64,000 bases of DNA from an uncultured delta proteobacterium. Its GTDB lineage: Bacteria; Myxococcota_A; Polyangia; Polyangiales; Polyangiaceae. Both the position numbers and the translations under genes were made by a program. Positions 1 through 64,000 of this stretch are shown here, piece by piece (position 1 is the stretch's first letter; every line of letters starts with the position of its first letter). The stretch lies in assembly GCA_963716725.1 (NCBI GenBank), contig CAVQUB010000018.1:1-64000 (forward strand), in the 5' to 3' direction. The notes below the pieces were generated by a model. It saw nothing but the letters and a program-made list of their open reading frames with translations, searched no databases and was not told the origin of the DNA.

Positions 1-1
1 G

Positions 2-541
2 GGCAACGAAGAGATCGCTTATTCGCGCCACAAGCGCCTGATCGAGAACGATCTCGAGCGCTACCGGAGGGACCACCCCGAGCTCGGGCAGCTGGTGTTC
101 CGCCCGGGAACCGTGATCGGCGCCGGCGTCTCGACTCCGGTGACGGAGCTCTTCGAGGCCAAGCTGATGGTCGGCGTGGCGGGCTCGAATTCGCCCTTCG
201 TCTTCATTTGGGACCAGGACGTAGTCGAGTGCATCGTGCGCGGAGTGTTCGGCCCCGAGACGGGGATCTACAACCTGGCCGGCGACGGTGCCCTCAGCCC
301 GCAGGAGATCGCGGCTCGCCTGGGCAAGCGCTACCTGCCTCTGCCCGCCGGGTTGATCGCCGGCGCGCTCAGCGTTCTGAAGCGCTTGGGCAAGTCGCCC
401 TATGGGCCGGAGCAGGTGAAATTCCTGCGCTACCGCCCGGTACTGTCGAACCGCGCGCTCAAGGAGCGATTCGGCTACACGCCGCAGAAGACCTCCCGCG
501 AGGCCTTCGAGCTGTACGCACTCGGGGTCGCGGCTCGCTGA
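2..541 (+). CDS. NAD-dependent epimerase/dehydratase (extended SDR), 5'-truncated by window edge
   Basis: Frame open from base 2 (GNEEIAYSRHKRLIE..., catalytic YxxxK), then FRPGTVIG, GIYNLAGDG and a C-terminal FGYTP typical of extended SDRs. Confidence 0.85.
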   Translation, partial: GNEEIAYSRHKRLIENDLERYRRDHPELGQLVFRPGTVIGAGVSTPVTELFEAKLMVGVAGSNSPFVFIWDQDVVECIVRGVFGPETGIYNLAGDGALSPQEIAARLGKRYLPLPAGLIAGALSVLKRLGKSPYGPEQVKFLRYRPVLSNRALKERFGYTPQKTSREAFELYALGVAAR

Positions 542-548
542 GCCGACG

Positions 549-1668
549 TCAACGCGCCGACGCCAGCAGCTCCGGACCCGCCAACGCCCTCGCCAGCTGG
601 GCCGAGTCACAACCGTACTTCCGCCGCACCGCCACCTCGATGGGCACCACTCGAAGGCTGGGGTCGGAGGAGATCTGCGAGAGCGCCACGCTCAAGGCGT
701 CGGTACGGATGTAGTCGTGAATCAGGATCACTCCGCCCCTTCGCGCGTGGTGGGCGAGGTTGTGCGTCAGGTACGCAAAGTCGTACTTCCGCTGAGGATT
801 CGTGTCGCCGGACTCGCCGTGCCACATGACGTTGAGCATGCCGAGCCGCGAAAGCGCCGCGGCGTAGAGCTGCTTCTGGGCGGGGGTCGACAGCCCGACG
901 TAGGGCGTCCCGGCCGGCGGCCGCGAGTAGACGATGGGGTAGGGCCGACGTCCCTCGCCGAAACCACGTTCGGCCAGCACGCCAGCGTGGCGCTCGGAAA
1001 AGCTGCGCCACTTGCTGCGCAAGGACCCGCCCGGCAGGTAGGTCCCGGCCTTCTCCTCGAAGACCCGCCCGAAGAGCGCGTCGAAATCGTCCCCGGACTT
1101 TGCGACGAGGGCGAGCTCGATGAGGATCTCGCGTCACCTCGTGTTGACCGCGGATGTACTCGACGCTTCGTTCGCCATGGTTGCGCACCGCCATGCCGAC
1201 GTCGTGGTTGTAGCTGTGCGAGGCCAGTGTGTGCCCCTCTGCCACCATGCGTTGCACCAGCGCGTAGGTGTCCTTGTTGATGGCGCGTCCCACCAGGAAG
1301 AAGGTCGCTGGCATGCCGTGCTTCTTCAGGAGCTCGAGCACCTTCGGAGTCTTGCCGGGGTGGGGACCGTCGTCGAAGGTGAGCACCACTTCCCCCTTGG
1401 GCCACGCTTCCGACGGGTAGAATCCGGCTGGCAGCTTCTCACTCTCTTCGAAGCTGCACGCCGGAGCGGCGTGTGGCTCAGGCGCCTTGGGCTGCGTCTC
1501 GGCAGGCAGCAGGAGCCCGGGCGCCGTGACCTTCGCCAACCGGTCGCGCGCACGGACGGTGAGCGCCGGCGCTTCGGAGGCGACCAGGCGCAGCTCCGGG
1601 CCGCGCGCCCCGCAGGCGGTCACCAGAGCGATCACGAGGCCGACCAGCGCTGCGTAGGCTTTGTCCAT
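549..1668 (-). pseudogene. Polysaccharide deacetylase (CE4/NodB-type) lipoprotein, split by a +1 frameshift near 1131 (possibly a sequencing error)
   Basis: ORF 607..1668 has lipobox-like VTAC, TFDDGP, ATFFLVG and HSYNH. After HEVT the coding-like frame shifts to EILIELAL... and runs into ORF 549..1022, which has YSRPP and GGVILIHD (CE4 motifs 3 and 5). Confidence 0.8.
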
Positions 1669-1833
1669 CTCGCAGCAGATACGGAGATCCGTGACAGCCG
1701 GCCGGGTCGCGCCGGTGGCCCGAGCCGCGCGCCGGTCGCCGGTCTCGGCTGGCTTGATTCATGCTGGTTTCGCCTCTTGTCACGCTTCGCCGTAAGGCAG
1801 TGATAACCCCTGCCCTGTGAGCCAAGCCCGCCG

Positions 1834-2481
1834 ATGACGGACGACGACGAGCCGAGCGACGCAGAGCTGCTCGCGTCGATTGCATCGAGCTCTCTTGGGC
1901 TCGACGCGAAGCAGCGTGCGCAAGCGGTGTTCTACACCCGGCACGTCCGCTATCTGTATGGCGTGCTGAAGCGGCAGACCAAGCTCCTCTCGGCTGCTGG
2001 CATCAGCGCCGAAGATCTCGCGCAAGAGACCTTTCATCGAGCTTTCGAGCGCGCTCACACCTTTCGCCCCGCCGACGACCTCGATGCGGATCACACGCGC
2101 CGCCGTACGCGCGCTTGGCTCGGGCGCGTGGCGCAGCACCTGTTGGCTGATCACCTGGAGCGGTTCCGCGAGGTGTCGGCGTCGCCCTACCTCGAGCGGC
2201 TCTCGTGCGACGAGATCGACGAGACGCCTCGCAACTCGAGAGAACTCGAACTGGTGACCGAAGGCCTCGATGAGTTGAGCGAGCGCGAGCAGGACGTGCT
2301 CAGGGTCACCGCCCTGTATCAGCGCGCGGGAGATCACCAGCGACTGCCGAACGCGATCTCGGCGGAGCTCGCGTTACGCTGGGAAACGACCAACGAAAAC
2401 ATCCGAGCAATCCGCAGCCGGGCACTCAAGAAGCTCTCCGACTTCGTCACCGGCCGCATGGCGCAGGAGAAGGTGCAATGA
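1834..2481 (+). CDS. ECF RNA polymerase sigma-70 factor
   Basis: Region 2 AEDLAQETFHRAF...RAWLGRVAQHLLADHL; region 4 LDELSEREQDVLR...NIRAIRSRALKKL. Confidence 0.85.
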   Translation: MTDDDEPSDAELLASIASSSLGLDAKQRAQAVFYTRHVRYLYGVLKRQTKLLSAAGISAEDLAQETFHRAFERAHTFRPADDLDADHTRRRTRAWLGRVAQHLLADHLERFREVSASPYLERLSCDEIDETPRNSRELELVTEGLDELSEREQDVLRVTALYQRAGDHQRLPNAISAELALRWETTNENIRAIRSRALKKLSDFVTGRMAQEKVQ

Positions 2482-3650
2482 CGAGCAAGAAGGACGACGG
2501 CCAGGGCGAACGCCTCGTCGAGGCGTTGCTCGCGGACGCTTTCGCGGAGCGCGGCGAGCTGATCCCGACGACGGAAGATGAGGTCCGACGAGCCGAGCAG
2601 CAAGACCTGGAGTTCGCTGGCGACTTGCCCGAGAGCCTCCGCGCTCTTCGGCCTTCGAGCGAGGAGCGCAGAGCGCCGCTGCCGCCCCAAGACGCCACGC
2701 TGATCTCCCTGGTCGACGCCCGGAGGCGACGGGCCTCATGGCTCACTCACGGCATCGCTGCCGCGGTGGGCGCTGCGGCGGCTGCCGCGCTCTTTTGGGG
2801 ACAGAACAAGGGCGTCGAACCGGGCGCCAACCTGCCCACCGGGGAAGTGCCGGCAAAAGCCGCCGCGGACGCCGCTCGACCGGACGAGAAGATCACCCTG
2901 CCCCCAGCCAAGACCTGCGGCGCATCCTGCTGCGCGGGAGAGGCCTGCAGCGCCGCCAAGAGCGGGCTGTCGAGCTGCAGCTCTGGACGGAAGTGCATCG
3001 CCTGTTCGAACGAGGAGCTCGCGGCCAGCCGCTACCGGCTCCGATTCGGCGCATTTGCTCCCACCGAGCTCGGCGCCAAGGCGGTCACGTCGGCAGGTCC
3101 GGGCGGTCTCGAGCTCTGCGTTCGCGTGGGAAGCTCGGAGATCGCCTGCGTGCCAGCGCACGCGAACAGCGACGGCACGGAGCAGTGGTCGCGGCTTCCG
3201 CTGGTGGCGAGCGCCCAGGACTTGTTGGCGGGCTTCGTGCTCGAGGTCCGACCGAAGCTCGCGGGCGCGAAGGCCGTCGGCGCGTGGAGAAGTCCCGTGC
3301 AAATAAGCCCCACCGTGCTGTGCAAGGGACTCTCCCTGCGCCCGCAGAACACCAAGGAAGAAGTCCTCGGCGTAGTGTCCGTATTCCTGGAGGACGCGCA
3401 CTTCGTCGAGTTGCGCCGCGACGCCAGCGTCGAAGCGCTGCGGGCGCACCGAAGGCGTTTCGTCCTCAGCGACGTCCCGGCAACGCTCTTCGAGACCAGC
3501 GCGCACGGCGACCGGAAGTTTGCGTTGGTACTGGGACCCCTGGACAAGCCCGCGACCGAGCGCCTGCGTTGGTCGGTGCTCGAGGGCGGCGAGGACGCCC
3601 GGCTATCGGTGGGCGAAGACTTCGTGGGCGAGCCCACGTCCGCGGACTAG
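2478..3650 (+). CDS. Putative anti-sigma factor: cytoplasmic N-terminus, one TM helix, Cys-rich periplasmic region, possible C-terminal SPOR-like domain
   Basis: ATGA overlap with the sigma gene; TM WLTHGIAAAVGAAAAAALFW; Cys cluster CGASCCAGEACS...CSSGRKCIAC. Confidence 0.65.
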   Translation: MTSKKDDGQGERLVEALLADAFAERGELIPTTEDEVRRAEQQDLEFAGDLPESLRALRPSSEERRAPLPPQDATLISLVDARRRRASWLTHGIAAAVGAAAAAALFWGQNKGVEPGANLPTGEVPAKAAADAARPDEKITLPPAKTCGASCCAGEACSAAKSGLSSCSSGRKCIACSNEELAASRYRLRFGAFAPTELGAKAVTSAGPGGLELCVRVGSSEIACVPAHANSDGTEQWSRLPLVASAQDLLAGFVLEVRPKLAGAKAVGAWRSPVQISPTVLCKGLSLRPQNTKEEVLGVVSVFLEDAHFVELRRDASVEALRAHRRRFVLSDVPATLFETSAHGDRKFALVLGPLDKPATERLRWSVLEGGEDARLSVGEDFVGEPTSAD

Positions 3651-3712
3651 GAGCCATCCCCAGTTCTCGAGCGACGAACCCGCGGGGACGGTGATTCGAG
3701 CGCTGGGCCCGG

Positions 3713-4051
3713 TCACAGCGCGCGTACTTCGCCCAGCGCGCGTGCTGCCGCATCCCAATCGAACACCGGCAGACCGTGGGTCGACTGCCCCGAAGCCCAG
3801 CGACGACTCACCTCGCTGAGCGCCTCGGTCCGAGTCGTTGCCCAACCCGTGATGCAGACGGCGTCCTTCGAGCGCCCGAGCTGGGCATCGATGCGCCAGG
3901 CGGCGGGGTCGTCGCTGCTCATGCTCGGGGTGACGCGGACGCTCACCTCGACGTCGTTGCAGACCAGCTCGTAGGCCATCGACGCCCTCTCGCGATACTG
4001 CATCGCGATGCGCAGAACTCGAGGGTCGCGGGCAGGCGTGGCGCGGGACAT
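3713..4051 (-). CDS. Hypothetical protein (~112 aa)
   Basis: ATG at 4051 after purine-rich GAAGAGAAAGAAG; globular composition; ends FDWDAAARALGEVRAL. Confidence 0.6.
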   Translation of the reverse strand: MSRATPARDPRVLRIAMQYRERASMAYELVCNDVEVSVRVTPSMSSDDPAAWRIDAQLGRSKDAVCITGWATTRTEALSEVSRRWASGQSTHGLPVFDWDAAARALGEVRAL

Positions 4052-4248
4052 TGCTTCTTTCTCTTCGGACGGAAGGCGCCCTGGCGCCCGACGGTTCGTA
4101 GCGCGGAACTCACTTCCGAAAGTCACACAGGCAACGGTCACTGCGGCAGATCCCGCCAGCTCACCCGCTGCGAACACAGGACATTAGCCCAGCGCCGCGA
4201 GATCGCAATGCGACGGCAGCCGACGGGCCGTTCTCGCGAGGAAAGGGG

Positions 4249-5778
4249 CTATTGAGCGCCGGCATCTGCAGGCGGCTTCAGCCGGAGCAGCGTCGCGCGC
4301 CCCAGGTCATCGAGCGCACCGCTCAGGTCACCGGCGTCGGCGCGGGAGTCACGGCGTGCCTCGAGGGCCTGTGACAAAAGCACCCGCACTGCCTCCGAGT
4401 CTTCGAGCTCTTGGGCTCGCTCCACCGCCGCTACCGCCGCCGCCGGTTCGCCCACCGCGAGGAGCGCGACGGCCAAGTTGTGGTGTGCACGAGACTCAGT
4501 GGGATCCAAGTCGATGGCCTCGCGGTAGCGCAGGATGGCTTCCTGGTGCCGGCCGGCGCCCGCCAGCGACACGCCTTCGCCAATCAAGAGCGAAGCTAGC
4601 GCCGCCTTCAGCTCCGGGGTGGGTGAGATTTCGACGGTCCGACGCAACTCCGCAATCCCGCCGGCTCGGTCTCCTGACTTGTCCAGCGCGAGTCCAAGAT
4701 TGCGACGAGCGGTGGCGTTCGTGTCATCGACGGCGAGAGCACGGCGGTAGGCGGCGATGGAACCCGCGTCGTCGCGGGCTTCCGCCAGCGCGACGCCGTG
4801 GTTGATGTGGGCTCCAACCAGCGCGCGCTGGTGCCGATCGTCGGGATCGATCTGGTAGGCACGTTCGAGGTGGGTGATGGCGGCGTCGAATTGCCCCTGA
4901 CGCTCGAGCGCGAGCCCGAGATCGTAGTGCGCGATCGCATCGCCGGGTTCGAGCTCGAGGGCCCGTCGGTAGGCGACGATAGCCCGGTCGAAATCTCCGC
5001 CCCGAGCGAAGTCGACCCCGCGATTCACAGCCGCTGAAGCGGTGTCGGAGCGGTCTCGGTTCAACACCGATCCGGTGAACGCCACCACGACCGCCGAGAG
5101 CACCAACGCCGCGGGCAGCTGCGCGTGGGTTCTTCGCGGCGCACGACGGCGAATGACGACACCCAGGAGCCCACCCGCCGCCAAACCGCCGACATGGGCG
5201 GCGTTGTCCGCGCCAACGAGCACGCCGAAGGCGAGCGTGACCACTGCCCACGTGACGAGCATCCGGCGTTCGTCGAAACGACGACCAAAATGAGCGTGCA
5301 CCGCTCCAGCGGCGATGGCTCCACAAAGCGCCCCCGATGCTCCCGCGGACACGACCGGCGAGGAGTGGTGCCACCCCACCGAGGCCAGGGATCCCACTAG
5401 CCCAGACGACAGATAGATGGCGACGAAGGTCACTCGTCCGTAGTCGCGCTCGAGCGTCGGTCCGATGGACACGAGCGCAGCCGAGTTCAAGCACAAGTGC
5501 AGAAGGCCGATGTGCAGGAACATCGACGCGATCAGTCGATGCAGTTGGCCCTCCCGCACGAGCGGCGCGTAGCTCGCTCCGAATCGCATCAGTGTCTCGC
5601 TGGACGCAGCCGCAAGCTCGGCCCGGCCGCCGGTGAGCACCATCGCCACATGCGCCACGACGTAGGCTCCGAGCAGGATCGCGGTTGGGCTCGATGCCCA
5701 ATCACTCGCGGGCGAAGACCGACTGGAGGACGACACGCCGACGTCTTTGTCACGAGACGGGCCCGTCTTGGAAGCCAT
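4249..5778 (-). CDS. Rhomboid intramembrane serine protease with C-terminal TPR repeats
   Basis: SMFLHIGLLHLCLN, catalytic GASG and DNAAHVGG, followed by several TPRs (e.g. AIVAYRRALELEPGDAIAHYDLGLAL). Confidence 0.9.
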   Translation of the reverse strand: MASKTGPSRDKDVGVSSSSRSSPASDWASSPTAILLGAYVVAHVAMVLTGGRAELAAASSETLMRFGASYAPLVREGQLHRLIASMFLHIGLLHLCLNSAALVSIGPTLERDYGRVTFVAIYLSSGLVGSLASVGWHHSSPVVSAGASGALCGAIAAGAVHAHFGRRFDERRMLVTWAVVTLAFGVLVGADNAAHVGGLAAGGLLGVVIRRRAPRRTHAQLPAALVLSAVVVAFTGSVLNRDRSDTASAAVNRGVDFARGGDFDRAIVAYRRALELEPGDAIAHYDLGLALERQGQFDAAITHLERAYQIDPDDRHQRALVGAHINHGVALAEARDDAGSIAAYRRALAVDDTNATARRNLGLALDKSGDRAGGIAELRRTVEISPTPELKAALASLLIGEGVSLAGAGRHQEAILRYREAIDLDPTESRAHHNLAVALLAVGEPAAAVAAVERAQELEDSEAVRVLLSQALEARRDSRADAGDLSGALDDLGRATLLRLKPPADAGAQ

Positions 5779-5933
5779 GGTGTTGCAAAACCGCCACAGG
5801 CGATGACCACGGTTCACAGGGACAACCACTGGAAAATACCCAAATATTCGGCCGCGGAGGAAGCCGGGGAAGCCGCTGTTCCGAGCCACCGTAGCAGCTG
5901 GATGAACGCCTTTTCTTCGACTGGGAGAACGAC

Positions 5934-6884
5934 ATGCTGCGACGATCACTCACCGCCCTCGCCGTCTCGACGCTGGTGCTGGCAAACGCCTGCACCCTGC
6001 CCCAAGGTCCCCAGGACAGCGAGAACACCGCACCGCCGGTGAACGCCCTGACCGACCCGGCGCATCCCGGCATTGAGGCGTGCATGCAAGGTGAGGTCGA
6101 AGCCGAGCTGCAGATCGCTCGTGACTTCGAAGACAGCTGTCACGAGATGGTGATCTGTGGCGGGCTCTCGGCCGCGTTTACCGTCACACTGGTCGAGGTC
6201 TTGATCAACGCCGCCTCGGGCAAGTCCACCGAGCCCGGCGGCTTCGTTTACGTGGGCCAAGGACGCTACGCAGCGGGGACGCAGATGGAGCTGACTCTCA
6301 AGCTCGCCAAGGACATGACCTTCGGCAAAGCGGGGGACGTCATCGACTTCGATCTGTTCAACGTCGCCAACTACTTCACCAGCGCCAAGTTGGCGGCGTC
6401 GGCTTCCATCAGCACCACCGGCGAGGCGAAGACCAGCCTGTCGATAGAGTTCGAGGGAACCGCAAAGGGCTACGAGCTCCTGGGCCTGAAGCCCGGCGCC
6501 GACGGCACGATCCAGACCGATCTCGCCACGATCTCCAAGAATCTGGGCGCGAGCATCTTGATTGAAACCAAGATCTCGATGAGCGACGAACGCGAGAGCA
6601 GCACCATCGTCTACGAGCTCGAGAGCCCGGCCACCCTGCTCTCGAGCTACCTGGCGTCCGGGCCCATGGACATGCGCCTGGTCGAGGTCGCGGGCAGCGC
6701 CTCGAGCACGGGGCAGAGCATCACGGTCAAGAACTGGGCGATGCAGTTCAAGGCCTCGAGCTCGTCGGGCACGCTGGACGGCAGCATCGACTTCGAAATC
6801 CGTGGAGGAGCCTTCGACTACGTCGCGAAGTTCACCTATCCGCACCGCAAGGCGCCCGACGTGGCGCTCTCGTGTGCTCAGTGA
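5934..6884 (+). CDS. Hypothetical lipoprotein
   Basis: Signal peptide with lipobox-like LANAC; RBS GGGAGA; beta-rich mature region. Confidence 0.75.
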   Translation: MLRRSLTALAVSTLVLANACTLPQGPQDSENTAPPVNALTDPAHPGIEACMQGEVEAELQIARDFEDSCHEMVICGGLSAAFTVTLVEVLINAASGKSTEPGGFVYVGQGRYAAGTQMELTLKLAKDMTFGKAGDVIDFDLFNVANYFTSAKLAASASISTTGEAKTSLSIEFEGTAKGYELLGLKPGADGTIQTDLATISKNLGASILIETKISMSDERESSTIVYELESPATLLSSYLASGPMDMRLVEVAGSASSTGQSITVKNWAMQFKASSSSGTLDGSIDFEIRGGAFDYVAKFTYPHRKAPDVALSCAQ

Positions 6885-6890
6885 ATCAGC

Positions 6891-7529
6891 TCACTGGAAG
6901 TTCTGGATGGCCCAGACCGGCCCACCCGCGGTCTGGTAGAAGCCGCAGGCCACCTTGCTGTACTGCGTGCTCGACATGTTCAAGTAGTGACCGTGCTTCT
7001 GGAAGTCCGCGCCGGGTCCCTCCGCCCACATCTGCGCCAGGCAAGTCGTGACCGTGGCGTCTAGGGACGGGTACCCCGGACACTCGTTCTGCGCAGACTC
7101 CCCGCAGGCCGGGAAGGCGCCGTGGGCCTTCCCGGTCTCGCTGTCGCTCTTGGCCTCGCCGTCGGTGCACGCCTCGGCGCTCGTCCACCGCTGGTAGGGC
7201 GGCAGACTCAGCGTGGCGCGATAGGCGTTGATCTGCTCGAAGCACTTCACGCGGTAGCTCTCGAGCGGATCGCTGCTGCCACCTCCGCTGCCGGTGGCCC
7301 CACCCGTCGCGGTGGTCCCGCCCGTCGCGGTGGCTCCGCCCGTCGCGGTCGTTCCGCCCGTCGCGCCACCCGAGGTCCCGCCCGTTGCCGAGCCACCGGT
7401 GGCCGCACCGCCGCTGGCGTTGGCGCCGCCGACGCTCGAACCAGCGTCGCCGAACGACACCTCGTCGTAGCCGAGCACGCTGCTGCAGCCGGCGGCGAGC
7501 ACGACGAGGACGGCGGCGCACGAGCGCAT
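6891..7529 (-). CDS. CAP/SCP domain lipoprotein with Gly/Thr linker
   Basis: Lipobox LAAGC; GGTTATGG repeats; CAP motifs INAYRA, HGHYLNM, KVACG, WAIQNF. Confidence 0.85.
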   Translation of the reverse strand: MRSCAAVLVVLAAGCSSVLGYDEVSFGDAGSSVGGANASGGAATGGSATGGTSGGATGGTTATGGATATGGTTATGGATGSGGGSSDPLESYRVKCFEQINAYRATLSLPPYQRWTSAEACTDGEAKSDSETGKAHGAFPACGESAQNECPGYPSLDATVTTCLAQMWAEGPGADFQKHGHYLNMSSTQYSKVACGFYQTAGGPVWAIQNFQ

Positions 7530-7607
7530 GCCTCGAATATGAGCCAGCCGCGCGCCAGGTACAAGCACACCCGCGGCGGCGATGGCCAGCGGGTCAGCGC
7601 GCGTCGG

Positions 7608-9005
7608 TCACGCGATGCCGAGCTTGCGCAGGCGGTCGTAGAGCTTGTGTCGGGAAATCCCCAATGACATCGCCGCTCGAACCTTGTTGCCGTTGAAGTG
7701 ACCGAGAGTGGTGCGAATCAGCTGGATCTCGGCCTCAGCCAGGCTCGGCAGATCGCTCGCGTTGGCGTCGCGGGCGCCGCGCGACGCGAACCCTTGGGTC
7801 AGGCTCGGGGGCAGGTCCCCGACCTCGATCAGGCCGCCCTCACCCGTGGTGACGGCGTGCTCGATGGCGTTGCGAAGCTCTCGCACGTTCCCGGGCCAGG
7901 CCGCGGCGAGCAGCACATCGAGGGCGCTCTTGGACACGCCCCAGATGCAGCCACAGCGGCGATGGCAGAACGTGGACAGGAAGTGTTCGACCAAGGGCTC
8001 GATGTCATCGGTCCGCTCCCGAAGCGGGGCGAGGTGGATGGTCGAGCTGCGAAACTTGGCGAGCAAGTCCCCGCGCAGCTCGCCGCGTGCGATGACACCC
8101 TCGAGGTCTCGACTGGTCGCAGCCACGACCCGGACATCGACAGGCACGTCGCTGGTGCCCGACACGGGTCGCACGCTGCGCTCGTCGATCACCCGCACGA
8201 GCTGAGCCTGCACCTCGGGTGAGAGCGAGGTGATCTCTCGAAGGAACAAGGTCCCGCCGGCGGCGGCCCGAAATAGCCCGGGATAGTCCCGAGCGACCTG
8301 CCCGCGAGCGTGGCCGAAGAGCTCGCTCTGCGCGAGGTTCGTCGGAAGCGCCGCACAGTTGACCGGCACGAAGGCCGCTCGGTCTTCGCCGGCGGCAGCG
8401 TGAATGAGTCGCGCCAGCGTCTCTTTGCCGACGCCGTCCTCACCCGTAATGAGCACATCGCGACGGCTCTTCGCCGCCAGCTGCGCGGCCTCGCGAGCCG
8501 CGTCGATAGCCCTACTCTTGCCGACCAGGCCCGAGCGCGGCTGGGTCGGCTCTGCGCCGTTCCGCCGTAGGGGAACCAGAGGTTGAGCGCAGCGCCCACG
8601 GTCGTTTTCGCCGTGCTCACGGTAGGCACGCACGTAAGCGCGGGCGCGCTGAGCGCTCAAGCTGCTGAGCGCGCTATGAGCCTCGGTCGATAGCCCGGCT
8701 CCGAACACGCGCTCGGCGGCCGCCGTGCTACAGGCAGCGATGGCCAGGAGCTGCGAGAGCGCGACTCCGCGCCGCGCCAAGCACGACGCGGTGGCTTGGA
8801 GGGCGGCATCGAGAGATCCATTCGACCGGAGCACGTCGGGCTCCGCCAGGCGCTCGAGCTCGGTCTCGAACGCGCCTTCGAAGTCCTTGCTCTCGATGTC
8901 CAGCGCATCGCCCAGCTCGGCCGCGCACACTCGACGCCACTCCTCCAGGTACTCGCCGCGTCGCTCGACCAGGGGCGCTAGGGCGGACAACTGTGCGAGT
9001 TCCAT
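7608..9005 (-). CDS. Sigma54-interaction (bEBP/NtrC-like) AAA+ regulator with Fis-type HTH; GAFTGA and Walker B degenerate
   Basis: VLITGEDGVGKE, FVPVNCAAL, SELFGH, WPGNVRELRNAIE, GNKVRAAMSLGISRHKLYDRL. Confidence 0.88.
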   Translation of the reverse strand: MELAQLSALAPLVERRGEYLEEWRRVCAAELGDALDIESKDFEGAFETELERLAEPDVLRSNGSLDAALQATASCLARRGVALSQLLAIAACSTAAAERVFGAGLSTEAHSALSSLSAQRARAYVRAYREHGENDRGRCAQPLVPLRRNGAEPTQPRSGLVGKSRAIDAAREAAQLAAKSRRDVLITGEDGVGKETLARLIHAAAGEDRAAFVPVNCAALPTNLAQSELFGHARGQVARDYPGLFRAAAGGTLFLREITSLSPEVQAQLVRVIDERSVRPVSGTSDVPVDVRVVAATSRDLEGVIARGELRGDLLAKFRSSTIHLAPLRERTDDIEPLVEHFLSTFCHRRCGCIWGVSKSALDVLLAAAWPGNVRELRNAIEHAVTTGEGGLIEVGDLPPSLTQGFASRGARDANASDLPSLAEAEIQLIRTTLGHFNGNKVRAAMSLGISRHKLYDRLRKLGIA

Positions 9006-9043
9006 GGTGACGGCGAGCCTGCCGCGCGCCCCGGCGCGCCGCA

Positions 9044-9057
9044 CTGATGATTGTCAT
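9044..9057 (-). promoter_or_regulatory. Candidate CRP/FNR-family box upstream of the bEBP gene
   Basis: CTGAT-GATT-GTCAT (TGA-N6-TCA core), centred about 45 bp upstream of ATG 9005; similar to the box upstream of nirS. Confidence 0.4.
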
Positions 9058-9118
9058 GATCGGGCACAGTCGTCTGGGATTCTCCGGCTTTGCTGGCGCT
9101 GCCTGGCCGGATCTGGGG

Positions 9119-10672
9119 TCACTTTCGGCTGATCAGCACGGGTCGGAGCGCGATGTTGTCGTGTTCGTCCGTCTCCGCCACCCGGTCGCCGTCGTCCATC
9201 ACCATCAAAACGTAGCGGTATCCCTCGGCGGCCGTCGCCGGCACCTTGACGGCGATCACGTTGTCACCGGCCTCGGCCCCCTTGCCCAGCTGCTTGTACT
9301 CGCGTTCCCCGAGGCGCTCGTCCTTTGGGTCGAGGCGGGGGTCGGCGGAGAAATAGAAGGCCACTTTGAAAGGTCCGCTGAGGTCGGCCCCCGTGTTGCG
9401 GAGCGAGTAGCGGATTTCCAGCGACTCGCCCGGCGCGGCTGAGGACTTGTCCAAGAAGAAGTGGCGATCGGTGATGTCGACCTTGCGGATCGCAAATGGA
9501 ACCGCCTTGACGTTGTTGCGTTCTTTGAGCTCACCGTTCTTGTCGTCCACATCGACGACCACCCCGACGAAGTACTTGCCGCTCGGCAGCGTCGGGACGT
9601 TGAGCTCCTGATACAGCATGCCGCTGGTGGTATCGGCCGCAAGGCTCTCGACCTCGAAGGTGTCGACCAGCTGGTCCTTGGAATCGATCTTGGCGTCCTT
9701 CGACAAATACGCGCCTACCTTGAACGGCGCGGCAGCCGTCTTGCCATCGTTTCGGACTCGATAGGAGAGCACTAGGCGCGTCCCGGGCGGTGCGGCGTCG
9801 CGACTCAGGGCGAGCTGACCGGGCACCAGATCCGGCGATCGGAAGACCCAGTATGGGGCTGACTCCGCATTGTCGGCTTCGTTGACCTCGTCCACTGCGC
9901 CCTGGAAGTCGGCCACCACGCCGAGCTCCACCTGCTGTCCGCGGATTGGACAGCGCGTATCCACGTCGATCTTGCGCGCTACGGCCAGCTGCCCACCGGG
10001 CCCAATCGCCTCGACCCACCACGAGGCGAGCATCAGATCGCTCTTGCTCATCTCGACGTCGTCCGAGCAGTACACGCCCACCTTGAACGGACCGTGGGCA
10101 GCGTAGGCCGTGTCGTTCTTGACGACTGCGGAGAGTTGGACCGAGCGCGCCGCCGGCCCGCGGTCGGGGCTCAATGCGACCTTCTCCACCCTGAGATTCG
10201 CTCGGTAGCGAGGGTCAATGTCGATGGAGGCCGCCTTGAAGTTGTTGTCTTCGGACCCCTCGAGCACCGTGCCCCAAGCGTCGGCGAAGACGTACAGACT
10301 GCCGGGACGACATTTCTCACAGGGCGGGATTTCGACCTGAACCGAGTAGGTCGCGTGCTTGCCCGCGGACAGGCCCTTGTTCACGGCAACCGCGCCGATC
10401 CGCGTCACGTTCCCGCGCCGCGGCACCACGACTCCGTCGCTGTGATAGATGGCGATTCGAAACGCCTCGGCGGCAGCCTCCCCGCGGTTCTCCACGGTGA
10501 AGTCCACCCTCACGGTGCTGTCCGGAGCCGCCTTGTCGTGACTGAGCGCCAGGGTCCCGACGATCAGATCCGGACGCGGCTCCGGGGCCCGAGCGGGGGT
10601 AGCTGGCGCGAGCGAAAACAGCGCGAGTCCGAGCAATGCGGCGAGGGCTTGGAGCGAGGTCGAGCGGGGCAT
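9119..10672 (-). CDS. Secreted CARDB (Ig-like) repeat protein, four repeats
   Basis: Signal peptide; four units starting PDL/NL/DI and ending E-x-x-E-x-[DN]-N (EGSEDNN, EVNEADN, ELKERNN, ETDEHDN). Confidence 0.85.
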   Translation of the reverse strand: MPRSTSLQALAALLGLALFSLAPATPARAPEPRPDLIVGTLALSHDKAAPDSTVRVDFTVENRGEAAAEAFRIAIYHSDGVVVPRRGNVTRIGAVAVNKGLSAGKHATYSVQVEIPPCEKCRPGSLYVFADAWGTVLEGSEDNNFKAASIDIDPRYRANLRVEKVALSPDRGPAARSVQLSAVVKNDTAYAAHGPFKVGVYCSDDVEMSKSDLMLASWWVEAIGPGGQLAVARKIDVDTRCPIRGQQVELGVVADFQGAVDEVNEADNAESAPYWVFRSPDLVPGQLALSRDAAPPGTRLVLSYRVRNDGKTAAAPFKVGAYLSKDAKIDSKDQLVDTFEVESLAADTTSGMLYQELNVPTLPSGKYFVGVVVDVDDKNGELKERNNVKAVPFAIRKVDITDRHFFLDKSSAAPGESLEIRYSLRNTGADLSGPFKVAFYFSADPRLDPKDERLGEREYKQLGKGAEAGDNVIAVKVPATAAEGYRYVLMVMDDGDRVAETDEHDNIALRPVLISRK

Positions 10673-10799
10673 GCCGTCCGCTACGCAACCGTTGTGCCAG
10701 CATCGCCGCTGCCTCCAAGCGGGCTCCCTGCCCGCGCAGCGACCGGTCCTCCGCAACGCTTGCGTGAACTGCCCGGTGCCCGGAGAGTTTTGCGCCGCC

Positions 10800-11840
10800 T
10801 CAGCTCGGCAAGGCCGACGCGTTCGCGGACCACCACGCTTCCAGCTCGGGCAAGAAGTATCGGAGGCGGCACTTCTTGTACTCGCGCGAGCTGAACAGGA
10901 TCAGGTAATCGGCGAGCCCGAGTCGCTCGGCGAGGCCCCCGGCGACCTCGCGACACGCATCGTCGCTCGGTCCGTGCAACATGCTGTAGAGCGTGTAGTC
11001 GAAGCCGGGGATGGAGTTGCGCGCGTAGCAGTGGCTCACCTCCGGAGCTTGCGCGAGCAGCGGCCCGAGCCGCGACAACTCCGAACTCGGAACCCGCCAC
11101 ACCACCATGCCGTTGCCCTGCACGCCCAGCTTGCGGTGGTTGAAGGTGGCGACGTAGCGCCGCATGGCGTTCCCGAGGTGGCGACGCGAAAACCCGAGCA
11201 GCTCGGTTTCGCTGACCCCAGCGCGAGCCGCGAGGGCGGCGAAGGGCCGCTCCACGATGGCCAGCGGCGTCTGGATGGCGCGGAACAGCGCCGCGTCGCC
11301 GGCGCTCAGCTCCAGGGGAACCGGCTCCTCGAGCTGCACCGCGGTCGTGGTGCTGGTCTTGGACAGCAGGTCGAAATTGACCCCGACCTTGAAGGTATGA
11401 GTGCGCCGGAGCGGAAAGAACTCGCGGACCCCAGCCCTCGTTGCGAGCACGCGCAGCGTGCGCTCGAGGCCCATCTCGGAAGGCACGGCGATGGTGAACC
11501 AGAGGTTGTAGTCGTGGTTTCTCAGGTAGTTGTGGGTGACCGTCGGGTGCGCGTTGACCACTTCGGCAACCTCGTCCAGCCGATCTTCCGGCACCTCGCC
11601 CGCGACCAGCGCGCTGTCGTAGCCGAGCGTGCTGCCTTCGAGGATGGCAGAAATTTCTCGCAGCTTGCCCTCGGACTTCCAGGCCGAGATTTGCTCGAGC
11701 ACCGCCGCCTCGCTGACGCCCAAGGCCTCGCCAATCTCGGCGAAGGGTCGGCTCACGAAGGGCACGTTCGCCTGAATCGCGTGCGCCAGCGCGTTCTGCT
11801 GTTCCAGAGTCAGAGCCCGGGGAAGAACCGTGGATTGCAT
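10800..11840 (-). CDS. Siroheme decarboxylase, fused two-module NirD/L-NirG/H (AhbA/AhbB-like, Lrp/AsnC fold)
   Basis: Two tandem modules: RPFAEIG...VTHNYLRNHDYNLWFT and RPFAALA...VSHCYAR...YTLYSMLHG; lies in the nir cluster. Confidence 0.88.
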   Translation of the reverse strand: MQSTVLPRALTLEQQNALAHAIQANVPFVSRPFAEIGEALGVSEAAVLEQISAWKSEGKLREISAILEGSTLGYDSALVAGEVPEDRLDEVAEVVNAHPTVTHNYLRNHDYNLWFTIAVPSEMGLERTLRVLATRAGVREFFPLRRTHTFKVGVNFDLLSKTSTTTAVQLEEPVPLELSAGDAALFRAIQTPLAIVERPFAALAARAGVSETELLGFSRRHLGNAMRRYVATFNHRKLGVQGNGMVVWRVPSSELSRLGPLLAQAPEVSHCYARNSIPGFDYTLYSMLHGPSDDACREVAGGLAERLGLADYLILFSSREYKKCRLRYFLPELEAWWSANASALPS

Positions 11841-11843
11841 CAG

Positions 11844-13109
11844 CTAAAGCCCGATCTTGTAGGCACGCCAGACGCCGAATACGCCCGACGGTGAGTTGAC
11901 GGTTTCTCGATCGACGAACTGATGGGTCGTGGCATCGATCAGCACGAGCTGGTTGGCCTTGTTTGCGCTGACCAGCACGTGGCTGCCGCGCGGGGTGAAG
12001 TCGAGGTGATAGATCCGGCCTCCCACTTCAATGCTCTTCACGACCTCGAGGGTCGCAGCGTCGATGACTTCGACGAACGCATCGTGAGGCTCGCCCGAGA
12101 AGCTCACCCAAACCTGGCTGCCAGTCGGCGAAGCCACCGAGTAGACGGGGTGACCTCGCACGGGCACGCTCTTCTTGAAGGCCCAGGTGGCTCGGTCGAG
12201 CACCACCATGCGTGGCTCTCCGACCAGCGGAACGAATACGCTGTCGCCGGCCACGGCCCAGGACGCCATATGCGGCAGCTTGACCGGAGCAGCCTTGGCA
12301 AACGCCTGCTTGGGGTCGCGCAGGCTGATCTCCTTGACGCCACCGTTGGGGTCTCGAAGATCGAGCACCGAGACGTGCTCACTGCCCATGTGCCCGACCA
12401 CGTACCAGCGGCCGTCCGGCGTGATCATCGCGTCGTAGGGCTCGTCGGTGCTGGTCTTCACCTTGCGCTCGACCTTGGGCTCGGCGCCCGAAGCGTCAAT
12501 GACCCAGATCTCGGCTCCCTCGATCAAGACGCAGACGAAGCGATTGCCCGGCGCGTCCACCACGCCGGTCGCCCGGGAGGTGGTCTTCCGTCCGTTCTTC
12601 TCGATCTCTGCCGGCAGTCTCTTGGCGACGGCGAGGGTCTGCGCGTCCAGGATGGTGATGCCGCCGGGCTGGTACTCCGCCGTGGCGACGTAGCGCCCGT
12701 CCTGACTGATGGCGATGTCGATACTGTTCTTGGAGACCTCGACGTCGCCCGCCCGCTCCGCCTTCTCGAGATCGATCCGGCTCAGCTTTCCACTTTTCGT
12801 TGCGACGTATGCCCAGCGCAAGTCCGGCGAGAACGTCATCGTCGCGTGGCGCATGTTTCCGAGCCCCCGGATGCGGGACGCAAGGTAGGTCCTGGTCGAG
12901 AGATCGTAGACGCCGAGGCTCTCGGTCTCGCGCTCGACCACGAAGACCCGGGAGCCGATGCCGCCGGGCAGCAGCTGTGGCGCGGCTGCCGTGGACGCCG
13001 CTGCCGCGGGCGCATCCGACGCCGAGGCAGCGGGCGGCGGACCTGCGCTGGGCGACTGACACGCAACGGCGCAGGTGGCGCCGAAGACCACAGCGAGCCG
13101 TCTGCTCAT
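11844..13109 (-). CDS. nirF: Heme d1 biosynthesis/insertion protein NirF (d1-type beta-propeller lipoprotein)
   Basis: GLGNMRHATMTFSPD, AISQDGRYVA, PYDAMITPDGRWY, KLPHMASW, QVWVSF, HLDFTPRG, PSGVF; lipobox AVAC; no CxxCH. Confidence 0.88.
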   Translation of the reverse strand: MSRRLAVVFGATCAVACQSPSAGPPPAASASDAPAAAASTAAAPQLLPGGIGSRVFVVERETESLGVYDLSTRTYLASRIRGLGNMRHATMTFSPDLRWAYVATKSGKLSRIDLEKAERAGDVEVSKNSIDIAISQDGRYVATAEYQPGGITILDAQTLAVAKRLPAEIEKNGRKTTSRATGVVDAPGNRFVCVLIEGAEIWVIDASGAEPKVERKVKTSTDEPYDAMITPDGRWYVVGHMGSEHVSVLDLRDPNGGVKEISLRDPKQAFAKAAPVKLPHMASWAVAGDSVFVPLVGEPRMVVLDRATWAFKKSVPVRGHPVYSVASPTGSQVWVSFSGEPHDAFVEVIDAATLEVVKSIEVGGRIYHLDFTPRGSHVLVSANKANQLVLIDATTHQFVDRETVNSPSGVFGVWRAYKIGL

Positions 13110-14293
13110 GCCGTCCTCGAGAGGGTCGAAGGTCGCGCGATCTCGGCGTCCGTCATCACGCACGCCGGATCCGAAGCCCAAACGTCGCGGTGATGCGCGA
13201 GGGCGCGCTCACGGTGCGAACCCCGGCAGTGTTCGACGAAGCGGCAGCTGCCGCAGCGACCGGTCAGGTGCGCCGTCCGCTCGGCGAGCTCACGGCGCAG
13301 CGGGTGCGCCAGGATCTCTTCGAAGGGTTGCTCGCGTACGTTGCCCAAGGTGGCGGCCTGCCAGAACTGGTCGGGGTGCACTCGCCCGAGATGGTCGACG
13401 TTCAAGAGCTTTTCGCCTGCGGAGTTGCCCCGGCGCAAGAGCAAGAGCCGTTCCAGTCGCGCGGCCGCCTCGCCGCCGAAGCGCGCTGCCACGAAGCCCA
13501 GGAGAGCGGGCCCGTCGGAGTCGTTGCCACCCGTGACGATGTCGGGCCCCGTCCCGGTCTCGAGCTGCGCGAGCGCCCGCTCGAACAGGCCCTCGAGGGC
13601 CACGCGCGACTCCGACGGCGCGAGGTCGTCGTCGCCCATGCGAAAGGCTCGCCCCGAGTACAACAAGTGCGAAACGTAGAAGCGCTCGACGCCGATCTCG
13701 GTCGCGTGGGACAGCAGCGGCTCGAGCTCCGCTCGGTTCAGCTTCGACAAGGTGATCCGGAGCCCGGTCTTGATGCCCGCTCGCTTGGACGCGACGATGC
13801 CGGCGCTCGCCCGGGAGAAGCCCCCGGTCAGCCCGCGGTACCGGTCGTTGAAGTCGGGCCTGCCGTCGATGCTGATGCCAACGTAGGCGACGCCGGCCTG
13901 CTTCAGGCGCAGGGCGACGGCGTCGTCGATGAGGACGCCGTTGGTCGAGAGCTGGGGATTGAGACCGAGGGACTTCGCGCGGACGATCAGCTCGAACAGG
14001 TCTCGCCGCAGCAGCGGCTCGCCGCCGCTGAAGATCACGACCTTGGTCCCGGCTCGCGCGAGCTGTTCGAGGAGATCGAGCCCCTCCTCGGGATCAAGGT
14101 CCTGCGCTGACGGCTCCCGGGACGCGGAGGCGTAGCAGTGCGGGCAGGAGAGATTGCAGTGCCCCACGACGTTCCAAACCACCACCGGCACGCCGCGTTC
14201 CGGCGCGGCGTAGCGGTCCGGCGAGCGCCGCTCGAGCGCCAGGCACAGCGCGGGGTCTCGCGCGGCGCGCAGCAGGTCACTGACCATCAACAT
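13106..14293 (-). CDS. nirJ: Heme d1 biosynthesis radical SAM protein NirJ
   Basis: PVVVWN, CNLSCPHCY, SGGEPL, YVGISIDG, TGGNDSDG, GNSAG, VHPDQFW and SPASM CGSC...C; next to nirS and nirF. Confidence 0.88.
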   Translation of the reverse strand: MLMVSDLLRAARDPALCLALERRSPDRYAAPERGVPVVVWNVVGHCNLSCPHCYASASREPSAQDLDPEEGLDLLEQLARAGTKVVIFSGGEPLLRRDLFELIVRAKSLGLNPQLSTNGVLIDDAVALRLKQAGVAYVGISIDGRPDFNDRYRGLTGGFSRASAGIVASKRAGIKTGLRITLSKLNRAELEPLLSHATEIGVERFYVSHLLYSGRAFRMGDDDLAPSESRVALEGLFERALAQLETGTGPDIVTGGNDSDGPALLGFVAARFGGEAAARLERLLLLRRGNSAGEKLLNVDHLGRVHPDQFWQAATLGNVREQPFEEILAHPLRRELAERTAHLTGRCGSCRFVEHCRGSHRERALAHHRDVWASDPACVMTDAEIARPSTLSRTA

Positions 14294-14308
14294 AGCGGAC
14301 TCATAGGG

Positions 14309-14324
14309 TTCAAATTGCGTGCCG
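14309..14324 (-). promoter_or_regulatory. Candidate sigma54-like -24/-12 promoter for nirJ (non-canonical -12)
   Basis: Minus strand CGGCACGCAATTTGAA matches TGGCACG-N4-TTGC except for the first base and the -12 C>A. Confidence 0.35.
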
Positions 14325-14407
14325 GGAGCCCGGTTCCCGGGCTGGCCTCAAATGACGACGGGGCCGGCAAGAGCCAGCCCCGTTTCCCGTCACGCGGTCC
14401 GCCGCTC

Positions 14408-14435
14408 AAGAGCTGTCGAAAATTCGACAGCTCTT
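14408..14435. promoter_or_regulatory. Perfect 13-bp inverted repeat (operator/enhancer candidate) between nirS and nirJ
   Basis: AAGAGCTGTCGAA-AA-TTCGACAGCTCTT; the 2-nt spacer suits a protein-binding site. Confidence 0.5.
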
Positions 14436-14447
14436 TCACTTTGTCAT

Positions 14448-14469
14448 CGGGGAGGCACGCGCCTCCCCG
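14448..14469 (-). terminator. GC-rich hairpin downstream of nirS (possible terminator or mRNA stabiliser)
   Basis: CGGGGAGGC-ACGC-GCCTCCCCG; no clear U tract. Confidence 0.35.
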
Positions 14470-14579
14470 CCCCACCGAAGTGAATTCGTTGGGGCCCCAC
14501 CCCACGCGACGCGCTTCGCGATACCCGAAGGGGTGGGCCGGCTCCGCCGGCTTGCGCTCCGCCATTCTTCGACAGACCT

Positions 14580-16553
14580 TCAGTACACGTCATTGGCGGT
14601 GTTGTAGACGTTGAACTTGCCGGTGGGCGTCACCAGCCAGTCCTCTTCGATGCGCTTGACCTCTTTGAGCGTCTTGTCGTCGTAGATGATGATCGCGCCC
14701 TTCTTGTCCCATCCAGACAACCAGACCTCGGTGCCGTCCTTGTTGTACTCGAAGTGGGTGGCGCGCCCGCGGTCGAAGGCCTGCCAGCACTTCTCGATCT
14801 TCGCCGCCTTCTTGCTGTAGACGCAGACTTGACGGGTCTCGTCTTCCTTGCCGGCAAGGGGCGAGTCCATCCAAACCCATGGGCTCTTGGGGTGGGTCTT
14901 GACGAACAAGCTGCCCGAGTTGCCGACCTTGAGCTCGCGCACGATCTTCCAGGCATGGTCGGGCTTCTTCTCGGGATCCGCGCCATACACGACAAACTTG
15001 GGCTCACCGATGTGCGTGGTGGCGTTGACCCACCCGTACTCCGGGTCCTGCCAGTTGGCGCCACGTCCCGGGTGCGGCTTGTTCCCGGTCTCGAACTTGG
15101 TGACGAACTTCTTCTCTTTGACGTCGACCACCACCATCTCGTTCTTCATGTTGGCGGCCATCATCACGTAGCGCTTGCTGTGGTCCCAGCCGCCGTCGTG
15201 CAAGAAGCGCTGCGCGGGGAACTTCTCGACCATCGGGAAGTCGGGCTTGCTGTAGTCCACGAGGGCGATGATGCCGGCCTCCTTCAGGTTCATCACCCAG
15301 AGGGGGTCGTGGTGAGAAGCGACGATGGCAGCCACGCGGTTCTCTTTGAGCTCCTCCTTGTCGATGGCCGGCATGAGCACGTTCTGCAAGCCCTTGGGCT
15401 CCAGAGTCAGGCCGTCGTAGACGACGTATTGCGGCGGCCAATAGCAGCCCTGGATGACCAGCTTGTCCTCCCAGCCCTTGGCTTTGCTGCCGTCGACGCT
15501 GCGTGCGTCGAAGCAGCCCTGGACCTGCGCGACCAGCGTGGGCGTTTCGGTCCAGAGATCGATCAGGCTCAGCCGACCGTCGCGGCCCACCGCGTAGAAG
15601 TAGCGACCGCTGACGGACGATCGCAGGATGTGCACCGCGTAGCCCGTCTCGATGATGGCCAGCTTCTCCTTGCTGTCGCCGTCGATGATGGCGACTCGGC
15701 CGGCGTCGCGCAGGATCACGCCGAAATAGTTCTGCCACTTCCGCTTGGTCTCGGCTTTCTTGGGCCTCTGATCGACCGGGACCAGCACCTTGTGCGTGGC
15801 CTTGATCTTGTCGAGCGGCATCTGCGGCGCGTCGGGCGGGGGCATCTGGACATAGTTGGCGATGAGTTCGATCTCATCCGCGCTCATGATGCCGAGCTTG
15901 CCCCAGGGTGGCATGCCGCCGGGCAGCCCGTCGTTCAGCACCTTCTTGAGCGTCGTGGTGCCCAGCTTCTTGGTGCGCTCGGGCTGGATGTTCGGTCCGG
16001 TGGCACCAGCGCGGAGCGTGCCGTGGCAACCCGCGCAGCGCTGAAAGTAGATGCCTTTGGCCTTCTCGAAGTCGGCCCCAGTGAGCTCCTTGGCGGCCTC
16101 TTGTTTCTCCTGGACGCCGCCGCCCGCGCTGGCCGCGTCGATGTAGGCGACCACTTCGCCGATCTGCGCGTCCGTCAGGTTCAACGGCGGCATCTGCGTC
16201 TTGTACTTGGCGAGCAACTCCTTGCCCACCGGATCGTCCTTGGTCATCGCGATCGGATCTTTGATGAACTTCGTCACCCAATCCTTCTCGCGCCGCTTGC
16301 TCAGATCCTTCAGGTCGGGTCCCGTGCGGTCCCCCGCGCCGATGCTGTGACAGGCCTGGCACTGGCCGTCGAAGACGGTCTTGCCCGCAGCGGCGGCGCC
16401 GGTCATGGCGGGCCCGGGCGCGGGCGCGGCGATCGGCGTGGGGGTTCCGGTCGCCGCGGGTTGAGCCCCGCCTTCCGGTTTCTTGTCGCACCCGGCGAGG
16501 CTCGTTGCCAGTGCAGCCATCGCCACGAATCCGAACGCTGATCGATCTCGCAT
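14580..16553 (-). CDS. nirS: Cytochrome cd1 nitrite reductase NirS, lipoprotein with an additional N-terminal cytochrome c domain
   Basis: YFQRCAGCHGTLRAGATGP, GMPPWG, TGYAVHILRSSVSGRY (d1 ligand His), FLHDGGWD and PHPGRGAN (catalytic His pair), GSLFVKTHPKS, TPTGKFNVYNTANDVY; extra CQACH; lipobox LAGC. Confidence 0.95.
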   Translation of the reverse strand: MRDRSAFGFVAMAALATSLAGCDKKPEGGAQPAATGTPTPIAAPAPGPAMTGAAAAGKTVFDGQCQACHSIGAGDRTGPDLKDLSKRREKDWVTKFIKDPIAMTKDDPVGKELLAKYKTQMPPLNLTDAQIGEVVAYIDAASAGGGVQEKQEAAKELTGADFEKAKGIYFQRCAGCHGTLRAGATGPNIQPERTKKLGTTTLKKVLNDGLPGGMPPWGKLGIMSADEIELIANYVQMPPPDAPQMPLDKIKATHKVLVPVDQRPKKAETKRKWQNYFGVILRDAGRVAIIDGDSKEKLAIIETGYAVHILRSSVSGRYFYAVGRDGRLSLIDLWTETPTLVAQVQGCFDARSVDGSKAKGWEDKLVIQGCYWPPQYVVYDGLTLEPKGLQNVLMPAIDKEELKENRVAAIVASHHDPLWVMNLKEAGIIALVDYSKPDFPMVEKFPAQRFLHDGGWDHSKRYVMMAANMKNEMVVVDVKEKKFVTKFETGNKPHPGRGANWQDPEYGWVNATTHIGEPKFVVYGADPEKKPDHAWKIVRELKVGNSGSLFVKTHPKSPWVWMDSPLAGKEDETRQVCVYSKKAAKIEKCWQAFDRGRATHFEYNKDGTEVWLSGWDKKGAIIIYDDKTLKEVKRIEEDWLVTPTGKFNVYNTANDVY

Positions 16554-16628
16554 CTTGATCTCCCTCGGCGCTGGCGCCTCTTGGACCTGGAGCGGCCCAC
16601 GCATAGAGCAGAACGTCGGCGGCCACCG

Positions 16629-16642
16629 ATGACGGACGTCAG
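16629..16642 (-). promoter_or_regulatory. Candidate FNR/DNR/NnrR-type box upstream of nirS
   Basis: Minus strand CTGAC-GTCC-GTCAT (TGA-N6-TCA); a class II position would place TATGCG (16605-16600) near -10. Confidence 0.5.
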
Positions 16643-16767
16643 CTCAGCGGATGGTTTGGTCGATTGAAAACGAGCCGGCGCGGTCCGATTTCCCGGTTCG
16701 CGAATTCCTTGCGCGTGAGCGCCCGCTCGGCGCTTGGATTTCGCAAACCAGCCGCTGAGCGCGCAAA

Positions 16768-16801
16768 CGCCAAAGCCCGCGGGTCAACGCGGGCTTTGGC
16801 G
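16768..16801 (-). terminator. Intrinsic terminator hairpin after 16828..17760, insulating the nirS promoter
   Basis: CGCCAAAGCCCGCG-GGTCAA-CGCGGGCTTTGGCG, followed by TTT on the minus strand. Confidence 0.7.
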
Positions 16802-16827
16802 CGGCACGGTCGTGTCGGGGCGGGATC

Positions 16828-17760
16828 TCAGGGATTCGCGAGGCAGGCGCTGAGCTCGGCGCTCGGCGTCCAGCCGCACTTGCCACCGGGCTGGACCTCG
16901 CACGTGCCCACGGACTTGTAGCAAGCGTACTCGGGCTTGTACTCGCAGGTCGACGCCATCTGTTGATCGGCGCAGATCTGGCCCGAGCAACCCGTGGTGA
17001 TGCACGGGTTCGGACCGCTCGCGACGATCTTCGAATAGAACTGCGAGGCGCTGAGGCCGCTCATGCTGCCGGCAGGACCAGTGACGGTCTCCAGCTTGGC
17101 GGCGACGATCAGGCCGGTCTTCGACAGCTCTTGCCAGCCCTGATCGAGTTGATCCTGCGTCGCACCACTCGGCGACAAATCCACGCCCGCGTAGGTCGAG
17201 GTCGGCTTCACGTTCCGATTGAGCCGTGTGGCCTCGATGACCGGGCAGGGAAAAGTGATGCACACGATGCCGGAGCTCTCAGCGCGATAGAAGATCCCCG
17301 TTGGCGGGTTCTCCGTCGCCGCGCGCCAGCCTTCGCTCACCTCGAACACGTCGTAGCTGAACGCCTTCTCCTTCACCGTGCCGATCTTGCCGCGCACCAC
17401 AGCGCGCCCCGACTTGGCGTCCGACGTCGCCTCGACTTCGTCCGCTTCGGAGAGACCGAGCGCCTTCCAGTCGAAGTCGGCGACGTAGCATTCCTTGGCC
17501 CACTTGCCGTCCGCGCACTTGGTCTTGGGCTGGTTGACGCGCTTGACGTAGGCGCCCCCGCACATCGGCCACATGCACTTTCGATAGTCCTGGCGCGCGG
17601 AGTAGAAGGTCCAGTTGTCCTTGCTCAGCCCGTCGGCCTTGCCCAGATCGACGGCCTCTTCTTCGTTTGGCCCACCCGCGTCTGGGGCGGTCTCCACTGC
17701 GCAGGCAGGAACCGCAAACAGAGCAACCAAAGCCGCGACGGTCTTGAACGCTGTCTTCAT
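16828..17760 (-). CDS. Lipoprotein, DUF6748-like, with a C-terminal Cys-cluster domain
   Basis: Lipobox-like VPAC, GKAD motif, RQDYRKCMWPMCGGAYVKRVN, GIVCITFPCP, CITTGCSGQIC...CEY...C...C...CGW; RBS GGAGG. Confidence 0.75.
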   Translation of the reverse strand: MKTAFKTVAALVALFAVPACAVETAPDAGGPNEEEAVDLGKADGLSKDNWTFYSARQDYRKCMWPMCGGAYVKRVNQPKTKCADGKWAKECYVADFDWKALGLSEADEVEATSDAKSGRAVVRGKIGTVKEKAFSYDVFEVSEGWRAATENPPTGIFYRAESSGIVCITFPCPVIEATRLNRNVKPTSTYAGVDLSPSGATQDQLDQGWQELSKTGLIVAAKLETVTGPAGSMSGLSASQFYSKIVASGPNPCITTGCSGQICADQQMASTCEYKPEYACYKSVGTCEVQPGGKCGWTPSAELSACLANP

Positions 17761-17912
17761 GTCGAATCCTCCGTGAAAGTCCCGGCCCCGTTGGGGGTAG
17801 GCAGGCGTAAGCAGAAGTGCGTGCCCCTCCTACCAAGGCGCACCCGAGATCGCAAGCCTTGCCTTCGACTTTCTCGGGCGCCTTCGCGTTGCTGCCCGGC
17901 GGGTTCGAGACG

Positions 17913-18701
17913 ATGGTCCCGGCCATGTCGCTGGCCGGAAGAACCGCCGTCATCACCGGCGGTGGACGCGGGATCGGTGCCGCGGTCGCACGTTCGCTGG
18001 CCGAGCAGGGCGCACGTGTGCTCTTGGCCGCTCGCTCGCGGGATCAGGTCGAAAGTCTGGCGGGCGCGCTCGTGGGGCAAGGCCTCGACGCGCACGCCGC
18101 CGCCTGCGACGTCACGGATGAAGACAGCGTCGCCGAGCTCGTCCGAGCCGCCTCCTCCGCCCTGGGCCACGTCGACATTCTCGTCAACAACGCCGGGACC
18201 GCGAGCTCCGCGTCGATCGAGCGCACGACTCTCGAAGAGTGGAATCGCATCATGGCGGTGAACGCGACGGGCCCCTTCCTCTGCACTCGCGCCTTCATCG
18301 GCGGCATGGCCAAGCGCGGTTGGGGACGCGTCGTCAACGTCGCGTCGATCACCTCGCGGGTCGGCTCGAAGTACATCGCCGCCTACACCGCTTCCAAGCA
18401 CGCGGTGCTCGGCTTCACGCGCGTCGCCGCGGCGGAGTACGGGGGCTCCGGCGTGAGCGTGAACGCCGTCTGCCCGGGTTACGTCGACACCGAAATGACG
18501 GCGGAGTCGGTGGCAAGGGTGGTGGAGCGGACGGGCCTCGATGGGGCCAGCGCGCTCTCCGCGATCCTCGACACCGTGAACCAGAAACGACTGATCTCCG
18601 TCGACGAAGTGGCCTTCGTGGTGACCTCGCTCTGCCACGAACACGCCGGAGGAATCAACGGACAGCCCATCGTGATCGATGGCGGAGGACTGCTTGCATG
18701 A
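17913..18701 (+). CDS. SDR oxidoreductase (3-hydroxyacyl-CoA/3-hydroxybutyrate dehydrogenase-like)
   Basis: TGGGRGIG, LVNNAG, YTASK, NAVCPGYVDT; alternative start 17925. Confidence 0.9.
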   Translation: MVPAMSLAGRTAVITGGGRGIGAAVARSLAEQGARVLLAARSRDQVESLAGALVGQGLDAHAAACDVTDEDSVAELVRAASSALGHVDILVNNAGTASSASIERTTLEEWNRIMAVNATGPFLCTRAFIGGMAKRGWGRVVNVASITSRVGSKYIAAYTASKHAVLGFTRVAAAEYGGSGVSVNAVCPGYVDTEMTAESVARVVERTGLDGASALSAILDTVNQKRLISVDEVAFVVTSLCHEHAGGINGQPIVIDGGGLLA

Positions 18702-19102
18702 GCCATGTGAAGATCAACCCAGAGAGTCTCGGCGCGCCCAAAGGCTACTCGAACGGCGTGCTGACCCCAGCCGGCGGTCGCGTTCTCTTCGTCGCCGGGC
18801 AAGTGGCCTGGAACGAGGAACAGCGAGTCGTCTCCGATGACTTCGCCTTGCAGTTCGGGCAAGCGCTGAAGAACGTCGTGACGGTCGTGACGGCGGCCGG
18901 GGGCGGGCCAGAGCACCTGGCGCGAATGACCATCTTCGTGACCAGCAAAGACGAGTACGTCGCCGCCGCCAAGGCCATCGGAGCCGCGTACCGCGCCCTG
19001 ATGGGGCGCCACTATCCCGCGATGACCTTGGTGGAGATCAAGGCGTTGCTCGAAGAGGGCGCCAAGGTCGAGATCGAGGCGACTGCCGTTTTGCCCGCCT
19101 GA
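18698..19102 (+). CDS. RidA/YjgF/Rid family protein
   Basis: PKGYSNGV, LFVAGQV, HYPAMTLVEIKALL...KVEIEATA; ATGA overlap with the SDR gene. Confidence 0.9.
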   Translation: MSHVKINPESLGAPKGYSNGVLTPAGGRVLFVAGQVAWNEEQRVVSDDFALQFGQALKNVVTVVTAAGGGPEHLARMTIFVTSKDEYVAAAKAIGAAYRALMGRHYPAMTLVEIKALLEEGAKVEIEATAVLPA

Positions 19103-19115
19103 GCTGGAGACCTTC

Positions 19116-19916
19116 ATGACCATCCAACCGAAGAGCTTTCTCTACGAGGTCGAGGCCGAGACTCGGGTTGCGACCATCACGCTCAATCGCCCGGATCGCC
19201 TGAACGCCTTGACCTTCGAGGTCTACACGGAGCTGGCAGACACCTTCCGCGCCCTCGACACCGAGCCGGGCGTGGGGGCAATCGTGATCACCGGCAGCGG
19301 CAAGGGCTTCTGTTCGGGCGGCGACGTCGAGGACATCATCGGGCAGCTCTTTGCCCGTGATCAGCAAGGGCTGCTCGAGTTCACGCGGCTGACCGGAGGG
19401 CTCGTGGTGGCCATGCGCCGCTGCCGTCGTCCGATCGTGGCGGCGCTGAACGGCACCGTCGCCGGTGCCGGAGCAGTGATCGCCACCGCAGCTGACGTGC
19501 GCATCGCGGCGGACAACGCCCGCATCGCCTACCTATTCACCAAGGTGGGGTTGAGCGGCGCAGACATGGGCATGTGCTGGCTCTTGCCACGCATAATCGG
19601 GTTCGGGCGGGCCACTGAGTTGCTCATGAGCGGCGACTTCATCAGCGCCGACGAGGCGTTCCGAATCGGGCTGTACAACCGCATTGTCAGCGGCGACGGC
19701 CTCATGCGTGAGGCTCGAGCCTACGCTGCCCGCTTGGCCCGCGGCCCCGGCTACGGGCTCGAGGTCACCAAGGCGCTCCTGAACCGCGAGGCCTCGATGG
19801 ACATGTGGGCTGCCATCGACCTCGAAGCCGAGGCGCAAGCGGCGTGCATGATGCACCCGGATTTCCGCGAGGCGTACGAGGCGCTCCGTGCCAAGCGCTC
19901 GCCCAATTTCCGGTGA
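19116..19916 (+). CDS. Enoyl-CoA hydratase/isomerase family protein
   Basis: ITLNRPDRLNAL, FCSGGDV, AALNGTVAGAG, GLSGADMG. Confidence 0.92.
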   Translation: MTIQPKSFLYEVEAETRVATITLNRPDRLNALTFEVYTELADTFRALDTEPGVGAIVITGSGKGFCSGGDVEDIIGQLFARDQQGLLEFTRLTGGLVVAMRRCRRPIVAALNGTVAGAGAVIATAADVRIAADNARIAYLFTKVGLSGADMGMCWLLPRIIGFGRATELLMSGDFISADEAFRIGLYNRIVSGDGLMREARAYAARLARGPGYGLEVTKALLNREASMDMWAAIDLEAEAQAACMMHPDFREAYEALRAKRSPNFR

Positions 19917-19920
19917 GTCG

Positions 19921-21078
19921 ATGCCGAACACCAGCGACGTCTCAGCGTTCTTGGAGAGCCGACACGACACGCTCGCGCGCGAAGTCGCCGACCTGGTGCG
20001 ACGCGAAGTCGCGCCGCTGCCAGTTGCCCACGATGACGCCTCGGCACGGGCGCAGGCTCGAGTCCTGCTCGAGGTGATCGGGCGAGCGCGCCTGGCGGCC
20101 CATGCACATCCTCTCGATCTGCGTGCGTGTTGCCTGATCCGAGAAGCGCTGGCTTACGAGTCACCCCTCGCAGACGAGGTCTTCGCCCTGCAATGCCTCG
20201 GCTCGACGCCGATTGCGCTGGCGGGTTCTGCCGCGCTCGCTGCGTCCATCGTACCCAAGGTCGTTCACGGTGAGCTGATGGCGGCCTTCGCCATGACAGA
20301 GCCCGAGGCGGGCAGCGACGTTGCGTCGCTCACCACGGTGGCTCGACGAGACGGGGACGATTACATCTTGGAGGGCAAGAAGACGCTGATCTCGAACGCG
20401 GGCATCGCGGATTTCTACACGGTCTTCGCCAAGACCGATCCGGCCGCCGGGCACCGCGGAATATCCTGCTTCGTCGTCGACGCCGACACGCCGGGCCTCT
20501 CCTTCGATCGGGCTCTCGAGCTGTCCGCCCCGCACCCGCTCGGCGACCTGAGCTTCGACGATTGCCGGGTCCCCGCGAGCCGGCGCCTGGGAGCCGAGGG
20601 AGACGGGTTTCGCATCGGGATGAGCACGCTGGACAGCCTGCGAACCACCGTGGCCGCCGCGGCCTGCGGCATGGCCGCGCGCGCGCTTGAAGAGGCCCTC
20701 TCCCACGTCGAGAGCCGGCGGCAGTTCGGCGCGCCGCTCTCCGAGCTCGCGCTGGTTCAGCACGAGCTTGCGGCCATGGCCATGGATCTCACGGCGTCGC
20801 GCCTGATGGTCTACCGCGCCGCTGCCACCAAGGACGCAGGTGCGCCCCGTGTCTCGGTCGAGAGCGCGATGGCCAAAGCCTTTGCGACGGAAGCAGCCCA
20901 ACGCATCGTGGACAGCGCCGTGCAACTGAGCGGCGGACGCGGAGTGCTGAAGGAGAGCAAAGTCGATCAGCTCTACCGAGCCATCCGACCGCTGCGCATC
21001 TACGAGGGCACGACGGACATCCAACACGTCGTCATCGCGCGGGCGATCTTGAAGTCCCGTCGGCAAGGCCTGGCGTGA
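19921..21078 (+). CDS. Acyl-CoA dehydrogenase
   Basis: [47 protein letters not shown]. Confidence 0.93.
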
Positions 21079-21156
21079 GCGGGGCATTTCTTGGGAACGG
21101 AGCGCGTGCGCTGCTACTCTGAACCTTCGGTGTCGAGCGGATCCGAACCCAGACCC

Positions 21157-23268
21157 ATGCCCTCTCTGACCACCTGGTCGAGCCAGGGGCTCAGCGTCGG
21201 CGCCGCGGTCGGCGGGTTGGCGGGCGCCGTGGCGGCCCTCGCCAGCGTGGGCGCACAGGGTGCCTCGAATCCCGCCACGTTGACCCTCGTCATCGCCGCC
21301 GCGGCGAGCGCTGCGGGGGCAGCTCTCATCGCGTTCCTCCTGGCCGTGCTGACCTACCCGCTGCTCGCCTGGCGTGGCGGACGCCTCGTCGCCATCGCGC
21401 TGCAGGCGACCCTGGTGGCGGTCTTCTTCGGCACCCACGTCACCAGCAGCGTACTGCGGGCTCTTTCGGGCTCATTTCTCACCCTTGGCGCGGTGGAGTT
21501 CTTCCTGGCTGGCGGGCCCCACCTGCTCTCGACCATCCTGCTCGAGTACGGCCGCTGGGTCGCGCTGCTGGCGATCACGGTCGCGGCGGTGGTGGGCGCC
21601 GTCGTGTGGCACGCGCGACGCACCCTGAGCGCGGCCTCGCAGAGCAAGCTGCTGCGCTTGGCCCTGCTGACCGGCATCGCCACCGCGAGCCTCCTGCCGG
21701 CACTGCTGACGCCGAACCTCTCGCTCGCCAGCCCGGAAATAGCGTTTGCCGAGTCGCTGTCGCCGGAGGGGCCAGCCGCCGGCGACTCCGAAGCTCTCGC
21801 TCCGTCGTCGACGGATTCCGCCCGGGCATCCGTGCGACGCGAGCCCGCGGATGGCCCCAGCCTCGCCGCCGGCGCTCGGTGGGCGACGAGCGTGAAGTCC
21901 CTGCCCGCGCGGCGCACCAACGTGCTCTTGCTGACCCTCGAGTCCATTTCGATCCGGCATCTGGGCTACATGGGCTACGAGCGCGACACGACGCCGAACC
22001 TGGATCGCATCGCTCGGCGCAGCGTGAGAGCGCGCCGGGTTTGGAGCACGGCGACGCACTCGAACTACGCCCAGATGGCGGTGCTCTCGTCGCTCTTCCC
22101 TCGACGCACGACCGGGCTCGATGTGTACAGGCGCCTCGACTACCCCCGCGTCCTACACCACGACGTCTTCCACACGCTGGGGTATCGGACCGCGACCATC
22201 TCGAGCCAGGACGAAAACTGGCAAGGCATGATCAAGTTCCAGACCACGGAGACGCCGACCTTCTTCCGCCATTCCCGGAACTACCCCGGAACGCTCCAGA
22301 ACATCGGCAGCGAGCTGGTCGTGCTCGACCACGTCACCGTCGACCTCGCCGCCGACTGGATCCAACGGCGCGGGGACCATCCGTGGTCGCTCTACGTGAA
22401 CTTCCAGGCGACGCATTTCCCCTACAAACTCCAGCCCGGGATCCCGACTCCCTTCCAACCGACCGGGCTCACGCCGGGCAGCTTCAACTACCTGAGCTAT
22501 CCGGCGTCGGATCGCCAACCGGTGGTGAATCGATACGACAACGCCCTGCACTACGTGGATGAGCAGATCGGCAAGTTGGAAGAGGCACTTGCCAGATCGG
22601 GAAGGCTCGACGACACCATCTGGATCATCACCGCAGACCACGGCGAGAACTTCCACGATCACGGACAGGTCACCCACGGCAAGACGCTGTACGACACCGA
22701 GGCGCGCGTCCCCCTCCTCATTCACTGGCCGAAGGGGCTCGAGCCCCGGGACGTGGACGACTCGCTGAGTCACCTGGACCTCATGCCGACCATCGTCGAC
22801 CTCTTGGAGCTTCCGCCCCACCCGGCCTTCCAGGGTAAGAGCATGTTCGAGCCCGTCGATCCCTCGCGAGAGCCCGCAGGCGTGTACATGAACATCCAGG
22901 GGCTGAAGAGCGCCGAAGCCGTGGTCTGCTGGCCTTGGAAACTGATCGTGAACCGCAGCGACAAGACGCTGCAGCTGTTCCACCTCGAGCAGGATCCGGA
23001 CGAGCACGACGACCGGGCAATCCGTGACGCCGAGGTGGCCGAAGCCCTCAAGGCGACGCTGTCGGCTCAGATTTCTGCTCAGCTCGCCTACCACAAGCAA
23101 GACAACCCGGCGCTTTCCGAGCGCTTCGCCCCGCGCATGCTGAGCTGCCCGAGCCTGCCAGGGGTCGTGCGCGCAGCCGTCCCGCCGATTGTGGTGCCGG
23201 TGGGTGCTCCCGCCGACACGCCGCCGGAACTGGGGCGACCCGTCGAGTCGCCAGAACGTCGAAACTGA
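21157..23268 (+). CDS. Membrane-anchored sulfatase/LTA-synthase-like (alkaline phosphatase superfamily) protein
   Basis: About five N-terminal TM helices; NVLLLTLES, TTPNLD, THFPY, YDNALHYVD, TADHGE, RVPLLI; start could be 21091. Confidence 0.85.
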   Translation: MPSLTTWSSQGLSVGAAVGGLAGAVAALASVGAQGASNPATLTLVIAAAASAAGAALIAFLLAVLTYPLLAWRGGRLVAIALQATLVAVFFGTHVTSSVLRALSGSFLTLGAVEFFLAGGPHLLSTILLEYGRWVALLAITVAAVVGAVVWHARRTLSAASQSKLLRLALLTGIATASLLPALLTPNLSLASPEIAFAESLSPEGPAAGDSEALAPSSTDSARASVRREPADGPSLAAGARWATSVKSLPARRTNVLLLTLESISIRHLGYMGYERDTTPNLDRIARRSVRARRVWSTATHSNYAQMAVLSSLFPRRTTGLDVYRRLDYPRVLHHDVFHTLGYRTATISSQDENWQGMIKFQTTETPTFFRHSRNYPGTLQNIGSELVVLDHVTVDLAADWIQRRGDHPWSLYVNFQATHFPYKLQPGIPTPFQPTGLTPGSFNYLSYPASDRQPVVNRYDNALHYVDEQIGKLEEALARSGRLDDTIWIITADHGENFHDHGQVTHGKTLYDTEARVPLLIHWPKGLEPRDVDDSLSHLDLMPTIVDLLELPPHPAFQGKSMFEPVDPSREPAGVYMNIQGLKSAEAVVCWPWKLIVNRSDKTLQLFHLEQDPDEHDDRAIRDAEVAEALKATLSAQISAQLAYHKQDNPALSERFAPRMLSCPSLPGVVRAAVPPIVVPVGAPADTPPELGRPVESPERRN

Positions 23269-23281
23269 GGCGCTCAGGCGC

Positions 23282-24139
23282 TCAGCGCGCGCTGGGCGGC
23301 ACCTCGAGGTACTGCACCAGCTCTTCGAGATGCGCGAGGTGCTCGCGATTCACGGAGATGAAACCGGTGGCCTCGAGCAACTCGCTGGCAGCACGGCGTA
23401 CCGCCGAGTGACCGTCGCCGGTGATCGTTTCGCACAGCTCTTGCGCAACGTCCGGCGAGAGGTGGACCGATGCGGCCAGGATGTCGGACGGGATCGGTCC
23501 GGCACATTTGATGACGTTGACGGGCAGCTTTCCCCAGCCCGCGTTGCGGATGCGCCCCGCGTCGTCGAAATGCGCAAACGTCGCGCCCACGTCCGCCCGT
23601 CCGTCACGCACCGCCGCCACGACGGCGTCGTGGGTGCCTAGAAACTGCTCCGAAGCGAAGCTCGCAGCGGGCTCCAAACCCGCGGCGCCCAGGGATGCCC
23701 GGATCACCAGATAGCCGGCCGAACTCATCTGGTCGACCCAAGCCGCGCGCGCACCTGGAACCTGCTCGAGTTCCCGAATCCGAGAGTCGCCGCGACTGAA
23801 CAGAGCGCTCCAGTACCAGGCGGATCCCGAGCGGACGGGCGCCGCCAAGGGCACCGCGCTGCCACGCGCGATGGCGCGCACCGCGATCATCGGGGGCAGC
23901 CACGCGCAGTGGATCTCACCCCAGTGAAGCCCGGCCAAGAGGTCAGTGTAATTCTCGACCGCGTGGGGGACGACAGGGAACTCGAGCGCGAGGCTCAAGG
24001 CTTCGCACAGCGAGCCCAGCCGACCTTGGGTGGGCCCACCCGCGCGCGCCGTGGGGCGCACGGTGACGCGCCCCGCGTCGGACAACGTCGTCCCGAGACG
24101 GATCTCGGTGAGGCCTGAAACGAGGGGGCGGTCGACCAT
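23282..24139 (-). CDS. PhnD/phosphonate-binding-like protein, no signal peptide
   Basis: AWLPP, AWVDQMSSAGY, GTHDAVVAAVRDGRADVGA, GPIPSD. Confidence 0.8.
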   Translation of the reverse strand: MVDRPLVSGLTEIRLGTTLSDAGRVTVRPTARAGGPTQGRLGSLCEALSLALEFPVVPHAVENYTDLLAGLHWGEIHCAWLPPMIAVRAIARGSAVPLAAPVRSGSAWYWSALFSRGDSRIRELEQVPGARAAWVDQMSSAGYLVIRASLGAAGLEPAASFASEQFLGTHDAVVAAVRDGRADVGATFAHFDDAGRIRNAGWGKLPVNVIKCAGPIPSDILAASVHLSPDVAQELCETITGDGHSAVRRAASELLEATGFISVNREHLAHLEELVQYLEVPPSAR

Positions 24140-24191
24140 GGCCGATCGGCAGTAGAGTAGCCCGAAACCAGCGCCTAGACTCAGCCTCCAG

Positions 24192-25649
24192 ATGTGGCAC
24201 CCGGAGCAGGCGCGCAGACACCCGCTGCCAGATGCAGCCTGGCCCAGCGCAGAACGGGCGGCCCGCTCCCTCTGGTTCAGCCCGCTCTCGGCCGGCCGCC
24301 TGGAGCTCGAGCGCCGAACCTGGGTCCCCGCCATGGTTCCCTGGCGGGCGAGCGCGGAGGGCTTCGTGACCGACGACGTGCTCGACTGGTACGCACGTTT
24401 CGCGCGAGGCCGTCCGGGGGCGCTGGTGGTGGAGGCCACCGGGATCCGCGACGTTCCGAGCGGACCGCTGCTACGGATCGGTCACGATCGCTTCGTGCCC
24501 GGCCTGCGCGCGCTCTGCGACAGGGTGCGCCGTGAGTCCGGAGGTCGCACGCGGCTCTTGATTCAGCTCATCGACTTCTTGTCGATCCGCAAGCGCCCCG
24601 ACCCGCGGCGGTACTTGGAGTCATTCCTCGCGCTCACGGACCGGCACCGCGCGTTGCTCGCCGATCGGGGCGAGAGCGACGACGACCTCCGGCGCGTCTT
24701 GCTCGAACTGCCGCGCGACGAGCTCAACAAGGTACTGAGCCCACGCGAGCTCGCCGACCTGGACTACGGCGCACGCGAGCGCATCACCGACGTCCACCTG
24801 CCCCACGTTCGTGACTTGCCGCGCGCGCTTCCCGCTCTGTTCGCCGACGCCGCCGACCGCGCTCGAGCCGCGGGCTTCGATGGCGTCGAACTCCACTTCA
24901 CTCACGCTTACACCATGGCTTCGTTCCTCTCGGCGACGAACGATCGGGCCGACGGCTACGGCGGAACTCTGGCAGGTCGACTGCGCCTCCCCCTCGAGGT
25001 CCTGGCGAGGGTGCGGTCTCGAGTGCCCTCGGACTTCGTCGTGGGCTGCCGCATGTCTACCGATGAGTGCATCCACGGCGGGACCGGACTTCAGGAGTCG
25101 ACTCAGATCGCGGTCGAGCTGGCCAGGGTGGGGCTCGACTTCTTGTCGCTCTCCCGAGGCGGCAGGTTCGAGGACGCCAAGCAACCGGCGGTGGGGGCCG
25201 CGGCGTACCCCTACACCGGCCCGAGCGGCTGGGAGTGCATGCCGACCACCCTCGCCGACCAAGCCGGACCTTTCGGCCGGAACGTGCCGGCTTCGGCCGC
25301 GCTTCGCCGAGCCGTGCGCGACGCCGGGCTCGGGACGCCGGTAGTGGTATGCGGCGGCATCGCGACCTTCGAGCAGGCCGAGAGCATCCTCGCGCGCGGT
25401 GACGCCGACGTCGTCGGCTCGGCGCGCCAGAGCCTCGCGGATCCGGATTGGTTCGAGAAGGTCCGCACCGGCGAAGGCAGCAGCGTGCGGCGCTGTGTGT
25501 TCACCAACTATTGCGAGGGTCTGGATCAGAAGCACAAGCAGGTCACGTGCAAGCTCTGGGATCGGGTGGCGCTCGATGAACCGGAGGTCAAGCTGAGCAG
25601 AGACGGGCGACGCAGGCTGATCGCGCCGGACTCCGACCCGCCGCGCTGA
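24192..25649 (+). CDS. NADH:flavin oxidoreductase (Old Yellow Enzyme family)
   Basis: PAMVPW, VEATGI, AGFDGVELHFTHAY, RADGYGG, GSARQSLADPDW, CVFTNYC. Confidence 0.9.
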   Translation: MWHPEQARRHPLPDAAWPSAERAARSLWFSPLSAGRLELERRTWVPAMVPWRASAEGFVTDDVLDWYARFARGRPGALVVEATGIRDVPSGPLLRIGHDRFVPGLRALCDRVRRESGGRTRLLIQLIDFLSIRKRPDPRRYLESFLALTDRHRALLADRGESDDDLRRVLLELPRDELNKVLSPRELADLDYGARERITDVHLPHVRDLPRALPALFADAADRARAAGFDGVELHFTHAYTMASFLSATNDRADGYGGTLAGRLRLPLEVLARVRSRVPSDFVVGCRMSTDECIHGGTGLQESTQIAVELARVGLDFLSLSRGGRFEDAKQPAVGAAAYPYTGPSGWECMPTTLADQAGPFGRNVPASAALRRAVRDAGLGTPVVVCGGIATFEQAESILARGDADVVGSARQSLADPDWFEKVRTGEGSSVRRCVFTNYCEGLDQKHKQVTCKLWDRVALDEPEVKLSRDGRRRLIAPDSDPPR

Positions 25650-25687
25650 ACGCGCGCGAAGCCATGCTACGGTCTGCGCCCTGACTG

Positions 25688-26341
25688 ATGCCCGCTCCCA
25701 CCCACGTCATCTTCGATCTGGACGGTGTGCTGCTCGACACGGAGCCGCTGTACACCCGCGCGACCCAGGAGGTCGTCGGCGAGTTCGGCGTCGTCTTCGA
25801 CTGGTCGGTGAAGTCGGGCATGATCGGGCGCAGCGACGCCGAAGGTGCCCGTCACCTGGTGGAGTCCCTGGGCATCGACCTCTCACCGGACGAATACCTG
25901 CGGCGGCGCAAGCCGATCTTGGACCGCTTGTTCGAGTCCACGGCAGAGATGCCCGGTGCCCGGGCGTTGGTCGCGCGCCTCCAAGCAATGGGCGTCCCGC
26001 TCGGCCTCGCCACCAGCAGCGCGAGCTACCAGTTTCGGTTGAAGACCGGTCCCCACGGCTGGTTCTCGGGGTTTTCGGCCATCGTATGTGGGGACGATCC
26101 GCGGGTCGCCGCGCCCAAGCCAGCGCCGGACATCTTCTTGGTCGCCGCGCGCGAGCTGGGCGCAGCGCCCGATCACTGCGTCGTGTTCGAGGACTCGCTC
26201 TCGGGTGTGGCGGCGGCGCAGGCAGCCGGCATGCGCGTGGTGGCGCTCCCCGATCCCGCCGTGGACGCGGCGGAGTTCGCTCACGCCGATTGGGTGCTGC
26301 GATCCCTCGAGGACGCGCCGCTGGCGGCCATCGGCTTCTGA
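25688..26341 (+). CDS. HAD-IA family phosphatase
   Basis: FDLDGVLLDTE, LATSS, KPAPDIF, FEDSLSG. Confidence 0.92.
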   Translation: MPAPTHVIFDLDGVLLDTEPLYTRATQEVVGEFGVVFDWSVKSGMIGRSDAEGARHLVESLGIDLSPDEYLRRRKPILDRLFESTAEMPGARALVARLQAMGVPLGLATSSASYQFRLKTGPHGWFSGFSAIVCGDDPRVAAPKPAPDIFLVAARELGAAPDHCVVFEDSLSGVAAAQAAGMRVVALPDPAVDAAEFAHADWVLRSLEDAPLAAIGF

Positions 26342-26345
26342 GCGC

Positions 26346-27080
26346 TCAGGCCAGTCGAGGCGGCGGCTCGCTGGGCGTCAGATGCGGGCGATCCCATCGA
26401 ACCCGGAGCACGCCCAGAGCCGCGAGGCGCATCACTCTGGACAGGGCCATGCAGAAGTACGCGCGGTGGTCACCCTCGGTGATGAGCGGCACGATGCGGC
26501 GCTGGTCGCCCAGCCCGCGCAGCTCCTCGTTGAAAGCGTCCACGATGTCGTCGACCGAGCGCACGTTGGTCTCTTCTGCAGCGAAGGTCAGGGCGTTGTC
26601 TCCCAACAGCGTGGCCAGCGCCGCTTCGAAGGCACAGGTCTCTTGCTCCCCGTGATGGTCGACGAATAGATCGGCGCACCGGCGGCGTTCGCCGACGAAC
26701 GCGTCCTGATAGTAGGCCGCCAGGATGCTCACCAGCTCCGCCGGCTGCTCGCCGGCAATGCCGAGCTCCGCGGCGAGCTTCTTCCGCTCCCAGTCGTCCA
26801 GCTCGAGCGCTAGGCCCTCGGCCTGGAGCCGCCGGACGGCCTCGGTCAAGGTCGTGGCCGGCCGCGTGGACACGGGCTGCGAGGCGGTCTCGACCAAGAT
26901 GGCGCGCGCGGCGCCCCCGCGTCTCGAGCCGAGCACGACGCGAACGGGCTGCCCCTCGAGCGGCTCATCGACGCAGGCCGTGACGTCGAACAGGACCTCC
27001 CGACCGTCTTCCAGCTCCAAGGTGCCGAAGCCGTTTTCCTGCTTGAATGAACAGATCATTCCGCTGAGCTGCGTTTCCAT
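26346..27080 (-). CDS. Protein with an N-terminal cold-shock-like OB domain and an unknown C-terminal domain
   Basis: GMICSFKQENGFGTLELEDGREVLFD resembles the CSD RNP1/RNP2 pattern. Confidence 0.6.
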   Translation of the reverse strand: METQLSGMICSFKQENGFGTLELEDGREVLFDVTACVDEPLEGQPVRVVLGSRRGGAARAILVETASQPVSTRPATTLTEAVRRLQAEGLALELDDWERKKLAAELGIAGEQPAELVSILAAYYQDAFVGERRRCADLFVDHHGEQETCAFEAALATLLGDNALTFAAEETNVRSVDDIVDAFNEELRGLGDQRRIVPLITEGDHRAYFCMALSRVMRLAALGVLRVRWDRPHLTPSEPPPRLA

Positions 27081-27183
27081 TGCAATCCCCGCCAGACCCC
27101 GATGTGTGTCCATGTACGCCGGTGGGCACCTGGAGCTTCCTCGGCGAGCGCGCTGGACTCGGCGCAACGGTCGGCGTTGGGGC

Positions 27184-28788
27184 TCAGGCCTCCGGCGGCT
27201 CGGGCGTGTGGCGGGCCTCGATCTTCAGCCACCCGAAGAACTCGGCCATCTTCCCGCGCTGGCGCGGCGGCATGTACTCGAAATTGCGGCCCCGATCGAT
27301 GATCTCCCAGAAGTCCTTGGTGGTGACCCGCTCGAGCTCCGAACGGATGGTGACCAGGCGTTCCGGAGGCTCATGCGCCATGTCGTCGGCGATCATGCGG
27401 GCCCGCGTCTCGTCGCCGTGCAGAAGGTAGTACGCGGCCAACTTCACTTGCGCCTTGCGGACTCCCAGCAACCCGCGCTCTTGGCTCCGCACCGCCAGCG
27501 GGCGATCGAGCTCGAGGAACAAGCCGACCATCTCTTGTTCGATGACAGATTCGAGTTCGTGGGCGTACTGGCACAACGATGACACGTCGTAGGCGATGGT
27601 CTCCGTGACGAAGGTCAGCTTCATGTCGAAGCTGACGTGCCCGTAGTACTGCATGTGCTTCACGCCCTCGAGGGCCGCCTTGATGTGGCCAAGGCGAAGC
27701 ATGGACTCGACCAGGAGGCGGTACTGGTTCAGAACGTTGTACGCGGTGCGGACGTCGCGCGCGTTCAGCGTCGCGCGCAGGTAGGAGTTCATGTAGCGAA
27801 AGACGAGCTTGACGAGCTCGTCGTCTTTCGCTGCGGCGGCCGCTTCACCGATGTACCGGGTGTCGATGGCGATCAGGTAGCAGATGTCGCGCATCGCCCC
27901 CAGTGCCTCGTTGTAGATCCCGAGGTACTGCCGCATCACCTTCCACTCGACCCAGGTACGCCGCTGCTCGAGATCGTGCAGGCTCTCGGGATCCATGGCG
28001 ACGAAGTCCGGATTGGCCCGGATCGAATTGCCGACGTTGAACCACACGTCGCTGGCCGCGTTCTTGGTCGTCAGGTACTCGAGCGTGAAATCTTTGAGCG
28101 CGTCGACGGCGCCGCTGGCGATGATCTTGTCCTTGCCGGAGATCGAGTTGCTGGTGATGTCGGTCAGCTCCTCCATCGATCCGAGGGTCTGGGCCTGGGC
28201 CTCGGCGCTGGCCGCGCCATCGACCAGCGCGGCGCCGCGCTTGGCGACGCTGACCGCCTCGCGCCGGATGCGCGAGATGATGTTGTTCGGCTCGAGGAAC
28301 CAGAACACGTAGCCGAAGTAGGGCGCCATCAGCACGAGCCCGCCCGTGGTGGCGACCATCATCGCCAGCAGCGTGGCCCGCGGCACGTATTCACGCTGCA
28401 AGGCGACCGATAGCCAGACGCCACACACGCAGCAGATCACGTAGTACGCTGCGACCGTAAGGTTGACGCGGTCGCGCAAGAACATGCGCGCGACGCCGGT
28501 GTAGCGCTCGGCCGAGAGCTGAACGACGATGCTGACGACCGTGATCACGATGCCGAACACGGCCGCGGTCATGCCCGCCAGCGAGCTGACGGCGTCACTG
28601 ATGTGATCGGGATCGAAGCGCAGGTAGCGATCGAGCGGGCCGCCCGCGGACGCGCCGGCGGTCGCTCTGAAGAAGTCGATGCTGTAGAAGAGCCAGAAGA
28701 TCGCTAGCGCCGACGACGCCAAGAGCACGATCGGGATCAGCCACTGGCGCCAAAAGTTAGGCGTGCTCTGGCTCGTCGAGGGCGGCAT
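27184..28788 (-). CDS. DUF2254-like membrane protein
   Basis: Four N-terminal TM helices incl. GIVITVVSIVVQLSAERYT, then a helical soluble domain. Confidence 0.75.
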   Translation of the reverse strand: MPPSTSQSTPNFWRQWLIPIVLLASSALAIFWLFYSIDFFRATAGASAGGPLDRYLRFDPDHISDAVSSLAGMTAAVFGIVITVVSIVVQLSAERYTGVARMFLRDRVNLTVAAYYVICCVCGVWLSVALQREYVPRATLLAMMVATTGGLVLMAPYFGYVFWFLEPNNIISRIRREAVSVAKRGAALVDGAASAEAQAQTLGSMEELTDITSNSISGKDKIIASGAVDALKDFTLEYLTTKNAASDVWFNVGNSIRANPDFVAMDPESLHDLEQRRTWVEWKVMRQYLGIYNEALGAMRDICYLIAIDTRYIGEAAAAAKDDELVKLVFRYMNSYLRATLNARDVRTAYNVLNQYRLLVESMLRLGHIKAALEGVKHMQYYGHVSFDMKLTFVTETIAYDVSSLCQYAHELESVIEQEMVGLFLELDRPLAVRSQERGLLGVRKAQVKLAAYYLLHGDETRARMIADDMAHEPPERLVTIRSELERVTTKDFWEIIDRGRNFEYMPPRQRGKMAEFFGWLKIEARHTPEPPEA

Positions 28789-28879
28789 GGGCGGCCGCCC
28801 AGTCTACCCGCCTCGAGCCCCGTCCGGGGGAGAACCGAGCCCGAGCTTCGACCCCGGGCTCCAAAGCTGGTTCCCGCTC

Positions 28880-30415
28880 TCAGAGGCTGCCGAGTGGCTT
28901 GCCGAACTGGAAGACACCGGGGGCCACGTGGCCGCTGATCATCGCGTGCCCGGGCACGCCCAGCAGCGCCACGAAGTCAGTCTCGCTCGAGGGCTGGCCG
29001 GAGACCAGGAAGGCGTCGAAGGGCGTCACGGGCGAGAGCGCGTTCGGGTTGGTGGGCAGCTTGCCCGTGACCGAGAGGTGCATGTGGTGATGGTGGAACT
29101 GGTACCAGCCCTTGCCGGTATTGGTGGTCTCGAAGGCGAGCCTCGACTTCACGGCGGTGCATGACTTCGCGGGCAACCAGCCGGTGGAGCAGAGCGCCGG
29201 CATGGCGCTCTCGACCAAGGGACCGACCTGACCGTCGACGCCGATGACGCGCACGATCTCGCTGGTCATCATCGCGCCGAGGTACAGCGTCGTGCGCCAG
29301 AGATCGAGTTTGTCGGGCGCCGAAACGCAGTGGTACTGATCCGCGCCACCGGACTTGTGCTCACAGACGGGACGCAGCTTGTTGTCGGCAGTCCCGGCCT
29401 GCCAGTACCCGATGTCGATGTCGTGGCCGTTGACGTGTGTGCCCGCCGGGTGTCCGGGTTGACCGACGGAGGTGCCGGGGATGGCGCCGTTGGACTCGCT
29501 CATGTCACCGAGCCCGAGCAGCCCGCCGTTGCCGGTGTTCCAGGCCTTGGCCTTGCAATCGACGTAGGCGGCCGCGTACTTGACCAGCATCTGCGCGTCC
29601 CGCCGCAGGTAACTGCGGTACTGGTTCGACTGCGTCTCCCCGTTGATCGCGTAGTCCTCGTAGCCCGGGCCGAGATCCGGCTCGAAGGGCAGGAGCTCCC
29701 CGCAGTAGGCCAGCGTGCCGGTGCAGTCGCGCACCGGCAGCTTGCCGGTGCAGTCGGGACCTGGCCCCGGGCCAGGACCGCTGCCGGAGTCCGGAACACA
29801 CTTGCCGGAGGGCAGATTGCAGACGAGCCCGGAACCGCAGCTGCCCGCCGTGCAGGGCTTGGCCTCGCACTCGAGGGTCTTTGCGTTACAGACCTCGTTC
29901 GTCTCGCAATCGGAGGGGCCAGCACAACCCGGAACGCAGGCGCCGGCATCAGCGTTGCACGCGTAGGAGCTGGCGCACTCGCTGGAGTCGCCGCAGGTCT
30001 TCAGGCAGAAGGTGTTGCCGCTGGTCATCTTGAAACAGTCGCTGCCGCTGGAGCACGAGCCCGCCTGGCAGTCTGCGGTGGCGCAGTAGCCGTTCGGCCA
30101 GCCTTGGTCTGCGGTGAGGCACACCGAACCGGCAGCGCTGCAGTCACCGTCTTGCGCACACGCCGCGCCGATTTCTCCTTTACCCGGACCGCGGCCACCG
30201 CCGCCCGCGCCCACGGCGCCGGAGCCCGCAGCTCCACCCGAGCCCGAACCGGCCGCACCGCCGCTGGCCATCCCGCCGACGTTGCCGCCGCCGGCGCCCG
30301 TCGCGCCGTTACCGCCGGTCGCCTGCCCGCCGCCGCCACCGCCGCTGGACGAACAAGCGCCGAGTCCCGCTAGAAGTACCGCCGAAATGCCGAAGAAGAT
30401 GCTGGTCTGATTCAT
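28880..30415 (-). CDS. Cys-rich lipoprotein with a C-terminal MepA-like (LAS) zinc peptidase domain
   Basis: Lipobox LGAC; Gly linker; Cys-rich repeats; GDMS...HPAGTHVNGHDIDIGY (H-x6-D) and HHHHMHLSV (HxH). Confidence 0.75.
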   Translation of the reverse strand: MNQTSIFFGISAVLLAGLGACSSSGGGGGGQATGGNGATGAGGGNVGGMASGGAAGSGSGGAAGSGAVGAGGGGRGPGKGEIGAACAQDGDCSAAGSVCLTADQGWPNGYCATADCQAGSCSSGSDCFKMTSGNTFCLKTCGDSSECASSYACNADAGACVPGCAGPSDCETNEVCNAKTLECEAKPCTAGSCGSGLVCNLPSGKCVPDSGSGPGPGPGPDCTGKLPVRDCTGTLAYCGELLPFEPDLGPGYEDYAINGETQSNQYRSYLRRDAQMLVKYAAAYVDCKAKAWNTGNGGLLGLGDMSESNGAIPGTSVGQPGHPAGTHVNGHDIDIGYWQAGTADNKLRPVCEHKSGGADQYHCVSAPDKLDLWRTTLYLGAMMTSEIVRVIGVDGQVGPLVESAMPALCSTGWLPAKSCTAVKSRLAFETTNTGKGWYQFHHHHMHLSVTGKLPTNPNALSPVTPFDAFLVSGQPSSETDFVALLGVPGHAMISGHVAPGVFQFGKPLGSL

Positions 30416-30569
30416 GGTGCCCACCATGTCGTTGGTTGGAGGGCGGTGTCGCACAATGTAGGTGTGGAAGCAAGCGTTGCTCGCCGCGACTCCGCAACTA
30501 GCGGGAGTCGCGCGCGAATGCGCCACGCTGGCGGCGGGTGCGGCCACCCGCCGGCTCGGGTCGCGGCGA

Positions 30570-31073
30570 TCAGCCGGGCGGTTCGAAGTCGCGATCGAGC
30601 ACGGTCTTGCGCCCGTCCCGCGCCGCGTTGCGGATCGCTTCGTTGCAGAGCTTGCGCAGGTGATCGGACAAGATCCCGCTGACCGTGTCGGACGTGTTCA
30701 TGCCGGAGCGCGCCCGCACGTAAGCCTTGAGCTTGGACATCACCACGAGCACGTCCTTCGGTAGCTCGTCGGCGGCGTCGCTGCTCACGATTCTGCGACG
30801 CGGAGCCTCCACCCGTTCCTCTGCTGCTTCCGAGGCGCGTTCATCTTCCTCACGTTGACGTTGCCATTCCGTCGCGGTCGGCGCGCTGCGCTCTTCGGCC
30901 CAAGCGTCGCGATGACGCGCCTCCGGGAGGTGCGCGTCCCAGCACGCCACCGAGCAGAAGTACAAACCCGTTCGTTTGCGGTTGCAGGTCGAGACGCTGC
31001 ACACCCAATATTTCTGTTCGAACTCCAGGGGGCGCTTGCAAATCGAGCAAATCTTCCACGATGACAGTGCCAT
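30570..31073 (-). CDS. Bacterial histone-fold protein with an N-terminal ZZ-like zinc finger
   Basis: CSIC...CSVSTC...CSVACWDAH...H finger; C-terminal VLVVMSKLKAYVRARSGMNTSDTVSGILSDHLRKLCNEAIRNAARDGRKTVLDRDF with the histone-fold RKTV-x2-RD signature; RBS GAGGGAG. Confidence 0.85.
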   Translation of the reverse strand: MALSSWKICSICKRPLEFEQKYWVCSVSTCNRKRTGLYFCSVACWDAHLPEARHRDAWAEERSAPTATEWQRQREEDERASEAAEERVEAPRRRIVSSDAADELPKDVLVVMSKLKAYVRARSGMNTSDTVSGILSDHLRKLCNEAIRNAARDGRKTVLDRDFEPPG

Positions 31074-31087
31074 GGGCGAGCTCCCTC

Positions 31088-34000
31088 TCAAGACTTCTTG
31101 GTTCCGGGCTTCGGCGAGGTGCGGACCGACGAGACAGACCTGCGGGAGGGCGCGACCGACTCGATGGGCGAGACGCAGCGGGTGACCATGAGCAAGTACA
31201 CGACCCGACGGATGACGTCGGGCTCGTGCCCCGCCTCGACGAGTTCTGGCAGCGACGCCTCCGTCATGCCGATGGCGTCGGCAACGGTCATCTCGGCTTC
31301 GTCGAAATCGAATGCGTCCAGGTCGGACTCAGGGTGCAGGTGGAGCGCGTTGCCGGCGACTCGGGTCAAGACGCGGTCCATCGACGTCTCTTCGGGGTGC
31401 TCGCGTAGGCCATGGGTCAGCGTCGCGAGCGGCGAGACCATCCCGGAGATATTCCCCCAAATGGCCTCCAGCAAGTCGAGGCCATTGTAGAACGAGTACT
31501 TCGTCCCTGACGGCAGCCCGAATAGATACACGAGCCTTTCTCCGAGCTGCTGGTTGCGAATCAGCGCGATTTGCTCGGCGCTCACCAGACCGAATTCGAC
31601 GAGTTCCATCTCGAGGCTGGCTTCGTGCATTGGCGGCTGCGAGATCGGCTCGCTTTCGAGCTGAGCCTGCTCGAGGAGTCCGTTCGCGACGAGCGTCGCC
31701 CCGAGCGGTGCAACGCGACGGCCGATGTGCAGCTTGGTCGGGATGCCCTGCTGGAAGTACCCCGCGTGCTCCACGGGGGAGTCGTCGACGCGCTCCACCG
31801 GCTCGGTGAAAATGAGTGTTCCGGTCAGCGAACGATCCAAGAGGTAAAGTAGGATGTGCGAGAAGGGAGTCCGCTCGAAGGAACCGCTGGCACTGGGAGC
31901 GTGAGCTTGCTCGAAGCCAGCCGCGCCGCGTTCTGCGGGGGGCAGAGTCTTCGGCGCTCGGCGCCACTGCATGGATGGCGCCGACGGCTCGACCTCGGAG
32001 ATTTCGTGAGGATCTAGGGAGAGGTCTTCGATGACGGGGCCACGGTCCGGCGGGGCCACGGCCGCGGACGATCGCCTCGTGATCGAGGGCCCGACGCTGG
32101 GCGGCGCCGGTCGACGCGACGGCACGCTCTTGCTCGGCGTGTCGTCCATGGAAGGAGGTGCGACCGATTTGCGCGGCGGCCCCACCGAGGGTGGCGATGG
32201 CGCGAGGCGCCGCATCAGGGCAGACGGCGTCGAGGGCGTCGACGGACTCGACGGCGTCGAGGGCGTCGACGGATAAGAGGGCGACGTGAGCTCGAAGCTG
32301 CGCATCTCTGCGCTCTTCGGTTCGGCGTTGCGCAGATCGGACGCGTCGTGGATCACGGTTCGGTCTTCGGACCCCGGCAACCGCAGCGCGCGAGGCGGCG
32401 CGACCGGCATGACGCCGGGCCTGTCCTGTCGGGAGGGTCGGGCAGCCGCGGGGGTCTCCACGGGCGGGAGGGGCACCGAGGCCGCGCGCGGCGGGCGCGC
32501 CGGCGCCGGCTCGGGTTCGCCCTCGGGCTCGACGTCGGGCAGCGAATCGGTCGAGAACGCCAGCTGCTCGTCCAGCAGCGCCTCGGAGGAGATGTCCAAC
32601 ACCTGATCGGGTCCCAGCTCCTCCACCTCTTCGGCGGGTACCTCCTCGGGTTCGGGTTCGGGTTCGGGTTCGGGTTCGGGTTCGGGTTCGGGTTCGGGTT
32701 CGGGTTCGGGTTCGGGTTCGGGGGCGGGTGCGGGTTCCGATTCGGGTGCGGGGGCGGGTTCGGGGGCGGGTTCCGATTCGGGTTCGGGCATGTCACCGAA
32801 CACGTCCGGGAGCTCGGGCTCGTAGGGCAGACCGCCGGCCGCCTGAACCGGTCGAGCGGGCGGAATGGTGACGACCGCATCCGGGCTCGGCGCATCATCG
32901 CGCTGGGGCGGCACCGTGGGCACGGCGTTGAGCTCGTCGTAACTCTCCGGTGGCTCGGAGGGCGGTCGCTGCGGCGCCGGAGCCTGGGCCTTCACTGTCG
33001 CGAGCACCTTGGCCTGCGCCTCGGCCAACGCCGCGTCTGCAGCGACGACGCCGGCGACCTGGCGCGCAGGGTCATTCGCGAGATCGATGGCCACCCGCGC
33101 CTTCAGGTGCCCGCCCTGGGCGTCGTAGACGAGGCGGACCGTCGGGTTCACGTAGTCGGACGGCTCGGCGGGCGTCTTGAGCACCACCCCGCGCTCGCCG
33201 GTGTTGAGCTGTACCGGCGTGCCTCGTGGAAAGATCCCGAGCGCTCCCACCAGCAACGCCAGCATCGCTCGCGCAGTCGCGTCCTTCGCTTCAACACGCA
33301 TCTGCTCGAGTGCCTCGTCCGGCGTGAGCGTGGCGGCCGCCGCCAGATCGGGCTCGAGCAGCTCGTTGAAGCGGTTTGCCGTCGCGACGATACGGGGCGC
33401 CACCATGGCTCGTCGAGCGCCCCCGTAGAGCGGACCGAATTGCTCTGCTTGCCGCATCCAGTGCGACTCGTAGCCAATCACGGTACGCACCATGGATGCC
33501 GGGCGAAGCTGACCGAGGGCGGTGAGCACCAAGGCAGTTGCAGCTGGAAGGCGCTGCTCGGCGTCCTCGGTCATTCGCATCACCACGACCTCATTGCCGC
33601 GTCCGACCACACCCGTCACGAGCGGGTGCGCCACGTCGAAGAACAGGGCGCTCATCGCGATACGCGCCAACGCTCCGAGGTCGTTCGTGAGCTGCCGCGC
33701 CACCGCCACCGCGAGAATGCTGCGGTTCACCGAGCGGCCCGCCGTATCGTGGTTCAGGTTTCGCATGGCAGTGATGCCGAGAAACGCAGGGGTGTCGCCC
33801 TCCGAGAGCATCACCAACCGCTGCGCCAGGCGCTTGGCGTGGTGCGGCAGTTGGTAGCGTCCGTTGGTGAGGTTCTCGAAGATGCGTCGCATGACCACCA
33901 CACTGGTGGCGTAGGTGCGAACGACTTGCTCCTCGACCGTGAGATCTTCTTCTCCCTCGCCCATCCGAGCCGGATTGACGTAGCGCAGTCGAACGCGCGG

Positions 34001-34459
34001 TGATGGCTCGATGACTCCGTTCTCGGCGCGGGCGTCGCCCTGCTGAAAAAGGCGCGCCAGGGCCGTCAGATCGGCACGGGTGGCGTCGGTCTCGATCATG
34101 ACCTCGGAGACGCCCAGCCTTCGGACCATGGCGCCGAGTTCGAGGGCGTTTTCGTATTCACCACGCGAGGCTTTGAGCAGGTGACCGGCCACGAACACCG
34201 TGCTCTTGGCGAAGAGCAAAGTCAGCGGCTCGCCGGTCGCCACGCCGAAACCCCGAAGCGCCTCGACGGTCTGATCGATCTGCTGGAGCACGGCCATGTT
34301 GTCGATGGCGTGAAGCTGGACAATCTTGAGCAAGCGGAAGATCTGAAGTGCCAACGACGCGCCGATCTCGCGTTGTTGATGGGCCTGTGCGAGTTCGGCG
34401 ACGTTCCGCAGATAGGCGTTCTGTTGCGCCTCGTCGGCGGTCTGAATGCCGTCGCTCAT
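31088..34459 (-). CDS. Large signalling protein: degenerate HD-GYP-like domain, Pro/Glu/Ser-rich linker, C-terminal DUF4388-like domain
   Basis: [16 protein letters not shown]...[37 protein letters not shown] (HD-GYP scaffold); [26 protein letters not shown] (DUF4388-like). Confidence 0.75.
32651..32722 (-). repeat. Perfect hexanucleotide microsatellite (TTCGGG)x12, encoding (PE)n
   Basis: Twelve identical units counted, flanked by degenerate PA/PE/SE codon pairs. Confidence 0.95.
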
Positions 34460-37194
34460 CGCTGCAGTCTCGCCTTGAATTGGATCGCCGCCTGCTGCGC
34501 CGCGTTCTTGACCGCGGCCGAGTTGCCCCACTTGCCCGAGGCCTGCTCGAGGACCTGGAGGACTTCCTTGGAAGTGCCGACCCTGACCAAGAAATGCATG
34601 GCCAAGATCCGGGTATCGTCGACGTCCTCGCGGGTGAACATGCCCGCCTTCGACACCAGATCTTTCAACAGGGCCTCGCCTCGGGCCGGAGACAGTTCGT
34701 ACAAGGTCTCGAAGAAGAGCTGCCGCTCGTCGACGGCCAGCTTGTGGAAGGCCGCGCTCTGGATGTGTAGGGCGAGCGGCGGCCCAGCTTCTTTCACCTT
34801 GTAACGCACCAGGGTGCGAAGCGAAGCCATCCGCACGGCGGGGTCGTGATCGGTCATCAGCTTGCCGAGCTCGTCGCGCAGGCCCTCCATGTTGGCGGCC
34901 GCGCGCATGGCCACTGCCTCGACGCGCAGCTCCGCGTGGGGGCTGGTCTCCGCCTTGCGCAACGCGACGGCGGCGGCCTCGGTCTTGAGCCGCCCCAAGA
35001 GCGCCAGCACGACCTTGCCGCGCGCGAGGTCGGGGTCGTCGAGCAGCTCACCAATGCGCTCCTCGCGCCCAACCGCGTGCTTCTCCAAGTAGCGAATCAA
35101 AGCGTTTCTAACGTCCTCGATCTCGGCGCGCGCCATGGCGCCGAGCACCGCTCCGAACGACTCCGAGCCCGCGTCCTCGAGCAGCACGGCGAGGTAGGGA
35201 GCACAGCGAGTGATCTTGGGCCACTCTGCCTCGGGCAACTTGCGCGTGAGCTCCTTGAGCACCATCGTCAGGGTGTCCTCGTCGAGCACCCGCCGCACCA
35301 GCTCGCTACGGATCTCGGGGCCGCCACGCACCGACACGCTCTCCGCCACGGCCACCACCATCCGGAGAGCAAACTCCAAGGTTTGGCTGGCCGCGTTCTC
35401 GTGCAGCGCGCCACCGAGGGGCACAGCCGCCAGGGGCAAGTTGCCGAAAGTCACCGCGTCGTTGGCAGCGTCGGCCAACGCATCGACGAAGCGCGCCTCC
35501 CACTCGTGCTCGGGCATGTCCATGGCTGCGGCGATGGCGGCCCTCGAACGCTCGTCGAGCGCCAGCGCGGAGGAGGCACGGACGGCGCGCAGCGCGACCT
35601 GACGCGCGGCGATGGCCGCGGCCTTTTCTTCGAGGTCCATGGCCTCGTCAGGCTCCGCGTTCTCGCCGCGGCGGCGGTTGATTGCGGCCAGGATCTGATG
35701 CCCGTCCTCGAGCAACGCCTCGTACTGGCGAGCTACCTCGTCGGAGGCGTTGAGCGCCAAGAACGACATCACGACCAGGTATCGCACGTGTTCGAACCCG
35801 CGCTCCCAGAACGCGGTGGCCATGTCGTCTTCGGGAGAGAAATCCCGATACGGGTCCTTGCGAACGAGTTCGAGCCAAGCGCGGAGCTCTTCCGCCGTGA
35901 TGCCGGGCAGAAATGTGAACTTGCGGAACCCGCTGGCGAACAGGTTGTAGGGGATCTCGTCGAAGGGATGCAGCGGCTCCCAGAGTACGGCTCCGCGCTT
36001 GGTGAACGAGTGCGGCTTCACGTCGAAGACGAAGTCTTCGGGGTGGCGGGCCAGAACCTGGCCGAGCACCTCGGCGGTGGCCGCGATCTGCTGCGAGGTG
36101 ACCGGGTGGTCCCAGGTGTACTGGCGGACGGCCGTGAGCGCGCGTTCGATTTGACGAAAGGCTTCTTGCAAGTGCGCCACGAGTTGCTGCTCGTCGGGCG
36201 AGAGCGGCGCTTCGCGTTTGGCCCCTTCCTCTTGCTCAGCCAGCGCGGCGAGCTGGCTGGCCGCTGGGGCCTTCCGCTCGGGCTCGGCAGCTCTTGGTTC
36301 CGCCGCTTGGTCCTGCAAGACGCCGAGGATTCGCGCGATTTCGTCGCGCATCTCCTGGGCGTTCTGGAAGCGGTTGCGCGGATCCCATTGCAGGGCACGG
36401 TCCACCAGCGCCACGGCATCGGGCGGCAAATCGCCCTTTGCTCGGGCAACGCTGGGCGCGGGTCGGGTGGCCGCGAGCACGAAGGCCTCTTGATGCGAGC
36501 GCCCTTCGTGGAGGCGCTTGCCGCTGAGCATCGCGTGCAGCACTGCGCCGATGGAAAAGAGGTCGGTGCGCGCGTCGATACGGTCGTTGGATCCGAGCGC
36601 CTGTTCCGGAGCCATGTACGCGGGCGTGCCGAGGGCGGTGCCGGCCAAGGTCGGGTCGACGCCGGCTTCACGCAGGCGGGCGACGCCGAAGTCGAGCACT
36701 TTTACGTAACCGGAGTCCGTGACGAAGATGTTCGCGGGCTTGAGATCGCGGTGAACGATGTTCATGCCGTGACACACCGCGAGAAAGTCGAGCACGCGGT
36801 CGATGATCTCGAGCGCGTACTCCACCGGCAGCGTGCGGTTGTGGCGCTTCCACAGCTTGTCGAGGGTGACCCCTTCGAGGATCTCCATGACGAAGTAGGG
36901 CTCGCCGTCCGCGCTGGTGCCTTCGTCGTAGATCTCGACGCGACCCGAGTGGTCCACCGCTTGAGTGAGCTTTGCCTCTCGGATGAAGCGCTGACGAACC
37001 CCGTCGTTGGTCGAGAACTCCGAGTGCAACACCTTGATCGCGACGGGGTTGCCGTCCGGATCCTGGGACTGGTAGACGGCCGCCATTCCGCCGAGGCCGA
37101 TCAGCTTCTCGATCGGCCACTTGTCCGCGACGACGGTCCCGATGCGCTGTTTGGCGAGGCTCAGCTCGTCTTGAACTGGCTGCTCTGCGGCCAT
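34456..37194 (-). CDS. Ser/Thr protein kinase with C-terminal HEAT-like repeats
   Basis: [40 protein letters not shown]; helical repeats such as [14 protein letters not shown]. Confidence 0.92.
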
Positions 37195-37300
37195 GGCGTG
37201 CCCCGACGGGATCAGCTCATCATAGAAGCGTCACCAGGCGAGGCAAGCGTCTGGACCTTGGATTCCCCTTGGGATTTGCCGCACCCCCAGGAACACTCGT

Positions 37301-39085
37301 TCAGCGCTTCGAGCGCCGCGATCGCCCGAGGCGCCGGAGCGGCAGCGCGACGGCGGAAAAAAGCAGGAAAAGCGCGCTGACGCGGAGCCGGCGGGGTCGG
37401 CTGCGGATCGAGCAATCGCCGCCGCTGGACCCCGACCCGCAGCTGTCCCCGCCTCCGGCGTCGCCTCCGGAGCAAGTGTCCCCTTCGGCGCCGGACCCCG
37501 AGTCTCCACCACAAGTGTCAGCATCCCCATTCCCGGTGGAGTCGCCCGCGCAGGTGTCGCCTTCGTCACCCGCGCCTGTCGAGTCGCCGCCGCAGGTATC
37601 ACCGTCATCGGAGCTCGAATCGCCGCTGCAACCGTCGTCGGATCCGTTGGAGCTGCTGCCGTTGCACGACTCCACGAATTGAACCCCACAGCTCACGTCG
37701 ACCCGCGGCTCGGGAGTCGGATCGGGCTCCCAGTACCCCGTGCTCGCGCCGTAGCCGCCTTGGGCTCCGTCGCCGCCGTAGCCCGCGCCGCCGGTAGTGC
37801 CTCCGGAGCCCGTGCCGCCGCCGACCCCACTGGTGCAGCCCGTCGTATTTTGGGTGGCTGCCGTCACCAGCAACGACACGGGGGGTCCTTGGGTCAGGGC
37901 GAGGGCTGCGGCATCCGGAGAGTTCGGGCCGGCGATGGTCGCGTGTCGGGTGATGCTGACCAAGTCTGCGCGCATCCCGGCGAGTGCGAAGGCGATGTCA
38001 TCGGCTCCGCCGCATCGCAGCGACGCGACGGAGATCTCCCCAGCCCCGGGCGCCTCGGTGCAGGCCGGCGCGCCGGCGAGATCTGGAACCGAGACGAGGG
38101 CTCCCGCGGCGCACGCGCGAGCAAGACGGGCACCGGTCTTGCCCGCAGCGATCGCGTCCCAAACCGGCGCGACGCAGAGGTCCGAGGGCGAGACTCCGGC
38201 GACCTCTTTCTTGGCCTTCTCGAAGTAGCTCTTCACGCCAGGCGCGAGGGCGCCGGCGCCCGCAGGCAGGACCGTCCAGCCGAAGAGCGGTGTGCTGCCG
38301 CTGCTCTCGATCACCGAGAGAGCGCCTTGTTTCGCCAGGAGCTCGGTGCGGCGGTCCTGCACGTAGCTGCTGATCCCGTCGACCGATAGCCACTCGTTTC
38401 CGACCTCGCTCGCGCCGATCTCTTCCACCCCGGCCACCCAACCCGCTCGGCCCTCCGCGATGCTGAACAGCGTCACGTCCGGCGAAGCGTCGGAGGCAAG
38501 GAGTGCGATGTGAGGCGACGGACTCGCCGTCGGCTGGGCGATCCGGAGCGGCTCCGAAATGCCTTTTTCCTGGCCCAGATCGTACACAACGGCGACGAAG
38601 CGCGGGGCCCCTGTCGCTGCCAGCGCCGCGACGTCGTCGTTGTCCAGACTGACTCCTTGCTGAATGGCGAAGGACCCGACCTGCGTGAGATCGTCGAGCA
38701 CGGCGATGGTGCTCGGAGCCAGGGAGCTCTCGGGACTCGAGCTCGTGTTCTCGAGGGAGCCCTCGTGAGTCGCTCCGCAAACAAGCACGGGCTTGGGAGG
38801 GCGAATGCGCGGAGCCGTCACGCCGTCGATGGCGAAGAAGAACGCTTCGAGGGACGGATCCACCCTGGTGCCCGGGGCGACGGGCAGCACCACGACGAGC
38901 CGCCCGGGACCGCCCTCGACACCGAGCGAGAGCCACTGGGTCGTCCACAGGGGAGCGCGGGCAATGGCGACGCGCGACGAGCTGACGAAGATTGTCCCGT
39001 CGGAAGCGGTGAGCACCCTGCCCGCGCCCTGCGCTGAACTCGCCGCTAGTACTAGCGCCAAAGAGAAAGCAACCCGACGAACCAT
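37301..39085 (-). CDS. Secreted DUF2330-like surface protein with a Gly/Asp/Cys stalk and MYXO-CTERM-like tail
   Basis: Start MVRRVAFSLALVLAASSAQG (upstream part of ORF 37301..40513 is shadow); VVLPVAPG...FFAIDGVTAPRI; tail GGDCSIRSRPRRLRVSALFLLFSAVALPLRR. Confidence 0.7.
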   Translation of the reverse strand: MVRRVAFSLALVLAASSAQGAGRVLTASDGTIFVSSSRVAIARAPLWTTQWLSLGVEGGPGRLVVVLPVAPGTRVDPSLEAFFFAIDGVTAPRIRPPKPVLVCGATHEGSLENTSSSPESSLAPSTIAVLDDLTQVGSFAIQQGVSLDNDDVAALAATGAPRFVAVVYDLGQEKGISEPLRIAQPTASPSPHIALLASDASPDVTLFSIAEGRAGWVAGVEEIGASEVGNEWLSVDGISSYVQDRRTELLAKQGALSVIESSGSTPLFGWTVLPAGAGALAPGVKSYFEKAKKEVAGVSPSDLCVAPVWDAIAAGKTGARLARACAAGALVSVPDLAGAPACTEAPGAGEISVASLRCGGADDIAFALAGMRADLVSITRHATIAGPNSPDAAALALTQGPPVSLLVTAATQNTTGCTSGVGGGTGSGGTTGGAGYGGDGAQGGYGASTGYWEPDPTPEPRVDVSCGVQFVESCNGSSSNGSDDGCSGDSSSDDGDTCGGDSTGAGDEGDTCAGDSTGNGDADTCGGDSGSGAEGDTCSGGDAGGGDSCGSGSSGGDCSIRSRPRRLRVSALFLLFSAVALPLRRLGRSRRSKR

Positions 39086-39209
39086 GCCACTCGCGTCCAG
39101 AGCAACGATCGTGCCGCGAGGGGATCCGCGGGGCACACGGGCGACTTCTCGGTCCCGCGTGAACGCCGGTTGGCCGTCGAGCCTGTGCGCCTGCTGCGTC
39201 ACCCGGCGC

Positions 39210-39898
39210 TCACTTGGGCGCGCACGTCGCATAGCCCGGGGGCAACGCCGAATCTGGCGAGCATGCCGTCCCGGACGCGCAGGCCTTGCCCCCGGGATGA
39301 CACACCTCGCGCCGCGTCGCACCCACTCGGTCGCTGGTGCAGGTCTCCCGACATTCGAGCAGGTCCCAGATGGAGGACACGAGGCCCTTCTCGGCGCAAC
39401 ACACCTTGCCCGCTGAGCAGTCTTCGGGTCCGTCGCACTTGATCTCCGATCTCGTGGCAGACGACGCCGCTGCATTTGCACGGATTCGAGAGCTTCGTGT
39501 TCGAGCAGTACAGCGGCTTGCCGTCCGCCTTGCAGCAGGCGTCGCCGGCGCTGAAGGCGCAGCTGAGGGCGCCGCAAGGCCCGGTGCCGATGCCCGGCGG
39601 ACCTCCGCCGCTGCCTCCGCCCGTGCCTCCACCGCTGGACGTCGCTCCCGTGCCGCCGCTTCCCCCACTGCCACCGGTGGCGGCCGAAGCGCCGCTGCCG
39701 GCCGCACCGCCGGACGCCATGCCCGCGGCGCCGCCGCTCGCGCTGCCCCCGGATCCGGCGCCGCCACCAACGCTGGTTCCCGCCGCGCCGCCCGCTCCGC
39801 CTTTGGCCGTGCTGTAGAGCCCGCCTTCTTCGGAGCCGCCGCAGGCCGCGACGCAGGCGCCCGCCGCGAGAAACAGCATGCGAGCCATCACCGCCATC
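39210..39898 (-). pseudogene. Cys-rich lipoprotein split by a +1 frameshift at ~39447 (possibly a sequencing error)
   Basis: N-part ...ACVAACGG, Gly linker, CGALSC...CHEI; removing one G continues EIKCDGPEDCSAGKVCC...YATCAPK in ORF 39210..39770. Confidence 0.7.
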
Positions 39899-39970
39899 GC
39901 CCACGAATCCTGGCCCGAAGCCGGGCCGGAAGCAACCGACCTCGGAGCCAACTCGGCGTAAGCTGCCCGC

Positions 39971-40846
39971 GTGGACTACGTCGGACGCATCTATCGGCCG
40001 CCCAGCGAGAGCGGGAGCCTGCTCCTGCAAGTCACGGTCGGGTGCAGCCACAACCGCTGCTCGTTCTGTGACATGTACCGTGACAAGGCTTTTCGAGCCA
40101 AGCCGCGGGAGCAGATCGAGCACGATCTCGTCGAGGCCAGCGGGCTCGGCCCCGGCGTCTCGCGCGTCTTCTTGTGCGACGGCGATGCGTTGATCCTCTC
40201 CACCGCGCGCTTGATCGAAATCCTGAGCTCCATCCGCAAACACCTGCCCTGGGTCCAGCGCGTGGGCACCTACGGGGACACGCGCAGCGTGGGAAAGAAG
40301 AGCCCCGCGGAGCTGCGCGAACTCGCGGACGCCGGGCTCGGCATCGTCTATCACGGGGTCGAGAGCGGGAACGACGAAGTGCTGGCCTTCATCGACAAAG
40401 GTGGCACCCGCGAGCAGTGCATCGCAACAGCAGGCAAGTTGCGCGACGCCGGCATCGTGCACTCGGTGATCGTTCTGCTCGGCATCGGTGGTACGCGCTG
40501 GTCGGAGGCGCACGCTCGAGACACCGCCACGGCGCTCACCGCAATGGACCCACCCTACGTCGGGGCGCTCACGACCACCGTCGTGCCGGGAACGCCGCTG
40601 GCCGCCGCAGAGGCCCGAGGTGAGTTCACGCTACCGAGCAAGTTCGCCTTGCTCCGCGAGCTGGGCACCCTGGTCAGCGAGAGTGAGCTGTCCGCGTGCC
40701 GGTTCTCGTCGAACCACGCCAGCAACTATTTGCCCGTGCGGGCTGAGCTGCCGCGTGACAAGGACGAGCTGGTGCGCATTCTCTCGGCGCTGATCGCCGA
40801 GGGAGACGAGTCGCGACTGAAGCCCGAGTGGATGCGGGGCCTCTGA
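39971..40846 (+). CDS. Radical SAM protein, function unknown
   Basis: IYRPPSE, QVTVGCSHNRCSFCDMY (CxxxCxxC), FLCDGDAL, GVESG, SNHASNY. Confidence 0.9.
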   Translation: MDYVGRIYRPPSESGSLLLQVTVGCSHNRCSFCDMYRDKAFRAKPREQIEHDLVEASGLGPGVSRVFLCDGDALILSTARLIEILSSIRKHLPWVQRVGTYGDTRSVGKKSPAELRELADAGLGIVYHGVESGNDEVLAFIDKGGTREQCIATAGKLRDAGIVHSVIVLLGIGGTRWSEAHARDTATALTAMDPPYVGALTTTVVPGTPLAAAEARGEFTLPSKFALLRELGTLVSESELSACRFSSNHASNYLPVRAELPRDKDELVRILSALIAEGDESRLKPEWMRGL

Positions 40847-40852
40847 ACGCGC

Positions 40853-41623
40853 TCAGCACTTCTCGGCGAAGGTGAACATGTACTGGTAGGGCAGCCCGTC
40901 GAAGGACGCGCATCGGAGGTAACCAGCCGCGATCATCTCCTTGTCCACGACCTCGGGGGCGAGCTTGTGGTCGTCGGGAGGCCCGACGGGCAGCTGGCCC
41001 ATCTTGAAGTCGACGATCACCACGCGCCCTCCCGGCGCCAGGCGCTCGCGGACGCGCCGGAAGTACTGGGTGCGTTCGCCGATGTGGTGGTACGTGTCGA
41101 CGACGAGCACCACGTTCACGCCGCTGGGCAGTCGGGGGTCGGACGCGCTCCCTAGGATGACCTCCACGTTGGCGGTTCCCTCGCGCTCGGCGCGCTTCAA
41201 CATGAAGTCGATCAGCTTCGGCTCGATGTCGATGGCCAACACCTTGCCCTTGGGCACCACCCGCGCGAGTCGCGCCGCAAAGTAGCCGGTGCCAGCGCCG
41301 ATGTCCGCCACGACGTCGGAGGCCGCCAGTCGCAGCTCGGCCACCACCGCGTCAGGCTTCTGCCACGCGTCGCGCTTCGGATCGTCGAAGACCTTCGACC
41401 AGCGCTCGGGGTCGTTGAAGCGGTGGTTGGCCGTCCCAGAGGAGTGCCCGTGACCCGCCGAGTTTCGCTCATGATGACCCGGCTCGTGTCCCTGGGGCGG
41501 CCCTGCGTGGGGGTGGCCCGCGGCGGGCCCCGAACTGGCAGCCTCAGGCGTCTCGGGCGCTGCCGCCGGTCCGCAGCGGACCAAAGCCAGGAGCGTGACG
41601 ATGGAAATGGCTCGTCGCAACAT
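40853..41623 (-). CDS. Class I SAM-dependent methyltransferase, probably exported
   Basis: RDAWQKP, VADIGAGTGYF, VDTYHHI, PGGRVVIVDF; N-terminal signal/lipobox-like sequence and His-rich linker. Confidence 0.88.
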   Translation of the reverse strand: MLRRAISIVTLLALVRCGPAAAPETPEAASSGPAAGHPHAGPPQGHEPGHHERNSAGHGHSSGTANHRFNDPERWSKVFDDPKRDAWQKPDAVVAELRLAASDVVADIGAGTGYFAARLARVVPKGKVLAIDIEPKLIDFMLKRAEREGTANVEVILGSASDPRLPSGVNVVLVVDTYHHIGERTQYFRRVRERLAPGGRVVIVDFKMGQLPVGPPDDHKLAPEVVDKEMIAAGYLRCASFDGLPYQYMFTFAEKC

Positions 41624-41658
41624 GGGCACGGTCGATAGCACGTCCCGCGCGCGCCGAC

Positions 41659-43113
41659 TCACGCCCCGAGGCGCTTCTCGAGTCTTTCGATCTCGCGGTT
41701 TGCGTCGAGGAATCGTTCGGCCAGAGCCGTCACGAAGGTCCGCATCCAAGAGCGTTGCCCGCACTCTTGCTCCAGCGCGTCGAGCGTGATCTCCATCACC
41801 TCGACGTCGTCAATGGCCACGACGCTGGCCGCACGCGGCTGATCGGTGAAGATGCTGGTCTCGCCGAAGGCCTCGCCGGCACCCATCATCCGCAGCGACT
41901 GCCGCTTTCCGTCGGCGATCTTGTAGGCCTCGCAGCGGCCGCTGTTGATGATGTACGCCGCATCCGGGCGCTCGCCCTCACGCACGATGACCGTGCCGGC
42001 CCGGAGTTCGAGCGTGCGAAACCAGCCTCCGCCGCGCAAAAAGTCGGACACCGCACCCTTGAGCGCGTCGACGCTCGGATAGCGTTGCGACTGTTCAGCG
42101 GACAGCGCCTTCATTGTGATCCGACACAGCCCCGGCGGAAGGCGGAGCGCAGCCACTACTTGGCTAGGCGGGTCGATGTCGCCACGGAGGCTCTTCTCGA
42201 TGGCTTGCTGGGAGCTCTCGGCGGCATGGGGCGCTCGATTCGTGAGGATCCGATACAGGATGCCACCCAGGCCGAATACGTCTGTGCGCTCGTCGATCTC
42301 GGAGACCTTGCCTCGCGCCTGCTCCGGCGCCATGTACGCCGGCGTGCCGATGACGGATCGCGACAGCTCGTAGGACGCGACACCGATGCCCCGAAGCGCT
42401 CCGCTGTCGAGGCCAAAGTCCGACGGCCGGACGCCGGCCGCGAGGCGCGCGATGCCCCAATCCATCAGGTAGACCTGGCCGTGACTCCCGACCATCACGT
42501 TGTCGGGCTTCAGATCGCGGTGAATCACGCCACGGCTGTGCGCAAAGGCCACCGCGTCGCAGAGCTTGAGGAATACCTGCAAGAGCCCTTCGATATGGGC
42601 GCCCGTGAGCTGTTCCGTGTGGGCCTGGGTCACCAGCTCTTTGAGCGTCTTGCCCCGCACCAGCTTCATGGTGAAGGTCGTCGCGGCGCCCGTCTCATCC
42701 ACGCCGATGTCGTGAACCGGAACGATGTTCGGGTGATCGAGCTGACCGGTGATCTGCGCTTCTTCCAGAAACCGCGTCGCGGCGTCGGGCAGCAGGCGCA
42801 CGCTCGGGTGCAGACGTTTCTCGGCCACGGTGCGCAACAGCGCGCGGTCGAACACCCGGTGCACGCTGCCCATGCCGCCGCGACCGATCTCGCCCTGGTC
42901 TTGGAACCGCTCTTCTCTCGCGGTCGGCACGGGGTCGGAACGGTCCGACGCGGGAGAGTCCGCGCCGCCCTGGACCCTCACGCTGTCGGAGCCGTCGGCG
43001 TCGAGGGCCAAGGTGTCGAAATCTGCAGCCGTAGAGGGCTGCTCCCGGGGCTGTGCCGCCGCGCTGCTGGGGCCGACGCGGCCGATGTCGCGTGTCGCCT
43101 CGTCCTTGCTCAC
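41659..43113 (-). CDS. Ser/Thr protein kinase with a C-terminal cyclic-nucleotide-binding domain
   Basis: [38 protein letters not shown]...AYIINSG...GEAFGETSIFTDQPRAASVVA; GTG start overlaps the upstream TGA. Confidence 0.9.
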   Translation of the reverse strand: MSKDEATRDIGRVGPSSAAAQPREQPSTAADFDTLALDADGSDSVRVQGGADSPASDRSDPVPTAREERFQDQGEIGRGGMGSVHRVFDRALLRTVAEKRLHPSVRLLPDAATRFLEEAQITGQLDHPNIVPVHDIGVDETGAATTFTMKLVRGKTLKELVTQAHTEQLTGAHIEGLLQVFLKLCDAVAFAHSRGVIHRDLKPDNVMVGSHGQVYLMDWGIARLAAGVRPSDFGLDSGALRGIGVASYELSRSVIGTPAYMAPEQARGKVSEIDERTDVFGLGGILYRILTNRAPHAAESSQQAIEKSLRGDIDPPSQVVAALRLPPGLCRITMKALSAEQSQRYPSVDALKGAVSDFLRGGGWFRTLELRAGTVIVREGERPDAAYIINSGRCEAYKIADGKRQSLRMMGAGEAFGETSIFTDQPRAASVVAIDDVEVMEITLDALEQECGQRSWMRTFVTALAERFLDANREIERLEKRLGA

Positions 43114-44126
43114 ACTGCACCTCCACCCGCGCCGAAGTGGCGGTCCAAGAAGGCATAGGTGTGGGCCCAGCAGCGCCGCGCGTTCGCGGTGAAGACCAAG
43201 GCGTGAAAGGCGTGCAGTTCGCCTTGATAGTAGCGGGCCTCGCACTCGACGCCCATCTCGTCGAGGGCGCGTGCGAGCCGCTGGGTGTCGTCGATCAGCG
43301 GGTCGGAGGTCCCGCAGGGCGCGAAGAAGGCAGGGAGGGGCCGCTGGGGGACGTCGCCGCGTTCGAGGACGACCAAGGGGTCCGCCAGCTCGAGCTGCTC
43401 CGGTTGGTGGCGCTGAACGTCCCCGAGGTACGACTCACGGACCTCGCTCAATCGATCGTGGATGAAGCCGCTCATGTGGGGCCAACGGCGGCGGAAGCGC
43501 TGCACGTCGCTGACGTGGTAGATGCCGCAGGCCGCCACCACCGCCTTGGGACGGATGCCGCTGTCGAAGACCCGAGCCGCCCAGGGCTCGCTGCGCCGAT
43601 AGCTGCTCATCAGCGCCAGCGAAGTGACCAGGTTCGCGCCGGCGCTCTCACCGGCGAAGGCCAGGCGGTCCAGATCACCCCCGTAGCGGGCCGCGTTCTG
43701 TCGAACCCACTCGAGCGCCGCGGCAACGTCCTGCACTGCTGCGGGAAAGCGGTGTCGCGGAGCCAAACGGTAGCTCACGTTGAACACCAAGTAGCCTCGG
43801 CGGGCAAAGGCGAGGCCCATGACCCAGTGGGTGTCCTTGCTCAAGATGCGGAAACCGCCGCCGTGCACGTAGAGCACCACCGGAACTCGATCGAGCTCGC
43901 CGCGCGCGAGCCCTCGAGGCCGGTAGATGTCGAGGCGGTGCTCGGCGAGGCCGCTATCGTCGTACGCGACGTCGCGGATCACCTCGACGTCGTGGCGTTC
44001 TGGGCGCGCCTTCGGATGAAGCTGCCCTAGGCGAGACAACCCACGAAAGAAATTGTCGACGAGCAGCGAGCCGGCATTTCGGCGAAGCCGGGTCGGCAGG
44101 CGGCGCAGCGGTCCTGTGGGTGCCAC
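43110..44126 (-). CDS. Alpha/beta hydrolase (HSL family esterase)
   Basis: HGGGF, YRLAP, GESAG, DPL, HAF; start uncertain. Confidence 0.9.
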   Translation of the reverse strand: MAPTGPLRRLPTRLRRNAGSLLVDNFFRGLSRLGQLHPKARPERHDVEVIRDVAYDDSGLAEHRLDIYRPRGLARGELDRVPVVLYVHGGGFRILSKDTHWVMGLAFARRGYLVFNVSYRLAPRHRFPAAVQDVAAALEWVRQNAARYGGDLDRLAFAGESAGANLVTSLALMSSYRRSEPWAARVFDSGIRPKAVVAACGIYHVSDVQRFRRRWPHMSGFIHDRLSEVRESYLGDVQRHQPEQLELADPLVVLERGDVPQRPLPAFFAPCGTSDPLIDDTQRLARALDEMGVECEARYYQGELHAFHALVFTANARRCWAHTYAFLDRHFGAGGGAV

Positions 44127-44163
44127 GCCAGCGAGTGTAGGACGGTTTTCGGAGCGGCGACAG

Positions 44164-44631
44164 TCAACCGACCCGCGACCAGACCGCACTCTGGTCGCCG
44201 CGGTAGCAGACGTCCCCTTCGTGCACGAACTCGAATTGGTAGCGCACCAAGTGGCGCGAGCGACCGAGGCGGACCTTGGCGGCCGTGCATGCGCACTCAA
44301 TGGGCGTACCCGGCGGCACGAGCTTGCGGAAGGTCGCGCCGTGGATGTGCGTGCCGTAGCCGATCCAGCCCTCACCGTGCCGGAGGCCAATCAGGTAGTA
44401 GGCGTGGACGAAACCGAGCATGCCCGTGGCGTGGATCATCGCGGCACCTGCGACGTGACGCGGGTGGCGCTCGGGGTGCGCGCGCTGGTCCACCGTGAAG
44501 GGGATGGGTCGATCCGTCGGCATGCGGCAGACGACGCGTCCCTTGGTCGCATCGACCTCGAGCAGCTCGTCGAACATGAGGACCGACGGATCGTAGGGCA
44601 GGTCGGCGAGGAATTCAGGATCGAAGGGCAT
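44164..44631 (-). CDS. Hotdog-fold FabA/FabZ-like protein
   Basis: LPYDPSVLMFDELLEVD, HVAGAAMIH, ATFRKLVPPG. Confidence 0.7.
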   Translation of the reverse strand: MPFDPEFLADLPYDPSVLMFDELLEVDATKGRVVCRMPTDRPIPFTVDQRAHPERHPRHVAGAAMIHATGMLGFVHAYYLIGLRHGEGWIGYGTHIHGATFRKLVPPGTPIECACTAAKVRLGRSRHLVRYQFEFVHEGDVCYRGDQSAVWSRVG

Positions 44632-45047
44632 CACTCCCCCGCGACGTGCACGACCAGGCGACGCTGATGAGTGCGCGCTCGGTGCTCCCACAGGTAGAGC
44701 GCCTGCCAGGTCCCCAGCGCCAGCCGACCGGCGGTCACCGGGATGGTCTCGGAGGTCTTGGTCACCGCGGCCCGGGCGTGCGCCGGCATGTCGTCGGGGC
44801 CTTCCTCCGCATGCCGCCAGCGCCGGGACTCGGGAGCCAGCTCCCCCATCCACTCGGTCAGGTCGACCAGCACGTTGCGGTCGGCGTTTTCCTGAATCAC
44901 CAGGCTGGCCGAGGTGTGCTGCACAAACACCGTGCACAGCCCGACGCCAATCTTGCTGCCGTCGACAACCGCTTGGACGGCCCGCGTCACGTCGGACAAG
45001 CCGCGAGCCGTAGTGCGAACCTCGATGGTCTCCTGGTGTACCGCCAC
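44631..45047 (-). CDS. yjbQ: YjbQ/UPF0047 family protein
   Basis: HTSASLVIQENAD, HAEEGPDDMPAH, LGTWQALYLWEHR. Confidence 0.9.
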   Translation of the reverse strand: MAVHQETIEVRTTARGLSDVTRAVQAVVDGSKIGVGLCTVFVQHTSASLVIQENADRNVLVDLTEWMGELAPESRRWRHAEEGPDDMPAHARAAVTKTSETIPVTAGRLALGTWQALYLWEHRARTHQRRLVVHVAGE

Positions 45048-45090
45048 GGGCGGGTCGTATGCGATGATTGCCGCCCAAGCAAGCCCCCTC

Positions 45091-46029
45091 ATGCGACGAG
45101 TGACCAACGAGATCGGTGCGCTGGTGCAGCGTGCCGAACAGGCGACCGTGGACTTCCTGGATCGAGGTCCAGCCAGGCGCGGCTTCTACTCGCTGTGGAA
45201 GGGCATGGCGCTGCACAACGCAGGCCGCGTCGCCAGCGCCATGGCCTTCAATCTCTTCTTGGCGGCCATCCCCATGCTGGCGCTCGGGGGCTATCTCGCC
45301 GCCACGCTGCTCAGGCAGAGCCAAGACGCGCTGGATCTGATGTCGCTCTACATGGACCTCAGTCCGCTCGAGGTCCACCAGATCGTGCAGCGACACTTCA
45401 AGCGCTTCTCCGGCGGCGCGGTGGCCCCCGTCGCCATACTCGGTTCGCTCTGGCTCGCCTCGAACGCCTTCTACATGCTGATGAGCGTGTTCGAACGCGC
45501 GGTGCGCGCCGCGCCCCGTGCGTGGTGGAAGAAGCGGCTCATCGCCATCGCGTGCGTCCTGGCCACCAACTTGATCTTCGCGGCGACGACCGTTGCGGCG
45601 GTCACGATCACCGGCGGGCCCTCGAAGCTGCTTTCTTTCCTGCGCACGGGCGACGAGCTGGTGGGCCCCCTCGAACGCGCCGTGAGCATCGGAGTCGCCC
45701 TGCTGGGCGCTACCGGCGCTCTCGCGCTCTTCTTCCGCGTCGCGGTGAATCGGCCCGGCCTGAACCGTCGCATCTGGCCCGGAGCCGTCGCCACCGTCGC
45801 CCTCGGCGGATTGGCCTCGAGTGCGTTCGCTGTCTACGCCTCCAGCATCCAGAGCTTCGCGGTCTTCTACGGAAGCCTCGCGGCCGTCGCCATCGCGCTC
45901 GCCTGGCTCTGGATCTGGTGCGCCGCGCTCTTGCTCGGCGCAGAGCTGAACGCTCAACTCGAAGGCGGCGACCGAATCGCGCCGCCGAGCACGGTCCGCA
46001 TGGCGATGCGCGCGAGACGAAACGCCTGA
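45091..46029 (+). CDS. YihY/BrkB family membrane protein
   Basis: ASAMAFNLFLAAIP, SLWLAS, WPGA, YGSLAAV...LWIW...LLGAELN. Confidence 0.88.
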   Translation: MRRVTNEIGALVQRAEQATVDFLDRGPARRGFYSLWKGMALHNAGRVASAMAFNLFLAAIPMLALGGYLAATLLRQSQDALDLMSLYMDLSPLEVHQIVQRHFKRFSGGAVAPVAILGSLWLASNAFYMLMSVFERAVRAAPRAWWKKRLIAIACVLATNLIFAATTVAAVTITGGPSKLLSFLRTGDELVGPLERAVSIGVALLGATGALALFFRVAVNRPGLNRRIWPGAVATVALGGLASSAFAVYASSIQSFAVFYGSLAAVAIALAWLWIWCAALLLGAELNAQLEGGDRIAPPSTVRMAMRARRNA

Positions 46030-46041
46030 GGCCGACCGGAG

Positions 46042-46989
46042 TCAGCCGCCGTCGCCCAAGCCGCCGAGCCCGCAGATGCCGAAGCCCTTCGGCAAGCCGG
46101 CGACGGCGAGGCACTTGCCCGTGCCGCAATCGGCGGTGCCACTGGTGGTCGAGCAGAGCTTGAGGCAAGCGTTCGTCGTCTTGGAGCAGACGAAGCCCGC
46201 GGCGCAGGGGCAGGGCTCGCCGGCGCGACCTTTGCCGGGCGGGACGCAGCTGGTGGTCCCGTCGTCCTTGACCACCGCGCAGGCCGTTCCCGCCTGGCAC
46301 TTGCATTGTTTGTTGGTTGGACAGGGATAGGGATCGTCGAGGCTGCAATCGTCTGCGGGAACACAGACGGGCACGCCGATCGCGGTCTTTCCGGACGCTC
46401 CTTGCAGCGGTCGCTCCGCGCAGTAGGCGCCGGCGGCGCAGGTCGTCGCTTGCGCGCAGCAATAGGGTCGACACGCCGCGGTGGATCCCTCACTCACGCA
46501 CGCCAGTCCGGGAGCGCAGTCGCCACCATCGACGCAGGGCGACCCGCCCTCGCCGCTGCCAGCGGGTTGGCACGCACTCGTGGGCTGCCCGTTCGTCGAG
46601 GTGACGCCGCACCCGAGCTTGGCCGGGGGCTCCGGGGCCGCATCTGAGCCGCCGTCGGGAGTCGACGCTTCCGCGGCGTCGCTGCCTGGGTCTGCGCCGC
46701 CTTCGATCGCGGCGCACTCGAGAGGGTTCGGATCGTCGGGCAGGCAGCTACCCGCCCCGCACAGCAGATGGGTCGTCGGCGGCTTGGCATCCGGCGCGGC
46801 CTCGGGCACCGGCACGTCGGCGACGATTTGATCGCGCCCGGCGTCTTCCGGATTGCACGACGGGCCGACGCAACTGCCGCCCGTTCCGGCTCCAGCTTCG
46901 TCCGAAACCGAGGCGCAGCTGGCGGAGGCTCCCAGGGCCAGCGCGCCCAGCGCACCCGCGACGGTCAAAGACAGGAATGAAAGGCGCAT
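46042..46989 (-). CDS. Cys-rich secreted protein or lipoprotein
   Basis: Signal peptide; many C-x-x-G-x-x-C units (CAPGLAC, CRPYCC, CAAGFVC). Confidence 0.75.
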   Translation of the reverse strand: MRLSFLSLTVAGALGALALGASASCASVSDEAGAGTGGSCVGPSCNPEDAGRDQIVADVPVPEAAPDAKPPTTHLLCGAGSCLPDDPNPLECAAIEGGADPGSDAAEASTPDGGSDAAPEPPAKLGCGVTSTNGQPTSACQPAGSGEGGSPCVDGGDCAPGLACVSEGSTAACRPYCCAQATTCAAGAYCAERPLQGASGKTAIGVPVCVPADDCSLDDPYPCPTNKQCKCQAGTACAVVKDDGTTSCVPPGKGRAGEPCPCAAGFVCSKTTNACLKLCSTTSGTADCGTGKCLAVAGLPKGFGICGLGGLGDGG

Positions 46990-47026
46990 CAGAAGAAGCC
47001 AACGTGAATGTAGCAGGGCTCGAGGG

Positions 47027-47042
47027 AGCACGCCGCGTGCCG
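47027..47042 (-). promoter_or_regulatory. Candidate sigma54 promoter for 46042..46989
   Basis: Minus strand CGGCACGCGGCGTGCT = GG-N10-GC with GGCACG, 38 bp upstream of the ATG. Confidence 0.45.
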
Positions 47043-47150
47043 CAGCATGAAAATTCCTGACGCAGCCGCGGCCGGCGTCTCCTTGGCACCTTAGAGCGAG
47101 GTCCGGGCGGCCGGACCCCTGACATTGCTGTCAGGGAGTCGGCGAGGCGT

Positions 47151-49217
47151 TCACTTGACCGAGACGCTACGGACGACGAAATTGTTGGCCTTGTCGTAGA
47201 CGCGCACGCTGAGCAGCGCGGCTCCCGGAGGCACGAAGCTCGAGACGTCCGCCTCGAAATCCTCGCTCTGCTGGTCGAAGATCCCGTCCTTGGAGTCGAA
47301 GGGGAACCAGTCGTCCGAGCCAGCGACGCTGATCTCGATGCGTTGGATCGGACCGACACCGTCGATGGCTCGCCCCTTCACGCGCCTCCCGGTCACCTGC
47401 AGGCCTTCGACCCGCGGCGGGGTGTTGTCGACCAGCAGGATGCCGCTCTCGAGCGTGTGCTTGCGGACTCGCCCGGGCGAGTTCGACAGTTCGTCGCTGG
47501 CGGTCACGCGCACGCGGTACTCGCCCTCGGGCAGCGTCGCCGTCTCCCAAGAGTAGGTCTCAGCCGTCAGCTTCTCGCCGGGCTTGAGCAGGTCATACCA
47601 AGTCGTGGAGCCCACCAGGCGGTAGTGCACGAGAAAGCGGAGCTTGTCCTTGTCCGGGTTGTCCACCTTCCAGTTCAGGGCGAGCTTGCTGCTCGGGCTG
47701 CCGTCGACTGGACCGCCGGACTGCGGCACTTCGCCCGCGGACGCCTTGGTCTTGGGTCCGGAGTCGATGCCCGTGATGACCGCGCGCAGGTTGTCGGTGA
47801 CGAAGGGGATCGTGACCTCGGACAAGACAGCGCTGGCGTCCTTGTTCCAGCGCGCCCGTACTTGGAAGTAACGCGCCGTAGGGGCGTCGATTGGCCCGGG
47901 CGCGGCCAGGGCCTTGCCCCATGCGCTCCAGGTGTCGTCCGGCTCTTTGGTGTTGCCGCTGCGCGTCGACAGCTCGAGAGCTGCGGTCGAAACCCAGCTC
48001 AATCGCCCCCACTTGGCGCGGATCCCGGCGTCGAGCACCTTGCTGGTCCAGATGCTGTCGGTGCCGCCAACGCCGCGCACCGGGTGCAGAACCGCCGGGT
48101 CACTGGCGGCCACGAACTTGTTCTTCCCTGACATGGACAGGGCGCCGATCATGCGCTCGTCAGTGTCGGCCACGAGCACGGAGTTGTGCGCGTCGTCCAC
48201 CGTGTAGACGCGCCCTTCGGCGCCGGTACCCACGTAGGGCTTTCCGTCGTCACCGAGCGTGAGGCTGGTGAAGTGTTCGTCCTTGTCGTCGAGCAGGGTG
48301 TCCGGGGTGCCGTCGGCTTCGAAGTGGACGAGCGTGCCCTTGCCCTTGGTCTTGGGTGGCTTCGAGGTCGGGCCGGCTGCTTCGGGGCCCACGCGGCCGG
48401 AGCGCGTCGGCACGTAGGCGCCCGACGAAATCTCGTTGGCGATGGCGTAAACGTCACCCTTGGCGCCGACGGCGATGGCGCGCACCTCGGTACGACCGAA
48501 GTCGTGCATCACGCTGCCTCGACCGGGGGCGGTGATCTTGTAGAGCTTGGCCTTGTCGCTCGCACCCGCGTAGACGGTGCCGTCAGCGGCGACCGCGACG
48601 CTCATCAGGTGCTGCTCGGCGGCGTCGAAATGGACCTGCGCCGTGCCGTTCTGATCGACCCGGTACAGCTTGCCCTCGGGGCCCGTGGCCGCGAAGACAC
48701 TCTTCGACTTCTTGTCGAAAGCCACCGCCCAGACGTGCTCGACGCCCTTGATGCTGACCAAGTCGGTGACCTTGCCGCGGTCCAACTTCATCAGCTTGCC
48801 GTCGGGCATCGTGCCCATCACCACGGTGCCGCCCCAGGCCTCGGTGAGGGAGGTGATGACCAGCGCCTTGGTCTCGGCCACCGTGCTGATCTTGCCGTCC
48901 TTCAGCCGGAGCAGCTTGCCTTCGTTGCCGGTGCCCATGAGCACGCCGCCGTCCTTCTCGGGCAGTGTCGCCCAGATGGTCGAGGCGTCGCTCACGGGGC
49001 TAGCGCCCAGGGTGAGGCCGGCGCGCACCTTGCCGCTGGAGTCGACGGCCACCCCCTTGAGGTCACCACCTTTGAAGTCCTCGCCCTGGTCCAGCAGGAA
49101 GGTACGCGTGCCCACCGCGGTAGCGTCGGCTGCGCCGAGCAGCGCGGCGACGCCCACCGAAAAGGCGGTCAGCCCAAGCAAGGTGTTCTTTGCCCAATGA
49201 GTCCTGTCACAAGCCAC
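47151..49217 (-). CDS. Secreted beta-propeller protein with a C-terminal FN3/Ig-like region
   Basis: Signal peptide; repeats GTGNEGKL, ATGPEGKLY, GASDKAKLY, GTGAEGRVY; LPEGEYRVRVTASD...DNTPP. Confidence 0.8.
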   Translation of the reverse strand: MACDRTHWAKNTLLGLTAFSVGVAALLGAADATAVGTRTFLLDQGEDFKGGDLKGVAVDSSGKVRAGLTLGASPVSDASTIWATLPEKDGGVLMGTGNEGKLLRLKDGKISTVAETKALVITSLTEAWGGTVVMGTMPDGKLMKLDRGKVTDLVSIKGVEHVWAVAFDKKSKSVFAATGPEGKLYRVDQNGTAQVHFDAAEQHLMSVAVAADGTVYAGASDKAKLYKITAPGRGSVMHDFGRTEVRAIAVGAKGDVYAIANEISSGAYVPTRSGRVGPEAAGPTSKPPKTKGKGTLVHFEADGTPDTLLDDKDEHFTSLTLGDDGKPYVGTGAEGRVYTVDDAHNSVLVADTDERMIGALSMSGKNKFVAASDPAVLHPVRGVGGTDSIWTSKVLDAGIRAKWGRLSWVSTAALELSTRSGNTKEPDDTWSAWGKALAAPGPIDAPTARYFQVRARWNKDASAVLSEVTIPFVTDNLRAVITGIDSGPKTKASAGEVPQSGGPVDGSPSSKLALNWKVDNPDKDKLRFLVHYRLVGSTTWYDLLKPGEKLTAETYSWETATLPEGEYRVRVTASDELSNSPGRVRKHTLESGILLVDNTPPRVEGLQVTGRRVKGRAIDGVGPIQRIEISVAGSDDWFPFDSKDGIFDQQSEDFEADVSSFVPPGAALLSVRVYDKANNFVVRSVSVK

Positions 49218-49265
49218 GGTCGAGCCTTACCCTTTTCATCTAGTTGCGAGGTCTGTTCGCGAGTC

Positions 49266-51143
49266 TCAGCGCAAGATCGGTTTGACGACCACGTCGACGC
49301 GGTCTTGCCCCACCATGAACTCACCCAGCGGGATCACGGTTCGGACCTCGGAGCGGAACGAGTCCGGAGCCACCGACGCGGTGGTTGGCCGGATGGCGTC
49401 CAGCGCGCCCGGCGGCAGGTTCTTCGCGATCCGCCCTTTGTAGGCCACCGCGCCGGCCTGATCCTGATACGAAACCACGATGCTCTTGACGGGGAAGAGC
49501 GGGTTCTGAAGGTTCTGCACGAGCTCGGACACGTTCTCGGGATCGGCGAGATCGCGGCGCTCGAGATAGCCCGGACCGATCTGGAGCGACACCGTCTTGC
49601 CCGCCAGGTGCTTGGGCAGCGCCACGCTCACGATCTTGGTGATGGTCTTGCCGGCGTAGGGCACCAGCGTCAGGCGGATGCGGGCGCGCTCCCCAGCGTC
49701 CACCTCGGGATCGAGCAGCTCCGCGCCGCGCAGGCGCAGGATCTCGCGCGCGTACTTGAGCTCGATCTCCATCTCGGCGCCCTCGATGATGACGGGCTCC
49801 CAGGCGTTGTTGAGCAGGCTGCCCACCGCCCGGGACAAATTCGATCGGATGAACTCGTTGGGATCGGGCGTGCCGCCGATGCTGACGCCGAAGTCCTCGA
49901 GCACGATGGTCCCGTGGTTCTGGACGCGCAGCTTGCTCTTGGCGGTCCAGCTCACGTCCTGCTTCTCGTTGGCAGTGGCCTGTAGCGCGCTGCCGAGGGC
50001 GATGGCCAGGAAGGCCGGCGTCATGAACTTCTCGTGCGCGACCTCGAAGGTCCAGCTCTGGTCGGGCGCGCCCGGGACCCCTTTGATCCTCATCTTGACG
50101 GGAATGACGGGAGCCTTCGCCGAGTGCGACACCACGATGCTGGCCTGGCGATCGGCCACCAGCGCACCCACCGGCCGAACAGCCATGCCGATCTTGAAGG
50201 ATCGCTGGTCGCTCGCCAAAAACCAGAGCACGCGTCCGATGGCGGTGGGCAGGGCCGTGACGCCGGACTCCATCATGGGGTGACCGAAGGCGACGAGTTT
50301 GTCTCCCTCGACGCGGGTCACGGTTCCGAGTCCCTGCGCGCTCATCTCACCGCGGATGAGCTGCACGCCAATGGCGCCACCGTCGACGTAGCGCGTGGGC
50401 GCGTCCTTCTCGACGTCGCCGCCGCCGCCGGCCTGCAGCGGCTCGAGGCCGAGGGGAGAGAGCAGCTCCTTGGCCAGCTCGACGGCGCCGGCGGTCATGC
50501 CGCCGATCATGAGCGGCGTCGATACCGGGGTCGCCGAACCGAGTCCGCCGCCCGTGGACTTCTGCTGGCGCTTCGCGAGCTGCTTGGCGTGCTCGCCGAG
50601 GTCGTAGCCCGAGATGTTGCCGGCGAAGCGGATCTGCGAAGTGCCGCGCGATGCGTGCTTCTGTTTCTTCGCGGCGCCCCGGGGCAAGGCATGCAGGGGC
50701 CAACCGTCGACGGTCTTCGGCAAGGGCCGTTCCATCTCGTCGAGCATGTTCCGGATCGGCGTGACTCCCGCCACCGGCTCCTTGCCGAAGGTCCAGCCAT
50801 AGGCATAAGCGCCGATCATCTTGCCGTTGATGTAGATGGGGCTGCCGCTCATGCCGGCGACGACCTTGACGATCTCGAGCCGAGGGTGCTTGGTCTTGAT
50901 CAAGATCAGCTCTTGGCGCGGCCGGAAGTTCTTCAGAACGTCGATGATCTCGACATCGAACTTCTCTGGCTTGGTGCCCTCGAACACGGTCAGGCCGTAG
51001 CCCTTCATTCCCGGCTTGATGTCCTTCACCGGCATCACGTCGGCGCGGGTGGCGGTGCCTTCGGCTTGGGCGCTCCGCAGCACGGGCAGCGGGGCCAACA
51101 GGCCGATCAAGGCCGTCGCAGCGATCAGGATGGGAAAACGCAC
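49266..51143 (-). CDS. SpoIVB peptidase S55 domain protein (secreted)
   Basis: GMKGYGLTVFEG, VAGMSGSPIYINGKMIGA (catalytic Ser motif), GTVT...AFGHP. Confidence 0.88.
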   Translation of the reverse strand: MRFPILIAATALIGLLAPLPVLRSAQAEGTATRADVMPVKDIKPGMKGYGLTVFEGTKPEKFDVEIIDVLKNFRPRQELILIKTKHPRLEIVKVVAGMSGSPIYINGKMIGAYAYGWTFGKEPVAGVTPIRNMLDEMERPLPKTVDGWPLHALPRGAAKKQKHASRGTSQIRFAGNISGYDLGEHAKQLAKRQQKSTGGGLGSATPVSTPLMIGGMTAGAVELAKELLSPLGLEPLQAGGGGDVEKDAPTRYVDGGAIGVQLIRGEMSAQGLGTVTRVEGDKLVAFGHPMMESGVTALPTAIGRVLWFLASDQRSFKIGMAVRPVGALVADRQASIVVSHSAKAPVIPVKMRIKGVPGAPDQSWTFEVAHEKFMTPAFLAIALGSALQATANEKQDVSWTAKSKLRVQNHGTIVLEDFGVSIGGTPDPNEFIRSNLSRAVGSLLNNAWEPVIIEGAEMEIELKYAREILRLRGAELLDPEVDAGERARIRLTLVPYAGKTITKIVSVALPKHLAGKTVSLQIGPGYLERRDLADPENVSELVQNLQNPLFPVKSIVVSYQDQAGAVAYKGRIAKNLPPGALDAIRPTTASVAPDSFRSEVRTVIPLGEFMVGQDRVDVVVKPILR

Positions 51144-51280
51144 GGTGCGGCAGTCTAGCAGGGGTCCGGGCGGCGGTTCCGAAAAGACGCGCTGCAAAAA
51201 AGGGGCGCCAAACCCCCGCCCTCCCCCGGTACCGCGGGGCCGGATTGGGCCGCGGAGCAATCGTCAGTAGGCTCCGGGAC

Positions 51281-51517
51281 GTGGACGCCGTGGTCTTGGT
51301 CGCACTCGCCCTGTCCTTCGCCAGTCTGGTGACAGCCCACCTCGCCCTCGCCTTCGGCCTCACCCTGGCCCGCCCGCGCTGGCGGGGCCCGCTGGCCTTC
51401 TTCGTCCCGCCGCTGGCGCCGTACTGGGGAATGGAAGCCGGCATGAAGCGCCGCGCTGGGATCTGGGTCACGGCCCTCGTGATCTACTCCCTCGCGCGTA
51501 TCGTGGCGGAGCTGTGA
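51281..51517 (+). CDS. Small membrane protein
   Basis: GTG start; three hydrophobic segments; TGATG coupling to the next gene. Confidence 0.65.
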   Translation: MDAVVLVALALSFASLVTAHLALAFGLTLARPRWRGPLAFFVPPLAPYWGMEAGMKRRAGIWVTALVIYSLARIVAEL

Positions 51518-52098
51518 TGGAGACGGTCGTCGCGGAGTTCATCGCCTTCGTGCGCCAGCGGGCGATGCCCGCGCAGTTCGTCTCAGCCTACGAGCAGATC
51601 GCGCAACAGTTCTTGGCGGCGTTCCCCCAGGTCCCGCCCGCGCACTTTGGCCCGGAAGAAGTGGATGCCTTCTTGAAGCGGGCGGCGCGGGGGGGAGCGA
51701 GTGAACAACAGCTGAGGAACGCGCGCACGGCGGCCGAGGCGCTGGTTTGGTATTTGAAGCACCGCGCTCGCCCCTCCCTGCAACCGCCGCCGGCCTCGAC
51801 GACTCGCAGCGAAGAACGCGTCTCGTTCATCCGCGACGTCGAGGTCACGGACTTGGGCGCGTGCCGCAGCTCCGACCTGAGCTCGCGCGGCATCTTCGTG
51901 GAGACGCTGGCGGCGCTGAACGTCGGCGACCAGCTCGAGCTTCGCTTTCGCCTCGAGCAGAACGACCCGCCGATCACGGTCCTCGCTCGCGTCGTCTACT
52001 CGCACCCGATGGGCGGAGGGCTGTCGTTTCGCGAGGTGCCCCCCGGGGTCCAAGCACGCATCGATCGCTACATGGCCATGGCTCGCGGCACGGATTGA
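51517..52098 (+). CDS. PilZ domain protein with an N-terminal integrase core-binding (SAM-like) helical domain
   Basis: PilZ RSEER (RxxxR) and DLSSRG (DxSxxG), ARVV, GLSF; N-terminus follows the integrase N-terminal pattern F..F....Y....FL...P...EEVDAFL...S....N....A. Confidence 0.75.
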   Translation: METVVAEFIAFVRQRAMPAQFVSAYEQIAQQFLAAFPQVPPAHFGPEEVDAFLKRAARGGASEQQLRNARTAAEALVWYLKHRARPSLQPPPASTTRSEERVSFIRDVEVTDLGACRSSDLSSRGIFVETLAALNVGDQLELRFRLEQNDPPITVLARVVYSHPMGGGLSFREVPPGVQARIDRYMAMARGTD

Positions 52099-52137
52099 GG
52101 CTTGCGGCCGGCGGTCGGCGGGGCAATAGCGGCGGGC

Positions 52138-52887
52138 ATGTGGAAGTCGATGGTCTCGGTCCCAGCCGCCCTGCTTGCCACCCTGCTCGCGCTGCCATCG
52201 TCTGCGCAAGACGCGCCGGCGAAGCCCAAGAGCTTCGAGTCGTCGGCGGGGCTCAAGCTGCTCGCGGGCGGTAACGTGTGGTCAACCCCCGGCGACGTGC
52301 CCGGCGGCTACGACGGCTTGGGGTTCTCCGACAGCGGCGGCGGCTTCGGCTGGGGCGGCGCGGCCTACTACGAGGCGCGCTTCATCGGCCACCTCGGGCT
52401 CGAACTCGACCTCGGCTACGACAGCTCGACGCTGCAGCGCGACGTGACCTACAACGCCACCGTCAAGGTGCGCGAGAAGGTCACGATGAGCGGGCTGCGC
52501 GCCGGGCTCTTGGCCAAGGGCATCTTGCCGACACCCTTCGGCCGCTTGTGGCTGGGCCTGGGGCCCGAGCTAGTGACGGGCGGCAGCGTCAGCGCCAAGA
52601 ACGAGATCACCAGGAACCGGCAGCTCGTCGCCAACGCCGATGAAGTCGAGGGCCTGATCAGCGCCAAGAGCAAGAGCTCGACCATGATCACCTTCGCCTT
52701 CGGGATGGCGATCCACCTCGGCGACCACCTGGAGATCCCGGTGGATCTCCGCGCTGCGAAGAACCTGTCGCAAGACAGCGACTGGCCCGACCGCGTCAAG
52801 ATCAACAACGCGACCAACGAGTACGAGGTCACCGCCCAGAGCAGCTGGGACTTCCGGCTCGCAACCGGGCTCGGCTATCGGTTCTGA
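52138..52887 (+). CDS. Outer membrane beta-barrel protein
   Basis: Signal peptide; alternating beta strands; C-terminal GLGYRF. Confidence 0.75.
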   Translation: MWKSMVSVPAALLATLLALPSSAQDAPAKPKSFESSAGLKLLAGGNVWSTPGDVPGGYDGLGFSDSGGGFGWGGAAYYEARFIGHLGLELDLGYDSSTLQRDVTYNATVKVREKVTMSGLRAGLLAKGILPTPFGRLWLGLGPELVTGGSVSAKNEITRNRQLVANADEVEGLISAKSKSSTMITFAFGMAIHLGDHLEIPVDLRAAKNLSQDSDWPDRVKINNATNEYEVTAQSSWDFRLATGLGYRF

Positions 52888-54450
52888 TCAGCGGTAGACG
52901 AAGGCGACGCTGCGATAGCGCTCGAGCAAATCCGGCGCCGACGCGCCGACTTCGAGCTCGAGGTCGAGCCCGCTCTCGTACTCGACGACGTCGCTGAGCA
53001 GGTGCCAGCGGCAGCCCGTCACCTGGCCTTGGCTGCCCCCGGAGGCGATGCCCCAGGCCGCCGCGAAGGGCGAGGCAAAGGCCCCGGTGAAGAAATAGAA
53101 CGCGCCGTCGAGGTAGTCTTCGGTTCCCGTCCCGGCGGTGCGGTCGCCGTCGAGGGTGAAGCGCTCGTCGCCTTCGAGGAAGTTGAAGGGATCCGTGAAG
53201 CCTTCGCCGGTGCGGCCCGCCAGCGTGAGGCACACGCCCGCCAGCCTCCCGGATCCCTCGACCTTCGCGATGGGGTGGGTCGCGGCGGCCGCCGCGGTCT
53301 CGTGGCGCACGACGTGGAGCGTGCGAAAGGGTGCAGCGGGCGCGCTCGACTCGCCGGTGAAGTGCAGCGCGAGGCTCGCGCTCTGGGAGCCGCGGTTCTC
53401 GACGCTCCAGATCTGACGCGACGCGCTCGGGATCGGCAGGCGCAGCTCGAGGCCCGGGCCCAGCGCGAGCGTGCGCCCGGTGGGCGAGGTGGCGCTCGCG
53501 GCAAAGAGCTCGAGCAGCGGCAGCGAGGCGGTCGTCACGCCGTCGACCTCGAGCGTGAGCCAGAGATCCGCGAGCTCGCTCGACGACTCGACGCGCGCGC
53601 TCTGCACGGTGACGGGGCCCTTCATGTCTGCGGCGTCGACGCTCTGGCCCGGCGCGAGGCTCAGCTCGATGGGCGGGCCGAGCGGCGGGAAGGTTTCAGG
53701 AGTGGTCGCGCTCGCGATGGCGAGATCCCGCGCCGGCAAGCGCGATTGACTTGCCGATCGCGGCCCGTCGCTCAACAGCACGTCGGATTGGTGATAGTAG
53801 AGGTCGAAGGGTCCGAGACCATCGACGGCGACGATCAGCTTCTTGGCGAACACCACCGGGTACCTCCAGGCCAAGCGGTCATTGGCGCCGAGCCCGAAGG
53901 GCGGCGCGAACATCTCGCCGAGCAATCCGTCGACCACCGCCGCGAGCGACGCCTGCACCCGCGGCACCGGATCGTCGTCGACGTACAGCCGCAGGATCTC
54001 GTCGTCGAAGGGCATGTGCGGCAGCGAGAACGCGGTCATCCAGAGGCGCACCAGCTCCCCGCTGCCCTCGAAGCGCGAGAGCACGGCGCCGCGCACGTAG
54101 CGCTCCGCGCAGGTGTCTTCGTCGAACACGTAGGGCACGACCTGCTCGTCGGCGATGGCCGCGTCGGCGCTCCGACACACGAAGTTGTTCATGTCGCGGT
54201 TGCCCGGGGCGACGTAGGTCAGCGTGGGCGGCCCGCCGCCCGGCCGCTCTCCGCTGTTCTGGTGCCCGCGCCCCACGCGGGCGGGCGACGGCAGGCTCGA
54301 GAGGCCGGAAAACCGCGCCAGCGCCGCTTCGTCCGCCAGCTCGGCGGGAACGATCACCCGCTTGGGATCGACGGGCTTGGCTGGCTCGGCGCGCTCCGAC
54401 TCGGAGCAACCGAAGCACAGAAGAGCCAGCGCGAGCGCAGCACGGGACAC
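52888..54450 (-). CDS. DUF2961 (GH172-like) lipoprotein
   Basis: Lipobox CFGC; GSGELVRLWMT, LYVDD, FLEGDE, GTGTEDYLDGAFYF, YRSVAFVY. Confidence 0.8.
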   Translation of the reverse strand: MSRAALALALLCFGCSESERAEPAKPVDPKRVIVPAELADEAALARFSGLSSLPSPARVGRGHQNSGERPGGGPPTLTYVAPGNRDMNNFVCRSADAAIADEQVVPYVFDEDTCAERYVRGAVLSRFEGSGELVRLWMTAFSLPHMPFDDEILRLYVDDDPVPRVQASLAAVVDGLLGEMFAPPFGLGANDRLAWRYPVVFAKKLIVAVDGLGPFDLYYHQSDVLLSDGPRSASQSRLPARDLAIASATTPETFPPLGPPIELSLAPGQSVDAADMKGPVTVQSARVESSSELADLWLTLEVDGVTTASLPLLELFAASATSPTGRTLALGPGLELRLPIPSASRQIWSVENRGSQSASLALHFTGESSAPAAPFRTLHVVRHETAAAAATHPIAKVEGSGRLAGVCLTLAGRTGEGFTDPFNFLEGDERFTLDGDRTAGTGTEDYLDGAFYFFTGAFASPFAAAWGIASGGSQGQVTGCRWHLLSDVVEYESGLDLELEVGASAPDLLERYRSVAFVYR

Positions 54451-54535
54451 GTGCCTTCCAGGCTACGCCGGCGATCGTCACGAGTCGACTCGCACGCTTC
54501 TCGGGTCGCGAGGCCTGGGCTAGCCTGGCCGCCGG

Positions 54536-57082
54536 ATGACGGAGGGCCCCAACGGGAAGCGCCGCGCGCTCGCGCCGTCGGCGGTGGCGCGCACGCTGAT
54601 GGGCCAAGCCGACGCCGCGCCGGACCTCCGTGATCGCGTCCAGACCCGGGCCGCGGGCGACGCGCTCACCGTCAACGCCAGCGCCGAGAGCGGGCCGCGC
54701 CCCTCGGCCCGCAACGCGCTGACCGTCGATGCCGGCGTCAGCGGCGCTGCGCCGCTCGTGTCGGACCCCGCATTGCCTCGTTACGAGGCGATGGGCGAGC
54801 TCGGCCGCGGCGGCATGGGCTGCGTGGACGAGGTCTTCGATCGCGTGCTCGGCCGTCCGGTCGCGCAGAAGCGCCTGCTACGCGTGGCCGATCCGCGGAA
54901 CGCGACCATGCTGGTGGCCGAAGCGCAGACCTGCGCGCAGCTCGAGCACCCGTCCATCGTACCGGTCTACGATCTGGACGCAGCCGCCGACGGTCGCCCG
55001 TTTTACACCATGCGGGTCGTGCGCGGCCGATCGCTGCGCGAGGTCATCGACGACAACGCGGACCAGAACAAAGCGCGCACCCCGCTGGCCCGGCTGCTCG
55101 GCACCTTCCGCCAGGTGTGCCTGGCCGTGGACTACGCCCACAGCCGCGGCGTGGTGCACCGGGATCTGAAGCCCGAGAACATCGTCGTCGGCGAGTTCGG
55201 CGAGGTTTACGTCGTCGACTGGGGCATCGCCCACCTGATCGAGGGCAGCGACGTGCGCCGCAGCGGCTACGCGCCGGCCATCGCTGGGACTCCGGCGTAC
55301 ATGGCGCCCGAGCAGATCTCCGGTGACGACCTCGACGGCCGCGCCGACGTGTTCGCGCTGGGCGTCATGCTCTTCGAGCTGCTCACCGGCGCGCGGCCCT
55401 TCTCGGACGACAGCGTGCAGGGCGTGCTGACCCGGCGCGGAAAGCGGGTCGACCGCGGGCCGAGTCTGATCGCGCCCGGCGGCGCGGTGCCGAGCTTCTT
55501 CGATCAGCTGGTGCTGGCCTGCCTTTCTCCCGAGAAGCACGGGCGACCGGGCCGCGCCCGGGTGATCGCCAGCACCATCGACGACTACCTCGATCAGGAG
55601 CGAGCCCGGGCCGAGCGTGAGCGCGAGGCGGCGGAGTACGCCCGCGAAGGCGACGCCGCGCGCGAGCGCTTCTCGACGGCCACCCAGGAGGCGCGAGAGC
55701 TCGAAGAGCGTGCCGAGGCGCTGCTCGCCGACGCCAAGCCCTGGCACGACGCCGCGAGCAAGGCGCCGGCGTGGGAGCTGAGCACGCGAGCGAGCGCGCT
55801 GCGATCGGACGCGGCCCGGGAGCGCGCCCGGGCGAGCGCGGCCTTCACCAGCGCCCTCGGTCGGGTCAGCGATCACCCGGCTGCCCGCGGCGGCCTGGCG
55901 CAGCTCCACTTCCACCAGTTCGTCGAGGCTGAAGAGGCCGGCGACGAGCAACGCATGGCGCAGTACCTGGATCTGGCTCGCGCCTACGACGACGGCGAGT
56001 TGGCGCTGGAGCTGCGAAACCAGGGGCAGCTCGAGATCGCGACCCGCCCCGCCGGCGCGCGGCTCCGCATCGCGCGGTACGCCCGGAAGGGCCCGCTCTT
56101 GGTGCTCGGCGAGGATCGCGATCTGGGAAGCGCGCCGGTGAGCGCGGGCTGGTTCGACGCGGGCTCGTACCTGATCAGCGCCGAAGTCGACGGGCGAAGT
56201 CTGCGCTACCCGCTGGTGATCCGCCGCGCGCAGCGTCACCTGATCGATCTGCGCCTGCCCGATCCGGACGAGCTCCCGGACGGCATGGTGCTCGTGCCCG
56301 GCGGCCCCTTCCTGAGCAACACCGATCCGCGCGCGCCCAAGCTCCGCGAGCTCGAGCTGCCGGATTTTTCCATCGGGCGCTTCCCGGTCACTCTGCGCGA
56401 GTACGGCGAGTACCTCGACGACCTCGCGGACGCGGAGCGCGAGCTGCGCATGCCGATCATCGACGGCGTGGCGGCCTATTCGCCCGAGACGCGGAGCTGG
56501 AAGACCGAGCTCTTCGTCTCGGGCGACGCGCTCCGGCACCTGCCTCCGGGCCGCGAGCTCGATCTGCCGGTGGTGGGCCTCCGCTGGAACGCGGCGCGGG
56601 CCTACGCCGCCTGGCTGGCGAAGCGGACCGGCCGGCCGTATCGCCTGCCCACCGACTCGGAGTGGGACAAGGCCATGCGCGGTGCGGACGGCCGGCCGTT
56701 CTCGATGGGCATTAAGCTGGATCCGGCATTTGCGAAGTTGAGGGATTCGCGGAAGGAGCTGCCCGCGCCCGAGGCCGTCGGGGCCTTCGCCAGCGATGAG
56801 TCGCCGTACGGGATCCGCGATCTGTGCGGCGGCGTGGGCGATTGGACCGAGACCGCCGCGGACGAGCTGCCGCTGCCGGATTTGGCTGAAGCCGACAGCG
56901 GCGACGCGGACTATCGGGTGGTGATCTGGCGCGGGGGGACCTGGTCCACGACGACGCCGACGTCGCCCATGCGCTACACGCAGGCGGTCCGGCAAACCGG
57001 TGCGTGGATCGGCTTTCGGCTCGCGCTCGGTGATCCGGCGACGGTGCCCTCGCGCACGGCCAGGAGCCCGCTCGCGGGGTGA
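54536..57082 (+). CDS. Ser/Thr kinase fused to an FGE-sulfatase (SUMF1) domain
   Basis: [75 protein letters not shown]. Confidence 0.9.
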   Translation: MTEGPNGKRRALAPSAVARTLMGQADAAPDLRDRVQTRAAGDALTVNASAESGPRPSARNALTVDAGVSGAAPLVSDPALPRYEAMGELGRGGMGCVDEVFDRVLGRPVAQKRLLRVADPRNATMLVAEAQTCAQLEHPSIVPVYDLDAAADGRPFYTMRVVRGRSLREVIDDNADQNKARTPLARLLGTFRQVCLAVDYAHSRGVVHRDLKPENIVVGEFGEVYVVDWGIAHLIEGSDVRRSGYAPAIAGTPAYMAPEQISGDDLDGRADVFALGVMLFELLTGARPFSDDSVQGVLTRRGKRVDRGPSLIAPGGAVPSFFDQLVLACLSPEKHGRPGRARVIASTIDDYLDQERARAEREREAAEYAREGDAARERFSTATQEARELEERAEALLADAKPWHDAASKAPAWELSTRASALRSDAARERARASAAFTSALGRVSDHPAARGGLAQLHFHQFVEAEEAGDEQRMAQYLDLARAYDDGELALELRNQGQLEIATRPAGARLRIARYARKGPLLVLGEDRDLGSAPVSAGWFDAGSYLISAEVDGRSLRYPLVIRRAQRHLIDLRLPDPDELPDGMVLVPGGPFLSNTDPRAPKLRELELPDFSIGRFPVTLREYGEYLDDLADAERELRMPIIDGVAAYSPETRSWKTELFVSGDALRHLPPGRELDLPVVGLRWNAARAYAAWLAKRTGRPYRLPTDSEWDKAMRGADGRPFSMGIKLDPAFAKLRDSRKELPAPEAVGAFASDESPYGIRDLCGGVGDWTETAADELPLPDLAEADSGDADYRVVIWRGGTWSTTTPTSPMRYTQAVRQTGAWIGFRLALGDPATVPSRTARSPLAG

Positions 57083-57215
57083 GTCCGGGCTTGCATCCGA
57101 GGCCCGGGCCGGCTCGACTACCCCGGCTCGCGCAGGCGCCACCGAGGGACGCGCCGGGAGACCGCAACAGCTGCGGCCTGCGCGAGCGCGGCTCACCGGC
57201 GCGGAGGAAACGACC

Positions 57216-57452
57216 ATGCCTGATGACGTAGACATCGACGATCGCGACGAGCCCGGCACCGACGCGCCGGCCATCATCCGCCGCCTGAACAAGGTTCTGG
57301 CCATTCAGAAGCGGGTGCTCGCCCGGCTGGAGCGGATCAAGCCCCACGTCCCCAACCCGGGCCCGCCGGAGCTGCCCACCGTGGTGAACCAGATCGTCGC
57401 CGAGGCGCAGAGGACCATCACCGTCGCACAGTCGATGCTGACCCGCGCCTGA
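57216..57452 (+). CDS. Small helical hypothetical protein (78 aa)
   Basis: RBS GGAGGA, ATG 57216, high GC3 codon usage, downstream terminator. Confidence 0.65.
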   Translation: MPDDVDIDDRDEPGTDAPAIIRRLNKVLAIQKRVLARLERIKPHVPNPGPPELPTVVNQIVAEAQRTITVAQSMLTRA

Positions 57453-57464
57453 TCGCAACCCCCG

Positions 57465-57503
57465 AGAGCCCGCGGCGCGACGCGTCGCGGGCTCTTGATT
57501 TTT
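57465..57503 (+). terminator. Intrinsic terminator between convergent genes
   Basis: AGAGCCCGCG...CGCGGGCTCT followed by TGATTTTT. Confidence 0.75.
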
Positions 57504-57511
57504 GTCTTCAG

Positions 57512-58204
57512 CTACTTGCGCACGGCCTTGGTCGGCGTGAGCGGGTTCACGCGCTCGAAGGCCTCGGTCAAGAAGCGATCGCGGACCTTGCGCGCCTGCT
57601 CGGGCTGATCGCGCCAGGGCACCGCCACGGCGTAGATCAGGCAGGCGTCCGGGTAGGCGGGATAGGCGGCCCAGGCGGCGGAGAACTCGCGCCGCGAGAA
57701 GCCGACGTCGGCGTAGCCGTCGACGAAGCGGATGGTGAGCGGCTGGTCGCGCCACTTGCTGATGCGCTCGCCGATGGCGTCGAGCTTCGGCTCGAAGCTC
57801 TTGGATCGGGCCCGCGCCCAGGTCTCGAAGCGCCGCGCGCAGGTCTTGCTGTCGACCGTGACCCCGGGCTCGACGTCGTGCACGAACGCCAGGGTGATCA
57901 CGTGGTGGTCGTCGCCGTAGCGAAAGCCCAAGAAGTGCTCGACGCCCCAGTAGCGGACCCGCTTCCACTTGCCGGTGTCGGGCAGCGGCACCAGCAGCTG
58001 GTTGTCCTTGTCGCCGCGATCGCCCCACGCCTCTTTGATCTGGCGATCGAGGGCGGCAAAGTGGGGGTCGTGGGCGTCCCCGCCCGGCTCGGCCACGGTC
58101 ACGGTGGCGGGACGGGGCGGCGCCCCCGGAGGCTGGGTGTTCGTGGCGCTGGATCCGCAGCCGGCAGCCGCGAGCGCGAGGGGGAGGGCCAGTGCCCGGG
58201 GCAT
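57512..58204 (-). CDS. Hypothetical lipoprotein
   Basis: MPRALALPLALAAAGC lipobox; coding-like codon usage. Confidence 0.75.
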   Translation of the reverse strand: MPRALALPLALAAAGCGSSATNTQPPGAPPRPATVTVAEPGGDAHDPHFAALDRQIKEAWGDRGDKDNQLLVPLPDTGKWKRVRYWGVEHFLGFRYGDDHHVITLAFVHDVEPGVTVDSKTCARRFETWARARSKSFEPKLDAIGERISKWRDQPLTIRFVDGYADVGFSRREFSAAWAAYPAYPDACLIYAVAVPWRDQPEQARKVRDRFLTEAFERVNPLTPTKAVRK

Positions 58205-58273
58205 GTGGGTTGGACGGACCACGTGACACAATGATGGACCGAGCGGCGACCCCTGCCAACGCGGGCTCGCAAT

Positions 58274-58945
58274 TCACTCGATCGTCGGCCCCAGCGTGAC
58301 AGTGACGCCGACGCCGAGCTGAGCCACAGCGGTGATGGGCGGCGTCTCTCGCCGGCCGTCGGCGCTCGAAGCAGCCCCGCCGCCTTCGGCGGGCCCGGCC
58401 CTGCCGAGCCACATCCAGTCAGCCCGCGCTCGGGGACCCATTTTCAGGTGGTCCCAGACGATCACGTCCAACCCCAAGCCCACGCCCATGCCGACGAACG
58501 CGGGGATCGGGTCCACGTCTGGCGCAGAGGCTCCCATGGTCGGAAAGCTCAGCGCGTACTCGAGCCACCCGTCGAGGCGCGCCGTTCGCAAGGGATAGAG
58601 TCGCGCCGCGAAGCGATAGAACGTCACGTGTGCGGCCAAATCCCTGCCTTCGGGCCGCCATCGAAACCACGCTCGGTCCCACCCCACGCCGATGGCGTAC
58701 GAGGGGGCGGGACGGATGATGGCCGAGAAGCCCGCGGCGTAGCCGAACGTCTCGGAGTCGGAGCATCCGAAGCCGCAGTGCGCCGCTGCCCCGCCGCCAT
58801 GCACGCCGAGCTCGACGGCGCGCCGTGGGAACACGCGCGGCTCCCGCTCGGGGTGTGCCACCACCGGACGAAGCTGTGCGAGGACGATCAGGGTCAGCGT
58901 CCAGACGGCCATTGCAAGTCCCCAGGGTGAGAGTCCGAATCGCAT
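58274..58945 (-). CDS. Putative outer membrane beta-barrel protein
   Basis: Signal-like N-terminus; amphipathic strands GMGVGLGLDV and QLGVGVTVTL. Confidence 0.55.
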   Translation of the reverse strand: MRFGLSPWGLAMAVWTLTLIVLAQLRPVVAHPEREPRVFPRRAVELGVHGGGAAAHCGFGCSDSETFGYAAGFSAIIRPAPSYAIGVGWDRAWFRWRPEGRDLAAHVTFYRFAARLYPLRTARLDGWLEYALSFPTMGASAPDVDPIPAFVGMGVGLGLDVIVWDHLKMGPRARADWMWLGRAGPAEGGGAASSADGRRETPPITAVAQLGVGVTVTLGPTIE

Positions 58946-59024
58946 GGTCTACTCCGGGTCAGTTCCGTGCAAGCGCCCGGGGAAGGTCCGCCGCGGGGCG
59001 GGCGTAGTGGGGAGCACCCAGCCC

Positions 59025-59312
59025 ATGCCCAAGCGCAGAGCAGTGATTGTCGCCCTCACGGGGGGAGCGCTGGCGGTGCTCAGCCCTGTCGCGGGCGTCG
59101 GGCTGACGGCTCTCTTCACCTCCTGCTCGTTCTCGGCAGCCGGCAGCGTGCCGGCTGAGTCCCGCGCCGCTCACGTGGCCAACGGCATCGACAGCGCGAT
59201 GAGTTACACCATCGCAGGTGGCGCGGTCGGCGCAGTCGGTCTCGTGACCGTCGTCGTGGGGCTGATTCTGCTCTTGCGCGCCCACCCCGCCGACGCGCCG
59301 GATCGGCCCTGA
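59025..59312 (+). CDS. Small membrane protein resembling the MotA/TolQ/ExbB C-terminal hairpin
   Basis: SPVAGVGLT...SF...ANGIDSAMSYTIAG parallels APxxGLLGT...AF...AGGIxxALxTTAxG. Confidence 0.55.
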   Translation: MPKRRAVIVALTGGALAVLSPVAGVGLTALFTSCSFSAAGSVPAESRAAHVANGIDSAMSYTIAGGAVGAVGLVTVVVGLILLLRAHPADAPDRP

Positions 59313-59351
59313 CGCGATCCGATCCCGGCGCGAAACTTCTGGCCCCCGCGC

Positions 59352-60431
59352 TCAGACCTCGAAGGTCTTCAGCCGGATCGCGTTCGGATCGGCCACGCCC
59401 AGGCCGAGCTCGCCCGCGGTGCGGATGTAACGCGGCTCGCGCTTGGCGTCCTTCAGGCTCTTCAGGCCCTTTTCTTTGCGCAACTCGTCCACGAGCTGCC
59501 AGCCCACGGTGTCCATCGCCACGGGATCAGTGGCGGCGTAGACCGCGCCGTAGACGAGGCGCGTCTTCGGGTCTTTGTCGAGGGGGCCCCTGTCGTACAT
59601 CACCTTGAACGCGTCCGTGATGTGCAGCCGCACCCGGCTGGTGACGATCGGGTGGTTGTAGAGAATGGCGATCTGCGGGCTGGCCAGGTGCGCGTGGTGA
59701 TCTTCGGGGTTGTTGATGTTGCCGTGGGTGATGTTCTTGAGCGTGCCGGTGTAGCCGCAGATGGAGTGATCTTTGATCTGCGTCATGTCGATCACCGCCG
59801 TCGCCTCGAGCAGCTGCCGGCAGTACTTGGTCCCGACTCCCTGGTAGACCTTGATCTCCGGCATCGGGTGGTCGTTGTTGTTGTGGGTGCCAGCCCTGAC
59901 GCCCGCCGGGAGCTTGAAGCTCCGGACGTTCACCCGACAGCCCGCGAGGTAGGACGGGTACTGCTCGTAGACCATGATCTTGTCTGGCGGCACGCCAAGC
60001 GCGAGCACGGCCTCGACCACGGGCAAGATGAGCTCGAAGTTCACGGCCATGGTGGCGCCCTTCTGACCCGCGATGCCATTGGGCTTGATGGCAACGACGT
60101 CGTTCTTGTGGATGAACTTCTTCATCGCCTCGACCGCGCTCGACGCGCCGGTGAGCTCCATCATCGCCTTCTCGAACAGGCGCTTCGCGACCTCGGCCTT
60201 GGGCCAGAGCATATTCGGCTGCATCACCCCGTCGGCGTCGCCCTTCGCGGTGACCTTCACCACCTTGCCGGGGACGGCCATGGGCGAGAATCCGGCGGGT
60301 GGCGCGGCTACCAAGGGGGGCTGCGGCTTGGCCTGGGCCTGGGCGCTCGACTCGAGCGTCGCCGCCGTGGCCAGAGCGGAGGCGCCGGCGAGGAGCGTGC
60401 GGCGCGAGACCGGAGCGGGATTTCGGCTCAT
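59352..60431 (-). CDS. DUF362 domain protein with a Tat signal
   Basis: SRRTLL twin-arginine motif; DVVAIKPN, IKDHSICGYTGTLKN, ATDPVAMD. Confidence 0.85.
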   Translation of the reverse strand: MSRNPAPVSRRTLLAGASALATAATLESSAQAQAKPQPPLVAAPPAGFSPMAVPGKVVKVTAKGDADGVMQPNMLWPKAEVAKRLFEKAMMELTGASSAVEAMKKFIHKNDVVAIKPNGIAGQKGATMAVNFELILPVVEAVLALGVPPDKIMVYEQYPSYLAGCRVNVRSFKLPAGVRAGTHNNNDHPMPEIKVYQGVGTKYCRQLLEATAVIDMTQIKDHSICGYTGTLKNITHGNINNPEDHHAHLASPQIAILYNHPIVTSRVRLHITDAFKVMYDRGPLDKDPKTRLVYGAVYAATDPVAMDTVGWQLVDELRKEKGLKSLKDAKREPRYIRTAGELGLGVADPNAIRLKTFEV

Positions 60432-61945
60432 GAGTTTCGCGTACCACGCGGGCTTTCTTCGGGCAAACTGGGGGGTCCGTCGTCGTCGTCGTCGTCCTCC
60501 GCGCTCGTCTCGGACGCGGGCTCATCACCCGCACCCCTTCGGGTGTTCCGCAGCGGCGCACCCGCCGCGCGGAAGATCACGACCCCGGCCGCCCCGCCGA
60601 TCAGCGTCAGAACGAGCCATCCCCAGAGCACGCGTCGTCGGTCATCAGGGAAACGCGACCCGATCTGCACGATGCCATCGCCGAAGTCTCCACGCGGAGC
60701 CATCTCTTCGTGTTGGTCGCGACGCTCGGCGGCGCGGGTGCAGGGCTCGCCGGCCGCCAGTCGCGGGCCGTCGTACACGCCTCGGTAAATGTCAGCGGCT
60801 ATCGGAAGGTTGCCGTCGTGGTCGAGCCCCGTCTCGCACACCGGCCACGCATCCACCAGCGACGATCGGTAGCGAGCGACATCGTAGGTACGAGGCACCG
60901 CGTACGCGAGCGCGGCGAGCGCCGCCAACAGGAACACACCACGAGCGCCGTAAGGCGACGATGCCAAGAGTTGGCGCACGATCAACGCCGCCCCCACTGC
61001 CCCCGCCACGAACAGCAGCGCGGTGGTCGGAGCCTCGGTGCCGGGCGCGCCGCGCACGGCGTCGGAGAGCGCGCCGACGGAGGTGGCGGCGCTGAGCGCG
61101 TCCCAGCAGGGGAACAACGCGACCAAGACCAGGACGAGGGAGGCCGCCAGGTTCCGGGAGCCTGCGCCAGCGGGAGCAGGGCGGGGCGCCGGTGGGGCGG
61201 ATTCGGGCTCCGATTCGGGCTCGATCGGCGGCTCATCGACCTCGACCGCGGGGTCGGGACGGGCGCTGGCGGCCGCGCGCCTCACCCGCCGTGCGAGATC
61301 GATCAGCAGGGCGGCGAGGGCGATCTGGACCACCAGCAAGATCCCTCGCTGGGTCTCGTTCTGAGCGGCGACGGACGACGCGAGCAGGCGGTGCAACGGA
61401 AAGGCGGTATCGATGACGACGAAGGCGAACGCCGCTCCAACCTCGCTCTGCGGCGCACGCGCGTCGAGCGCTGCCGCCATGCGCGCCAGGGCGAGCACCA
61501 ACGCCACCAGGCCAACGGCTCGCGCTGAAGCGGCCAGCACCCAGAGTTCTCGGGTCGAAATCGACTCGGAGCCACCGCCGCCCGCGCCGAGCAGCAGCGC
61601 CACGCTCGCGAGTCCGACCACCACGAACGCTCCCGCCGCCACCAAGGCGGGCGTCACCGCCCGCGTCGAGGGCGGCACGCGAGTCAGCCGCAGCAACGCC
61701 GCCACCAACGCCACCGACGACACAGTGTAGAAACCCTGGAACCCCACCGACACCAACGTCATGACGACGAGCGCACCGGGATCCTTCGCGGCGACGCCAG
61801 CTGCCAGCTGCATGCTTTGAAGCTGCACGCCCGCGCTGCCCAAGGTCAGGACGACCCAGACGCCGATCAACCAACCGAGACCGGAGCGCACCGAGATCCA
61901 GCTCGCGGTGCGCGCCAGCTCTCGACGTCCGCGCGCGGTCACCAT
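60428..61945 (-). CDS. Multi-pass membrane protein, hypothetical
   Basis: About ten hydrophobic segments; ATGA overlap with the DUF362 gene. Confidence 0.65.
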   Translation of the reverse strand: MVTARGRRELARTASWISVRSGLGWLIGVWVVLTLGSAGVQLQSMQLAAGVAAKDPGALVVMTLVSVGFQGFYTVSSVALVAALLRLTRVPPSTRAVTPALVAAGAFVVVGLASVALLLGAGGGGSESISTRELWVLAASARAVGLVALVLALARMAAALDARAPQSEVGAAFAFVVIDTAFPLHRLLASSVAAQNETQRGILLVVQIALAALLIDLARRVRRAAASARPDPAVEVDEPPIEPESEPESAPPAPRPAPAGAGSRNLAASLVLVLVALFPCWDALSAATSVGALSDAVRGAPGTEAPTTALLFVAGAVGAALIVRQLLASSPYGARGVFLLAALAALAYAVPRTYDVARYRSSLVDAWPVCETGLDHDGNLPIAADIYRGVYDGPRLAAGEPCTRAAERRDQHEEMAPRGDFGDGIVQIGSRFPDDRRRVLWGWLVLTLIGGAAGVVIFRAAGAPLRNTRRGAGDEPASETSAEDDDDDDGPPSLPEESPRGTRNS

Positions 61946-61980
61946 GGCGAAGGCATCATGGCCGAGGTCCGATGGCGATC

Positions 61981-62009
61981 GCCATGGCGAAGCAGGGTTT
62001 CGCCATGGC
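61981..62009. promoter_or_regulatory. 11-bp inverted repeat (candidate bEBP enhancer site)
   Basis: GCCATGGCGAA-N7-TTCGCCATGGC; half-site CCATGGCGAAG also at 61942. Confidence 0.45.
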
Positions 62010-62049
62010 CGCTACGACTCCCGGGGCCGAAAACCAGCCCCGACCGCCC

Positions 62050-62065
62050 TGGCACGACCTTCGCA
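62050..62065 (+). promoter_or_regulatory. Sigma54 -24/-12 promoter candidate
   Basis: TGGCACGACCTTCGCA = TGGCACG-N4-TCGCA with exact GG-N10-GC spacing, about 52 bp before the ATG at 62118. Confidence 0.65.
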
Positions 62066-62117
62066 ATTCACTCGCTCGAGCGCACGGCACGACGCCGTGA
62101 CCACGGAGGATAGCAGC

Positions 62118-62366
62118 ATGAAAGACGGAAAATTGAAGGTCGCCTACGTCATCACCCAGCGCAACGGCAAGAACCACTGGACCAGGATCGGCGTCGGCTT
62201 CGTGAACCGAGACGGATCCATCAACATCAAGCTCGAGGCCGTGCCGGTGTCCGGCGAGCTGCAGATTCGGGACCAGGTCCCGCGGGAGAACAACCTGACG
62301 TTGGTGGGCCGCGACCAAGGCAAGAACGGTCACGCGACGGTCGAGCCCGTCGCCGAGCTGGGGTGA
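62118..62366 (+). CDS. Small beta-rich protein (WTRIG-x2-FVNRDGS motif), possibly nucleic-acid binding
   Basis: RBS GGAGGA; MKDGKLKVAYVITQRNGKNHWTRIGVGFVNRDGSINIKLEAVPVSGELQIRD. Confidence 0.8.
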   Translation: MKDGKLKVAYVITQRNGKNHWTRIGVGFVNRDGSINIKLEAVPVSGELQIRDQVPRENNLTLVGRDQGKNGHATVEPVAELG

Positions 62367-62884
62367 ACGTCATGGCGACCCCGGATGCCAACGAAGCAAC
62401 TAGCCACCGGAGCCCTTGGTTTCCGGTGGCGCTCAAGGTCGGCGGCATCGCGGCGCTCCTGATCGGGCTCGCCGGCATCGGCGCCGCATCGATGATCCTG
62501 GGCGATGGCGGCGTGGCCGTCGCCCGGGGCGCGGCGCCGGCGACCAGCAGCGCGGCGTCAGAGGCTCGAGCACCGGCCCCGCTGGCCTCGACGGGTCCAC
62601 GCGCGCCGAGCGCTGGCGTCACGGCCGACGGCAAGGTGATCCTGAACCTCGCCGAGGCCGACGATCTGCGGCGCCTTCCCGGCATCGGGCAGCGGCGCGC
62701 CGAGGCCATCCTGGAGCTGCGCGGCAGGCTGAAGCGCTTTCGACGAGTGTCGGACTTGCTTCGAGTGCGCGGGATCGGCGTGCGTGCGCTGAGGCGCATC
62801 ACGCCGCTGGTGGTGCTCGATCCGCCCAAGCCACCCGCGAGTCCAGACGCCGGGGCCGATGCGGCGGACGGCGCGATCCACTAA
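62363..62884 (+). CDS. comEA: ComEA family helix-hairpin-helix DNA-binding protein
   Basis: N-terminal TM helix; LNLAEADDLRRLPGIGQRRAEAIL...FRRVSDLLRVRGIG. Confidence 0.88.
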   Translation: MNVMATPDANEATSHRSPWFPVALKVGGIAALLIGLAGIGAASMILGDGGVAVARGAAPATSSAASEARAPAPLASTGPRAPSAGVTADGKVILNLAEADDLRRLPGIGQRRAEAILELRGRLKRFRRVSDLLRVRGIGVRALRRITPLVVLDPPKPPASPDAGADAADGAIH

Positions 62885-62893
62885 GCTGCGCGC

Positions 62894-63790
62894 GTGCTCC
62901 GCCAGCTCTCGCGTACTTCGGGCGCCATCGCTCTCGCGCTGCTGGTCGCCTGGGCCTGCACGGCGGCGCCACCGCCTGCCACCGAACCGAGCCCGCCGCT
63001 GGTGGGCCCAGGCGCTCCGACGCCCACGCCCGCCGACGCCTCGGTGGCGCCGGCCGTCGACGCGAGTGCGGACGCTTCGGTGGACGTGTCGGCACGCGAG
63101 CGCTGTCCCGCCGACATGCTGCACGTCGCCCGCGACTTCTGCACCAAGGTGGATCGCCAGTGCCTGAAGAGCGAGTACGACAAAGCCAACCACATCACCA
63201 TCTGCCACCGCTTCAAGCCCGGCAGCACCCAGTGCGTCGGGCCGCGGTTGGCTTTGGACTACTGCATCGACCGCTACGAGTATCCGAACGAAAAGGGCGC
63301 GCACCAGCCGGTGATGGTCAGCTTCTACGACGGCAGCGGGCTGTGCGCGGCCAAGGGCAAGCGACTCTGCTACGAGAGCGAATGGACCGCGGCCTGCGAA
63401 GGCCCCGGCGAGACGCCCTTCCCCTATGGCTGGGAGCGATCGGCCGAGAAGTGCAACATCGACAACGCCTGGGTGAACCCGAGCTTGAAGAAGATTTATT
63501 CCAACGATCCGGCGCTGCGTGACGCAGAGCTCGCGCGACTGGATCGCAGCGTGCCGAGCGGATCGATGCCCGGCTGTGTCAGCGGCGACGGCGTGCACGA
63601 CCTGACGGGCAACGTCGATGAGTGGGTGCTGGCCGATCGGGATCGCCCCGAAGAAAAGGGGCGTTTCTCTGCGCTCAAGGGCGGCGCCTGGGGCCACGTG
63701 CGCAACGCCTGCCGTCCCGTGACGACCAGTCACGCGCCCGAATTCACGTACTACTTCGTGAGCTTTCGCTGCTGCAAAGATCCGGGTTGA
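62894..63790 (+). CDS. FGE-sulfatase (SUMF1/EgtB/PvdO) domain lipoprotein
   Basis: CPADM, CIDRYEYPN, KRLCYESEWTAACEG, GVHDLTGNVDEW, SFRCC. Confidence 0.85.
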   Translation: MLRQLSRTSGAIALALLVAWACTAAPPPATEPSPPLVGPGAPTPTPADASVAPAVDASADASVDVSARERCPADMLHVARDFCTKVDRQCLKSEYDKANHITICHRFKPGSTQCVGPRLALDYCIDRYEYPNEKGAHQPVMVSFYDGSGLCAAKGKRLCYESEWTAACEGPGETPFPYGWERSAEKCNIDNAWVNPSLKKIYSNDPALRDAELARLDRSVPSGSMPGCVSGDGVHDLTGNVDEWVLADRDRPEEKGRFSALKGGAWGHVRNACRPVTTSHAPEFTYYFVSFRCCKDPG

Positions 63791-63998
63791 CCACTGCGCC
63801 GCGCAGCGCGCGCAAGAGCGGCTCGATCTGTGCTCGCCGCAGCTTGAACTGCGCGCGATTGGCGACCAGCACGCTGGACACCTCGGCGACCAACTCGCGC
63901 TCCTCGAGGTCGTTTTCGACCAACGTGGTTCCGGTCTCGACCAGATCGACGATCAAGTGCGCGAGCCCGACCAACGGCGCGAGCTCGACCGAGCCCTG
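63744..63998 (-). CDS. hisG: ATP phosphoribosyltransferase (short form), 3' part only
   Basis: GSVELAPLVGLAHLIVDLVETGTTLVENDL is the HisG signature. Confidence 0.9.
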   Translation of the reverse strand, partial: QGSVELAPLVGLAHLIVDLVETGTTLVENDLEERELVAEVSSVLVANRAQFKLRRAQIEPLLRALRGAVVNPDLCSSESSRSST

Positions 63999-64000
63999 CA

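Follow-up and report, generated by a model that had tools for sequence, protein, structure and literature searches.

A conserved gene pair for a HEAT-repeat kinase and a degenerate HD-GYP protein, followed by a ZZ histone gene in one lineage of Polyangiaceae

The window, that is the whole stretch of 64,000 nucleotides analyzed here, carries on its minus strand three tightly packed genes in the order kinase-HEAT, middle gene and histone. An earlier note on this DNA had proposed these three co-directional ORFs, and they were recovered at the same positions: a Ser/Thr kinase of 912 aa whose C-terminal region is non-catalytic, with helical and HEAT parts (34456..37194), a middle protein of 1123 aa (31088..34459) and a histone of 167 aa (30570..31073). 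The TGA stop of the kinase gene (34458..34456) and the middle-gene ATG (34459..34457) form an ATGA overlap (34456..34459, minus strand). The middle gene ends with TGA at 31090..31088 and is followed by a 14-nt spacer (31074..31087, minus strand; GAGGGAG CTCGCCC) which holds a GAGGGAG ribosome-binding site (31081..31087), and the ATG of the histone gene lies at 31073. Two longer ORFs, 31088..34531 (GTG start) and 30570..31091 (TTG start), are upstream extensions of the middle and histone frames; the ATG starts used here, which are those of the earlier note, match both the onset of homology and the start positions of relatives. Related genomes repeat these junctions. Of 24 homologous loci, 17 show an NTGA overlap between kinase and middle gene and 4 have a middle-gene start that precedes the kinase stop by 5 nt; the remaining three comprise a 9-nt gap (L131) and two unreadable junctions (L126 and L127). 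In 7 of 8 loci, the histone start lies -8 to +18 nt from the end of the middle gene, and in the eighth the gap is 9 or 45 nt depending on the start chosen. All three genes therefore have the overlaps or very short gaps of an operon, as had been claimed.

From the sequence, co-transcription of the three genes is plausible. A predicted sigma-70-like promoter (TTGCCT, 16 nt, TATGAT; 37219..37246, minus strand) ends 25 nt before the kinase ATG; it is a match to the consensus and the sole promoter-like site in 30300..37500, where shuffled sequences give a mean of 0.3. No sigma-70-like site was found between the three genes or within the middle gene, in a scan whose consensus myxobacterial promoters may not fit. 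With the same reservation, a histone promoter inside the upstream gene, which the earlier note had named as evidence against its own proposal, did not appear. The terminator scan gave no match between the three genes or after the histone. A G+C-rich hairpin lacking a T run (30531..30554, minus strand), 16 nt after the histone stop, is a candidate terminator; its minimum free energy is -41.3 kcal/mol over 76 nt, with z = -1.23 against shuffles, and it is therefore not distinguishable from base composition.

The first gene encodes what its translation suggests is an active-looking Hanks kinase with HEAT repeats. Pfam detects a Pkinase domain (PF00069, E 1.7e-40) at aa 29-280 (36355..37110, minus strand), in which the catalytic Lys and the HRD, DFG and APE motifs can be read, and HEAT_2 (E 3.5e-6) at aa 749-808, within a HEAT-repeat C-terminal region spanning aa 641-912 (34459..35274, minus strand); the kinase-HEAT call of the earlier note is thus confirmed. 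Between both lies a conserved domain (aa 331-640; 35275..36204, minus strand) with invariant W-E-P, P-Y and E-D-D, over which Pfam found no family. This is the part still recognizable in the upstream gene of distant families that give no kinase-domain match, and tblastn with it returned matches in 20 of 20 loci of the order and in 8 of 10 distant loci. An Atlas feature search with aa 331-912 retrieved stand-alone bacterial HEAT-repeat proteins of 560-625 aa (scores 0.97-0.98).

The middle protein (minus strand) would consist of an alpha/beta domain, a degenerate HD-GYP domain, a small beta domain, a disordered linker and a PATAN-like end. In the AlphaFold2 model of its N-terminal 500 aa (32960..34459; mean pLDDT 78.7), the alpha/beta domain covers about aa 1-160, the helical HD-GYP part about aa 175-410 and a five-stranded beta domain about aa 415-471. 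The top 11 Foldseek matches of this model in the PDB are all HD-GYP structures (best E 8.2e-4, probability 1.00), Bd1817, 4mcw, DvhD and PA4781 among them, which points to an HD-superfamily helical fold of the HD-GYP type; the TM-score normalized to the query is low (0.35) because the model has several domains. In agreement, a profile search against PDB sequences aligns the protein weakly with the HD and GYP regions of HD-GYP proteins (5z7c, E 0.015; 4r8z, E 0.17). The predicted fold is common to the active phosphodiesterases 4MCW, PA4781 (4R8Z) and V-cGAP3 (5Z7C) and to Bd1817 of Bdellovibrio (HDG"Y"P, 3TM8; 350 aligned columns), which is itself not known to be active. The extra alpha/beta N-domain, the beta domain, the linker and the PATAN end distinguish the middle protein from Bd1817 and the HD-GYP enzymes.

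Unlike active HD-GYP phosphodiesterases, the family of the middle protein has neither the GYP motif nor the metal-ligand histidines. In the profile alignment, the family has xD opposite the HD motif and (A/G)(Y/F)E opposite HHE. The HD histidine is F in the window's protein and H in 5 of 19 aligned members; 18 of the 19 have Arg for the first metal-ligand histidine, and a single one has His at the position equivalent to HHE. Only D275 and E331 are invariant among the metal-ligand positions of the 19 members, and the metal-binding pattern H...HD...H...HH...D is absent from the window's protein. In place of GYP it reads G-P-L-Y with shifted spacing, G342 being kept in 17 and Y345 in 18 of the 19 members. 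By these residues, the HD-GYP domain is degenerate and almost certainly non-catalytic.

A low-complexity linker rich in Pro, Glu, Ser and Thr, with a (PE)n run and S/T-P repeats in the translation, follows at about aa 500-850 (31910..32959); closer homologues of the protein vary in length between 869 and 1073 aa. The C-terminal 273 aa (aa 851-1123; 31091..31909) resemble PATAN, the domain also called DUF4388 (PMC12448109). Taken in isolation, this region matches DUF4388 with E 4.3e-4 and 20.8 bits, below the Pfam cut-off of 25 bits, and 14 of 18 aligned homologues match with E <= 0.01 (best 7.1e-8); a precomputed PF14332 match is carried by 4 of the 51 relatives listed. PATAN is a domain of PatA-type regulators; the middle protein has no receiver domain, and its PATAN-like end is partnered with a pseudo-HD-GYP domain instead of REC. 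In Sorangium and Chondromyces, the counterpart of the middle protein has no PATAN end but a J domain and TPR repeats. On the full-length protein, Pfam and NCBIfam gave no HD match and DUF4388 at a sub-threshold 0.013.

The small protein is, by its sequence and its model, a ZZ histone, a further member of the class described in 2024 (Schwab et al. 2024, Nat Commun 15:7950, PMC11390915), for which D0LYE7 of Haliangium ochraceum is an example. Its relatives are numerous (3157 at E <= 0.001 among 3219 candidates scored). The predicted ZZ-type zinc finger lies at about aa 6-60 (30894..31058, minus strand), where C9, C12, C40 and C44 together with C25, C30, H48 and H54 are invariant in 22 aligned sequences. 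This C4 plus C2H2 arrangement corresponds to the positions of the ZZ-histone HMM given in the published account (C10/C13/C41/C43 and C26/C31/H49/H55; PMC11390915), and Foldseek matched the N-terminus with the p62 ZZ domain (probability 0.96, TMt 0.63). The C-terminal part, about aa 108-165 (30579..30752, minus strand), is modeled as a short alpha3-truncated histone fold with helices 112-123, 129-152 and 160-163, similar to bacterial dimer histones, and its top Foldseek matches are HBb of Bdellovibrio and HLp of Leptospira (E 2.9e-4 to 2e-2, 33-41% identity). It contains RKTVLDRD at aa 155-162, with R155, T157, R161 and D162 invariant in the alignment, which fits the RKTxxxD motif reported for bacterial dimer histones (PMC11390915). 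Pfam CBFD_NFYB_HMF is matched by 6 of 22 family members (best 3.9e-6), and the window's histone reaches sub-threshold scores only in Pfam and NCBIfam (CBFD_NFYB_HMF 0.027, archaeal histone 0.0063). Because the scores of the window's own middle and histone proteins stay below threshold, both domain calls rest on folds and relatives, and on these the degenerate HD-GYP/DUF4388-like protein and the zinc-finger bacterial histone of the earlier note hold up.

Like the published ZZ histones, the protein combines an N-terminal ZZ finger with C4 and C2H2 sites, a flexible linker and a C-terminal bacterial-dimer-like alpha3 fold with RKTxxxD, and it occurs in Myxococcota. The best structural match to its histone-fold half is HBb (Bd0055, Bdellovibrio bacteriovorus; 8CMP/8FVX/9EZZ), with 39-41% identity over 58-61 columns, E 2.9e-4 to 6.7e-4 and target-normalized TM-scores of 0.67-0.70, though HBb has no ZZ domain. 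The HBb dimer bends DNA (PMC11390915; PMC11317129). The ZZ histone, a small protein, is probably a DNA-bending nucleoid protein. HBb is reported as highly expressed and the ZZ histone of Bdellovibrio as weakly expressed (PMC11390915). According to the same source, genes of nucleoid proteins, alpha3 histones included, are generally single-gene operons; the gene in the window differs from the published ZZ histones in lying 14 nt behind a two-gene signaling module.

The conserved unit at this locus is the kinase-HEAT and pseudo-HD-GYP pair and not the three-gene set. In 20 of 20 regions surrounding the best matches within the order, the gene immediately before the pseudo-HD-GYP gene encodes a kinase-HEAT protein. 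Among 10 regions from distant Myxococcota families and the third paralogue of the own genome, 8 have an upstream gene with the kinase middle domain, so that the association of the pair extends beyond close relatives. For the histone it does not. We found the histone behind the pair only in the sister genera g1 and g18, which amounts to 6 of 24 sampled genomes of the order with both genes; among 80 ZZ-histone loci taken from species genomes, 3 have the full trio. The domain of the middle protein occurs with no detectable ZZ histone match in 28 of 52 genomes, 13 of them from the same family and 96-100% complete. The pair is also duplicated with no histone in the window's own genus, and a paralogous pair in the same genome has none; the tree places the g18 sequences with histone outside the g1 sequences with histone and the g1 paralogue without it (support 100/100 and 99/98).

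The histone link is thus restricted to one small lineage of Polyangiaceae, where it sits inside a longer collinear block. In the same g1 and g18 genomes, the genes downstream of the histone (a secreted protein, a DUF2254 membrane protein and a HAD hydrolase) are collinear too, and the adjacency of histone and DUF2254 persists in genera g12 and g13, which lack the kinase module. The histones of g1 and g18 are 58-62% identical to that of the window, yet the short spacing behind the middle gene is kept, as expected of a maintained operon. Since this spacing is short across two genera and no internal promoter or terminator match was found, a real functional link may exist within the lineage.

Tight spacing behind another gene is not specific to this arrangement, and elsewhere ZZ-histone genes follow unrelated genes at 7-32 nt. 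While in 45 of 75 assessable ZZ-histone loci no co-directional ORF ends in the 150 nt before the histone gene, the histone lies at most 32 nt behind another gene in 14 of the 75, and read-through transcription therefore seems common for the family. In 11 other loci, the distance to a co-directional ORF is -1 to 32 nt; Pfam names seven of these ORFs, which are mutually unrelated (FKBP, glycerol-3-phosphate acyltransferase, trypsin-like protease, Ig-domain protein, DUF2834, SNF2 helicase and FemAB-like).

We consider it probable that the locus represents a conserved, translationally coupled signaling pair, with the histone downstream in one lineage as a passenger and not as its dedicated target. 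The first gene encodes a cytoplasmic Hanks Ser/Thr kinase joined to a scaffold of helical and HEAT parts, and the second a partner with an almost certainly dead HD-GYP core, which is extended by a long disordered linker rich in S/T/P and by a PATAN-like adaptor. The gene arrangement suggests that both proteins form a complex, in which the pseudo-HD-GYP subunit may assist the kinase scaffold without enzymatic activity, as a regulator or ligand binder, while its linker and PATAN end may be substrate or output. In the common ancestor of the two genera, a ZZ-histone gene would have come to follow this module directly. Transcription of the histone in the g1/g18 lineage probably starts at the module promoter, which would couple its expression to the module; no observation points to the histone as a dedicated target.

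Alternatively, the histone gene may be a unit of its own, transcribed from a promoter inside the 3' end of the middle gene, and its adjacency to the pair would be synteny by descent with no shared transcript. The gene has its own strong ribosome-binding site, and both the published tendency of alpha3 histone genes toward single-gene operons (PMC11390915) and the 45 loci with no close co-directional gene upstream are in line with such independence. However, the 14-nt gap is too small for a promoter outside coding sequence, the sigma-70 scan gave no site within the middle gene (with the limits of the consensus mentioned above), and the 14 loci with the histone close behind another gene also speak against it. 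On balance, we regard an independent histone unit as unlikely, while granting it some weight.

The earlier note had proposed a pathway from phosphorylation or c-di-GMP to the histone. In such a pathway the kinase, perhaps controlled by a cyclic dinucleotide through the degenerate HD-GYP domain, would phosphorylate or recruit the ZZ histone and remodel the nucleoid. Ser/Thr kinases of Mycobacterium do phosphorylate nucleoid proteins, and at the locus itself the operon-like spacing is kept in 8 of 8 g1 and g18 loci with no internal promoter or terminator match. In addition, the 78 kb that lie no more than 500 bp from ZZ-histone genes across the 80 loci hold 7 kinase domains (0.9 per 10 kb), where the flank density predicts about 1.6; farther away the density is about 0.2 per 10 kb, which makes kinases about four times denser near ZZ histones, and in one locus (L003) the histone is flanked on both sides by kinase genes. 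This excess could hint at a recurrent kinase-histone association, although it shrinks once related loci are collapsed, the counts ignoring phylogeny. The nearby kinases differ, forming about four orthology groups, and are not orthologues of the window's kinase. With at least 150 kinase domains in the 7.9 Mb of the own genome, finding one two genes from a histone is unremarkable. Neither is the histone of the window special, being 53-62% identical to ZZ histones in unrelated contexts. The synteny proposed as a check does not support the pathway either: the link is limited to two sister genera within a longer collinear block, many genomes with the middle domain have no ZZ histone match, nearly or fully complete ones of the same family among them, and the module was duplicated without the histone. 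We therefore judge a dedicated pathway quite unlikely.

A same-phylum precedent for a second messenger acting on a nucleoid protein is CdbA of Myxococcus xanthus, a c-di-GMP-binding nucleoid-associated protein (PMC7156744, PMC10313047), which also lends the pathway some plausibility. CdbA is a ribbon-helix-helix protein that itself binds c-di-GMP and, unlike the proteins of the window, has no histone fold, kinase or HD-GYP partner. The earlier statement that no characterized system of this kind was known does not stand in full, given that the ZZ class is published (PMC11390915) and CdbA is known (PMC7156744). Of the kinase-HEAT/pseudo-HD-GYP pair itself, we found no description in the literature searched.

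Somewhat more doubtful still is that the g1/g18 lineage captured the ZZ histone as an output of the module, the dead HD-GYP domain sensing a nucleotide or protein signal and switching the kinase so that DNA bending is altered. The kinase would then phosphorylate the linker or fold of the histone, or the HEAT/PATAN scaffold would sequester it. If true, this would be a bacterial counterpart of signal-dependent histone modification, and the mild excess of kinases beside ZZ histones of other lineages would reflect a general habit of control by Ser/Thr phosphorylation. To our knowledge, bacterial histones have been recognized only recently and nothing is known about their regulation, which would make a histone under kinase control a notable case; the evidence that this locus offers for one is weak. 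Finally, that the middle protein is an active HD-GYP phosphodiesterase lowering c-di-GMP or cGAMP under kinase control, as its predicted fold, the JGI name [quoted passage not shown] on 3 of 51 listed relatives and the 3 of 19 aligned relatives reaching Pfam HD_5 would suggest, is highly improbable given the family-wide replacement of the metal-ligand histidines, with no HH pair, and the lack of a Pfam HD family match in the window's protein.

The passenger reading leaves a modest signaling pair, a deeply conserved and translationally coupled kinase/HEAT scaffold with a catalytically dead HD-GYP partner as predicted from its residues, which would be a further candidate among the few pseudo-enzymes of cyclic-dinucleotide signaling, maybe receptors or scaffolds. 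As the pair occurs in the cultivable Sorangium and Chondromyces, it can be studied. In addition, the finding that ZZ-histone genes often lie directly behind unrelated genes qualifies the view of single-gene units in the published account (PMC11390915).

The three genes lie on the minus strand of the window just as the earlier note had laid them out, and their coordinates, the ATGA overlap and the 14-nt gap were all confirmed. The kinase-HEAT gene (37194..34456) ends in a TGA stop that overlaps the ATG of the middle gene (ATGA, 34459..34456), and the stop of the latter (TGA, 31090..31088) is followed by a 14-nt spacer containing GAGGGAG and then by the histone gene, 167 codons from the ATG at 31073 to the end at 30570. 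When 30300..37500 was scanned, the sole sigma-70-like match fell 25 nt upstream of the kinase ATG, and no promoter-like or terminator-like site was found at either junction of the trio. A G+C-rich hairpin after the histone stop was also considered as a structured element and rejected, being no better than shuffled sequence (z = -1.23).

The conserved pair formed by the kinase-HEAT gene and the middle gene, which encodes a degenerate (pseudo-) HD-GYP protein, constitutes an undescribed and more robust feature of this locus than the histone link. Among the papers covered by our literature searches none describes such a pair, judging from titles and the starts of abstracts. In a survey of 201 genomes sampled from the order, with the N-terminal 500 residues of the middle protein as query, this domain was matched in 52, and each of the 20 regions retrieved at the strongest matches shows a kinase-HEAT gene directly upstream of the pseudo-HD-GYP gene. 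Among 24 loci, 17 join the two genes by an NTGA overlap, and in four more the start lies 5 nt ahead of the stop; of the remaining loci, L131 has a gap of 9 nt and L126 and L127 were unreadable. Ten further regions represent distant families within the phylum and the third paralogue of the window's own genome, and in eight of them (one of the two misses being a region cut by a contig end) a gene with the middle domain of the kinase protein is found just upstream, three of these eight genes having no kinase-domain match. The recurrence of the upstream kinase-type gene in both samples, together with the overlapping junctions, indicates that the pair is old and tightly coupled, and the translational coupling of its two genes is conserved. 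The constant partner of the pseudo-HD-GYP protein may be, as far as these sequences suggest, the scaffold and not the kinase.

The window's own genome holds two further copies of the pair, at G000:C2:417000-432000 (L114) and G000:C30:56500-67500 (L153), with no histone near either within the fetched regions. One copy retains a PATAN end and has an N-terminal domain 66-67% identical; identity falls to 37% in the other, where the open frame of the partner spans only about 560 aa. In family f54 of the phylum (L144, L145 and L150), the gene upstream of a pseudo-HD-GYP gene of roughly 505 aa lacks a kinase-domain match and retains the kinase-protein middle domain at 25-30% identity over about 150 aa.

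The kinase protein itself matches Pfam Pkinase (E 1.7e-40) over aa 29-280 and HEAT_2 (E 3.5e-6). Its translation contains every one of the catalytic motifs, [15 protein letters not shown] and APE, and since this set is complete the window's Hanks kinase seems active. The part from residue 331 to 912 is similar to HEAT-repeat proteins that stand alone in bacteria and measure 560-625 aa (Atlas feature scores 0.97-0.98), and no Pfam family is named in residues 331-640.

As for the third gene, Pfam and NCBIfam gave weak matches for the histone and for the middle protein, and both assignments were settled through relatives and folds. Alone, the histone protein gives sub-threshold histone matches only (Pfam E 0.027, NCBIfam E 0.0063). 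Its family comprises 3157 proteins with E <= 0.001 out of 3219 scored candidates, many carrying the JGI name 'histone H3/H4', and Pfam CBFD_NFYB_HMF is reached by 6 of the 22 aligned members. In this alignment (A1) eight Cys/His positions are invariant, C9, C12, C40 and C44 along with C25, C30, H48 and H54, which are the counterparts of the C4 and C2H2 sites of the 'ZZ histones' of Schwab et al. (PMC11390915). In the PDB the AlphaFold2 model (mean pLDDT 77.5, linker 88-109 disordered) comes closest to Bdellovibrio HBb (39-41% identity, E 2.9e-4 to 6.7e-4), with Leptospira HLp among the further matches, and its N-terminal half matches the p62 ZZ domain. On account of the conserved Cys/His sites and these fold matches, the window histone is a new member of the already published ZZ histone class. 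It is present as one copy in its own genome, which is 84% complete.

About one third of the relatives in A1 (P0036, P0054, P0064, P0078, P0088, P0114 and P0125) are 'doublets' of roughly 245-290 aa, in which a single ZZ domain precedes a tandem pair of histone folds, an arrangement that would allow a pseudo-dimer inside one chain. In 17 genomes of families f7 and f22 of the order, a set that includes the unpublished genome G123, the histone profile matches the ZZ half only (positions ~3-80), often with a stop just after; these may be ZZ-only proteins or split genes.

For the module as a whole, we consider it reasonably probable that the kinase-HEAT and middle proteins work as a complex with which, in the window's genus (g1) and its sister genus (g18), the histone is co-expressed. 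Within such a complex the pseudo-HD-GYP domain would have a regulatory or ligand-binding role, and that of output or adaptor would fall to the variable C-terminus of the middle protein; the ZZ histone of g1 and g18 would probably be expressed along with the pair. In seven of the eight loci of this clade the gap between the middle gene and the histone gene measures -8 to +18 nt, while the eighth has 9 or 45 nt, and such short gaps would fit read-through transcription. Transcription of the histone independently of the pair is, in our opinion, unlikely. In its favor, alpha3 histone genes as a rule form single-gene operons according to Schwab et al. (PMC11390915), a pattern to which the window locus and 11 other tight loci are exceptions. 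Overall, a co-directional ORF ends <= 32 nt upstream of a ZZ histone in 14 of 75 assessable loci, and 11 of these 14 lie outside the g1/g18 clade. Pfam names seven of those 11 upstream ORFs: an FKBP isomerase, a glycerol-3-phosphate acyltransferase, a trypsin-like protease, an Ig-domain protein, a DUF2834 protein, a SNF2 helicase and a FemAB-like protein. The ZZ-histone gene thus evidently tolerates being appended to many unrelated genes, so that tight spacing alone is weak evidence of shared function. In the SNF2 case (L065, a Myxococcota MAG), the histone start (about L065:9986) lies 11 nt past the helicase gene (L065:6846-9971, plus strand; 1042 aa, SNF2-rel_dom E 9.2e-64), placing a remodeller-like ATPase directly upstream of the histone.

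Co-expression with the pair, the reading we prefer, is to be distinguished from a dedicated pathway leading from the kinase and/or c-di-GMP sensing to a histone-like nucleoid protein. The latter had been proposed in the earlier note, and we regard it as quite unlikely. The domain calls made there for all three proteins were right, judging from folds, relatives and Pfam; the synteny with the histone is lineage-restricted, and the pathway proposed to lead to it is weakly supported. The histone-side scan used one genome per species and confirmed 537 relatives out of 599 pattern matches, and the full trio occurs in three (L001, L002 and L008) of the best 80 loci kept. A GC3-based ORF picker missed several lower-GC loci, and because of this synteny counts were taken from tblastn hits and not from gene calls. 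A histone-alignment search of the same 201 genomes matched 49, a tally that includes G123, otherwise unused. Both genes occur in 24 genomes; they are adjacent in six and, in the other 18, on different contigs or about 2.5 Mb apart, where contig breaks may mask adjacency in a few fragmented assemblies. The synteny check thus placed the histone beside the pair in two sister genera only, g1 (own genome, G093 and G138) and g18 (G150, G182 and G185). Of the 52 genomes that carry the middle-protein domain, 28 gave no ZZ histone in the same search, 13 of these being 96-100% complete genomes of the window's own family.

In the maximum-likelihood tree of the pseudo-HD-GYP domain, the g1 copy with the histone groups with the g1 paralogue that lacks one, and g18, which has the histone, is sister to both (supports 100/100 and 99/98). 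This points to a single origin of the histone link, the two-gene pair having later been duplicated by itself. Past the histone, collinearity with the window continues in g18 and L008 (secreted protein, DUF2254 membrane protein, HAD hydrolase), and in genera g12 and g13 the histone still adjoins the DUF2254 gene with no module upstream. In this sense, the histone link looks like a single juxtaposition inherited within a conserved block.

Kinases in general were also considered as neighbours of ZZ histones. With 150 of 212 candidates scored, the 7.9 Mb of the own genome hold at least 150 kinase domains, or ~0.2 per 10 kb, the same density as that found >500 bp from the histone in the 80 loci; at <=500 bp it reaches 0.9 per 10 kb (7 hits, 80 loci). 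These adjoining kinases are not orthologues of the window kinase. As they collapse to about four independent orthology groups and kinases make up ~3% of genes in such genomes, we take the enrichment as a hint and do not count it as support. When the three neighbours to either side of the histone were clustered, using those 58 of the 80 loci in which the crude ORF picker located it (the other 22 were dropped), no family recurred in more than 11 loci, and a conserved operon partner for ZZ histones was rejected; the largest cluster consists of generic Ser/Thr kinases in mixed positions and orientations. In L003 the histone (about L003:9998-10519) lies between two kinase genes: one on the plus strand (L003:4942-9942), for a kinase of 1667 aa that also carries an AAA_16 (STAND-type) domain, ends 52 nt upstream, and downstream lies a 295-aa kinase gene (L003:10547-11431) whose kinase-domain match begins 64 nt past the histone match. 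Mycobacterial Ser/Thr kinases phosphorylate nucleoid proteins. A precedent for a second messenger acting on a nucleoid protein is described for Myxococcus CdbA (PMC7156744, PMC10313047). In the three papers found to use the term 'ZZ histone' (the 2024 paper, its preprint and a 2025 paper on a tetrameric bacterial histone) no word begins with 'phosphorylat'.

Regarding the middle protein (1123 aa), no HD or HD-GYP family was matched in Pfam or NCBIfam. It includes an N-terminal alpha/beta domain and a small beta domain. Modelled with 19 homologues from the fetched loci, residues 1-500 (mean pLDDT 78.7) gave HD-GYP structures as its top 11 Foldseek matches (best E 8.2e-4), among them Bd1817, 4mcw, DvhD and PA4781; the sequence profile weakly matches the HD-GYP enzymes 5z7c (E 0.015) and 4r8z (0.17), and Pfam HD_5 is reached by 3 of the 19 relatives. 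In the profile alignment F-D of the window stands opposite the canonical HD, and 5 of 19 members retain the histidine; Arg replaces the first ligand histidine in 18 of 19, HHE becomes (A/G)(Y/F)E and GYP becomes G-x-x-Y. From this alignment, the middle protein carries a degenerate HD-GYP domain that should not bind catalytic metals, and that it is an active phosphodiesterase, as the fold might suggest, is highly improbable.

Residues ~500-850 form a low-complexity linker rich in Pro/Glu/Ser/Thr (window 31910..32959, minus strand), with a (PE)n run of ~20 repeats and an S/T-P repeat stretch, [21 protein letters not shown], at aa ~580-630 and 770-800. This stretch bears a superficial likeness to the heptads of the RNA polymerase II CTD, and a Ser/Thr kinase would find in it a natural substrate. 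DUF4388, equivalent to PATAN (PMC12448109), is matched by the last 273 residues at 20.8 bits, below the cut-off of 25, and 14 of 18 homologues match it at E <= 0.01. The C-terminal modules vary among partners: PATAN in the window, J domain plus TPR in Sorangium and Chondromyces, and none in forms of about 500 aa. The Sorangium and Chondromyces proteins (P0158-P0171), from cultivated Polyangiaceae, are pseudo-HD-GYP orthologues of about 1330-1450 aa at 42-46% identity, with a J domain in place of PATAN and mostly with TPR repeats; their annotation reads 'DnaJ domain-containing protein'.

On either side of the trio lie genes (37301..40513 and 28880..30547, both minus) whose proteins have signal-peptide or lipoprotein-like starts and Gly/Cys/Asp-rich regions, and the true starts of both long ORFs are very likely internal methionines. 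Pfam and NCBIfam assign no significant family to either, the lone match being a sub-cut-off DUF2330 (E 0.058). A second Ser/Thr kinase gene (41659..43245, minus; Pkinase 1.1e-34) lies 4.5 kb upstream and encodes a C-terminal cyclic-nucleotide-binding domain (cNMP_binding 1.3e-22), and a third kinase gene of the window is found at 54536..57082.
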